A DNA stretch of 33,234 bases, from contig CAZFYJ010000002.1 of assembly GCA_964523215.1 (NCBI GenBank), positions 1 through 33,234 of the forward strand, given 5' to 3'. Positions within the stretch are counted from its first letter, which is position 1, and the number at the start of each line of letters is the position of its first letter. The DNA comes from an uncultured Sphingomonadaceae bacterium (GTDB taxonomy: Bacteria; Pseudomonadota; Alphaproteobacteria; Sphingomonadales; Sphingomonadaceae). A program made the translations under genes and the position numbers. The notes beneath the pieces were generated by a model. That model did not search any database, was not told where the DNA came from, and worked only from the letters and a program-made list of their open reading frames with translations. Shown here one piece after another: positions 1 to 33,234 of the stretch.

Positions 1-452
1 TAATCGAGCGTCGCCGGCATCAGATCGGGCGTTTCGTCGGTCGCATAGCCAAACATGATGCCCTGATCGCCAGCCCCCTCATCCTTGTTGCCGGAGGCGT
101 CCACGCCCTGCGCGATGTGGGCGGACTGGCCGTGCAGATTGTTCAGAAAGGTCAGCGTTTCCCAGTGGAAGCCGGACTGCTCATAGCCGATTTCCTTGAC
201 GGTCCGGCGCACGGTCGCCTCGATTTCTTCCTTGGCGCCGGGGGCCCAGGCGCCGTTTTCGTAAACGCCCTTGCAGCGGATCTCGCCCGCCAGCACCACC
301 AGCTGGGTGGTCGTCAGCGTTTCGCACGCGATGCGTGCTTCGGGGTCTTTCGAGAGGAACAGATCAACAATGGCATCCGAAATCTGGTCGGACACCTTGT
401 CCGGATGGCCTTCGGAAACGGATTCGGATGTAAAAAGATAGGTCGAACGCAT
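1..452 (-). CDS. metK: S-adenosylmethionine synthetase, N-terminal ~150 aa (gene continues past the left edge)
   Basis: My own reverse translation from the ATG at 452-450 gives [30 protein letters not shown]...[21 protein letters not shown]. It carries the GHPDK and GAGDQG MetK signatures. It is absent from the ORF track because it is open at the window edge. Confidence 0.93.
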
Positions 453-497
453 GGTTTTTCCAGTTCTAGAGGGCTGTATCTGCGTATAAAGAAATCT

Positions 498-2273
498 TTA
501 TGTGCGGGCGGCGACATAGCGGGAACGCCGCCCCAACGCAATGGCAAACAGCAGCATCAGGCCTGCCAGCATCAGCGGGATGGCGTTGCCATGGCGGCTG
601 AAGAACGTGGGATCCCGCGCAGCAGGCATGCGCGCATCGATCCGGCCTGGCGATCCCATTGGCAGCGCGCCGATGATCCGTCCGTCGGCTGCGATCACGG
701 CGCTGATGCCGGTTGGGGTGGAACGGACCACCGGCAGCGCTTCCTCGATCGCGCGCAGCCGCGCCTGCGCCAGATGCTGCGGCGGGCCCCAGCTGCCAAA
801 CCAGGCGTCGTTTGACGGATTGAAGATGAAATCGGGGCGGTCTGCACGGTCCACCACCTTGCCTGAAAAGATGATCTCATAGCAGATCTGAACGCCCATG
901 CGCGGCCATGCGACTGGCGGGCTGGCCGCTTCGCCCGGCATCGGCGGGATCGCAAGCGAAAGGGTGCGCGCACCCGGCCCTGGCCGGAATTCGAGATCGC
1001 CAGGGGCCAGCCGGTCCAGCCCGAGCGGCGCCAGCACGCTGCGCAGCGGCAGATATTCGCCGCCCGGGACAAGATGCGCCTTGTCATAGCGCGGGCTGCC
1101 GCCGGACTGGTGCGCCAGCTGCCCTGCGCCATCGATGATCATCACGCTGTTCGCCGCTGCGACGGGCTGGCGGCCGCCATCGAAATGCAGCGCCAGCGCG
1201 CCCAGCACCAGCCGATCATCAGGGCCGAGCAGGCTCGCGAGCCGCGCCCGCGCCGCGGCCGGGCCGAGGCCATAATAGCCCGGGGGATAGCCGCTTTCGA
1301 GATAATCAGGGATCGCCGCTTCTGGCCAGAAGATGATGCGCGGCTCGCGATTTTGCACAGCTTGCGGCGCACGATCCGGCCGCCTGACCCCCGCATCCAG
1401 CGTGGGATTGGCCAGCTTGGCAAAATTTGCGTCCGCCGCGCTGCCGGACCATTTGTCCTGCTGGCCGACATTGGGCTGGACCACCGAAATCGCGATGCCG
1501 GGTGCGGGCTCGATGCGCGGCGCGCCTCGCAATTCTGCCTGTTCCAGCAGCATGACTGCCGTCACCCCTGCGATTGCCGCACCCCATAACAGATGCGTGC
1601 GCAGCTGCGCACCGGGTGCCGCCGGATGGGCCGGGGTGGCGCGGCCCAGCGCACCGATCAGGGCGGCGAAAAACGCCAGCATGCCGGAAAGGCCATAGGT
1701 GCCGATCCAGGGCAAGATGCTGGCGGCAAGCCCCGCCATATGGCCGTGCTTGTCCATCAGAATCGCGCTCAGCGGATTCCACGCAAAGCCCGTCATCACC
1801 CAGCTGCGCAGCCATTCGGCCACGATCCAGGCCCCGCCAAAGGCGAGTGCGAGGATCAAGCCTTGCCCCTTTTGCGGGCCCGCCGGTGCGTTGCGACCCA
1901 GTGACGCGCGACCGACGGTGATCTGCCAGGCGAACCAGCTTGCCAGCGCCGGATAGACCGCAAGATAGCAGGCAAGGCCCAGCACCGCGATCCAGCCGAG
2001 CCACGCCGGCATTGCCGCCTGAAAGGTGAAGGCGGTGGCAATCCAGTTCAACCCGAGTGCGAAATGTGCAATGCCAAACAGCCAGCCGAGCAGGAAGCTG
2101 CGCCTGCCGTTTTCTGCCTGCGCGATCAGCCACACCAGCAGCGCCAGCGCGATCAGCGTTGCCGGCCACAGGCCCAAAGGCGCAAATCCGGTGGCCGAGG
2201 CCAGCCCGGCAAGCACGGCAAGGCTGCGAGGATAGGCGCGCAATCGATCGAGCATCGCGGCTGCATCTAGCAT
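498..2273 (-). CDS. lnt: Apolipoprotein N-acyltransferase
   Basis: Track ORF 498..2417. It has a multi-TM N-terminal half and a CN-hydrolase C-terminal half with the VQICYEIIF Cys motif. The start was moved to the internal ATG at 2273 (MLDAAAMLDRL...) because the first 48 codons are Pro/Arg-rich and overlap the upstream gene. Confidence 0.85.
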   Translation of the reverse strand: MLDAAAMLDRLRAYPRSLAVLAGLASATGFAPLGLWPATLIALALLVWLIAQAENGRRSFLLGWLFGIAHFALGLNWIATAFTFQAAMPAWLGWIAVLGLACYLAVYPALASWFAWQITVGRASLGRNAPAGPQKGQGLILALAFGGAWIVAEWLRSWVMTGFAWNPLSAILMDKHGHMAGLAASILPWIGTYGLSGMLAFFAALIGALGRATPAHPAAPGAQLRTHLLWGAAIAGVTAVMLLEQAELRGAPRIEPAPGIAISVVQPNVGQQDKWSGSAADANFAKLANPTLDAGVRRPDRAPQAVQNREPRIIFWPEAAIPDYLESGYPPGYYGLGPAAARARLASLLGPDDRLVLGALALHFDGGRQPVAAANSVMIIDGAGQLAHQSGGSPRYDKAHLVPGGEYLPLRSVLAPLGLDRLAPGDLEFRPGPGARTLSLAIPPMPGEAASPPVAWPRMGVQICYEIIFSGKVVDRADRPDFIFNPSNDAWFGSWGPPQHLAQARLRAIEEALPVVRSTPTGISAVIAADGRIIGALPMGSPGRIDARMPAARDPTFFSRHGNAIPLMLAGLMLLFAIALGRRSRYVAART

Positions 2274-2296
2274 GCCGCAGCCCGGCGGCAAGCGCC

Positions 2297-3190
2297 CTAT
2301 TTCACGGCTCCCCTTGCGATCAGCCGCGGCACCAGCACGATCGCTGCGATCAGGGGGAAGCGGCGCTGCCACGGCTTGATGCGGATCTGGGTGCCCGCGT
2401 GGCGATTGATCTTCCACGCCAGATAATCAATGCCGCCGGAAAAGGTGAAGCTTGCCTTGGCAAGGCGGATCACGCTCAGCCATTTGCCGCGACGGCGCAG
2501 CCGCTGCCACCGTCTTGCGGCCCCGGCGGGCGTCAGCGCCTGCCTTGGTGAACCAATCACCGCACCAAAGCGGGCATAGCGCGCCGGGTCTGCGTCAACA
2601 ATAGTGCCCGATCGGCTGCTGCGTTCCGCGCGCAACTCGGTGGCATAGGTGCGCGCAAATCCCGTCTGCCAGATCGCCATCGGCGCGGGATCCGGGCTGA
2701 CCGGGGCGGCAAGCGCAAACAGCGTGGGCGCGGCCTGCGCAACCGCGGCAATGGCGGCATCGCGCGCGGCATCATCATGCGTCCACACAAGGCGGCTGGG
2801 CTGGGCAAAGCGCGCCCACACGCTCGCATTATCGGCTTCCAGGCTGCACAGCCGGGCAAAATCTGCCATGCTGAGCACCGCATATTTGGCCGCCAGCGCG
2901 CCCTGCGCATAGGGAAAGACATTGGGCGGAATCAGCCGGTTGGCCGCCGCCAGCCAGCGGCTGCCGGGATAGGCGGCCCGATAATCGCCGACGATCAGAT
3001 AGAAATCGAGCATCAGGCCATCGAGCTGCGCCTCGCGCAGGCAGGATCCGTAAAACAGCACGGCCATGGCCGATGGATGGTGGTCCGCAATCGCCGCTGC
3101 CATTGCCGCGACCCGCGGATCGACCGGCTCGGCCAGTTCGGCGGCAACGAGCTCTGCAAGGTCGGTCTGCCCCGGCAAGGGCCGGCTCAT
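2297..3190 (-). CDS. Tam41/Mmp37-like nucleotidyltransferase-fold protein (putative lipid cytidylyltransferase)
   Basis: Track ORF 2297..3244. The start was set at ATG 3190 (MSRPLPGQ), which forms an ATGA overlap with the stop of the upstream kinase gene. The pattern FYGSCLRE..LMLDFYLIV..PPNVFPY..AKYAVLSMADF..VWARFAQP resembles the Tam41 family as I remember it (YGSG..DhhhhV..YFNP..KYGVhS..L..GRLQKP). Confidence 0.55.
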   Translation of the reverse strand: MSRPLPGQTDLAELVAAELAEPVDPRVAAMAAAIADHHPSAMAVLFYGSCLREAQLDGLMLDFYLIVGDYRAAYPGSRWLAAANRLIPPNVFPYAQGALAAKYAVLSMADFARLCSLEADNASVWARFAQPSRLVWTHDDAARDAAIAAVAQAAPTLFALAAPVSPDPAPMAIWQTGFARTYATELRAERSSRSGTIVDADPARYARFGAVIGSPRQALTPAGAARRWQRLRRRGKWLSVIRLAKASFTFSGGIDYLAWKINRHAGTQIRIKPWQRRFPLIAAIVLVPRLIARGAVK

Positions 3191-4167
3191 GCCGCCATTT
3201 TCAGGAAAGGCACTGGCGCTGTCGAGCGCAGCACGATGGGGCACCCGCGCGTCGCCCGAAATGTCTCGCCATCGAGTATTACATCAGTGGCGTCGCTTTC
3301 GATGCGGATCATGTCGCCCTGCTGCACATGTACGCCCGCCAGCGGCTGTGTGCCCAATCTGCCGAGCATGGCGGCCCACAAGGCCTTGAGCAGCGCGCTG
3401 CCCGAGGATTCGACCGCCAGCAGCTTCAGCCCGCCCGTGCCCCCGGCCTGCGCACGGCTGCTCAGCAACAGCCGCTCCAGCGTGGTGACAATCAGGAAGG
3501 AAAAGCGCTGGGTTGCATCGTCGCCGCGCACCAGCGAGACCTTGACCGGATTGGGCGCGGGCGGAAGAAAGCGGGCGCGAATGCCGGACAGCATCGAAAA
3601 GATCACCGCCATTCCGGCAATCACATGGCTAAGGCCGTTGGGCAGGCCGAGCGGATAGATTTTGTGGCGGCAATAGAGGATGGTGTCAGCCAGCCCGGCA
3701 CCGCCCAGGAACATGCCGAGCACTGGCTTCGCTTTGTCCGCTGCCGCGTCCGGATCGCCCGAGGACAGGGCAATCAGCTCGCGCTCAATGATATAGGGTT
3801 TGAGATCGCCACGGGCCCGCGCCACGATCTGCTCCAGCGCCTTCAGCGGATCGCCCTGCGCCCCCAGATCGAGTGCGATAAGATTGGTCTTGCCATTGGG
3901 CAGCACGGCAACGGGCGGCGGCGTTCCGCCATAAGCGCCGGAATAAAGCTCGGTGAGTGCGGCCTGCACCGTGCCATCGCCGCCGTTCACGATAATCAGC
4001 TCTGGCCGCACCATGGCGATGCTGGCAATTGCTGCATCAATCTGCCCCACATCATCCACCTCATAATGGAAAACATCGGGATTGGCGATGCAATAGGCGC
4101 GGATTTTGGGCAGGATGGCGCGGTTGCCCGTCGAACAGGGGTTCGAAAGCAGGGCCACCCGCGCCAT
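3187..4167 (-). CDS. Diacylglycerol-kinase-catalytic-domain lipid kinase (YegS/LCB5/ceramide-kinase-like)
   Basis: 326 aa. The N-terminal region MARVALLSNP...ELIIVNGGDGTVQ carries the GGDGT motif of the DAGK_cat family. Confidence 0.8.
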   Translation of the reverse strand: MARVALLSNPCSTGNRAILPKIRAYCIANPDVFHYEVDDVGQIDAAIASIAMVRPELIIVNGGDGTVQAALTELYSGAYGGTPPPVAVLPNGKTNLIALDLGAQGDPLKALEQIVARARGDLKPYIIERELIALSSGDPDAAADKAKPVLGMFLGGAGLADTILYCRHKIYPLGLPNGLSHVIAGMAVIFSMLSGIRARFLPPAPNPVKVSLVRGDDATQRFSFLIVTTLERLLLSSRAQAGGTGGLKLLAVESSGSALLKALWAAMLGRLGTQPLAGVHVQQGDMIRIESDATDVILDGETFRATRGCPIVLRSTAPVPFLKMAA

Positions 4168-4170
4168 GAC

Positions 4171-4704
4171 TTATCCCACCGGCCCGAACGACAGGCCATC
4201 GACATAGTTCATCACGATGGTGATCCTTGCCGTGGCGGCACCCACATTGAAAGCGACCTTGGCCATGCTGGGCTTTTTCTGGAGCAGCACGTCGGTCAGG
4301 CTGTATTTGGGATTGCCGGAAAGCCCGCCGCCATCGCTGCGGTCCGATTTGCGGTTGCCGTTCATGTCGTGCCGCACAAACACGGCATAGGTGCCCGGCT
4401 TGGCGACCGGCACGCACACGGCCATGGTGCCCGTCCTGCTGACCGGCACATCGACCCGGGCAAGCCATTTGTCACGTTCCATGAACGTCGCCCGGTTGTT
4501 GGCATAAAGCCGCACGCTGATCGTCCCTGCGCGCTTTTTCAGGCCAGTCACCGTCACCAGCACGGCCGTCTTGTTGTCGTTGCAGAGCGCCGCCTGCGGC
4601 CCAAGTGCCGCTGCGCCCGCCGCATGCGGGGTGGCTGCCAGCCCAATCGCCAGCGCTGCAACGCCAAGGCTGCCCGCCATCTTCTGCTTCATCGTCACCA
4701 TCAT
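4171..4704 (-). CDS. Secreted DUF2141-family protein
   Basis: It has a signal peptide (KQKMAGSLGVAALAIGLAATPHAAG). The body VTVTGLKKRAGTISVRLY...PGTYAVFVRHDMNGNRKSD...GLSGNP matches my recollection of the DUF2141 pattern (..V.L...FP....G.YA....HDENGNGKLD...G.P.EGYGFSNN). The stop lies 3 nt from the kinase start. Confidence 0.6.
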   Translation of the reverse strand: MMVTMKQKMAGSLGVAALAIGLAATPHAAGAAALGPQAALCNDNKTAVLVTVTGLKKRAGTISVRLYANNRATFMERDKWLARVDVPVSRTGTMAVCVPVAKPGTYAVFVRHDMNGNRKSDRSDGGGLSGNPKYSLTDVLLQKKPSMAKVAFNVGAATARITIVMNYVDGLSFGPVG

Positions 4705-4897
4705 GCTCCTGCATCATGCACCGGGCCGCCCAAAGGAGCCCCGGCGCATGAAGCTCACGCCTTATCACGATCGCATATGATGAAAATTTGCGGCCAAAAA
4801 ATGGTGAAGGCTGGACGATATCGGGAAATTCGCGCAAAAGAGGGGAGCTCATCGGCCATCATTGCGGCCCCCCAATCAGGTTGATCACGCTTTCATC

Positions 4898-6100
4898 ATG
4901 GCCTTTTTCACTGCAACCGATCGCTACATCGCCAGGCTGGTCGCGGTGCCGATGCTGGCGACGCTGGTGGTCGCGGCGATGCTGCTGATTCTCGACAAGA
5001 TGCTGCGCCTGTTTGATTTCGTGGCGTCGCAAGGCGGCCCGGTCAGCGTGGTGTGGCGCATGCTCGGCAATCTCATTCCCGAATATCTGTCGCTCGGCAT
5101 CCCGATCGGCCTGACGCTCGGCATTTTGCTGGCGTTCCGCAAGATCGCCCAATCTTCGGAGCTGGATGTGATGCGCGCCGTGGGCCTTGGCTATTGGCGG
5201 CTGCTGCGGGTGCCGATGCTCTATGCCGTCGTGCTTGCAGGCGTCAACATGGCGATTGTCGGCTTCATCCAGCCTTATGCACGCTATGCCTATGAAGGGC
5301 TGCGGTTCGAGCTGCAATCAGGGGCGCTGGGCGCATCGATCAAGATCGGCGAGTTCACCAATCTCGGCAACCGGCTGACAGTGCGCATCGACCAGAGCTT
5401 TGACGACGGGCGGCGGCTGGAAGGGATGTTCGTGCGCGCCGAAGGGCGCAAGGGGCAAAATATCTCGGCCACGGCCGCGGGCGGGCAGTTTCTGTCCACG
5501 GATGATCCCAACACCATCATCCTGCGGCTCACCGATGGCGTGCTGATCCATGACGCACCCGGGTTCGCCACCCCCCGTGTGCTGACCTTTTCGAGCCACG
5601 ATCTGCCCATTCCCTTGCCCAAAGCCGAGGCATTTCGAGGGCGTGGCGATGCCGATCGGGAGCTGACCATTCCCGAATTGTGGCAGACCGCGGACGCGGC
5701 GAAAACGCCGCAGAAGGTCAGGCTTGAAGCCCGCGCCAATCTGCATTTCCGGCTGGTGGAAGTGGCAGCGATGCTGCTGCTGCCGTTCCTTGCGGTCGCC
5801 CTGGCTGTGCCGCCCAAGCGCTCCTCCTCGGCGCTGGGCGTGTTTCTGTCCATTGTGATGCTCGTCACCCAGCACAAAGTGAACGAATATATCGAAAGCC
5901 AGGCTGCGCTGGGGCGGATCGATCCGGTGCTTGGGCTGTGGGGCGGCTTTGCGGTGTTCGCGCTGCTGATCGGCTGGATGTATCATCATCTCGCGCATGT
6001 GCCGGGCGGCCAGCCGATCGGCGCGCTTGAACGGGTGTTTGCGAAATTGGGCGGCACGATCCGGCGCTGGCTGGATCGTCGCACGCGGGTGGAGGTCTAG
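4898..6100 (+). CDS. lptF: LPS/glycolipid export ABC permease, YjgP/YjgQ family (LptF-like)
   Basis: Track ORF 4862..6100, with the start set at ATG 4898 (MAFFTATDRYIARL...). It has the typical LptF/G N-terminus, six predicted TM segments and a large periplasmic loop. Confidence 0.75.
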   Translation: MAFFTATDRYIARLVAVPMLATLVVAAMLLILDKMLRLFDFVASQGGPVSVVWRMLGNLIPEYLSLGIPIGLTLGILLAFRKIAQSSELDVMRAVGLGYWRLLRVPMLYAVVLAGVNMAIVGFIQPYARYAYEGLRFELQSGALGASIKIGEFTNLGNRLTVRIDQSFDDGRRLEGMFVRAEGRKGQNISATAAGGQFLSTDDPNTIILRLTDGVLIHDAPGFATPRVLTFSSHDLPIPLPKAEAFRGRGDADRELTIPELWQTADAAKTPQKVRLEARANLHFRLVEVAAMLLLPFLAVALAVPPKRSSSALGVFLSIVMLVTQHKVNEYIESQAALGRIDPVLGLWGGFAVFALLIGWMYHHLAHVPGGQPIGALERVFAKLGGTIRRWLDRRTRVEV

Positions 6101-6103
6101 CCC

Positions 6104-7204
6104 ATGGCTGTGCTCGGGATGGTGCCGTCGCGGACGATGTTCTTTTATGTCGGCAAGATGTTTCTGGTGCGCACGGTGGCCGTGCTCGCCATGCTGGTGA
6201 TCGTGCTGATGGCGCTCGATCTGCTGGGCGAAACGGGCAAGATCCTGCGGGTGCCCGGCAACGGCCAGGAAGAGATATTGCGCTATGTCAGCCTGCGTGT
6301 GCCCCAGCTTATTGCCCGCTTTCTGCCCTTTTCAGTGCTGCTCGGCACGCTGATCACGCTTGTCACCCTCAATCAGAACAGCGAGGTTGTGATGATGAAG
6401 GCGGCCGGCCTTTCGGCACATCAGGTGCTGGCGCCCTTGTTTCTCGTTGCCTTTTTCGTGGCGGCAATCAGCTTTGTGTTCAACGAGCGGGTGGTGTCGC
6501 GCGCAACGGCCGCACTCGATCGCTGGCAGGATGTCGATTATGAGGCGGTGCCGCAGGATAGCGGCGTGAAAACCAATATCTGGGTGCGCGATGGCCGCAA
6601 TCTGCTGCGCGCTGCGGTGGTGCAGCGGCTGCCCAACAAAGGCCTGATGCTGCAGGACGTGACGCTCTATGATCGTGCCTCGGGTGCCCTCGATGCCGTG
6701 ATCCAGGGGCCCCGCGCCCGCCGCGATGGGACGGCGTGGCTGCTGGATGATGCAACCCGCTTTGATGTGTCAACGGGCAAGAGCGAGAAGATCGGCCCGC
6801 TGCGCATCGGCGAAGGCATCACCAATGATCAGTTTCTGCTGGCCAAGGTCGATGCCGATGGCATGGGATTTTTCGAGCTGCGCGATGCGATTGCGGCGCT
6901 CAAGGCGGCGGGGCGGCCAACCCGCCAGCTGGAAGGCGATCTGTGGCACAAGCTTTCCAGCCCGCTGTCCGCGTTGCTGATGCCGCTGCTGGGGGCCGTC
7001 GCCGGCTTTGGCCTTGCCCGATCCGGAAAGTTGTTCGTGCGGATCGTCATCGGCATGGCGCTTGGCTTTCTCTATTTTGTCGCCGACAATTTTGCGCTCG
7101 CCATGGGCAATCTCGGTGCCTATCCGCCTTGGCTTGCGGCGTGGGGCCCCTTTTTCCTGTTTTTCCTGATCGGGGAAACCGTGCTCGTCCGCACCGAGGA
7201 ATAG
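6104..7204 (+). CDS. lptG: LPS/glycolipid export ABC permease, YjgP/YjgQ family (LptG-like)
   Basis: 366 aa, a paralogue of the preceding gene, starting 3 nt after its stop. It contains FLVRTVAVLAMLVIVLMALDLLGE and NSEVVMMKAAGLS. Confidence 0.75.
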   Translation: MAVLGMVPSRTMFFYVGKMFLVRTVAVLAMLVIVLMALDLLGETGKILRVPGNGQEEILRYVSLRVPQLIARFLPFSVLLGTLITLVTLNQNSEVVMMKAAGLSAHQVLAPLFLVAFFVAAISFVFNERVVSRATAALDRWQDVDYEAVPQDSGVKTNIWVRDGRNLLRAAVVQRLPNKGLMLQDVTLYDRASGALDAVIQGPRARRDGTAWLLDDATRFDVSTGKSEKIGPLRIGEGITNDQFLLAKVDADGMGFFELRDAIAALKAAGRPTRQLEGDLWHKLSSPLSALLMPLLGAVAGFGLARSGKLFVRIVIGMALGFLYFVADNFALAMGNLGAYPPWLAAWGPFFLFFLIGETVLVRTEE

Positions 7205-7217
7205 GGCCGTCCTGCGC

Positions 7218-8759
7218 GTGGCATCGCCGGATCATTCGCCGCCGCTGATCGCGCCGAGGGATGTCGCCCGGGGCGCTGGCCTTGCTGCACTGTCACGGCT
7301 TGGCACCCTGATCGAGATCGTCGCGCAGCCGGTCTTCACCTGGCTGTACGGCTGGGCCACCTATGGGCTCTACACGGTGATGTGGGCGCTGGTGAACATT
7401 GCGGAAAACATCGTCGATCTGTCGATGACGCAGGGCCTCCAGCGCGAGGTGCCAGCGGCGAGCGACGAGGCGACGGCGGCGGCGCTGGTGCGCTTTGCCC
7501 TGTTGGTGACAGTGCTGCCCGCCGCGCTCATTGCCGCCGCGGTCAGCATCAGCGCGTCCCTGGTTGCGCCGTTCTTTTCTGCGGCACCGGCTGATCTTGC
7601 CACCTTGCCTGCCACCATTGCGCTGTTTGCCTGGGCGCTGCCCTTGTGGACCTTCATCGAAGTGGCAACCTCTGCGGTGCGGGCGCGGCGCGCCTTCGGT
7701 CCCGAAATCCGCCTGCGCGTCTTCTGGGAACAGCTGCTGCGGCTGTTGTGCGCGATTGCGCTCTGGGCCGCGGGCGCAGGGCCAATGGGCCTTGCGATGG
7801 CGCATCTCCTCTCGCTCGCCGCAACCGCGCTGCTCAGCGCCCGGCTGCTCGTGCGCCACTATGACCGGCACGGGCTGCTCCACGGCCGCTTGTCAGCGGG
7901 CGCGCGCCGCAATCTGCTCAAGAGCGGCCTCGGCACCATGCCCCCCGCGCTTGCCCGCCGCCTGTTCAACGATTTTCCTCCGGTGTTGCTGAACCTGCTG
8001 TTGCCGGGTGCGGCGGGCGCAACCGCGGCCGGCTATTTCGGCGTTGCCCGCAAGATTGCATCCGTGCCGCTGATCGTGCGTCAATCCTTCCTCTATGTGC
8101 TGGCACCGTTGGCGACTGCGCAGGCCAGCGACAACCGGGCCGCAGTGGCGCCGCTTTACGGCTTTTCGGTGCGGCTTTCGCTGGTGCTGGCGGTGCCGAT
8201 CACGGCACTGATGATGCTGATTGCGCCCGATATCCTCGCGCTCTTCGCTCCGGGCGCAGAGGCGGCGCTGACCCTGCTGGTGCTGCTGTTGCTCGCCCGC
8301 GCTGGGGAAGCTGTGGTCGGCCCTGCGACCCCGCTCGTCGAAATGCTGGGCCACCGGGCGATGCCGCTGATCAACACGGCACTGGGCCTTGCGCTTGCGG
8401 CCGGGCTTGCCGTGTGGCTGGTGCCTCAAGCGGGGCCGTGGGGCGGCGCGACTGGCATGGGCATTGCCGTGGGCGCGGGCGTGGTCGCGATGGCCTGGGT
8501 GGCAACTGTCCAGCTGCGCGTTGCCGAGGGGCTGCACCTGATTGATCGGGCCTTTCTCCGCGCGGGCGGGGCAAGCCTTGCGGCGCTGCCGCTGCTTTTT
8601 GCCCTGTCGCTGCTGCTGCAGCCATTGGGCCGGATGGTGCACGCGATCGGCATGGTGCTGCTGTTCTGGCCGGTTCTGTGGGCGGTGCTGCGGCTGGGTC
8701 TCGCCGGGGCGGATCGCGCCGCGCTGGGCGGCCTTGCCACGAAATTGCGGCTGATCTGA
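7218..8759 (+). CDS. MOP-superfamily oligo/polysaccharide flippase (Wzx/polysaccharide biosynthesis protein family)
   Basis: 513 aa with a GTG start. The protein is highly hydrophobic with about 12-14 TM segments and has the general look of a Wzx-type flippase. No MurJ-specific N-terminus was recognised. Confidence 0.6.
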   Translation: MASPDHSPPLIAPRDVARGAGLAALSRLGTLIEIVAQPVFTWLYGWATYGLYTVMWALVNIAENIVDLSMTQGLQREVPAASDEATAAALVRFALLVTVLPAALIAAAVSISASLVAPFFSAAPADLATLPATIALFAWALPLWTFIEVATSAVRARRAFGPEIRLRVFWEQLLRLLCAIALWAAGAGPMGLAMAHLLSLAATALLSARLLVRHYDRHGLLHGRLSAGARRNLLKSGLGTMPPALARRLFNDFPPVLLNLLLPGAAGATAAGYFGVARKIASVPLIVRQSFLYVLAPLATAQASDNRAAVAPLYGFSVRLSLVLAVPITALMMLIAPDILALFAPGAEAALTLLVLLLLARAGEAVVGPATPLVEMLGHRAMPLINTALGLALAAGLAVWLVPQAGPWGGATGMGIAVGAGVVAMAWVATVQLRVAEGLHLIDRAFLRAGGASLAALPLLFALSLLLQPLGRMVHAIGMVLLFWPVLWAVLRLGLAGADRAALGGLATKLRLI

Positions 8760-8820
8760 TTGCCGTGCGGTGGCTTGCGGTTGCGGGCGCACGGGCTTTG
8801 CGCTAGATCGGATTGCTGTT

Positions 8821-8872
8821 CCCCGGCGGCTGGCTGCATGAGGCCCGCTTGTGCCGGGGATGTCTTTTTTTT
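8821..8872 (+). terminator. Possible intrinsic terminator after the flippase gene
   Basis: CCCCGGC (8821-8827) pairs with GCCGGGG (8853-8859) and is followed by ATGTC plus T8 (8865-8872). The loop is long (25 nt) and there is a 5-nt spacer before the T-run, so it is only moderately convincing. Confidence 0.4.
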
Positions 8873-8892
8873 GATCAGATGGGAATGCAGCC

Positions 8893-9672
8893 ATGGCCCG
8901 CCGCCGCCAGATTTACGAAGGCAAAGCGAAAATCCTCTATGAAGGGCCTGAGCCGGGCACGCTGATCCAGTATTTCAAGGATGATGCAACAGCATTCAAT
9001 GCGCAAAAGCGCGGCACGATCAGCGGCAAGGGCGTGCTCAACAACCGCATTTCAGAGCATGTCTTCACCCTGTTGTCGCACATCGGCGTGCCCACGCACT
9101 TCATCAAGCGGCTCAACATGCGCGAACAGCTGGTGCGCCAGGTGGAGATTATCCCGATCGAGGTGGTCGTGCGCAACGTAGCGGCCGGTTCGCTCTCGAC
9201 CCGGCTGGGTATTGAGGAAGGCACCCAGCTGCCGCGCACCATCATCGAATATTATTACAAGGATGATGCGCTCGGCGATCCGATGATCGCGGAAGAGCAT
9301 ATTGCCTGCTTTGGCTGGGCCGGGCCGGAAGAGATGCACGACATTGCCGATATGGCAATCCGCGTGAACGATTTTCTGTGCGGCATGTTTGCCGCAGTCG
9401 GCATCCGGCTGGTTGATTTCAAGCTCGAATTCGGCCGCATCTGGGATGGCGATTATGCCCGCATCATCCTTGCCGATGAAATCAGCCCCGATGGCTGCCG
9501 CCTGTGGGACATGGCATCGGGCGAAAAGCTGGACAAGGACCGCTTCCGGCGCGATCTGGGCGGCGAGGTGGAAGCCTATCAGGAGGTTGCGCGCAGGCTT
9601 GGCCTGTTGCAGGAAGAGGCCAATGGATCCGTGGCGGATCTGGCGGACCACCGGAAGAAGAAAGGGTTGTAG
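8893..9672 (+). CDS. purC: Phosphoribosylaminoimidazole-succinocarboxamide (SAICAR) synthase
   Basis: 259 aa. [41 protein letters not shown] is a canonical PurC N-terminus. Confidence 0.95.
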
Positions 9673-9675
9673 ACG

Positions 9676-12645
9676 ATGGGCACAATGGCGTTGCGGCTCG
9701 GCCTGGCCGCATGTGTTGCCGCCGCACTGGGAACGGCGGCCGTCGGCCAGAGCAGCACGGCGAGCGCCACCATCGAATCCTTCATTGCCGAGATCGCAAA
9801 GCCGCCTGAGGTCAAACCGGTGCGCACCCCGCCCTGGAATGCCGAGGGCAGCGGCATCACGCCGGATACGCGTGCCACATATGGCGTGCTGCCCAATGGG
9901 CTGCGCTATGTGATCCGCAAAAACGACACACCCAAAGAGCGGGTGATGGTGCGCATGCGCATCGATTTCGGCTCTGCCGGCGAGGCTGACAATGAGCAGG
10001 GCCTGGCCCATTTCGTCGAGCATATGGCGTTTAACGGAACCACGCGTGTGCCCGAGGGCGAGATGGTGAAGCTGCTGGAGCGCAAAGGGCTGGCCTTCGG
10101 GCCGGATACCAATGCCTCCACGGGCTATCTGGCGACCACCTACATGCTCGATCTGCCCAAGCCGACGGACGATCTGCTGAACACCGCGATGTTCCTGATG
10201 CGCGAGACGGCAAGCGAGATCAGCTTCGATCCCAAGGCAGTGGACAAGGAACGCGGCGTCGTGCTCGAAGAAAAGCGCGTGCGCGAGAATTTCAGCTTTC
10301 AGGCCAGCCGCGCCGCGCAGGCTTTTTTGCGGCCGGATACCTATTTTTCAAAGCGCTTTCCGATCGGCACCGAAGAGGTGATCAAAACCGCGCCGGCAGA
10401 GCGGCTGAAGGCGCTCTATCGCACCTGGTATCGCCCGGAGCGCACCGTGATTGTCGTGGTCGGCCCGGTCGATGTCGCCGCGGTCGAGGCGCGCATTGCC
10501 CGCGCCTTTGGCGACTGGAAGAATGATGCGCCGCCCCCGCCCCCGGAAAAAACTGTGCAGGATTCCTGCACCATCAATCTGCGGCGCGGCAACGAGGCGG
10601 AAATTTTCACCCATCCGCAAATCAGCGAATCGGTCGGTCTGCTTGTGCATGGCAAGGCACCATTCACCCGCGATACCCAGGCGGCACGGGATTATGCGTT
10701 GCTGCGCGATGTGGGCGAGGCAATTTTCGATCGCCGGGTGTCGCGGTTGATCCGCAAGGGCGATGCCCCCTTCCTTGGCATCAACCTCGATCAATCCTTC
10801 CCGCTCTGCGGTGTCTATAGCGTTCTGTCATTTGGCGTTTCGGCGAAGGACGGGCAGTGGCAGGCGGCGCTGCCCGCGGCAGAACAATTGCTGCGGCAGG
10901 CGCTGCAATATGGCTTTACCCAGGCCGAGCTCGACGAGCAGAAGCGGGAGCTTCGGCTTTCCTTTGAAAATGCGGTGAAGACCGAAAGCACGCAATCGAG
11001 CGGCTCGATGGTCAACAGTTTTCTGGCGCAGACCAGCCGCTATCGCGGTGTGGTGACGAGTGCTGCCACGCGGCTTCAGCAGTGGAACCGGATCGAAAAG
11101 ACGCTGAATGTGAAGCGCGTCAATGCGGCCTTTCGCGATGTCTATGGCAAATTTGGCCGGCCGCTTGTCTTTGCCACGGCAAAGCCTGAACATCTGAAGG
11201 ATCAGGCGGCGCTGCTGGCAGCGCTCAACGCCAGCCGCAAGGTCGCGGTCAAGCCGCCTGCGGCCCAGGCGACGACGAAATTTGCTTATGGCAATTGGGG
11301 TGAGCCTGGCAGGATTGTCGAGGACAAGATGATCGCCGATCTCGATATCCGCACCATCCGCTTTGCCAATGGGGTGATGCTCAATCTCAAGAAAACCCCT
11401 TATGATGCAAACAGCATTTTCGTGAATGTCGCGGTGGACGGCGGCGATGTGCTGCTCGGCAAGGACAAGACGGCCTATCGTTATCTGGGTGGCTCGATCA
11501 CCGCAGGCGGGCTTGGCAAGCACAGTGTTGACGAGCTGCAAAGCCTGACTGCCGGCACCACGGCCGGGGCGGGGCTGGGCGCATCGCTGGATCGCTTCAC
11601 CAGCGGGGGCCGCGTCACGCAGGAGGATCTGCCGCTGCAGATGCAGCTGATGGCAGCATATATCACCGATCCCGGCTATCGGGAGGAAGCGCTGCTGCGT
11701 TTCAAAAAGACGCTGCCGGAAACCTATGCCCGGTTGGATGCGACACCGGGTGCAGCGCTTGCCAATCGCTCGGCACCCATCCTTTATGGGGACGATCCGC
11801 GGTTCACCCGACCGCCGATCGAGGTGTTGCAGGGCCTCGATTTCGCGACCTACAAGGCCGTGAATGCCCAGGCGCTGGCCACTGGCGCGATCGAGATCGG
11901 GATTGTCGGCGATTTCGATATGGACAAGACGATCGCGGCTGTTGCGCAGACATTTGGCGCGCTGCCACAGCGGGCAGCCGCCTTTGTCAATCGCGACAAG
12001 GAGATTGCGAGGGGATGGTCGCCCAAGCGCGGCGTTTTCACCATATCCCACCAGGGAGAGCCCGATCAGCTGGCCTGGCTGCGCATCTGGCCGACGACCG
12101 ATGGCCGGGATTTGCGCCGTTCGCTGACGCATGACATTCTGGCCGAAATCATCAGCCTGCGCCTGATCGACGAGCTGCGCGAAAATGCCGGTGCCAGCTA
12201 TGGCGCTTCCGCGGGCAGTTCGATGAGCGACGACATTGCGGGCTTTGGCAGCCTCTATATCGCGACCAACGGCGATGTCGCAAAGCTGGCGCTGATCGAC
12301 AAAATCATCAGCGATGTGGTGGCCGAAGTGCGCAGCAAACCTGCCGATGCCGATCTGTTCGAGCGGGCGCGCAAGCCGACGCTGGAGCTTTATTCCAGCT
12401 GGCGGCAGCGCAACAGCACGTGGATCGGCCTCGTCGCATCGGCGCAGAGCGACACCAAGTCGCTCGACGATTTTCGCCGCAGCGAGGAAATGTTCAAGAG
12501 CATCACGCCCGCCGAGGTGCTGGCCGAAGCGCAAACATGGCTGAAGGATGATCAGGCCTTCACCTTCCATGTGAAGCCGGCCGCTGTTGTGGCGCGGGAT
12601 GCAGCCGGAACAGCCGCTGCGCCTGCGGCCAAGGCAGCGCAATAG
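9676..12645 (+). CDS. Secreted M16 (pitrilysin/insulinase) family zinc peptidase, two-module
   Basis: 989 aa with a signal peptide. It has the HxxEH zinc motif in LAHFVEHMAFNGT. Its length is consistent with fused active and inactive M16 halves. Confidence 0.88.
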   Translation: MGTMALRLGLAACVAAALGTAAVGQSSTASATIESFIAEIAKPPEVKPVRTPPWNAEGSGITPDTRATYGVLPNGLRYVIRKNDTPKERVMVRMRIDFGSAGEADNEQGLAHFVEHMAFNGTTRVPEGEMVKLLERKGLAFGPDTNASTGYLATTYMLDLPKPTDDLLNTAMFLMRETASEISFDPKAVDKERGVVLEEKRVRENFSFQASRAAQAFLRPDTYFSKRFPIGTEEVIKTAPAERLKALYRTWYRPERTVIVVVGPVDVAAVEARIARAFGDWKNDAPPPPPEKTVQDSCTINLRRGNEAEIFTHPQISESVGLLVHGKAPFTRDTQAARDYALLRDVGEAIFDRRVSRLIRKGDAPFLGINLDQSFPLCGVYSVLSFGVSAKDGQWQAALPAAEQLLRQALQYGFTQAELDEQKRELRLSFENAVKTESTQSSGSMVNSFLAQTSRYRGVVTSAATRLQQWNRIEKTLNVKRVNAAFRDVYGKFGRPLVFATAKPEHLKDQAALLAALNASRKVAVKPPAAQATTKFAYGNWGEPGRIVEDKMIADLDIRTIRFANGVMLNLKKTPYDANSIFVNVAVDGGDVLLGKDKTAYRYLGGSITAGGLGKHSVDELQSLTAGTTAGAGLGASLDRFTSGGRVTQEDLPLQMQLMAAYITDPGYREEALLRFKKTLPETYARLDATPGAALANRSAPILYGDDPRFTRPPIEVLQGLDFATYKAVNAQALATGAIEIGIVGDFDMDKTIAAVAQTFGALPQRAAAFVNRDKEIARGWSPKRGVFTISHQGEPDQLAWLRIWPTTDGRDLRRSLTHDILAEIISLRLIDELRENAGASYGASAGSSMSDDIAGFGSLYIATNGDVAKLALIDKIISDVVAEVRSKPADADLFERARKPTLELYSSWRQRNSTWIGLVASAQSDTKSLDDFRRSEEMFKSITPAEVLAEAQTWLKDDQAFTFHVKPAAVVARDAAGTAAAPAAKAAQ

Positions 12646-12655
12646 GGGCGGCACG

Positions 12656-13636
12656 ATGACGCGCACCCATCGTTGGGCCGCAGGCTTTGCGGCTGCGCTT
12701 GCGATTTCTGCAGGGCTGCTGTGGCAGCGCGAGGCGTTGCTGGCCCAGCAGCCCGCCGCGCAAACGGAAACCGCGCCTGCCATGGCACCGGGGCCGCGCA
12801 TGGCCGCGCCGCCGCCGCCACCCGTGCTCGGCGCCTTTTTCGATTGCCTGCGTCAGAACGGGCAGACCGTGGTGAGCGCCCACCGTGCCGGGCCCGCACC
12901 GGGATTTCCTGAAAATGCACTGGAAACCATGCGCCGCACGCTCGATCGCAATCCCGATGCGCTGCTCGAAATCGATGTTCAGAAAAGCGCCGATGGCGTG
13001 CTTTTTCTGCTCCACGATGAACGGCTGGAGCGCACCACCACCGGCACGGGGGAAGCGGACTCGCTGAGCTTCAGGGCGCTTGGCCGCTTGCGGCTGGAAG
13101 ACAATGATGGCGCAGCAACGCGCTTTCGCGTGCCAAGCCTTGCGGCCGCGCTGGCGCTTGCCAAGCGGCGCAACGCCATTGTCCAGCTCGATGTGAAACG
13201 CGGCGTTCCCTTTGCCGATGTGGTGGCTGCCGTGCGCAAGGCAAAGGCCGCGCGCCATGTCGTGATCATCACGTATAATGACCGTGATGCGGGCGAGGTT
13301 GCCCGCCTCGCGCCGGAGCTGATGATCTCGGTCGGGATCACGCAGATTGACATGCTGAACCGTCTGCGCCGCCAGGATGTGCCAACCGGGCAGATGCTTG
13401 CGTGGACGGGAACGCGCGCGCCCGATCCCGCGCTGATGAAGACGCTGCGCAGCTGGGGGATTGAGCCGATGTTTGGCACGCTCGGGCGGCCGGGCAACCG
13501 GCTCGACGATCAGTGGCTGGCCGATGGCGATCCGTCCGAATTCAGGGAGCTGGCGCGCAATGGTGCCGTGGTGATCGGCACGGACCGGGCGCCAGAGGTG
13601 GAAAAGGCGCTTTCGCCCATCACCTGCCGGCGATGA
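12656..13636 (+). CDS. Secreted glycerophosphodiester phosphodiesterase family protein
   Basis: Track ORF 12587..13636, with the start set at ATG 12656 (MTRTHRWAAGFAAALAISAG, a signal peptide). GDPD motifs are present: VSAHRAGP..PENALET and LEIDVQKSADGVLFLLHDERLERTT. Confidence 0.8.
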   Translation: MTRTHRWAAGFAAALAISAGLLWQREALLAQQPAAQTETAPAMAPGPRMAAPPPPPVLGAFFDCLRQNGQTVVSAHRAGPAPGFPENALETMRRTLDRNPDALLEIDVQKSADGVLFLLHDERLERTTTGTGEADSLSFRALGRLRLEDNDGAATRFRVPSLAAALALAKRRNAIVQLDVKRGVPFADVVAAVRKAKAARHVVIITYNDRDAGEVARLAPELMISVGITQIDMLNRLRRQDVPTGQMLAWTGTRAPDPALMKTLRSWGIEPMFGTLGRPGNRLDDQWLADGDPSEFRELARNGAVVIGTDRAPEVEKALSPITCRR

Positions 13637-13715
13637 CCCATGCTTGTTTCTTGCGCTTTGGTCTGCGCCGCGTCATAGGCAGCGCACGCCAACCCCCATC
13701 AAGCAAGGAACGCCG

Positions 13716-13979
13716 ATGAAGGTTCATGTCCATGTCACCCTCAAAAATGGCGTGCTCGATCCGCAGGGCAGGGCCATCCACCATGCGCTCGAAGGGCTGG
13801 GCTTTGCCGGTGTGCGGGATGTGCGCGCCGGGCGGCTGATCATGCTCGATGTGGACGATGCCGTGAGCGATGCCGATCTCGATGCCATGTGCCGCAAGCT
13901 GCTCGCCAATATGGTGATCGAAAATTATCGCATCGAGCGGCAGGACAGGCCGCACGGCGCAATGGCCGAGCCTGCCTGA
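13716..13979 (+). CDS. purS: Phosphoribosylformylglycinamidine synthase subunit PurS
   Basis: The start was set at ATG 13716 ([30 protein letters not shown]...), giving a typical PurS of about 87 aa. purQ starts 1 nt after its stop. Confidence 0.9.
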
Positions 13980-13980
13980 G

Positions 13981-14649
13981 ATGCGCGCGGCCGTCATCAC
14001 CTTTCCAGGATCGAACTGCGATCGCGATATGGCAGAGGCGCTGCGCATTGTTGGCGGCACGGCTCCGTTGCGGCTGTGGCATGGCGATGCCGAGGTGCCG
14101 GACGGGCTGGATCTGATCGCCGTGCCGGGCGGCTTTTCTTATGGTGATTATCTGCGCTCCGGGGCCATGGCGGCGCGCTCCCCCATCATGCGGGCCGTGG
14201 TTGAAGCGGCCGGGCGCGGCGTGCCGGTTCTGGGGGTGTGCAACGGCTTTCAGATTCTGGCCGAAGCAGGGCTGCTTCCCGGCGCGCTGATGCGCAATGC
14301 AGGCATCCGCTTTGTCTGCCGTGATGTGCCGCTGATCGTCGAAAACAATCAGTCGATCTTCACCAGTCGCTATACCATGGGCGAGCGGATCGTGATCCCG
14401 GTGGCGCATCATGATGGCAATTATACCGCCGATGCTGCCACACTTGATCGGCTGGTGGGCGAGGGCCGGGTCGTGTTTCGCTATGCAGCACCCGTGAACG
14501 GGTCTGCGCGCGATATTGCCGCCGTGCTCAACGATGCCGGCAATGTGCTTGGCATGATGCCGCATCCCGAACGCATGGTGGAAGCTGCCCATGGCGGCAC
14601 CGATGGCCGCCGCCTGTTTGAATCAGTTCTCGGCGCGCTGGTCGGCTGA
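13981..14649 (+). CDS. purQ: Phosphoribosylformylglycinamidine synthase glutaminase subunit PurQ
   Basis: 222 aa with [35 protein letters not shown] and MMPHPER motifs. Confidence 0.95.
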
Positions 14650-14904
14650 GGCGTCGCCGGCGCTTGCCGCATCTTCGAACCACGCCTCGACAGCGCCGTT
14701 CAGCTTGATCAGCAGCGGGCGGCCGCGCCGGTCCAGCGTGCGGCCTGCCTGCACCCGGATCCAGCCTTCGGAAATGCAGTATTCCTCGACATCGCGGCGC
14801 TCGCTCCCGCGAAAGCGCACGCCGATGCCGCGCTGCAGAATGTCGCCGCCATAATAGGGGCTGTCGGGGTGAATGGACAGGCGGTCCGGAGGTGTGTCGC
14901 TCAT
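14623..14904 (-). CDS. DUF3297-family protein
   Basis: The start was set at ATG 14904 ([18 protein letters not shown]...[27 protein letters not shown]...), which matches my recollection of DUF3297. Its 3' end overlaps the purQ 3' end by 27 nt in convergent orientation. Confidence 0.6.
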
Positions 14905-15031
14905 GGCGTGCCAATAGCGAGACTGCACGGCGGGATCAACCATGTCCGCCTGTGCGCTGCAACGCTGCCTGCTGGCCGATAGGGGCTGCTGCTGCTATAG
15001 CATGGTCAACGCGAGCTGGAGGAGGCAGCGA

Positions 15032-15544
15032 ATGAACAAGGCAGCGATAGCCATCATTGGCGGGTGCGCAGCATTGGCTGCGATCATGGCGGTGGGCTAT
15101 GCCCGCATCACGCGGGACAGCGCTGCCCCGATGTCAGAGGCCAATCCGTCTGCCGCCGCCGATGCCGTCCCGGCACCCGCTGCTGCGCCCGCCGAGCCAC
15201 CCGCGGCCATGGCTGCCACCTGCCCGCACCAGGAAGCGCAGATCGTGGGCGATTGGGTGGCGACGGGGGACAATGCCCCCTTTCAGCAGATGGCCTTCGC
15301 TGCCGAAGGTGAGGGCGATGCCAAGGTGCGCAGCTTTCGCTCCTGGCTGAACGACCGGCCCGAAATCATCGACGGCCGCTGGGTGATGCGCGCGGCGGCT
15401 GGGCAATGCACGCTGGTGATCACCGATGAGAATGCCGATCGCGCGGCGCAGAGCTTTGCCATCGCCTCCATATCTGCGCGCGCGCTGGTGCTGCGATCCG
15501 ATTATTTTGCCGATGGCGCTGTCTATCAGCGGCCCGCGCAATAG
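15032..15544 (+). CDS. Hypothetical membrane-anchored/secreted protein with Ala/Pro linker
   Basis: The start was set at ATG 15032, behind a GGAGGAGG Shine-Dalgarno sequence. It has an N-terminal hydrophobic segment (AAIAIIGGCAALAAIMAV), an Ala/Pro-rich linker and a globular domain of about 100 aa. No family was recognised. Confidence 0.5.
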   Translation: MNKAAIAIIGGCAALAAIMAVGYARITRDSAAPMSEANPSAAADAVPAPAAAPAEPPAAMAATCPHQEAQIVGDWVATGDNAPFQQMAFAAEGEGDAKVRSFRSWLNDRPEIIDGRWVMRAAAGQCTLVITDENADRAAQSFAIASISARALVLRSDYFADGAVYQRPAQ

Positions 15545-15546
15545 CG

Positions 15547-15894
15547 CTAGCTTTGCACCAGCTTGAGCAGGCGCCGTTCCAGTGGCGCAAGCACGGTCGC
15601 AAGGTCTGCGCCGCGCTTTTGCGTGATGCCATGTTCGGACACCAGCGCCCACATGCCCTGGCGCAGCCGCAATGCCGGGCGCTTTTCGATGCGATATTCG
15701 GGCCGTTCGGAGGCGCGGCGGAAGGCTGCGAAAATGGCGGCATCGCGGCCCAGATCGATGGCATAGTCGCGCCAGTGGCCGGCGGCCACCATGCGCCCAT
15801 ATATGTCCAGGATGCGGCTCAGCTCATCGCGCGCGAAGCCCACTTGCATCGGCCGCGCCTGCGCCAGCGGAAACGGGGTGATAATCGCGCTCAA
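15547..15894 (-). CDS. DUF2794-family protein
   Basis: 115 aa. [29 protein letters not shown] resembles DUF2794 as I recall it. The track start is a TTG overlapping the cysE stop (TTGA). The internal Met at residue 15 (..ARPMQVGF) is an alternative start. Confidence 0.55.
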
Positions 15895-16652
15895 GCCGAT
15901 TTTCGTGCCCGCCGCTTGCGCGGTGCCGGATCGCTTCCGGTGCGGGGCGCCGCATCATCATGCGCGTGGATGCGTGGGCGCACGGGCTTTGCATCGCGTT
16001 CGACCAACAGCGTATCGATGCGCTTTTGCATTGCCTGCATCTCGCACTTCAGGATCTCGAGCTGTTGGGTCGCAGGGTCGAAACGGTCGCTGCACGGCGT
16101 GCCATAGGGAATGAAATCAGTGGTTTCGGGCTTGACCTCGACCAGCGTCGAACGGGCCGGGATGCCGACCATCGTCGCACCCGGCGGCACATCCTTGGTC
16201 ACCACTGCATTGGCCCCGATGCGTGCACCGGCGCCGACCACGACCGGCCCCAGCACCGCCGCGCCCAGGCTGATGATGACCTGATCGCCGATGGTGGGGT
16301 GTCGCTTGCCCCTTTCGCCGCTGGCGGGGTTGGTGCCGCCCAGCGTCGCGCCCTGATAGATGGTCACGTCATCGCCGATCTCGGCTGTCTCGCCGATCAC
16401 GACAAAGCCGTGATCAATGAAGAAATTGCGGCCGATCGTCGCACCCGGATGGATGTCGATCCCGGTCAGTATGCGGCTGACATGATTGACCAGGCGGGCC
16501 AGGAAAAACAGCTGCGCCTCATACAGCCAGTGCGCCACGCGGTGCATGCCCAGCGCAAGCACCCCCGGATAGATCAGCACTTCCCAGCGCGAGCGCGGCG
16601 CAGGATCGCGCGCACGGATCGAATCCAGATAGGCAATCAGCGAATCAAACAT
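15891..16652 (-). CDS. cysE: Serine O-acetyltransferase
   Basis: The start was set at ATG 16652 ([18 protein letters not shown]...). Hexapeptide-repeat region: [43 protein letters not shown]. The C-terminal extension is long and basic. Confidence 0.9.
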
Positions 16653-16775
16653 GCGCCCTCTTTTCTCTCTGGCGGCCAGTGCCCCACGCGGGCTTGCCAA
16701 ATCCCGGATGGTGGCCCCCAGTTTTTCCCGGAACAGTCTCGGTCAGTTTCGCGGCAATGTAAACCGTCTAGAAAA

Positions 16776-16822
16776 ATCGACAAAAGCGATTATCTGATGC
16801 ATATTAATCGAAGAAGGTCGAT
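16776..16822. promoter_or_regulatory. Two LysR-type dyads (ATCG-N7-CGAT and ATCG-N8-CGAT) just upstream of oxyR
   Basis: The dyads are atcgacaaaagcgat at 16776-16790 (T-N11-A type) and atcgaagaaggtcgat at 16807-16822. They lie in the cysE-oxyR divergent intergenic region, next to the oxyR ATG at 16824. Confidence 0.3.
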
Positions 16823-16823
16823 C

Positions 16824-17771
16824 ATGCACGCCTATCTGCCCTCGCTCAAGCAGCTGCAATATTTTGTCGCGCTTTATGATCATCAGCATTTCGGCCGTGC
16901 GGCAGAGGCCTGTTTCGTGACACAGTCAACCCTGTCTGCCGGCCTGCGCGAGCTGGAAAATCTGCTGGGCGTGGTGCTGGTCGAGCGCACCCGGCGTGTG
17001 GTGCGCTTCACGGCGCAAGGCGAAAAGATGGTGGCCAAGGCCATTCGCGTGCTGCGCGAGGCCGAAGAACTGACAGCCCTTGCGGTGGCATCGGGCAAGC
17101 CGCTGACGGGCGAGCTGAGGATGGCTGTGATCCCCACCATCGCACCGTTTCTGCTGCCGCGTCTGCTGCCCGGCCTGCGCGCGGAGCGGCCGGAGCTGCG
17201 GCTCTATCTGCGCGAGGAAACTAGTGGCGCAGCCTGCGAATCGCTGCATCGGGGCACGGTCGATTGCGTGCTGCTGGCGCTGCCGTTCGCGTGCGGCGAC
17301 GTGGCCATTGCCGAGCTGTTTGACGATCCGCTGCAAATGGCTTTTCCGGCGGCTGAGGCAGAGCGGTTGCCCCCGGTGGTGTCGCCAGAGATGCTGGCGG
17401 CGGACCAGCTGCTGCTGCTTGAAGACGGGCACTGCCTGAAGGATCATGCGCTGTCTGCCTGCAACCGGCCCGATCTGCGCACCAATGCCGCGATGCTGGG
17501 CACGTCGCTCCACACGCTGGTGCAGATGGTGGACAATGGCCTGGGCGCAACGATGCTGCCGCAAATGGCCATCGATGCCGGGCTGATTGCGAACACCGGC
17601 ATTGCGGTGCGCCCGCTGGATTCGGCCCACCCCTATCGTTCGATTGCGCTGATCTGGCGCAAAAACACCCCGCGTGAGGCCGAATTCCAGCTGCTGGCAG
17701 AGCTGCTGCGCAACCATGGGGCGCGCGGGCAGCAGCGGCACACCGCAGCCAGGGGGCAGATGGCCGCCTAG
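16824..17771 (+). CDS. oxyR: LysR-family peroxide-sensing transcriptional regulator OxyR
   Basis: This is the C-terminal 315 codons of track ORF 15960..17771. It has a LysR HTH (LKQLQYFVALYDHQHFGRAAEACFVTQSTLSAGLRELE) and the OxyR redox-Cys signature LLLLEDGHCLKDHALSAC. The ATG at 16798 is an alternative start. Confidence 0.85.
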   Translation: MHAYLPSLKQLQYFVALYDHQHFGRAAEACFVTQSTLSAGLRELENLLGVVLVERTRRVVRFTAQGEKMVAKAIRVLREAEELTALAVASGKPLTGELRMAVIPTIAPFLLPRLLPGLRAERPELRLYLREETSGAACESLHRGTVDCVLLALPFACGDVAIAELFDDPLQMAFPAAEAERLPPVVSPEMLAADQLLLLEDGHCLKDHALSACNRPDLRTNAAMLGTSLHTLVQMVDNGLGATMLPQMAIDAGLIANTGIAVRPLDSAHPYRSIALIWRKNTPREAEFQLLAELLRNHGARGQQRHTAARGQMAA

Positions 17772-17845
17772 CAGTGGAGGCTGCGGCCAAGAGCCGCGAT
17801 GGACAGTGCCAGCAGGGGACCCATCCTCGAAACAGGAGGTCCACA

Positions 17846-18598
17846 ATGTCGTTCAGACCCATGATGATGGTCGCGCTGCTTGGTCTGGGCATGGCTGCCC
17901 AAATGCCCGCAGATGCTGCCAAAAAGAAAAGCGCAAACAAGGCACCGAGCACAGCGGAGGCACCATCGCCACCTGAAGTGCCGCCTGTGCCGCAGACGCC
18001 GCCAGCGCCTGAGGCTCCCCCCGCGCCGGAAGCGGGCCCGCCGCCGCCAGCCCCGCCGCCCGCTCCCTCGCCGGACAGTGCGGCAGACGCACCCGCAGCG
18101 CCATCAGCCGGGCAGGCATCGGGCAGCATTGTTGCCGTGGTGCAAGGTTCAGCCGATCATAGCACATTGGCGGCTGCAATCAGGGCGGCCGGGCTGGATG
18201 CGCCGCTTGATGGCAATGGCCCGTTCACCCTGTTCGGGCCCTCCGATCAGGCATTCGCCAAGCTTCCAACCGGCACAGTGGATCGCCTGATGAAGCCCGA
18301 AAGCCGCAGCCAGCTGGCGGGCATTCTGGCCAGCCATGTGGTGGCGGGTTCGCTGAGCGCAGCCAATATCGCTGCGATGATCAAGGATGGCGGCGGCAAG
18401 GCCACGCTCAAGACTGTCGCCGGAACGGAGCTGACGGCGACCATGGATGGTGCCGCTGTGGTGCTGTCCGATGGCAATGGCGGATCGGCACGGGTGAGTG
18501 CTGCGGACATTCAGGGCACGAATGGCGTGGTGCACAGCATTGACGCCGTGCTCCAGCCCAAGCCACTGGCGGCAGAGGCCGCGCCCGCGCCGCGCTGA
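17846..18598 (+). CDS. Secreted fasciclin (FAS1) domain protein with Pro-rich linker
   Basis: The start was set at ATG 17846, behind an AGGAGG Shine-Dalgarno sequence. It has a signal peptide, a PAPEAPPAPEAGPPPPAPPPAP linker and FAS1 motifs (GPFTLFGPSDQAF, TNGVVHSIDAVL). Confidence 0.85.
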   Translation: MSFRPMMMVALLGLGMAAQMPADAAKKKSANKAPSTAEAPSPPEVPPVPQTPPAPEAPPAPEAGPPPPAPPPAPSPDSAADAPAAPSAGQASGSIVAVVQGSADHSTLAAAIRAAGLDAPLDGNGPFTLFGPSDQAFAKLPTGTVDRLMKPESRSQLAGILASHVVAGSLSAANIAAMIKDGGGKATLKTVAGTELTATMDGAAVVLSDGNGGSARVSAADIQGTNGVVHSIDAVLQPKPLAAEAAPAPR

Positions 18599-18612
18599 TC
18601 CCGGCTCCTTTC

Positions 18613-18639
18613 GGCCCCGTGCTTAGGGGGCCTGTTTTT
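18613..18639 (+). terminator. Intrinsic terminator of the fasciclin gene, embedded in the 3' end of convergent moaE
   Basis: GGCCCC (18613-18618) pairs with GGGGCC (18627-18632) and is followed by TGTTTTTC (18633-18640). There is no T-run on the opposite strand. Confidence 0.6.
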
Positions 18640-19108
18640 CGGGGGCGCGGTGATCTTCGGCCCGCTGTGCGACCCAGCGGGCTGATTTTTCCACATCGGC
18701 GCGGCGTTGCTCGACCCAGCGGCTGTGCCCATCGGCAAGACGCTCCTGCTTCCATAGCATGATATCGCATTTCAGCCGGTCGATCATAAAGGCGGTTGCA
18801 TCCAGCGCTGCGGCACGATGATCGGCGCAGGCTGCAACACACACGATCGGTGCGCCGCAGGGAACATGCCCGATGCGGTGCAAGGCCAACACTCCCGTCA
18901 GCGACCAGCGGCGCTGCGCCGCGGCTGCAATGTCTGCCAGCTGCTGTACCGCAAGCTCTGGATGATGTTCGATGAACAGCGCGACCACCCCGTCATCCGG
19001 GCGGGCATGGCCAGTAAAGCTTGCCATGCCGCCGCTTCCCATCGCGTGAAGCGGGGCGAGCGCTGCCAGCGGATCCAGCGCATCGGGGCACAGCGCAGTG
19101 CGGATCAT
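18623..19108 (-). CDS. moaE: Molybdopterin synthase catalytic subunit
   Basis: The start was set at ATG 19108 (MIRTALCPD...). The motif ACADHRAAALDATAFMIDRLKCDIMLWKQE is typical of MoaE (HR...a...id.lK...p.WKkE). The start forms an ATGA overlap with the moaD stop. Confidence 0.85.
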   Translation of the reverse strand: MIRTALCPDALDPLAALAPLHAMGSGGMASFTGHARPDDGVVALFIEHHPELAVQQLADIAAAAQRRWSLTGVLALHRIGHVPCGAPIVCVAACADHRAAALDATAFMIDRLKCDIMLWKQERLADGHSRWVEQRRADVEKSARWVAQRAEDHRAPEKQAP

Positions 19109-19362
19109 CCGCCCGTCACCGGCGGAAACAGATCGACGCAATCGCCGTCGCGCAGTCCGCTCTCTCTTGATGCGATCACGCCATTGATGGCGACATGAAT
19201 GCGCGCCGCATCGGCAAAGGCGGCTGCCCCTGCGGCATCGCGCCGCTGCAGCAGGCCAATCAGATCGGCAACACAGCGCACACCCGCTGCCTCCAGCTGC
19301 TCCGCCTCGCACCCCATGGCTTCGCGCAGGCCGGCAAAATAGCGCAGCGCCAGCCGCATCAT
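19105..19362 (-). CDS. moaD: Molybdopterin synthase sulfur-carrier subunit
   Basis: 85 aa, MMRLALRYFAGLREAMG...DLFPPVTGG, with the C-terminal Gly-Gly. The start overlaps the pgsA stop (TGATGATG). Confidence 0.85.
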   Translation of the reverse strand: MMRLALRYFAGLREAMGCEAEQLEAAGVRCVADLIGLLQRRDAAGAAAFADAARIHVAINGVIASRESGLRDGDCVDLFPPVTGG

Positions 19363-19937
19363 CAATCCATATGCTTCAGGCCGACGCGCAGATAATCCCA
19401 GCCGGTGATCAGCGTCAGCACAGCGGCGGCCCACAGGGACGCAAGGCCCGTCTGCTTGATCCACGCCTCTTGCGGCAGCGCACCGGCAAGAATGAGCGCG
19501 CCGAGGGCAATGATCTGGAAGGTCGTCTTCCATTTGGCGAGCTGCGATACCGGCACCGAAACGCGCAAATCCGCCAGGAATTCGCGCAACCCCGATACCG
19601 CCATTTCGCGCAGCAGGATCACCAGCGCGGGGATCAGATGGATGCCGGTGATCGATGCCGCATCATGCCGGGTTCCGACGAGCATGATGATAACGGCAGC
19701 CACCATGATCTTGTCCGCAATGGGATCAAGAAACACGCCCATTTTCGAAACCGTGCCCTGTGCGCGGGCGACATAGCCATCGAAATAATCGGTGATCCCC
19801 ATCAGGCAATAGAGCGCAAAGCCCAGCGCATAGCCCAGCTCCCACCCCGGGAACCACAACAGGCCAACCAGAAGCGGCACGGCGAAAATGCGCGAAAGCG
19901 TGAGCAGATTGGCAAGGCCGAACATCGCTGCGGCCAT
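19362..19937 (-). CDS. pgsA: CDP-diacylglycerol--glycerol-3-phosphate 3-phosphatidyltransferase
   Basis: The start was set at ATG 19937 (MAAAMFGLANLLTLSRI...). It has the CDP-alcohol phosphotransferase motif DYFDGYVARAQGTVSKMGVFLDPIADK. The ATG at 19925 is an alternative start. Confidence 0.88.
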   Translation of the reverse strand: MAAAMFGLANLLTLSRIFAVPLLVGLLWFPGWELGYALGFALYCLMGITDYFDGYVARAQGTVSKMGVFLDPIADKIMVAAVIIMLVGTRHDAASITGIHLIPALVILLREMAVSGLREFLADLRVSVPVSQLAKWKTTFQIIALGALILAGALPQEAWIKQTGLASLWAAAVLTLITGWDYLRVGLKHMD

Positions 19938-20040
19938 AATGCCATATCGTGCACAACAAAAGCCTTTTGACCTCATCCTGTCATGCCGATATGCGACGGC
20001 GCAGCTTGTGGGGCCCGGCCCCATCTTTGTGGGGCGCAGA

Positions 20041-21333
20041 ATGGCAACGACCTTATCCCTCGTCAGCAAACGGCGCTTCCTGCCCTTGTTCGTCACCCAG
20101 CTGCTCGGCGCATTCAACGACAATCTCTACAAAAACGCCGTCGTGCTGTTTTTCGTCTACACGATCTATGACGACCCGAAAGTCGAAGGCTGGATCAGCG
20201 GGATCGCAACCTTTCTGTTCATCCTGCCGTTTTTCCTGCTGTCTGCGCTTTCGGGACAGCTGGCCGACATGCGCGACAAGGCCCGCATCATCCGCATCGT
20301 CAAGGCGAGCGAAATCGCCATCATGGTCGCTGGCGGCCTTGGTCTGTTGCTCGCATGGCAGGGCATTGCCATGCCCATTGCGAGCGCGCTGATGATGGGC
20401 GGCATTCTGGCGATGGGCGTGCACTCAACCTTTTTCGGGCCGATCAAATATGCGATCCTGCCCCAGCATCTTGAGCCGGACGAAGTGCTGGGCGGCACTG
20501 GCCTGGTGGAAGCAGGCACCTATATTGCGATCCTTGCCGGCACGGTGCTTGCCGGCTTTGTGGCGGTGGAATGGGCCGCGCTGCTGTGCCTTGCAACTGC
20601 ACTGGTCGGCTACTGGACCGGACGGCAGGTGCCGCCGGCTCCGCCGCTTGCCACGCCAGAGCCGCTCGATTTTCACATTTTGCGCTCGTCGATGGCGCTG
20701 GTGCGTTCCACCATGCGCATCCGCAGGCTGTTTCTTGCGATCATTTCGATCAGCTTTTTCTGGACGATCGGCGCGGTGCTGATCATCCAGTTTCCGCCGC
20801 TCGCCAAAAATGTGCTGACCGCGGGCAAGGATGTCGCCAGCATGTTTCTCGGCGTGTTTTCCATTGGCGTCGCCATCGGCTCAGTCATCGTGAACCGCAT
20901 GCTCAAAGGCGAGGTATCGGCCCGCTATGCGCCCGGTTCGGTGATTGCGATGGGCGTGTGCGTCGTCCTGTTCTATTTCATCTGCCGCAGCTGGATCGGC
21001 GCGCCCGATGGCACGCTCTATGCCATTCCCGAATTTCTCGACCATGACGATGCCTGGATTCTGATGGCCACGCTTCTGGCGATTGCGATCACCGGCGGGA
21101 TGTTTGTTGTCCCGCTTTATGCATTTCTGACAACCACCGTCGCAAAGAGCGAAACCGCCCGCACGGTTGCTGCGAACAATATCGTCAATTCCGGGGCGAT
21201 GGTTGCGGGGTCGCTGCTCGCCATGGCATTGTCAACATTCGGGGTGGCCGTGGTCGATCAGCTGCTGCTGAGCGCGGTGATGTGCCTTGTTTCGGCCTGG
21301 CTGGCGCACGAGCTGCACAAGGCGTGTGATTAG
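20041..21333 (+). CDS. MFS transporter, lysophospholipid-transporter (LplT)-like
   Basis: The start was set at ATG 20041. The N-terminus MATTLSLVSKRRFLPLFVTQLLGAFNDNLYKNAVV resembles LplT or the MFS part of Aas fusion proteins. About 12 TM segments. Confidence 0.65.
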   Translation: MATTLSLVSKRRFLPLFVTQLLGAFNDNLYKNAVVLFFVYTIYDDPKVEGWISGIATFLFILPFFLLSALSGQLADMRDKARIIRIVKASEIAIMVAGGLGLLLAWQGIAMPIASALMMGGILAMGVHSTFFGPIKYAILPQHLEPDEVLGGTGLVEAGTYIAILAGTVLAGFVAVEWAALLCLATALVGYWTGRQVPPAPPLATPEPLDFHILRSSMALVRSTMRIRRLFLAIISISFFWTIGAVLIIQFPPLAKNVLTAGKDVASMFLGVFSIGVAIGSVIVNRMLKGEVSARYAPGSVIAMGVCVVLFYFICRSWIGAPDGTLYAIPEFLDHDDAWILMATLLAIAITGGMFVVPLYAFLTTTVAKSETARTVAANNIVNSGAMVAGSLLAMALSTFGVAVVDQLLLSAVMCLVSAWLAHELHKACD

Positions 21334-21338
21334 GGTCA

Positions 21339-21372
21339 GGCCCCCAGCGCTGATGCCGGAGGGCCCCATTTT
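21339..21372. terminator. Weak hairpin plus short T-run between the MFS gene and the small reverse ORF
   Basis: GGCCC (21339-21343) pairs with GGGCC (21361-21365) and is followed by CCATTTTG. The stem is short, the loop is 17 nt and there are only four T residues. Confidence 0.3.
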
Positions 21373-21385
21373 GTGCTGACGCTGA

Positions 21386-21613
21386 TCAGCCGATGAAGAC
21401 CATCGTTGCAACAAAGAAGATGGCAAAGCTCTTGGCAAAAAGCTGCAGCTGGTCACTCGGGTTCCAGCGCCGGCGCGGTGGGCTGTAGAATCCCCGCTCG
21501 ATCGAAAGCTCGATCGGCACAATCTGCACCATCCGGCGCTTTTGCTGTTTGTCTTGCGGGCGCTGCACGTGCGCGGCGAGCAAGCTGGCATAGGGGGTAG
21601 GCGTGGCGTCCAT
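21386..21613 (-). CDS. Hypothetical small protein with C-terminal hydrophobic tail
   Basis: 75-aa ORF downstream of nadC on the same strand. Third-position GC looks like coding sequence. The C-terminus FAKSFAIFFVATMVFIG looks like a tail anchor. No family was recognised, and the internal Met at residue 28 is a possible start. Confidence 0.4.
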   Translation of the reverse strand: MDATPTPYASLLAAHVQRPQDKQQKRRMVQIVPIELSIERGFYSPPRRRWNPSDQLQLFAKSFAIFFVATMVFIG

Positions 21614-21712
21614 CGTCTGCGATTAAGACTTTGTTTACCACGCCGCCTAGCCTGAAAGAGGGTTAATGGCTGGCGCGTGCTGGCCTGTCCCGCATGGGGA
21701 CAGCGGCGACAA

Positions 21713-22627
21713 TCAGAGGTTAACCGCAAAGTCCAGCCCGATATCAGCGGCGGGTGCGCTTTGTGTCAGCCGACCCACCGAAATATAGGTGACCCCGGTT
21801 TCGGCCTTGGCGCGGATCGTTTCCAGCGTAACCCCGCCAGAGGCCTCGGTCGGCACGCGCCCATCGACCAGCGCGACCGCTGCACGCAATGTGGCCACAT
21901 CCATATTGTCGAGCAGCAAATGGGTGGCGCCTGCCTGCAACCCTGGCTCGATCTGCTCCAGCCGGTCCACTTCGAGGATGATATGTTTGATGCCTGCGGC
22001 GACTGCGGCTTTCACGGCCGCCTCCACGCTGCCGGCAACTGCCACGTGATTATCCTTGATCATCGCCGCATCCCAAAGGCCCATGCGGTGATTGCGGGCC
22101 CCGCCCATGCGGGTTGCATATTTTTCGAGCAGCCTGAGGCCCGGGATTGTCTTGCGCGTATCAAGGAGGATGCAGCCCGTGCCGGCAATCGCATCGACAT
22201 AGCGCCGGGTGAGGGTGGCGATGCCGCTCAGATGCTGCACCGTGTTGAGCGCAGAACGTTCGGCGGTCAGCATGGCGCGGGCATTGCCCTCGATGCGGAG
22301 CAGATCCGCGCCGGCCGGCACATGATCCCCGTCCGCGGCAAGCGCCGTGATGGAGACATTCGCGTCGAGCGCCTGAAAAAAGGCCATGGCAAGCGGCAAC
22401 CCGGCAACCACAATGGCATCGCGGCTGTCCATCACGCCGGAAAAGCGCTGCCCGGCGGGAATGGTGGCAGCGGCGGTAATGTCGCCCAGCTGCGGCCCGC
22501 CCGGAGGCCCCAAATCCTCGGCCAGAGTGGCGGCGACGAACTGTGCGGCATCAAAGCCGGCAATGTCGATCACGGGGCTGGCGCTGGTCGGGCCGCTTCG
22601 AGGCGCGGGTGGCTGGGGCGTGCTCAT
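21713..22627 (-). CDS. nadC: Nicotinate-nucleotide pyrophosphorylase (carboxylating)
   Basis: 304 aa with the QPRTase signature LLDTRKTIPGLRLLEKYATRMGGARNHRMGLWDAAMIKDNH. Confidence 0.93.
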   Translation of the reverse strand: MSTPQPPAPRSGPTSASPVIDIAGFDAAQFVAATLAEDLGPPGGPQLGDITAAATIPAGQRFSGVMDSRDAIVVAGLPLAMAFFQALDANVSITALAADGDHVPAGADLLRIEGNARAMLTAERSALNTVQHLSGIATLTRRYVDAIAGTGCILLDTRKTIPGLRLLEKYATRMGGARNHRMGLWDAAMIKDNHVAVAGSVEAAVKAAVAAGIKHIILEVDRLEQIEPGLQAGATHLLLDNMDVATLRAAVALVDGRVPTEASGGVTLETIRAKAETGVTYISVGRLTQSAPAADIGLDFAVNL

Positions 22628-22892
22628 GGGTTCGGCATAGCGCCAACCGGGCGGCTTGCGAAGCCTTGGGCAACGCCAAAGATGACACTTGTGTCATCGA
22701 TATGTGGCCCTGCTGGCGCGGTCGGCTGAGACAGCAGGGACTGGACCTGTGGTCCATTTCGGATCATAGTTGCGGGGTCGAGTCCAAAGCAGCCATGGCG
22801 TGCTGCGCATAATGATAAACGATCGACCTTTTTTTGGCGTCGCAACATGTTGAAATCCCGCGCTTCTATGCGCGGCATAAACAGGGGAATGC

Positions 22893-23942
22893 GTGCCACA
22901 ATTTTGCGAAACCCGTGCCGCCACAGCGCATGCCGATCCTGCGAGCGAGGCGATGCAGCGCCGGCCGATCGGGATGTGCGCCGCTGCACCCGGGGCCCGT
23001 GAGATTGTTGCAATCGCGCATGACGCGCCCGATTTCGGCTGGATTGGCAACAGCGTTGCAGCCCAGCGCGTGCGTGCAATGGTGCGGCGGGTTGCGCCGG
23101 CGGCGTGCACCGTGCTGATCGAGGGGAAAACCGGCACAGGCAAGGACGTGGTTGCCATGGCGCTCCACCGCCAGGGACTGCGTGCGCGGCGCCCGCTGGT
23201 CACAATCAACTGCGCCGCCATCCCCGAAACCCTGATCGAGGGAGAATTGTTCGGCTATCGCAAGGGCGCGTTCACGGGCGCGCACTGCGGCTATGCGGGC
23301 AAGATTGCGCTTGCCGATCGCGGCACGCTGTTTCTCGACGAAGTGGGCGAGCTCAGCCTTGCTGCGCAGGCCAAATTGCTGCGGGTTCTGGAAAATCGGG
23401 AGGTTGTTCCCCTGGGCGGGGCAGAGCGGCGCATTGTTGATGTGCGCATCATTGCGGCAACCAATCAGCATCTCGAGGCTGCTGTTGCGGCGGGGCGCTT
23501 CCGCGCGGATCTGTTTTACCGGCTGGCGGTGGTGCGCCTGTCGCTGCCCGCGCTTGCCTCTCACCGGGAGGATATTGCGCCGATCGCGCAGCATCTGGTG
23601 GCGCGCATGGCAGCCGACATGCAGCTGGCCGAGGTCCACATTGCCGCCGATTGCCTGGCCGCATTGAAGCAGCATGACTGGCCGGGCAATGTGCGCGAGC
23701 TGCGCAACGCGCTCGAACATGCGCTGGTGATCGCGCCCGATCCCACACGGTTGACGGCGGATGATCTGCCCGATTCAGTGCGCTTTGTGCCTGTGCCCCC
23801 GGCCGGGCGCGATGCTGCCGACGATCGCCAGCTGCTGGTCGACGCGCTGGCGGCGTGCGCCGGGAAAAAGGCCGATGCGGCCCGCATGCTCAAATGCTCG
23901 CGCATGACACTCTATCGCCGCATGGAGCGTGCCGGCCTGTAA
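22893..23942 (+). CDS. Sigma-54-dependent transcriptional activator (bEBP) lacking an N-terminal sensory/receiver domain
   Basis: AAA+ core with Walker A (LIEGKTGTGKD), ELFGYRKGAFTGA (the GAFTGA sigma-54 contact loop) and Walker B (GTLFLDEVGEL). It has a C-terminal Fis-type HTH (KKADAARMLKCSRMTLYRRMERAGL). Only about 45-65 residues precede the AAA+ domain. The start is ambiguous: GTG 22893 or ATG 22953. Confidence 0.9.
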   Translation: MPQFCETRAATAHADPASEAMQRRPIGMCAAAPGAREIVAIAHDAPDFGWIGNSVAAQRVRAMVRRVAPAACTVLIEGKTGTGKDVVAMALHRQGLRARRPLVTINCAAIPETLIEGELFGYRKGAFTGAHCGYAGKIALADRGTLFLDEVGELSLAAQAKLLRVLENREVVPLGGAERRIVDVRIIAATNQHLEAAVAAGRFRADLFYRLAVVRLSLPALASHREDIAPIAQHLVARMAADMQLAEVHIAADCLAALKQHDWPGNVRELRNALEHALVIAPDPTRLTADDLPDSVRFVPVPPAGRDAADDRQLLVDALAACAGKKADAARMLKCSRMTLYRRMERAGL

Positions 23943-23946
23943 CAGC

Positions 23947-23989
23947 TGTCACAGCCGGCGTGACGGAAACTGTCACAGCACATGTGACA
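23947..23989. promoter_or_regulatory. Two tandem palindromes TGTCAC-N7-GTGAC(G/A): candidate enhancer (UAS) sites for the adjacent bEBP
   Basis: Site 1 is 23947-23965 (tgtcacagccggcgtgacg) and site 2 is 23971-23989 (tgtcacagcacatgtgaca). The centres are 24 bp apart and lie about 85 and 61 bp upstream of the -24 GG. An A6 tract (24008-24013) lies between the sites and the promoter. Confidence 0.6.
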
Positions 23990-24039
23990 CATCATGGCCT
24001 TGCGCACAAAAAACGCTTTCGGATCAATGCTTACGCAAC

Positions 24040-24055
24040 TGGCATGCTGCTTGCT
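24040..24055 (+). promoter_or_regulatory. Sigma-54 (-24/-12) promoter
   Basis: TGGCATgctgcTTGCT matches TGGCAC-N5-TTGCW at all but one position, with exact GG-to-GC spacing. It lies directly downstream of a bEBP gene and the palindromic sites, and directly upstream of the CIS operon. Confidence 0.7.
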
Positions 24056-24066
24056 GATGAAAGGGC

Positions 24067-24420
24067 ATGACGGATGCAGACCGGCACGCCCAGCAGGATC
24101 AGCACAGCGCGGAGGCAGCACAGCCGGCGCGCCACTATGTCAATCACATTGCCTTGAGCGTCAGCCTGTCTGAAGTGCGGATCGATCTGGGGCAGGATTT
24201 TCCGGATGAACATTCGCCGCGGCCGCAGTGCCGCCTCGTCACCAGCCCGGTCCATCTCCAGCGGATCGAACACAGTATCGCGGCTGCCCTCTCCCTCTAT
24301 CGCAGCCGTTTCGGGCTGATAGGCGAGCCCGGTGGCTGGAGCCGCGCCGACGGATCGCCCGCGGCAGATGCACCTGCAGACACCTCACCCGATCTGCCGG
24401 GGCCGGAGGGGCGGCACTGA
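24067..24420 (+). CDS. DUF3467-like small protein, first gene of the CIS operon
   Basis: 117 aa. HYVNHIALSVSLSEVRIDLGQDFP...CRLVTSPVHLQRIEHSIAAALSLYRSRFG fits my memory of the DUF3467 pattern (YSN....HS..EF..DF........K.R....P.HAKRL...L...I..YE...G). The C-terminal tail is disordered and Pro/Asp-rich. Confidence 0.55.
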   Translation: MTDADRHAQQDQHSAEAAQPARHYVNHIALSVSLSEVRIDLGQDFPDEHSPRPQCRLVTSPVHLQRIEHSIAAALSLYRSRFGLIGEPGGWSRADGSPAADAPADTSPDLPGPEGRH

Positions 24421-25031
24421 TGGCGGGGCTTGATGCGATCCATGCTGTGGGGGATAGTCTCGCGCTCTTGCTGCAGCGCAGGCGTGGCCTGCTGGCGGCC
24501 GAGGGGCGGCTCGCCCCGGTGCCGGAAAGCGATACCATCCAGCAGCTCACCGTGCCGGCGCTGATTGCTGCGCCGCCTGCGGCCGGGCTTTCGATCAGCT
24601 GCTATCATCTCGATTATTCCGAAGCCGTGCCAGGCCGACGCGCGACCAGCGATCCGGCGGCCGCGCACGGCATTTCGCTGGAGCTGAACTATCTGATCGC
24701 CAGCTGGAGCAACACGCCCGCCGCCGATATGGCGCAGCTGAGCTGGGCCATGCTGGAGCTGGGCCGGTTTCCGACGATCGATCGGGCGCTGATGGCCAAT
24801 CCGGCGGGCTGGGGGCGCGATGAGAGCCTGCAGATCGTGCCGCAGCAGGCGCAGCCGGAGCAGATCTTCCGAATCTGGGAAGCGCTCAAGATGAAGCATC
24901 GGCTCGCCGCCTTGTTCAAGGTGCGCGTGGTGCGCATTGGCTATGGTCCGGTTGCAGATGCGGCACCGGTGGTCGCATCCCGCTTCAGCTTTGCGCATGG
25001 GGATGTCAGCGAAGAGGCGGCCATCGCATGA
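24420..25031 (+). CDS. DUF4255 (Pvc16/Afp16 N-terminal domain) protein, CIS tail terminator/cap
   Basis: The start is the ATG at 24420, inside track ORF 24228..25031 (TGATG overlap with the previous stop). The features AVGDSLALLL, LSISCYHLDYSE, LELNYLIASWS...M..L and LFKVRVVRIG are typical of DUF4255. Confidence 0.7.
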   Translation: MAGLDAIHAVGDSLALLLQRRRGLLAAEGRLAPVPESDTIQQLTVPALIAAPPAAGLSISCYHLDYSEAVPGRRATSDPAAAHGISLELNYLIASWSNTPAADMAQLSWAMLELGRFPTIDRALMANPAGWGRDESLQIVPQQAQPEQIFRIWEALKMKHRLAALFKVRVVRIGYGPVADAAPVVASRFSFAHGDVSEEAAIA

Positions 25032-25834
25032 TGACGATGCTGCGCCCCGATCTGCTCGACCGGCGGGCGCTGGCGCTGGTCCAGCTGCTTGATGCGCTTG
25101 GCCGTCCGCTGGCCGCGACGGCACGGATGACAGCCCCGGCGCTGCGCCTCTATGCCAAGGGCAGCGGGCGCTATGCGGTGCTCGGGGCGGCGGGGCTTGA
25201 GGATTATGCCGCCAGCTTTGCAACGCCCGCGGCCCCCGCCTTGCGCAGCGTCAGCCTGCCAGTGGATATTGTGCCCGGCGATGGCGCACATCTGCCCCGC
25301 CGCTTTACCCTGGCGTTGCCCCGCGATCCCGATCCGGCACAGCGCGGCACTGCTGCGAGCCTGTTCGATGCGATTCCGGTCGCGCTGCTGCCAAGCCCCG
25401 CAGCGGGCATTCCGGCGACAGCGGCGGCGGTGCGCGTCACCGTGCGCAAGCGCAATGACGGGCGGCGTGTCGCGGGGGCGCTGGTCCGCGTGGCAAGCGA
25501 CAATGGCCGCTTCACGGCCACCGGCATGACCGACGCGACGGGCGAGGCGCTGGTGCTGATCCCTGCATTTCCGGGCGCATTTCCCGGCCCCGGGGCCAAG
25601 CTGCAGGATTTTCTGCCGGGGAAGGTGACGGCCGTTGCCGATCCTGCCCGCGCCGTGCTGGTTGCCGAGGATGGCCTGCTGGCCGCCCAGGCAGAGGCGG
25701 CCCGGCAGGTCGCCGGATTTGCTGATCCCGATGCACTGGCAGCAGCCTTTCCTGCGCCCAGTGCCGGCGCCGTTGCCATCCGGCTCTCCACCCGTCGCCC
25801 GGCCATCGCCCAGGCGGAATGGAGGGCGCCATGA
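25028..25834 (+). CDS. Hypothetical CIS-associated protein with a carboxypeptidase-regulatory-like beta-sandwich segment
   Basis: 268 aa, starting in an ATGA overlap with the cap gene. The segment VRVTVRKRNDGRRVAGALVRVASDNGRFTATGMTDATGEALVLIP resembles CarboxypepD_reg/Big-like folds. Nothing else was recognised. Confidence 0.5.
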   Translation: MMTMLRPDLLDRRALALVQLLDALGRPLAATARMTAPALRLYAKGSGRYAVLGAAGLEDYAASFATPAAPALRSVSLPVDIVPGDGAHLPRRFTLALPRDPDPAQRGTAASLFDAIPVALLPSPAAGIPATAAAVRVTVRKRNDGRRVAGALVRVASDNGRFTATGMTDATGEALVLIPAFPGAFPGPGAKLQDFLPGKVTAVADPARAVLVAEDGLLAAQAEAARQVAGFADPDALAAAFPAPSAGAVAIRLSTRRPAIAQAEWRAP

Positions 25835-25900
25835 TGATTGTCCATCGGGTGCCGCTGCCTGCCATGGCCGCTCGCATAATTCTCTTGAAGGAGCATGATA

Positions 25901-27637
25901 ATGCCTGAATATCTCGCGCCCGGCGTGTTTGTTGAAGAAACGAGCTTTCGCGCCAAATCAATCGAAGGGGTGAGCACCAGCACGGCCGCCTTTGTTGGCA
26001 TGACGGCGCGGGGGCCGACCACCGGCGGGGTGGGCGATCCGCTGCCGCCGCTGCTTACATCCTATGCTGATTATGAGCGCTATTATGGCGGGCTGGACGA
26101 TCTGCGCCTGCAAAGCGGGCCGAAGCCGAATTTCATGGCGCAGGCAGCAAATGCGTTTTTCGCCAATGGTGGCGGGCGGCTCTATGTCGCGCGGGTGCTG
26201 GGGGCAGGTGCATCTGCAGCCGGTGCCGAGATTGCCGGGCCGAGTGCGGCAAAGAAGATTGTGCTCAGTGCGCGCAAGCCTGGCGGATCGCAGATCCCGG
26301 GCAGCAGTGGCACCAATTTCCGCGTCATTTTCACATTGGTTGATCTCGTCACCACGAAAAAGCTCGCGCGCAAGCAGCAACCCGGCACGCTGGTGCGTTC
26401 TGGTGCGAACAATGCGACGCTCGATTTCGTTGGCGTCGATACCATAGCGGACAATGACGATCCGTGCATCATCCAGACCGTGACGGCCGAAGTCTATGAT
26501 GCAACCGGCCTTGTGTATGAGGCATCGGGCTTGAGCGTCCACCCGAGTTCGCCGCGCTATATTGCCACCATCATGGGGGCCAAGCCGCCGCAAACCCGCG
26601 ATGCGCTCACCAATCCGGTGATGCTGGACATCGCCGGCAACATGACGCCGGCCGAGGTGATCGCCGCCTTGGCACCGACAGCCAGCGAAAAGAGCCGCAT
26701 TGCCAACCTCACTGGCGGCTCTGATGGCACGGGCGCACCGCCGGCCAAAAAGGCCAATGCCGCTGCGCCCCCCGGCTATGAGGATGCGCTGGCGCAGCTG
26801 CTGGCAATGGAGGACATCTCGATCGTGGCGGCGCCCGGCCTCTCCGATTTCGGAGACAGCGTGGCCGCTGCCGTCAATCAGGCGCTGATCGGCCATGCCG
26901 AGGCCCGCCGGGCCTATCGCATTGCCGTGCTCGATACGCCACAGGCCAAGGAATTGCAGGATGTGCAGGCGATCAAGGGCAAGATCGACAGCAAGCATGC
27001 CGCGCTTTATTATCCCTGGATCAGAGTGAGCAATCCGCTTGCTGCGACCGATCCGCTGCAGCCTGCGGAGATTGATCTGCCCCCGTCCGGCCATGTGTGC
27101 GGCATCTATGCCCGCACCGATGTGCAGCGCGGGGTGTGGAAAGCGCCAGCCAACGAAACCGTCACCGGGGCGCTCGGCCTCCAGCGCGCAATATCCTATG
27201 GCGAGCAGGAACTGCTGAATCCGCTGGGCATCAACTGCATCCGCGCGCTGCCCAATCGTGGCATCCGGGTGTGGGGTGCGCGCACCATCAGCTCTGATCC
27301 CGAATGGAAATATGTGAACATCCGTCGCTATTTCCTTTACCTCGAAAGCTCGATCGATCGCGGCACCCAATGGGCCGTGTTCGAGCCCAATGGCGAGGCG
27401 CTGTGGGCCAATGTGCGCACCACCATCAGCGATTTTCTTTACAATGAATGGGTGAACGGCGCGCTGCTGGGGGCCAGCCCCAAAGAGGCATTCTTCGTCC
27501 GCTGTGATCGCAGCACGATGACCCAGAATGATCTCGATAATGGCCGCCTCGTCTGCCTGATTGGCGTGGCTGCGATCAAGCCTGCCGAGTTCGTCATTTT
27601 CAGGATCGGCCAGAAAACCGCCGATGCCCGCGGCTAG
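25901..27637 (+). CDS. Contractile tail sheath protein
   Basis: The start was set at ATG 25901, 7 nt after GAAGGAG. MPEYLAPGVFVEETSFRAKSIEGVSTSTAAFVG is the canonical sheath N-terminus. The C-terminal sheath domain is present (YYPWIRV..., INCIRALPNRGIRVWGARTIS, FFVRCDRSTMTQNDLDNGRLV). Confidence 0.92.
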   Translation: MPEYLAPGVFVEETSFRAKSIEGVSTSTAAFVGMTARGPTTGGVGDPLPPLLTSYADYERYYGGLDDLRLQSGPKPNFMAQAANAFFANGGGRLYVARVLGAGASAAGAEIAGPSAAKKIVLSARKPGGSQIPGSSGTNFRVIFTLVDLVTTKKLARKQQPGTLVRSGANNATLDFVGVDTIADNDDPCIIQTVTAEVYDATGLVYEASGLSVHPSSPRYIATIMGAKPPQTRDALTNPVMLDIAGNMTPAEVIAALAPTASEKSRIANLTGGSDGTGAPPAKKANAAAPPGYEDALAQLLAMEDISIVAAPGLSDFGDSVAAAVNQALIGHAEARRAYRIAVLDTPQAKELQDVQAIKGKIDSKHAALYYPWIRVSNPLAATDPLQPAEIDLPPSGHVCGIYARTDVQRGVWKAPANETVTGALGLQRAISYGEQELLNPLGINCIRALPNRGIRVWGARTISSDPEWKYVNIRRYFLYLESSIDRGTQWAVFEPNGEALWANVRTTISDFLYNEWVNGALLGASPKEAFFVRCDRSTMTQNDLDNGRLVCLIGVAAIKPAEFVIFRIGQKTADARG

Positions 27638-27666
27638 GCCTTTGCAGCATTTGAGGAGACAGCATC

Positions 27667-28122
27667 ATGCCCACACGCGATACGCCCTTTGGCGCCTATA
27701 ATTTCCTGGTTGAATTTGATGGCAATGAATCATCCAGCTCTGCCCTGGGCGGCTTTTCCGATGTTTCCGGCCTCGGCACGGAAATCACGCTCATGGAATA
27801 TCGCCAGGGCAACGACAAGGAAAACCGCGTCCGCAAAATCCCCGCGCTGCACAAGTCCGGCGATGTCACCCTGAAACGCGGGATCATGGGCCTTGCCAAT
27901 TTCTGGCAATGGGTGAACATCACTCGCGTTGATCCCACGCACAAGCGCAATGTTTCGATCGCGCTGCAGGATGAGGTGGGCAACATCATCCTCAAATGGA
28001 AGCTGGTGAATGCCCGCCCGATGAAATGGACCGGGCCGACTCTCGCTGCCAAGGGCGGCAGCGATGTCGCCATGGAAGAGCTGGTGCTCGCATCCGAAGG
28101 CATCGAGCTCGAAGATGCCTGA
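27667..28122 (+). CDS. Tail tube protein (T4 gp19 / 'conserved phage tail region protein' family)
   Basis: 151 aa behind a GAGGAG Shine-Dalgarno sequence. It contains FGAYNFLVEFDG...LGGFSDVSGLGTEITLMEYRQGN...GDVTLKRGI...FWQW and MEELVLASEGIEL. Confidence 0.9.
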   Translation: MPTRDTPFGAYNFLVEFDGNESSSSALGGFSDVSGLGTEITLMEYRQGNDKENRVRKIPALHKSGDVTLKRGIMGLANFWQWVNITRVDPTHKRNVSIALQDEVGNIILKWKLVNARPMKWTGPTLAAKGGSDVAMEELVLASEGIELEDA

Positions 28123-28166
28123 TCCGCAGCACCTGATGGCACAAATGATGATGGATTGAGAGGATC

Positions 28167-29882
28167 ATGCCGCGCCCCGGCCTCTTCTTTTCACAGGCTT
28201 CGCCCCCGCTGCCCCGGCTTTCCACCCGGGCAGATGTGGCGCTGTTTGTCGGCCTGATCGCGCGCACGCAAGCAGCACCGTCTGACGCACAGATGGATGC
28301 GCTGGAGGCGGGGGGGTGGATTGCCCCGCTTGCGGTGCCGGGCCCGAGGCCGACGACGCGTGCTGCCATCGATGCAGCCACGGCCGCGCAAAAGGCGGAT
28401 CGGCTGGCGGCCGCCATGCCGCTGCTCGGCCTGCCCGTGGCGGTGGAAAGCTTTGAGAGTTTTGCGACGCTCTATGATTGGCAATGCCGCCCGGTCGAGG
28501 TCGGTGCCACCATCCGCATCGGCTGCCCGCTGGGGCTTGCGGTGCATGCCTTTTTTGCCGAAGGCGGCCGGCGCGCCTATATTGTTCGCACCGGCGATCC
28601 GCTGCCGCTGGCGGATAGCCGGGTGGATGCCGATCAGGCGGCCTTTGCGGCGGCAAAGCTGGCGCTGCTCGATTGGCCGGCGGCAAAGCCACCCGCCGAT
28701 GCCGCGGATCGCCATCCGCTCATTCCCGGCCTCGTCAATTTTGCGGCCCGGCCCGATCCGGGCAATCGAAGCAGCTGGCGCGGCGCGGCGGCGATCTTCG
28801 GGCTGGATGATGTGGCCTTGCTCGCCCTGCCTGATCTGGTTGATCTCTGTGCTGGCAGCCCATTGCCCGCAGCGTCCGTGCCGCCCCCGCCAGCCAGCGC
28901 CGAACAGTTCAAGCCCTGTGCCGCCATCGTGCCCGATGCGGCACCTGCCCTGCGTCCGGCGCTGCCGCAATGGCAGGCGCCACGCCTCGACCAGACGGGC
29001 TATGCGCGCTGGGCCGGGGCCGTGCGCGCTGTGCTCGATCTCCTGGCGCGTCCTGCCGGGCCGGCGCATCGGCGCGATGTCATGCTGATCGGTGCGGCAC
29101 CGCTGCCGCGCATTGACGCCGGATTTGATCATGGCGAGGAGCGCAATCCGCTTGCCGTGCTGGCGCAAAGCGGGGCAGTGATTGCCGATCAGAGCCTGCT
29201 CTCCGCGGCGCATATTGGCAGCGCGCGGCTGCAGCTCGGCTATCCCTGGATTGCAACCGCAATTTCGGGCGAGCAGCCCGAAGGGCTGGCCGGGCCGGAG
29301 GGCGCACTGGCCGGCATTCTTGCGCGCACAGCGCTTGAAAGCGGGGCATTCCGCAGCGCGGCCGACCGGCCAAGCTATGCCGCGAACGGCCTTTGGCCCC
29401 GGCTGGGCAGCGCAGATCTCGATCGCGCCGCGGGGGACAGCGCGGGCTGGCTGGGCAGCCGCCTGTGCCTGTTTGGCGAACGGGCCGGCGTGCTGCGCCT
29501 GTTGAGCGATGCAACCACGGCCGAAAGCCGCAGCTGGCAGCCTGGCGGCGTTTCGCGCCTGATGGGCATCATCCTGCGCGCGGGGCGCCATCTGGGCTCA
29601 GATCTCATCTTCGAGCCATCAGGGCCGCTCACCTGGGTGGCGTTGCGCGGCCGCATCGAACAGCTGATGGAGCAGCTGCGCGCGCTGGGGGCCTTTTCGG
29701 GCGCCAGCGCCGAGGAATGCTATGCCGTGCGCTGCGATGCAGGCACGATGAGCCGGGCCGATCTGGATGCCGGGCGGCTGATTGCCCAGATAGGCTTTGC
29801 GCCTGCCTATCCGGTGGAGCGGATCACTGTGCTGCTCGATCTGACGGGCGGCAATGCAGCACCGGTGCGGGAGGCGGCCTGA
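28167..29882 (+). CDS. Divergent second sheath-like protein
   Basis: 571 aa. The N-terminus PGLFFSQASPP...ADVALFVGLIART mimics the sheath N-terminus. The C-terminus ECYAVRCDAGTMSRADLDAGRLIAQIGFAPAYPVERITVLL is clearly paralogous to the FFVRCDRSTMTQNDLDNGRLVCLIGVAAIKPAEFVIFRI segment of the first sheath. Confidence 0.75.
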   Translation: MPRPGLFFSQASPPLPRLSTRADVALFVGLIARTQAAPSDAQMDALEAGGWIAPLAVPGPRPTTRAAIDAATAAQKADRLAAAMPLLGLPVAVESFESFATLYDWQCRPVEVGATIRIGCPLGLAVHAFFAEGGRRAYIVRTGDPLPLADSRVDADQAAFAAAKLALLDWPAAKPPADAADRHPLIPGLVNFAARPDPGNRSSWRGAAAIFGLDDVALLALPDLVDLCAGSPLPAASVPPPPASAEQFKPCAAIVPDAAPALRPALPQWQAPRLDQTGYARWAGAVRAVLDLLARPAGPAHRRDVMLIGAAPLPRIDAGFDHGEERNPLAVLAQSGAVIADQSLLSAAHIGSARLQLGYPWIATAISGEQPEGLAGPEGALAGILARTALESGAFRSAADRPSYAANGLWPRLGSADLDRAAGDSAGWLGSRLCLFGERAGVLRLLSDATTAESRSWQPGGVSRLMGIILRAGRHLGSDLIFEPSGPLTWVALRGRIEQLMEQLRALGAFSGASAEECYAVRCDAGTMSRADLDAGRLIAQIGFAPAYPVERITVLLDLTGGNAAPVREAA

Positions 29883-30463
29883 TGGTCTTCGCCCCGCCCC
29901 GTGGCCAGGATGCCCGCACGCCTTATGGCAATTTCGGCTTTCACGTCTCTTTTGTGGGGCCCGATCTGCAAGCGCTGTTCGGCGGGTTGCACAGCACATC
30001 GACCTCGCTGCTCGGCGGCTTTTCCGAAGTCTCCGGGCTTGAGGCATCGATGGAGCACAAGATGATCAAGGAAGGCGGGCGCAATTATGGCGTGGTGATG
30101 CGCGCGGGCCCGACCGGATTTGGCACGGTCGTGCTGAAGCGCGGCATCGTCAGCTCGCGCCATTTGTGGCGCTGGTGGTCCCGTTTCGCCGGGGCGGATG
30201 GCGCCAATGATGCATTGCCCAACAGCGCGCATCGCTGCGATGTGCTGATTGGCCTTATCCAGCCGGTGGCGTCGCTCGGCCTGCAAAAGCTGGCAGAGCG
30301 CGATCGCGCAGAAACGGCGCATGTGGCCCGGGTTGCCTGGAAATTGCGCAATGCCATGCCAGTCCGGTTCAAGATCGGCGATCTCAACGCAAAGGGAAGC
30401 GATGTGGCCATGGAAGAGCTGCATCTGGTGCACGAAGGCCTCGATCTGGAGCCGGTCGCATGA
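29882..30463 (+). CDS. Second tail tube paralogue (gp19 family)
   Basis: The start is the ATG at 29882 inside track ORF 29393..30463 (TGATG overlap). YGNFGFHVSF...LLGGFSEVSGLEASMEHKMIKEGG...GTVVLKRGIVSSRHLWRWW...MEELHLVHEGLDLE parallels the first tube protein. Confidence 0.85.
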   Translation: MVFAPPRGQDARTPYGNFGFHVSFVGPDLQALFGGLHSTSTSLLGGFSEVSGLEASMEHKMIKEGGRNYGVVMRAGPTGFGTVVLKRGIVSSRHLWRWWSRFAGADGANDALPNSAHRCDVLIGLIQPVASLGLQKLAERDRAETAHVARVAWKLRNAMPVRFKIGDLNAKGSDVAMEELHLVHEGLDLEPVA

Positions 30464-31836
30464 CCCGCGTCGCACCCGGCACGCTCACACGCGCGATGCT
30501 GCGCCCCAAGGCCAGCGAGAGCGAGACGACGCGCCGCAGCGACAGCGACAATCTGCTCGTCCAGTTCAATCCGTCGACCTTGCGCGTGTCCTTCACCAAC
30601 CAGTTCGGCGAGGGCAAGCCGTTCGAACATGCCAATGAAACCACTGCCAAGCTCGATGTCGAGCTGATCTTCGATACGACGGACAGCGGCGACAGCGTCT
30701 ATCTTTATCTCAACAAGCTGATCGCGATGACGCGCGCCAATGTGCCGGCGTCCACAGGCAGCGGCAATCAGGCCAATCAGCCCGCGGGCTCGGTGCCGAT
30801 CATCGAGTTTCACTGGCGCACCAAATTGTTCGAAGGGGTGGTCGAATCGCTCACCCAGACGATCGAATATTGGTCGCATGATGGCGTGCCGCTGCGCGCG
30901 ACGGTGCAGCTGTCGCTCAAGGAAACCCGCAAAGTGGACGTGCGCGACAGCTATCGTGCGCGTCGCACAGCCGCCGACATCGCCATCAACGACCGGGCAG
31001 ATGCGCCGGTCGCGGTGCCGCCCCCCATTGGGGCCAAAGGCGCGACCGAAACGGCGACGAAAGGCGGCAACAGCCGCGCCGGACGCAGCATCGCCGCGCT
31101 GAACGGGATGGAGAGCATGCGCAGCGCCGTCGCTGGCGCCAGTGCCAGTGCTGGCGCCGGGGCAGGCGCATTTGCCGGGGCAGGCGCATTTGCCGGGGCG
31201 AGCGCCAGTGCCAGTGCCAGCGCCAGTGCCAGTGCTGGTGCGGCCATTGCGGTCAGCGCCGGGGTCAAGCTGGAGGCTGCCGCAGGATTTGCTGCATCGG
31301 GTGGCGTCAGTGCCAAGGCAGGCGCGGGCGCTTCGCTGGGCTTCGGGGTCGGCGCGGCGGCTGGTGCCAGCGCAGGTGCAGGGCTGGGTGCCAGTGTCGG
31401 CATTGGCATGGCGGCAGGCGCAGGTGGCGGGGCGGGCATCGGGGCAGGCATCGGAGCAGGTGCGGGCATCAGCGCTGGCGCCGGTTTCTCCGCGGGTGCG
31501 TCGGCGGGTGTCGGGATTTCCGCATCAGCGGGTGCGTCTGCGGGCGTCACTGCCGGTGCATCGGCAGGCGCGAAGGCGAGTGCCTCGGCCAGTGCAGGCG
31601 TTTCCGCCTCGGCCGGTGCCTTTGCCGGTATCGGCCCATCGAAGGCGATGGCAGGCGTCACCGGGGTCAACCCGGCAGCGTTGCTGCCGCCCCCGATGCC
31701 GATGCCGATCGGGGCCGGCGCACGTTTTGATGAATCCGGTCGCCTGACAGGCAGCAGCGGCGTGATGGTTGCCGAAAGCTACAGCATCGACAGTGCCGGC
31801 AACGAAAAGCGCAGCTCGCGCGTGGAGATTTTCTGA
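30460..31836 (+). CDS. CIS tube-domain (Afp7/Pvc7 tube-initiator-like) protein with a long Ala/Gly/Ser low-complexity C-terminal region
   Basis: 458 aa. The N-terminal 170 aa or so (LLVQFNPSTLRVSFTNQF...KLDVELIFDTT...PIIEFHWRTKLFEGVVESLTQTIEYWSHDGVPLRATVQLSLKE) fit the CIS_tube pattern that, as I recall, is normally fused to LysM. Residues about 224-394 are (A/G/S)n. A non-repetitive tail of about 60 aa follows. Confidence 0.75.
   Translation: MTRVAPGTLTRAMLRPKASESETTRRSDSDNLLVQFNPSTLRVSFTNQFGEGKPFEHANETTAKLDVELIFDTTDSGDSVYLYLNKLIAMTRANVPASTGSGNQANQPAGSVPIIEFHWRTKLFEGVVESLTQTIEYWSHDGVPLRATVQLSLKETRKVDVRDSYRARRTAADIAINDRADAPVAVPPPIGAKGATETATKGGNSRAGRSIAALNGMESMRSAVAGASASAGAGAGAFAGAGAFAGASASASASASASAGAAIAVSAGVKLEAAAGFAASGGVSAKAGAGASLGFGVGAAAGASAGAGLGASVGIGMAAGAGGGAGIGAGIGAGAGISAGAGFSAGASAGVGISASAGASAGVTAGASAGAKASASASAGVSASAGAFAGIGPSKAMAGVTGVNPAALLPPPMPMPIGAGARFDESGRLTGSSGVMVAESYSIDSAGNEKRSSRVEIF
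31129..31640 (+). repeat. In-frame low-complexity/tandem-repeat DNA encoding the Ala/Gly/Ser tract
   Basis: An exact 18-bp unit gccggggcaggcgcattt occurs at 31156-31173 and 31174-31191, with a partial third copy. Hexamer repeats (AGY GCC) x6 occupy 31201-31236. Degenerate GCN/GGN/AGY codon runs continue to about 31640. The other two forward frames (for example 31142..31747) and the reverse strand (30951..31670) also read open across most of the tract. Confidence 0.85.
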
Positions 31837-31855
31837 TGCGAAAGGATGGCCCAGC

Positions 31856-32038
31856 ATGGCTGTGATCATTGATGAAATCATTGCGGAAGGCCCGCCGCCT
31901 TCGCCTGCCATGCCCGCCGCAGGTGCCGCGCAATCGCCCCCTGCCGATGCCCGCGCGGCAGGGCTCGCCGTGCAGCAGCGGATGATGGACGACATGCACC
32001 GCCTGGCACAGCGCCAGTCGCGCATCTGGGCCGATTGA
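31856..32038 (+). CDS. Small (60 aa) CIS-associated protein, possibly DUF5908-like
   Basis: The start is the ATG at 31856, inside track ORF 31769..32038. The N-terminus MAVIIDEIIAEG resembles the MPIEI+EL-type start of small eCIS ORFs as I recall them. It sits in the 217-nt gap between the tube-initiator-like and hub genes. Confidence 0.45.
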   Translation: MAVIIDEIIAEGPPPSPAMPAAGAAQSPPADARAAGLAVQQRMMDDMHRLAQRQSRIWAD

Positions 32039-32053
32039 GCGACGAGGCAGGAC

Positions 32054-33142
32054 ATGGCGCTGGACGATCCCGTTGCGGTCTATTCCACCCGGCCCACGAT
32101 CGAAGTGGGCGGCATGGATTATCCTGCGCTCAACAGCAACATCGCGGCCATTCGCGTCAGCGAAGCCCTGGGCGGTCTGACGACGGCAGAGCTGAGCGTG
32201 GTCGATTGGGTGGCGCGGGCGGATGGATCGAGCAGCTTTGGCGCAGACAGCGGATCGCCGCTCGTGCTGGGTGCGTCCTTGCGCGTCTTTCTTGGCCCGG
32301 CAGAGGTGCTTGCGTCCGAGGTCTTCGATGGGCAGATCGTGGCCATCGAGGCTGAAATGCGCCGCGATAGCCCGCCCGCTTTCACGGTGATTGCCGAAGA
32401 TCGCCTGTTTGCCGCCCGCCGCATCCGCAAAAGCCGCACCTTTGAAGCGGCGAGCCTTGCCGATCTGGTCAGCGCCATCGCCGCAGACCATGGCCTGACC
32501 CCCGAAGTGCGCGACGGGCTGGATACGCCTTTCAGCGATTGGGCGCAGCAGGATGAGAGCGATCTGGCCTTTCTGCGCCGGGTTCTGGCCCGGTTCGATG
32601 CCGATGCCCAGGTGGTCGGCAATCGCCTGCAGGCCGGACGGATTGGCGTCGATCGGCGCAGCGCGATCACGCTGGCGGCAGGCACCACGCTCGAATCCGT
32701 GCGGATCACGGCGGATATGGCGCACCAGATCAGCAGCACGCGGCTGGACAGTTTTGATCCCATCAGCGGCGATCCAGTGACCGGCGAGGCCGAAGCAACG
32801 GGCAGCGGGCCGGGCCGCGGGCGCAGCGGCAAGGATGTGCTGGCCGCCGATTTTCAGGCGATTGCGCTGCCGCTTGGCCATCATGGGCCGATGACGGCAG
32901 AGGAGGCAACGGCAATGGCCCAGGCCGAGGCGGACCGCCGGGCGCGCAGCTTTGTGACGGCCCGGGGCACCGCGATCGGCAATGCCCAGCTGCGGGTTGG
33001 CAGCTGGATCACGCTGGCGGGCGTCAATCCCGCCTTTGCCAATGATTATGCAGTGAAGCAGGCCGTGCATCGCTATGAGCCGGTGGAGGGCTATCGCACC
33101 GATTTTGTCGCGGAATGTGCCTATCTGGGAGCCGCGGCATGA
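32054..33142 (+). CDS. Phage late control gene D (gpD/gp27-like) baseplate hub protein
   Basis: 362 aa. It contains FDGQIVAIEAEMRRDSPPAFTVIAEDRLF...RKSRTFEAASLADLVSAIAADHGL and QDESDLAFLRRVLARFDADAQVVGNRL, and the C-terminus GNAQLRVGSWITLAGV is typical of the gpD family. Confidence 0.8.
   Translation: MALDDPVAVYSTRPTIEVGGMDYPALNSNIAAIRVSEALGGLTTAELSVVDWVARADGSSSFGADSGSPLVLGASLRVFLGPAEVLASEVFDGQIVAIEAEMRRDSPPAFTVIAEDRLFAARRIRKSRTFEAASLADLVSAIAADHGLTPEVRDGLDTPFSDWAQQDESDLAFLRRVLARFDADAQVVGNRLQAGRIGVDRRSAITLAAGTTLESVRITADMAHQISSTRLDSFDPISGDPVTGEAEATGSGPGRGRSGKDVLAADFQAIALPLGHHGPMTAEEATAMAQAEADRRARSFVTARGTAIGNAQLRVGSWITLAGVNPAFANDYAVKQAVHRYEPVEGYRTDFVAECAYLGAAA

Positions 33143-33234: not shown

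What the first reader, a model, noticed from the sequence alone, without database searches (positions are those of the whole stretch)
22893..24066. Dedicated sigma-54 circuit: sensor-less bEBP, twin TGTCAC-N7-GTGAC palindromes and a near-consensus -24/-12 promoter driving the CIS operon
The activator has the GAFTGA loop, Walker A/B motifs and a Fis-type HTH, but only about 45-65 residues ahead of the AAA+ core. That is the PspF/HrpS-like architecture, which is usually controlled in trans by an anti-activator rather than by a fused sensor. Immediately after its stop are two 19-bp dyads (23947-23965 and 23971-23989) sharing the half-site TGTCAC. Next come an A6 tract and TGGCAT-N5-TTGCT at 24040-24055. 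All three elements of an enhancer-dependent promoter are thus directly visible at canonical distances (61-85 bp). Sigma-54/bEBP control is known for some T6SS clusters. I am not aware of it being an established theme for eCIS-type loci, so the environmental trigger and any anti-activator are open questions.
Basis: partly seen in the sequence, partly recalled or inferred. Interest (0 to 1): 0.72.

Follow-up and report, generated by a model that had tools for sequence, protein, structure and literature searches.

The report
Sigma-54 switch for a contractile injection system
A sigma-54 activator gene, its DNA binding sites and a sigma-54 promoter sit directly in front of a phage-tail-like injection-system operon, and the same cassette recurs in dozens of related loci, so it is very probably the on-switch for a machine whose regulation is largely unknown.

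Summary
ORF 22893-23942 is a complete NtrC-family sigma-54 activator (bEBP) with GAFTGA, Walker A/B and a Fis-type HTH. At most 50 residues precede its AAA+ core. Two TGTCAC-N7-GTGAC dyads (23947-23965, 23971-23989) and the window's only exact TGGCAY-N5-TTGCW site (24040-24055) follow.

- 28 of 30 loci with an adjacent bEBP have a near-consensus -24/-12 site at the same place.
- TGT(C/A)AC half-sites are about 50-fold enriched 40-200 bp upstream of that site.
- bEBPs with a different HTH recognition helix have different dyads (GGGTC..GACCC).
- IHF-like sites lie in between in many loci, but the window's own is weak.

- The first operon gene is a DUF3467 protein.
- Its ATG lies 11-12 nt after the -12 element in nine loci, which predicts a leaderless transcript.
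- "PspF/HrpS-like" holds for architecture only.
- No anti-activator homologue is present.

The mechanism is textbook. Its link to eCIS is not discussed in the literature searched, though Sigma54_activat is a marginal entry in one supplementary table. rpoN could not be checked.

The parts
22883..22888 (+). Shine-Dalgarno-like AGGGGA, 4 nt before the GTG start of the activator gene
   Evidence: Read from the sequence.
22893..23942 (+). Sigma-54 activator (bEBP) gene, 349 aa, with no sensory domain. Layout: AAA+ core, lid, Fis-type HTH.
   Evidence: Pfam Sigma54_activat 1.1e-63, AAA_lid_14, HTH_8. Closest solved relative is ZraR 1ojl, 1.9e-68.
23265..23282 (+). Codons for the GAFTGA L1 loop (aa 125-130), the sigma-54 contact motif. 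Walker A is at 23124-23147 and Walker B at 23328-23342.
23898..23921 (+). Codons for the HTH recognition helix SRMTLYRR
   Evidence: This helix type occurs only in loci whose upstream sites are TGT(C/A)AC.
23938..23943 (+). Extra half-site TGTAAC overlapping the activator's stop codon
   Evidence: L063 has the same arrangement.
23947..23965 (.). Dyad 1 (distal upstream activating site): TGTCAC-N7-GTGACG, centre about -110 from the predicted start
   Evidence: conserved half-sites in relatives.
23971..23989 (.). Dyad 2 (proximal upstream activating site): perfect palindrome TGTCAC-N7-GTGACA, centre about -86
   Evidence: L027 has twin N7 dyads of the same sequence.
24008..24034 (+). A6 tract (24008-24013), then 8 nt, then GATCAATGCTTAC (24022-24034). 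Possible DNA-bending or IHF-like element, weak match.
   Evidence: Best window match to WATCAANNNNTTR is 7/9. Relatives: 10 of 32 score at least 8/9 against 0.34 expected.
24040..24055 (+). Sigma-54 (-24/-12) promoter TGGCATGCTGCTTGCT, with GG at 24041-24042 and GC at 24053-24054
   Evidence: Only exact match in the window. Equivalent site in 28 of 30 bEBP-linked loci.
24065..24067 (+). Predicted transcription start, coinciding with the ATG of the first gene (5' UTR of 0-2 nt)
   Evidence: Inferred from the usual -12 to +1 spacing. The same 11-12 nt spacing to the ATG occurs in eight other loci.
24067..24420 (+). First operon gene: DUF3467 protein, 117 aa, no SD at a usable distance
   Evidence: Pfam DUF3467 7.2e-07; local profile 9e-30. 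The stop overlaps the next ATG.
24420..25031 (+). Pvc16_N / DUF4255 (tail terminator-like) gene, translationally coupled to DUF3467 (TGATG)
25028..25834 (+). Conserved 268-aa CIS gene with a weak CarboxypepD_reg/Ig-like signal
25895..27637 (+). Sheath protein 1
   Evidence: Phage_sheath_1 7e-25, Phage_sheath_1C.
27667..28122 (+). Tube protein 1
   Evidence: Phage_T4_gp19 5.9e-32.
28167..29882 (+). Sheath paralogue 2
   Evidence: Phage_sheath_1C 3.5e-04.
29882..30463 (+). Tube paralogue 2, ATG overlapping the preceding stop
   Evidence: Phage_T4_gp19 3.9e-20; start checked.
30460..31836 (+). CIS_tube-domain protein with a long Ala/Gly/Ser tract
   Evidence: CIS_tube 1.3e-13; translation.
32054..33142 (+). 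Phage_GPD (baseplate hub / VgrG-like) gene. The operon continues beyond the window.

Best explanation
Proposed mechanism: this is a self-contained enhancer-dependent switch for an Afp/PVC-like contractile injection system.

1. The activator is made from its own upstream promoter.
2. Its C-terminal HTH binds the cluster of TGT(C/A)AC half-sites just beyond its stop codon. Those sites are two dyads plus one extra half-site, centred about -86 and -110.
3. The bound AAA+ ring loops over to sigma-54 RNA polymerase, which sits closed on TGGCAT-N5-TTGCT. An intrinsic or IHF-type bend around 24008-24034 may help.
4. The ring uses ATP and its GAFTGA loop to open the promoter.
5. Transcription then starts at or next to the ATG at 24067 and runs through a tightly packed, partly translationally coupled operon: DUF3467, Pvc16_N, orf268, sheath, tube, sheath, tube, CIS_tube, GPD and onward.

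The activator has no sensory domain, so control must act either on its own expression or through a partner supplied in trans.

Shown here: the domains and motifs; the sites; their conservation and co-variation; and the operon structure.

Inferred: binding, looping, the start site, leaderless translation, and what the input signal is.
For: Activator. It is intact, with Pfam domains and catalytic motifs.

Promoter.
- It is the only exact -24/-12 match in 33 kb.
- In a sheath-anchored sample of related loci, 28 of 30 with an adjacent same-strand bEBP have a site scoring at least 10/12 at the equivalent position. Among 29 loci without an adjacent bEBP, 11 reach that score, and the ones listed lie at the equivalent place.
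- Of 44 sites scoring at least 11/12 in 2.77 Mb, 24 are this site and 8 more lie just upstream of Pvc16.

Binding sites.
- Half-sites TGTMAC/GTKACA average 2.76 per 160 bp upstream of the promoter in 21 loci, against 0.053 expected.
- L027 has the same twin TGTCAC-N7-GTGACA arrangement.
- Recognition helix SRMTLYR[RK] goes with TGTMAC. ERRALGKLLKK goes with GGGTC..GACCC dyads, which were seen in the Accumulibacter loci and L079.
- IHF-like sites are enriched between the upstream sites and the promoter.

Context.
- Upstream neighbours differ between loci (nadC here; Bax1-I, GST elsewhere), while the order bEBP -> DUF3467 -> Pvc16 -> sheath is constant. Independent gene calls show the same order.
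- Genes overlap or are closely spaced.
- No terminator or stable RNA structure lies in the spacer.
Against: - There are no expression, binding or start-site data.
- rpoN could not be looked for in this genome. It is absent from the 33 kb window and the loci held.
- The -24 element has T where the consensus has C (TGGCAT).
- The IHF-like element in this window is only 7/9.
- Dyad spacing varies among relatives (N4 to N9), so the exact binding geometry is unclear.
- A start at the ATG would require leaderless translation, which has not been demonstrated for this organism.
Confidence: 0.85

Rival explanations
1. The activator controls some other target, and its position next to the CIS operon is accidental. 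The -24/-12 match and the dyads are chance or serve another factor.
For: A single exact promoter match has a 17% chance of occurring somewhere in the window. bEBPs are common in Proteobacteria. In the Geller et al. catalogue Sigma54_activat is only 1.59-fold enriched at eCIS loci.
Against: The order activator, dyads, promoter, CIS operon recurs in about 30 loci from several classes, with unrelated upstream neighbours. Dyad type follows HTH type. No other TGTCAC-N7-GTGAC site exists in the window.
Confidence: 0.04
2. The dyads are operators for a different protein, such as a repressor, or act as RNA hairpins that terminate or attenuate the activator transcript. They are not upstream activating sites.
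For: They lie directly after the stop codon, where terminators usually are. Each can form a 5-6 bp hairpin.
Against: There is no T-run and no terminator call. The spacer RNA folds no better than shuffles, z = -0.16. In relatives the half-sites also occur as direct repeats and with variable spacing, which conserves DNA words rather than a hairpin. The co-variation with the activator's own HTH argues for the activator as the binder.
Confidence: 0.06
3. The sigma-54 promoter serves mainly the small DUF3467 gene, as a regulatory feedback loop. The structural CIS genes are transcribed chiefly from other, unrecognised promoters.
For: DUF3467 occurs only with this activator subtype and a sigma-54 promoter: 19 of 20 DUF3467 loci have the adjacent bEBP, and 19 of 20 have a promoter scoring at least 10. 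Gaps of 60 nt (25835-25894) and 217 nt (31837-32053) could hold internal promoters.
Against: The DUF3467 stop overlaps the Pvc16 ATG (TGATG), and Pvc16 overlaps orf268. Activator-linked loci without DUF3467 place the same promoter directly before Pvc16. No terminator follows DUF3467.
Confidence: 0.05

Closest known systems
T6SS clusters with their own sigma-54 activator (V. cholerae VasH and others; Bernard et al. 2011, J Bacteriol 193:2158, as cited in PMC6653060)
   Same: A bEBP gene embedded in or next to a contractile injection gene cluster activates sigma-54 promoters of that cluster.
   Different: Here the machine is an Afp/PVC-like CIS (Pvc16_N, Phage_sheath_1, gp19-type tubes), not a T6SS. 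The activator lacks an N-terminal domain. The binding sites, the IHF-like element and the promoter form one compact 120-bp cassette directly upstream of the operon.
PspF-pspA (E. coli) and HrpR/S-HrpV (Pseudomonas syringae) circuits (from general knowledge)
   Same: The activator consists only of an AAA+ core plus HTH. It sits adjacent to the operon it activates, with upstream sites and IHF-type bending. A small first operon product could in principle feed back on the activator.
   Different: By sequence the protein is closer to ZraR, NifA, FleQ and NtrC1 (1e-68 to 1e-59) than to PspF (5e-46). No PspA or HrpV homologue is present among the operon genes scanned. The genes are co-directional, whereas pspF is divergent. 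Some orthologues still carry a receiver-like N-terminus.
Known eCIS regulators: RfaH-like AnfA1 of Afp, and the TetR, GerE/LuxR and BTAD genes next to eCIS loci (Chen et al. 2019; Geller et al. 2021)
   Same: A dedicated transcription factor is encoded at the 5' edge of the eCIS operon.
   Different: The mechanism differs entirely: ATP-dependent activation of a sigma-54 holoenzyme rather than sigma-70 activation or antitermination. This route is not discussed in those papers. It appears only as a marginal Pfam entry in Supplementary Data 10.
NifA / NtrC-type upstream sites (TGT-N10-ACA; from general knowledge)
   Same: Paired palindromes with TGT...ACA ends lie about 80-130 bp upstream of a -24/-12 promoter, often with IHF in between.
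   Different: The half-site is TGT(C/A)AC, with TGT-N13-ACA overall spacing here. Arrangement varies among relatives (N4-N9, plus direct repeats about 9 bp apart).

Membership tests
Bacterial enhancer-binding protein (NtrC-family AAA+ sigma-54 activator) | Sigma-54 interaction (AAA+) domain with Walker A, Walker B and arginine-finger/sensor II region | tested here: met
   PF00158 1.1e-63. GKTGTGKD, LFLDE and GNVREL are present.
Bacterial enhancer-binding protein (NtrC-family AAA+ sigma-54 activator) | GAFTGA L1 loop | tested here: met
   GAFTGA at aa 125-130. Relatives carry GAFSSA, GSFSSA or GAYTDA variants.
Bacterial enhancer-binding protein (NtrC-family AAA+ sigma-54 activator) | C-terminal Fis-type HTH DNA-binding domain | tested here: met
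   PF02954 5.6e-09, aa 311-346.
Bacterial enhancer-binding protein (NtrC-family AAA+ sigma-54 activator) | ATP-dependent remodelling of the sigma-54 closed complex | not testable with these tools
   Needs in vitro transcription or an ATPase assay.
Sigma-54-dependent promoter | GG-N10-GC with flanking consensus TGGCACG-N4-TTGCW | tested here: met
   TGGCATGCTGCTTGCT scores 11/12 and is the sole exact TGGCAY-N5-TTGCW match in the window.
Sigma-54-dependent promoter | Conservation at the orthologous position | tested here: met
   28 of 30 activator-linked loci score at least 10/12. The 30 promoter sites scoring at least 10/12 were aligned. GG and GC were required by the scan. The flanking consensus positions were not required: T at position 1 in 27 of 30, C at 4 in 30, A at 5 in 27, C at 6 in 26, G at 7 in 27, TT at 12-13 in 28 and 30.
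Sigma-54-dependent promoter | Upstream activator sites about 80-150 bp from the start | tested here: met
   Dyad centres at -110 and -86. Half-sites are enriched about 50-fold in relatives.
Sigma-54-dependent promoter | rpoN present in the genome | not testable with these tools
   The window is a 33-kb contig. There is no rpoN in it or in the 81 loci held.
Sigma-54-dependent promoter | Mapped transcription start 11-13 nt after the GC | not testable with these tools
   Needs 5'-RACE or dRNA-seq.
PspF/HrpS-type sensor-less activator held in check by an anti-activator | No N-terminal regulatory domain | tested here: met
   At most 50 aa precede the AAA+ core and no Pfam hit lies there. Most orthologues have 10-60 aa.
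PspF/HrpS-type sensor-less activator held in check by an anti-activator | Closest sequence relatives are PspF or HrpR/S | tested here: not met
   ZraR 1.9e-68, NifA 8.8e-65 and FleQ/NtrC1 about 1e-60, against PspF 5e-46.
PspF/HrpS-type sensor-less activator held in check by an anti-activator | Cognate anti-activator (PspA- or HrpV-like) encoded in the regulated operon | tested here: not met
   Pfam scan of the nine operon ORFs in the window gives no PspA_IM30 or HrpV hit. DUF3467 is the only candidate partner. Its fold matches nothing informative.
Afp/PVC-like extracellular contractile injection system | Pvc16_N/DUF4255, sheath, gp19-type tube and GPD hub genes in one operon | tested here: met
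   The same order is seen in relatives.
Afp/PVC-like extracellular contractile injection system | Baseplate (gp25, Baseplate_J), PAAR, AAA+ ATPase, effectors; release as free particles | not testable with these tools
   These would lie beyond the end of the window at 33234.
IHF-assisted enhancer | WATCAANNNNTTR between upstream sites and promoter | tested here: inconclusive
   The window's best match is 7/9. Among relatives 10 of 32 score at least 8/9, against 0.34 expected, many of the best sites starting about -31 or -41.

The most novel reading that the evidence does not exclude
The cassette may be more than activator plus promoter. In one subfamily it always includes a small DUF3467 gene as the first cistron. 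In nine loci (this one, Burkholderiales genomes and related metagenome contigs) the ATG of that gene sits exactly where a sigma-54 transcript should begin. DUF3467 would then be made from a leaderless sigma-54 mRNA. It could be the missing trans-acting partner of the sensor-less activator, giving feedback in the manner of PspA-PspF. The whole unit would move between eCIS loci as a portable switch.
Probability: 0.2. Interest if true: 0.7.

Novelty: new member of a known kind. Interest (0 to 1): 0.55.

Why it matters
Most eCIS loci come from environmental bacteria and their natural triggers are unknown. A dedicated activator without a sensor domain offers a simple handle. Expressing it from an inducible promoter should switch the whole operon on, here and in the many related loci that carry the same cassette.

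The comparative data also provide testable DNA-recognition rules: helix SRMTLYR with TGT(C/A)AC, and helix ERRALGKLLKK with GGGTC..GACCC. They give a testable case of leaderless translation from a sigma-54 promoter. They also add sigma-54 to the short list of eCIS regulators (RfaH-like, TetR, GerE, BTAD).

Tried and rejected
- Exact-sequence look-ups of the activator (two start choices) and of the DUF3467 protein found no assembled source contig. The tube protein gave only a 1-kb read assembly. The organism is therefore inferred as Sphingomonadaceae-like, from 82% sheath identity to Sphingomonas sp. 7/4-4.
- My first promoter scan had an indexing error and missed even the window's own site. 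It was corrected.
- An RNA element or terminator in the spacer was rejected.
- DUF3467 function remains unresolved. There is no PDB sequence match. The AlphaFold model (pLDDT 78, core above 90; three strands plus a long helix) has no significant match in PDB or BFVD. The best hits are E 0.3 and 0.005, both to unrelated or uncharacterised proteins. Only one unrelated paper mentions the domain.
- All DUF3467 homologues within reach are themselves CIS-linked. Contexts outside CIS, which could separate a regulatory from a structural role, were therefore not obtained.
- The rpoN check failed. Literature searches were uninformative.
- Pfam found no sensory domain even in the longest possible N-terminal extensions of ten orthologues. 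Pairwise BLAST did show that five of them (L005, L066, L067, L082 and, by eye, L045) share a receiver-like segment with an A-G-A/I-D-D-F/Y-L motif.
Full report
WHAT IS THERE

The ORF at 22893-23942 (+) starts with GTG, preceded by AGGGGA 4 nt upstream. It encodes a 349-aa protein. Pfam gives Sigma54_activat (1.1e-63, aa 51-216), AAA_lid_14 and HTH_8 (aa 311-346). The catalytic and contact motifs are intact: Walker A GKTGTGKD, GAFTGA at aa 125-130, Walker B LFLDE, and GNVREL. Only 50 residues precede the AAA+ core (30 or 23 from the internal ATGs), and they match no domain.

Upstream, on the opposite strand, lies a nadC-like ORF. Beyond it are housekeeping genes (lnt, lptF/G, purC, an M16 peptidase, LysR; moaDE, pgsA and nadC are named from reading the translations). 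The activator therefore marks the left edge of an island.

Elements downstream of its stop codon:
- Half-site TGTAAC at 23938-23943, overlapping the stop.
- Dyad TGTCAC-N7-GTGACG at 23947-23965.
- Perfect palindrome TGTCAC-N7-GTGACA at 23971-23989.
- An A6 tract at 24008-24013.
- TGGCATGCTGCTTGCT at 24040-24055.

The dyads are the only exact TGTCAC-N7-GTGAC matches in the window, with 0.01 expected. The promoter is the only exact TGGCAY-N5-TTGCW match. About 0.18 are expected per window, which is about 3e-4 for this 124-bp spacer on this strand. The spacer has no terminator-like site and folds no better than shuffled sequence.

The operon that follows is:
- DUF3467, 24067-24420.
- Pvc16_N, 24420-25031, with its ATG overlapping the preceding stop.
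- A conserved 268-aa gene.
- Sheath, tube, a second sheath and a second tube.
- A CIS_tube protein.
- A Phage_GPD hub.

It runs off the window end. This is an Afp/PVC-like contractile injection system.

COMPARATIVE TEST

To avoid bias toward the activator, I anchored the search on the sheath protein. This fetched 80 related loci with 10-kb flanks from one-genome-per-species contigs. A tblastn showed a bEBP gene immediately upstream of the CIS operon, on the same strand, in these groups:
- The Sphingomonadales relatives.
- Other Alphaproteobacteria (L020, L027, L079).
- Burkholderiales (L044, L045, L049, L055-57, L060).
- Accumulibacter (L031-L039).
- Nitrospira (L025).
- Solimonas (L067).
- A Thermoanaerobaculia MAG (L066).

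Independent gene calls on metagenome contigs give the same order: Sigma54_activat, DUF3467, Pvc16_N, sheath, tube. Their upstream neighbours are unrelated.

Promoter conservation was scored against TGGCACG-N4-TTGCW, with GG and GC required.
- Nearly every activator-linked locus has a site scoring 10-12 of 12 between the activator and the first CIS gene.
- In the 59 loci with enough upstream sequence, 28 of 30 with an adjacent activator reach at least 10.
- Of the 29 without an adjacent activator, 11 also reach it, and those listed are at the equivalent position (for example the Thauera group). This implies an activator encoded elsewhere.
- Cyanobacterial, Chloroflexi and Verrucomicrobia loci do not reach it at that position.
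- Of 44 sites scoring at least 11 in 2.77 Mb searched, 24 are this site and 8 more lie just upstream of Pvc16.

Upstream sites:
- In the 160 bp from -200 to -40 relative to the promoter, TGT(C/A)AC or its complement occurs 2.76 times per locus in 21 loci. The expectation is 0.053.
- It never occurs in the 11 activator-linked loci of a second type.
- Of that second type, the five Accumulibacter loci and L079 visibly carry GGGTC..GACCC dyads instead.
- The C-terminal alignment shows the matching split in the recognition helix. SRMTLYR[RK] goes with TGTMAC sites and ERRALGKLLKK with the other type.
- This co-variation is the best available evidence that the dyads are the activator's own sites.
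- L027 has twin TGTCAC-N7-GTGACA dyads like the window. Burkholderiales use N8/N9, other Sphingomonadales N9 plus N4 or N5, and direct repeats about 9 bp apart also occur. The word is conserved but the geometry is flexible.

Bend element: a match of at least 8/9 to the IHF consensus lies between the upstream sites and the promoter in 10 of 32 loci, against 0.34 expected. Many of the best-scoring sites start about 31 or 41 bp before the TGGCAC. The window itself reaches only 7/9. Its A6-N8-GATCAA-N4-TAC arrangement resembles an IHF site with an upstream A-tract, but it is not a good match.

THE ACTIVATOR'S ARCHITECTURE

The open frame ahead of the AAA+ core is 10-60 codons in most orthologues. 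Pfam finds no sensory domain even in the longest possible versions. Four orthologues (L005, L066, L067, L082) share a receiver-like segment of about 130 aa with an A-G-A/I-D-D-F/Y-L motif. L045 shows it by eye, and L007 has a comparably long N-terminus.

The sensor-less form here therefore looks like a truncated response-regulator-type bEBP. By sequence it is closest to ZraR, NifA, FleQ and NtrC1, with PspF well behind. "PspF/HrpS-like" describes the architecture, not the ancestry. No PspA or HrpV homologue is in the operon.

The L1 loop varies across the family: GAFTGA in 11, GAYTDA in 7, GAFSSA or GSFSSA in 10. The window has the canonical form, while its nearest relatives do not.

NEW POINTS

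1. The first gene after the promoter is a DUF3467 protein.
- A local profile finds it in 22 loci plus the window, always as the first cistron.
- Of the 20 DUF3467 loci with enough upstream sequence, 19 have the adjacent activator and 19 have a promoter scoring at least 10.
- All 88 database homologues within reach carry the same Pfam domain. Every context examined is CIS-linked.
- L004 and L014 have sheaths 64-66% identical to the window's. They lack the activator, the promoter and DUF3467 together.
- These three parts are contiguous, so one replacement event could explain that. The co-occurrence is suggestive, not decisive.

2. The ATG of DUF3467 lies 11-12 nt after the last base of TTGCW, with no usable Shine-Dalgarno sequence.
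- This holds in the window, L049, L055, L056, L057, L060 and L085.
- It also holds in L087 and L089, where an in-frame ATG at that spot differs from the called start.
- In the window, L055, L057 and L060 it is the only start codon that keeps the conserved domain.
- That position is where sigma-54 transcripts normally begin, so a leaderless or nearly leaderless mRNA is predicted.
- The other Sphingomonadales loci instead have a 23-43 nt leader, most of them with a GGAG/GAGA-type (often GGGAGA) Shine-Dalgarno.

The AlphaFold model of DUF3467 (three strands and a long helix, core pLDDT above 90) matches nothing informative.

COMPARISON WITH WHAT IS KNOWN

Enhancer-dependent promoters are textbook. 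Cluster-encoded bEBPs controlling T6SS genes are published (Bernard et al. 2011, cited in PMC6653060).

For eCIS, five full-text searches found no paper linking them to sigma-54, RpoN or bEBPs. Chen et al. 2019 list only a TetR-family gene. Geller et al. [quoted passage not shown]

Their Supplementary Data 10 does list two relevant entries:
- Sigma54_activat: odds ratio 1.59, FDR 0.041, 49 genes, 4 phyla, "Shell", group "Other".
- DUF3467: odds ratio 17.6, 6 genes.

Their locus table shows Leptothrix Lcho_3032 (Sigma54_activat + HTH_8) two genes before afp16. The co-occurrence is thus latent in published tables. The promoter, the binding sites, their conservation and the cassette structure are not described there.

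VERDICT

In mechanism this is a new member of a well-known kind. It is a useful and apparently undescribed regulatory theme for one eCIS lineage.

Open items:
- Whether rpoN is present in this genome.
- The transcription start.
- The input signal.
- Whether DUF3467 is regulatory or structural.

Noticed in passing
window 24055-24069; also L049 5866-5880, L055 8302-8316, L056 8281-8295, L057 8311-8326, L060 8283-8297, L085 about 502-517, L089 5000-5015: The ATG of the first operon gene lies 11-12 nt after the -12 element with no Shine-Dalgarno at a usable distance. This predicts a leaderless sigma-54 transcript. It recurs in this alphaproteobacterial window and in Burkholderiales genomes and related metagenome contigs. 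Other Sphingomonadales loci have a 23-43 nt leader, most with a GGAG/GAGA-type (often GGGAGA) Shine-Dalgarno.
   Followed up: partly
window 24067-24420 and the first cistron of 22 related loci: A DUF3467 protein is the first gene of the sigma-54-driven CIS operon. It occurs only together with the SRMTLYR-type activator and TGT(C/A)AC sites. The function is unknown. The model shows three strands plus a long helix with no informative structural match.
   Followed up: partly
L003, L005, L006, L009, L011-L013, L015, L017, L063 (activator genes): The nearest Sphingomonadales orthologues carry GAFSSA or GSFSSA instead of GAFTGA in the sigma-54 contact loop. The Accumulibacter-type activators carry GAYTDA. 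The window's protein has the canonical loop.
   Followed up: partly
L005 6729-7170, L045, L066, L067, L082 4492-4900: Some CIS-linked activators keep an N-terminus of about 130 aa with a receiver-like A-G-A/I-D-D-F/Y-L segment that Pfam does not score. The window's activator looks like a truncated version.
   Followed up: partly
L004 and L014 (regions upstream of Pvc16): Two CIS loci with sheaths 64-66% identical to the window's lack the activator, the -24/-12 site and DUF3467 together. The regulatory cassette seems to be gained or lost as a unit.
   Followed up: no
L018 8100-8260 and L089 4820-5015: The sigma-54 promoter, TGT(C/A)AC dyads and DUF3467 are present, but no activator gene lies within 10 kb (L018) or among the called genes in the 5 kb upstream (L089). 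The cognate activator must be encoded elsewhere.
   Followed up: no
window 30460-31836: A CIS_tube-domain protein whose C-terminal ~230 residues are an Ala/Gly/Ser low-complexity tract (ASASAGAGAG...).
   Followed up: no
window 15960-17771: The longest ORF of a LysR-family gene has about 295 codons ahead of the HTH_1 domain. This is probably an over-long ORF call in GC-rich DNA rather than a real extension.
   Followed up: no
window 3073-4884: A 603-codon ORF with no Pfam match sits just before lptF/lptG and overlaps ORFs on both strands. It is unclear whether it is a real gene.
   Followed up: no

Follow-up and report, generated by a model that had tools for sequence, protein, structure and literature searches.

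Tube initiators of contractile injection systems (CIS), such as Afp7, Pvc7, Cis7 and Alg7, count as core components that differ little from one system to the next, with a length of about 225 aa, and are used as phylogenetic markers. Their LysM domain has been ranked as a 'shell' and not a core eCIS domain (Geller et al.), and in the solved systems the LysM part lies outside the tube, where it binds baseplate proteins (Cis9/Cis12 in tCIS) or occupies the gap between hub and wedges (Mu). The tape-measure gene of AFP is numbered afp14, after afp8-afp13, and homologues of afp14 are generally absent from lineage II systems (Chen et al.). Here we describe a tube initiator with a long C-terminal extension, encoded in a window of 33,234 nt (the whole stretch of DNA that was analysed; contig CAZFYJ010000002.1) from an uncultured Sphingomonadaceae bacterium.

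Results

The window encodes, in this order, a sheath protein, a tube protein, a sheath-like protein, a second tube protein, the initiator, a 64-aa ORF and a gpD hub (Table 1), and the same order is seen in every related locus examined (L001-L003, L021-L024). Within this sheath-tube-baseplate operon the initiator gene follows the Afp5-like tube gene and precedes that of the hub. Its ATG shares the sequence ATGA with the stop codon of the upstream tube gene and has a GGAG 8 nt upstream, and the two genes are probably translationally coupled. Only the initiator gene and the 64-aa ORF, for which Pfam and PDB gave no informative match, separate the second tube gene from the hub gene, in agreement with a preliminary description of this DNA (made from its letters and reading frames) that saw no tape-measure gene between them. 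However, this says little, because afp14 lies beyond the corresponding genes in AFP and is generally lacking in lineage II.

Table 1. Coordinates of the initiator gene, its parts and its neighbours in the window
Feature	Residues	Position	Strand	Evidence and remarks
Second tube gene, Afp5/Cis5-like		29897..30463	+	Pfam Phage_T4_gp19 E=5e-21; NCBIfam CIS5_fam partial match; ATGA overlap
Tube-initiator gene, Afp7/Cis7-type, with C-terminal extension		30460..31836	+	458-aa ORF
CIS_tube domain	20-159	30517..30936	+	Pfam PF19266 E=1.3e-13, 51.4 bits (cutoff 27)
LysM-position subdomain	184-221	31009..31122	+	Short strand and two helices (predicted); motif G.T..A...GDP.AGR..AA.NG.E.MR
Ala/Gly/Ser expansion 1	222-262	31123..31245	+	From second helix to next conserved motif
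Conserved motif IAVSAGVKLEAAAGF	263-277	31246..31290	+	AF2 strand 263-264; column occupancy ~0.9
Ala/Gly/Ser expansion 2	278-377	31291..31590	+	Nearly uncharged, two-residue periodicity (composition, charge counts)
Conserved motif SAGVSASAGAFAGIG	378-392	31591..31635	+	Start of conserved C-terminal module
Conserved C-terminal tail	393-458	31636..31833	+	DP.RLLPPP turn, FD.TGR strand region, hydrophobic C-terminus
Small conserved ORF, 64 aa, directly downstream of initiator gene		31844..32038	+	54-57-aa gene at same position in every related locus
Baseplate hub gene, gpD/VgrG-related		32054..33142	+	Pfam Phage_GPD E=6e-14; NCBIfam VgrG_rel E=7e-23

The ORF and its frame were confirmed exactly as first described. 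The frame holds through the low-complexity region, as seen from the C-terminal ~70 aa, which are kept in more than 100 homologues with differing tract lengths, and from the tract dN/dS of 0.09-0.22 (at dS 0.46-0.81) among Sphingomonas orthologues. The in-frame conservation of the tail, the purifying selection and the confinement of the DNA repeats to short ones together led us to reject a wrong frame or an assembly artefact; a large collapse of repeats during assembly, which had been raised as an alternative, is unlikely because all tandem repeats in the DNA are short. Other long ORFs, in different frames or on the opposite strand (e.g. 30951..31670, minus strand) were set aside as by-products of GC-rich low complexity.

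The gene product belongs to the CIS tube initiators of the Afp7/Cis7 type. Besides the profile match of its N-terminal part to the CIS tube domain, which AF2 models with a pLDDT of ~90, phmmer matched the protein to Afp7 (6rao_G, E=3.5e-4) and to Pvc7, and the best Foldseek matches of the query model were tube initiators (8kea_P, 7aeb_M, 9gtp_M, 6j0n_b and 6rao_G). Two AF2 models, one of the query and one of a relative of 302 aa, were aligned by Foldseek over 217-234 columns with the 223-232-aa Cis7, Alg7, Afp7 and Pvc7, which covers the full length of the latter, albeit with high rmsd; Foldseek E-values were ~1e-9 to 2e-7 against 7aeb_M, 9gtp_M, 9qgl_7A, 6j0n_b, 6rao_G and 7b5h_AK. Thus, Pfam, phmmer and Foldseek bear out the proposed tube domain as well as the assignment to the Afp7/Pvc7 type. 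For the N-terminal part the closest named relative is from Altererythrobacter segetis (59%). NCBI and UniRef annotate a relative simply as 'CIS tube protein'.

The preliminary description had found no LysM-like sequence and had placed the tract where relatives carry LysM. At the level of profiles the former view stands: Pfam LysM (PF01476) did not match the query at E<=0.01, nor the query or 10 diverse relatives at E<=10, and a profile of aa 160-232 matched no LysM chain in the PDB. At the level of the fold neither view seems to hold, as the LysM position (aa 184-221) is occupied by a predicted helical hairpin with a strand (aa 185-186) and two helices (aa 194-201 and 205-214) that AF2 models with a pLDDT of 83-87. 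In phmmer this stretch pairs with the C-terminal end of the Pvc7 chain, as far as residue 219 of 229, a segment that we regard as the LysM part of Pvc7, and the Foldseek alignments point the same way. The motif of the hairpin is kept in the family, and a mean-field coevolution analysis, based on 307 sequences with an effective number of 216, brought out contacts within the tube domain and within the LysM-position part, with the strongest couplings of the whole protein (G208-M220, T196-G208 and A212-M220) inside the latter. The LysM assignment of aa 184-221 would thus be a fold-level one only. Since the hairpin is retained at this position and the fold alignments run over the full length of known initiators, the Ala/Gly/Ser tract is, by these models, an addition to the initiator and no replacement of the LysM module.

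The long tract and the unusual extension reported earlier are both there: a stretch with at least 80% Ala/Gly/Ser covers aa 218-396 (179 aa). It had been called uninterrupted, but it is split by the family-wide conserved motif IAVSAGVKLEAAAGF, so that the low-complexity sequence after and within the LysM-position unit falls into two expansions between conserved motifs. IAVSAGVKLEAAAGF is also present in members with almost no low-complexity sequence and probably supplies the LysM-like unit with its second strand. Expansion 1 is found only in the closest relatives (column occupancy ~0-0.1 in the family alignment), houses 18-bp and 6-bp tandem repeats and has an AF2 pLDDT below 50. Tandem repeats in the DNA of the gene comprise units of 18 bp (x2.4-4.2), 6 bp (x5.3) and 12 bp (x2.8), and the expansions probably grew by slippage of such 6-, 12- and 18-bp units.

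In expansion 2, even spacing prevails between hydrophobic residues (23 of 27 gaps, p=1.6e-4; mean across the family 77%), and 21 consecutive large hydrophobic residues of the tract keep to one parity over 118 aa. GxG and GxxxG patterns exceed those of shuffled sequences by 3-5 SD (20 versus 12.1 ± 2.5 and 24 versus 11.9 ± 2.5, respectively), while the spacers consist family-wide of ~68% Ala+Gly+Ser and only ~3.5% K+R+D+E. AF2 models the tract with a pLDDT of 30-45 and without secondary structure; from aa 215 to aa 404 it predicts no helix that reaches 4 residues. The highest 19-residue Kyte-Doolittle hydropathy is 1.41, the usual membrane-helix threshold being 1.6.

Behind the tract, as previously described, the sequence turns rich in Pro and Met (NPAALLPPPMPMP, aa 404-416) and ends in a tail free of repeats. 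The short conserved motifs of the extension are IAVSAGV.L..AAGF, SAGVSAS.GAFAGLG, DP.RLLPPP, FD.TGR and a hydrophobic end; the G, A and F of SAGVSASAGAFAGIG do not vary across alignment A4, and positions 1-15 of the tail profile match in family members among 148 cluster representatives. Two independent monomer predictions gave a tail pLDDT of 75-84 (aa 401-430) in the query and of 73-81 in a short homologue (P0133). Against the PDB the tail module gave nothing but weak matches, which recurred along the Big_2-like Ig repeats of one teneurin-like protein; they suggest a faint likeness to one half of such an Ig repeat and a strand-type structure. The tail profile found no similarity or complement among the other proteins of the operon. 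In the coevolution analysis the tail-to-body pairs (G202-L408 and F45-P410), which might reflect docking of the tail by fold-back, score no better than clearly spurious low-complexity pairs.

The tail profile matches 148 clusters at 50% identity; all top homologues keep the tail, and in family-type matches it always forms the C-terminal end of the protein. Homologues of 283-532 aa sharing the N-terminal domain and this tail occur in Sphingomonadales, Cyanobacteria, Chloroflexota and Acidobacteriota, and a synteny of 15-20 genes is common to loci of Sphingomonadales, Anaerolineae, Leptolyngbya and metagenomes. Judged from these sequence comparisons, the architecture marks one syntenic contractile-injection lineage. 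Its loci also encode small Ig-like proteins (in the same operon), a lineage-specific membrane-anchored protein of 510-555 aa and, downstream, unannotated conserved proteins of ~750 aa and ~1480 aa (the latter 1471-1508 aa in all loci). Informative matches were found neither in Pfam or PHROGs for the downstream proteins of ~290, ~800, ~1480 and ~500 aa, nor in PHROGs for a 262/268-aa protein and the 553-aa membrane protein, nor in PDB sequence searches with three downstream proteins. Within 19 kb downstream of the initiator gene, no recognisable tape measure was found in 17 Sphingomonadales loci, nor was an Afp15-type ATPase recognisable in the stretches examined (to ~19 kb downstream). Literature searches on the architecture, on the lineage (DUF3467, sigma-54, Pvc16) and on glycine/alanine-rich initiators returned nothing relevant, in line with the earlier remark that no CIS component of this kind was known.

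A survey of homologues, as had been proposed, revealed that the tract between the conserved blocks measures 35-259 aa (196 proteins), a 7-fold range among syntenic loci with similar tube proteins. It is nearly absent from some members of the family (e.g. P0222). The length of expansion 2 is variable, close Sphingomonas species differing by even-numbered indels, and Sphingomonas versions of the tract include a differently composed Ser/Thr/Phe/Asp segment. The dN/dS values given above indicate that the tract sequence is nonetheless under purifying selection. Sub-motifs within it are conserved among the closest 108 relatives, and in a divergent pair its identity of 81%, versus 63-65% in the flanking domains, is a figure inflated by alignment bias in low-complexity sequence. 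Conservation of this strength is more than mere filling or linking would lead one to expect and hints that the tract is specifically structured.

Discussion

We tentatively favour the view that the protein is an Afp7/Cis7-type hub adaptor whose lineage-specific C-terminal module bears silk-like loops, and that this module is an add-on of the baseplate and not a ruler. A hexameric initiator ring on the hub would seed the inner tube, and its second subdomain would tie the tube to the baseplate wedges. To the tube domain and the predicted LysM-position hairpin this lineage adds a module of short conserved motifs, the Ala/Gly/Ser 'tract' being two loop or linker expansions between them that are uncharged and, in alternating small with larger residues, resemble silk. 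As for location, docking and role, our inference is that the extension is situated in the hub-wedge or spike region of the baseplate or protrudes from it, outside the tube. It could work there as structural adaptor or as filler, with its conserved tail docked back onto the body of the initiator or onto an adjacent protein of the baseplate.

Our data disfavour the lead hypothesis of the preliminary description, in which the extension is a tape measure, or fills the lumen, as a fusion to the initiator. Six extended Ala/Gly/Ser chains would lie in or along the tube and set the tail length, with the tail docked at the far end. The lack of a recognisable tape-measure gene in the 19 kb downstream in 17 Sphingomonadales loci, the general lack of afp14 homologues in lineage II systems (Chen et al.), the tiny uncharged residues that suit threading through a narrow space and a fully extended length of ~80 nm for ~235 aa (our own estimate), which is of the order of a CIS tail, would all accord with such a ruler. 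However, the extension starts after a subdomain for which the solved baseplates, of CIS as well as of phages, show a position outside the tube, and the variation of the tract among loci of the same synteny, the shortest of which would span only ~12 nm, argues against a ruler. Moreover, the AF2 model holds nothing of the long α-helices or coiled coils of a tape measure, no homology of the initiator to tape-measure families was found in Pfam, NCBIfam or PHROGs, and the ~1480-aa downstream protein, with its near-constant length, could itself be the ruler. We therefore regard this function as very improbable. A wider version in which the tract is the working element, its six chains forming ordered extended β structure as a non-helical length determinant along the tube or as a membrane inserter borne by the spike, is only a little less doubtful. 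We give least credence to a membrane-active element as such, that is, a ring that travels with the spike after firing and whose amphipathic, glycine-zipper-rich loops insert into or perturb the target membrane: the uncharged alternation of hydrophobic and small residues, the GxxxG enrichment, the six copies near the spike and the reported entry of the Mu tube initiator gp43 into the host with the DNA speak for it, whereas the hydropathy maximum stays below the membrane-helix threshold, hub and spike stand between ring and target, Pfam shows no homology to pore formers and members with short tracts have the same synteny.

Two further readings take up secondary options of the preliminary description, a silk-like segment and a flexible tether. 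That the tracts of six subunits form a structured silk-like β assembly, such as an ordered β-sheet collar or sleeve around hub or spike, is unlikely in our opinion, yet deserves the most attention among the alternatives. The two-residue periodicity and the excess of GxG and GxxxG speak for such an assembly, and the low dN/dS, the conservation of the tract beyond that of its flanking domains in the divergent pair and the sub-motifs shared by the closest relatives are also in its favour. AF2, on the other hand, predicts no strands, at low confidence (sheets between subunits would escape a model of the monomer), the parity would be kept automatically if indels were multiples of 6 bp, and the tract is nearly dispensed with in some members and partly of other composition in Sphingomonas. 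Somewhat less probable is a long flexible tether, a disordered linker that lets the tail bind a distant partner such as the 510-555-aa membrane-anchored protein, the small Ig-like proteins or cargo. The low AF2 confidence and rapid indel turnover of the tract would suit a tether, as would the weak likeness of the terminal module to half an Ig (Big_2) repeat in an operon with small Ig-like genes; but the tail is predicted with confidence (pLDDT 73-84) in monomers without a partner, its profile has no counterpart in other proteins of the locus, and the purifying selection on the linker exceeds the need of a passive tether.

If the adaptor that we prefer places its extension at the hub-wedge interface, it would touch the latch that controls firing and would be relevant to particle engineering. 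Should a ruler or a membrane-active element prove true, the interest would be much higher; a length determinant or membrane inserter made of ordered β structure would represent a type of component new to CIS. A whole syntenic lineage, spanning at least four phyla, has an initiator of nearly twice the usual size, with an extra module and a fast-evolving yet selected tract for which we found no published description. As no tape measure or Afp15-type ATPase is recognisable in the stretches examined of this lineage, surveys that require those genes may miss it.

Bombyx silk fibroin consists of (Gly-X)n repeats such as GAGAGS. The tract is like it in the alternation of Gly/Ala/Ser with slightly larger residues, in the absence of charge and in DNA repeats based on hexanucleotides, and differs in being bacterial, part of a phage-tail-like machine and much shorter, with no β-sheet in the AF2 monomer. 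The likeness to Afp14/gp29-type tape measures is confined to the analogy drawn in the preliminary description, a long and compositionally simple polypeptide encoded near tube and hub genes; here there is no homology, no predicted helix or coiled coil and a 7-fold length range in one lineage, and, unlike those tape measures, six copies would be anchored outside the tube. The initiators of Mu (gp43, 9ki1), Milano and 7-7-1 (8fqc, 9rku) and A-1(L) (8kea) also continue from a tube-like domain into an enlarged C-terminal part, which reaches down between hub and wedges and indicates that extra functional mass outside the tube is possible. They have no sequence similarity to the query beyond the tube domain, and what they carry in addition is a folded domain, rich in helices, that includes LysM, in contrast to the short β-type motifs and low-complexity loops seen here. 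Afp7, Pvc7, Cis7 and Alg7 (PDB 6rao, 6j0n, 9gtp, 7b5h and 7aeb) share with the initiator described here the CIS_tube domain, a gene position after the Afp5-like tube gene and before the hub/spike gene, a fold that aligns over the full length and, going by the AF2 model, a small second subdomain at the LysM position; the LysM-position part here goes unrecognised by Pfam LysM, and, whereas those proteins end after LysM, the initiator of this lineage continues for ~235 extra residues.

Results

The target is read in one frame through its low-complexity tract

The ORF call returned exactly the limits given in the preliminary description. The start codon sits 8 nt downstream of a GGAG and overlaps, as ATGA, the TGA that ends the preceding tube gene. 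The protein carries a CIS_tube domain (PF19266; aa 20-159, E=1.3e-13), the only family matched in the Pfam search, then a stretch of 179 aa (aa 218-396) that is at least 80% Ala/Gly/Ser, and after it NPAALLPPPMPMP (aa 404-416) and a tail that is not repetitive; ORF, domain, tract and tail are all present as first described. The GC-rich window also contains several long ORFs, in alternative frames or on the opposite strand, that overlap the tract. The proposed frame was borne out, because the last ~70 residues (SAGVSAS.GAFAGLG ... DP.RLLPPP ... FD.TGR ... hydrophobic end) are kept in >100 homologues whose tracts differ in length, because a tail profile, which matched 148 cluster representatives among 1.84 billion proteins, places the tail at the C-terminal end in all but a few giant Ig-repeat proteins, and because dN/dS of the tract in four Sphingomonas orthologues is low (0.09-0.22 at dS 0.46-0.81), like that of the flanking domains. 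Comparison of homologues shows in this way that the target is read in this frame and is under selection.

All tandem repeats in the DNA are short (18 bp x2.4-4.2, 6 bp x5.3, 12 bp x2.8) and codon choice varies within the tract, and assembly collapse of a large repeat is therefore unlikely. In Sphingomonas sp. 7/4-4 (L017, complete genome) the orthologue at 2399-3785 is frameshifted inside its Gly/Ala/Ser tract and several further genes of the locus look fragmented; either the locus is decaying, or homopolymer-rich or low-complexity DNA was misassembled there.

A subdomain is probably kept at the LysM position

An AlphaFold2 model of the target, built from a 108-sequence alignment, gave a confident tube fold (pLDDT about 90) and, past the tube domain, placed a short strand at 185-186 and helices at 194-201 and 205-214 (pLDDT 83-87). 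Its best PDB matches by Foldseek were all tube initiators (cyanophage A-1(L), Alg7, Streptomyces Cis7, Pvc7, Afp7 and Anabaena Cis7), with 227 columns aligned to the 225-residue chain of Streptomyces Cis7, and the model of another family member, 302 aa long, aligned over 217-234 columns to the same initiators of 223-232 residues. Similarly, phmmer against PDB sequences matched Afp7 (6rao_G, E=3.5e-4) and Pvc7, the latter alignment reaching residue 227 of the query and residue 219 of the 229-residue chain, a segment that we read as the LysM part of Pvc7. The top mean-field couplings of the whole protein (G208-M220, T196-G208 and A212-M220) fall inside the helical hairpin. On the other side, Pfam LysM was unmatched, even at E<=10, both in the query and in ten relatives chosen from across the family, and no LysM chain in the PDB was matched by a profile built from aa 160-232. 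In our reading the LysM-position subdomain is kept and has diverged beyond sequence recognition; Geller et al. list LysM as a 'shell' eCIS domain that is not universal. On this reading, the earlier premise that the tract takes the place of the LysM of relatives is not right: the target would be a complete initiator with about 235 extra residues.

The extension consists of conserved motifs separated by variable spacers

Alignment of long and short family members revealed a framework in which NG.E.MR is followed by ..L.V.AGV.L..AAGF, in the query IAVSAGVKLEAAAGF (aa 263-277), then by a variable Gly/Ala/Ser region, SAGVSAS.GAFAGLG (aa 378-392), DP.RLLPPP, and FD.TGR with C-terminal strands; a 308-aa member (P0222) has almost no low-complexity sequence between these motifs. 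The strand modelled at 263-264, within the first of the numbered motifs, is plausibly the second strand of a LysM-like unit. Since that motif divides two expansions, the tract is interrupted, contrary to what had been supposed, and the description that suits it best is one of loops or linkers that have expanded inside a conserved C-terminal module of small size. The central part of the tail profile (P..v.vG..aqFDvtGr...g.v) matches, in addition, many tandem repeats of giant proteins of up to 5225 aa and 18 repeats (P0123, P0131, P0153 and others) and, in the PDB, a teneurin-like protein with Big_2-like repeats, and on this resemblance the tail may be half of an Ig-like strand set.

The extended initiator marks a distinct lineage

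Features of the CIS locus in gene order, and expansions within the target
Feature	Position	Strand	Remarks
Sigma-54 activator	22893-23942	+	
DUF3467 protein	24067-24420	+	E=7e-7
Pvc16_N	about 24408-25031	+	
Unannotated protein	after Pvc16_N		268 aa (about 265 aa across loci)
Sheath			
Tube			
Sheath-like gene	28167-29882	+	571 aa; second 'sheath'
Second tube gene			
Target	30460-31836	+	458 aa
Small ORF	31844-32038	+	64 aa; directly 3' of target
gpD-type hub			
Low-complexity expansion 1	aa 222-262 of target		only in closest relatives
Low-complexity expansion 2	aa 278-377 of target		

Housekeeping genes lie upstream of the CIS genes, and the window stops after the hub gene. The operon start (22893-25834), from the activator to the ~265-aa protein, was compared also with L001, L003 and L023, three related loci; GerE or BTAD regulators replace the sigma-54 activator in other branches, and we found no paper tying DUF3467 to contractile systems. 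The 571-aa protein matches a C-terminal sheath domain only, weakly (E=3.5e-4, below the Pfam cutoff), and every related locus has a 520-561-aa protein between its two tube genes; the second 'sheath' is either a sheath paralogue that has diverged or another kind of protein. A gene of 54-57 aa occupies the position of the 64-aa ORF in every related locus, across phyla. Neither Pfam nor the PDB gave an informative match for the ORF. Its size and neighbourhood would suit a small Cis6/Afp6 'spike plug' with swapped gene order; alternatively, it could be a partner of the extension.

Past the hub, related loci encode a gpV spike, a 510-555-aa protein (its L001 copy, 13263-14924, ends very hydrophobic), gp25, baseplate J, a P2_I/CIS12-like protein and small Ig-like proteins, after which 17 Sphingomonadales genomes carry conserved proteins of about 290, 720-800, 1471-1508 and 500 aa without Pfam or PHROG matches. 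In L004, the one locus read for this, the first three of these appear to share an N-terminal motif. No Afp15-type AAA+ ATPase was found within ~19 kb downstream of the initiator in the Sphingomonadales loci L004-L019 (about 12.7-22.6 kb in each), and surveys filtering on Cis15 or Cis14 may overlook this lineage.

Synteny and extended initiator recur in an Anaerolineae MAG, Leptolyngbya ohadii and further metagenome contigs, and named relatives include Blastocatellia and Caldilineaceae. In 196 proteins, 35-259 aa (median 133) separate the last residue of the LysM-position block from the first of the tail module. Short-tract members (327 and 357 aa) occupy the same locus type as the 458-aa query. 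On the homologues compared, the extension thus characterizes a single distinct lineage, some branches of which have the long Ala/Gly/Ser expansion.

Discussion

Our analysis shows the target to be an initiator of the Afp7/Cis7 type that carries, in addition, a conserved module and enlarged low-complexity loops. We tentatively favor, at slightly less than an even chance, an adaptor or filler role at the hub-wedge/spike interface: the module would sit in, or emerge from, this region and act at the interface holding the spike-tube complex in the baseplate, and the conserved tail would dock back onto the initiator body or onto a neighbour. The tail segment (pLDDT 73-84 in two independent monomer predictions) fits defined local structure or docking as modelled; the tail-to-body coevolution pairs G202-L408 and F45-P410 were no stronger than low-complexity-column noise.

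Other roles can be weighed against the properties of the tract. An ordered silk-like sheet, to which the two-residue periodicity is relevant, seems unlikely: from residue 263 to 381 of the query, 21 large hydrophobic residues in succession keep one parity, 23 of its 27 hydrophobic gaps are even (binomial p=1.6e-4; family mean 0.77), and GxG and GxxxG lie 3-5 SD above shuffles, but tract indels among Sphingomonas species ~90% identical elsewhere comprise even residue numbers, and slippage in multiples of 6 bp may account for part of the periodicity. AlphaFold2 gave the tract pLDDT 30-45 without secondary structure, and a long tether to a distant partner is a rather doubtful alternative, given little weight here; purifying selection on the tract shows, from codon comparisons, that composition and sequence still matter. 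Family-wide the spacer is A 26%, G 26%, S 16%, F+V+L+I+M about 20% and K+R+D+E about 3.5%. The maximum 19-residue hydropathy is 1.41, no membrane helix is therefore predicted, and we regard a membrane-active element as highly improbable.

The preliminary description had offered, as one hypothesis, a tape measure or lumen filler fused to the initiator. Indeed, no tape measure is recognisable in the parts of related loci examined, including L004-L019 within ~19 kb downstream of the initiator, and lineage II systems generally lack afp14 homologues (Chen et al.). However, the extension begins past the LysM-position subdomain, which lies outside the channel in the Anabaena tCIS, where it joins the tube to Cis9 and Cis12, and in Mu, where it occupies the hub-wedge gap. 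Tract length varies 7-fold across a single syntenic lineage, which would be surprising for a ruler, the shortest tract would reach only about 12 nm, and the extension has neither helical prediction nor tape-measure homology. Gene position is uninformative, because the AFP tape-measure gene is afp14, after afp8-afp13 (Chen et al.), and the downstream protein of near-constant length (1471-1508 aa) is an alternative candidate ruler. We therefore disfavor a fused tape measure, which appears improbable.

We found no paper on an initiator with this extension or on this lineage; in NCBI and UniRef the relative from Leptolyngbya ohadii is called no more than 'CIS tube protein', and some relatives carry the JGI name 'Contractile injection system tube protein'. 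The extension would gain in interest if the tract proved to be a working mechanical element. The closest known proteins, Afp7, Pvc7, Cis7 and Alg7, have the same first 220 residues as the target without the extension, whereas in the next closest, enlarged phage initiators such as Mu gp43, the extra mass of gp43 is a folded helical domain.
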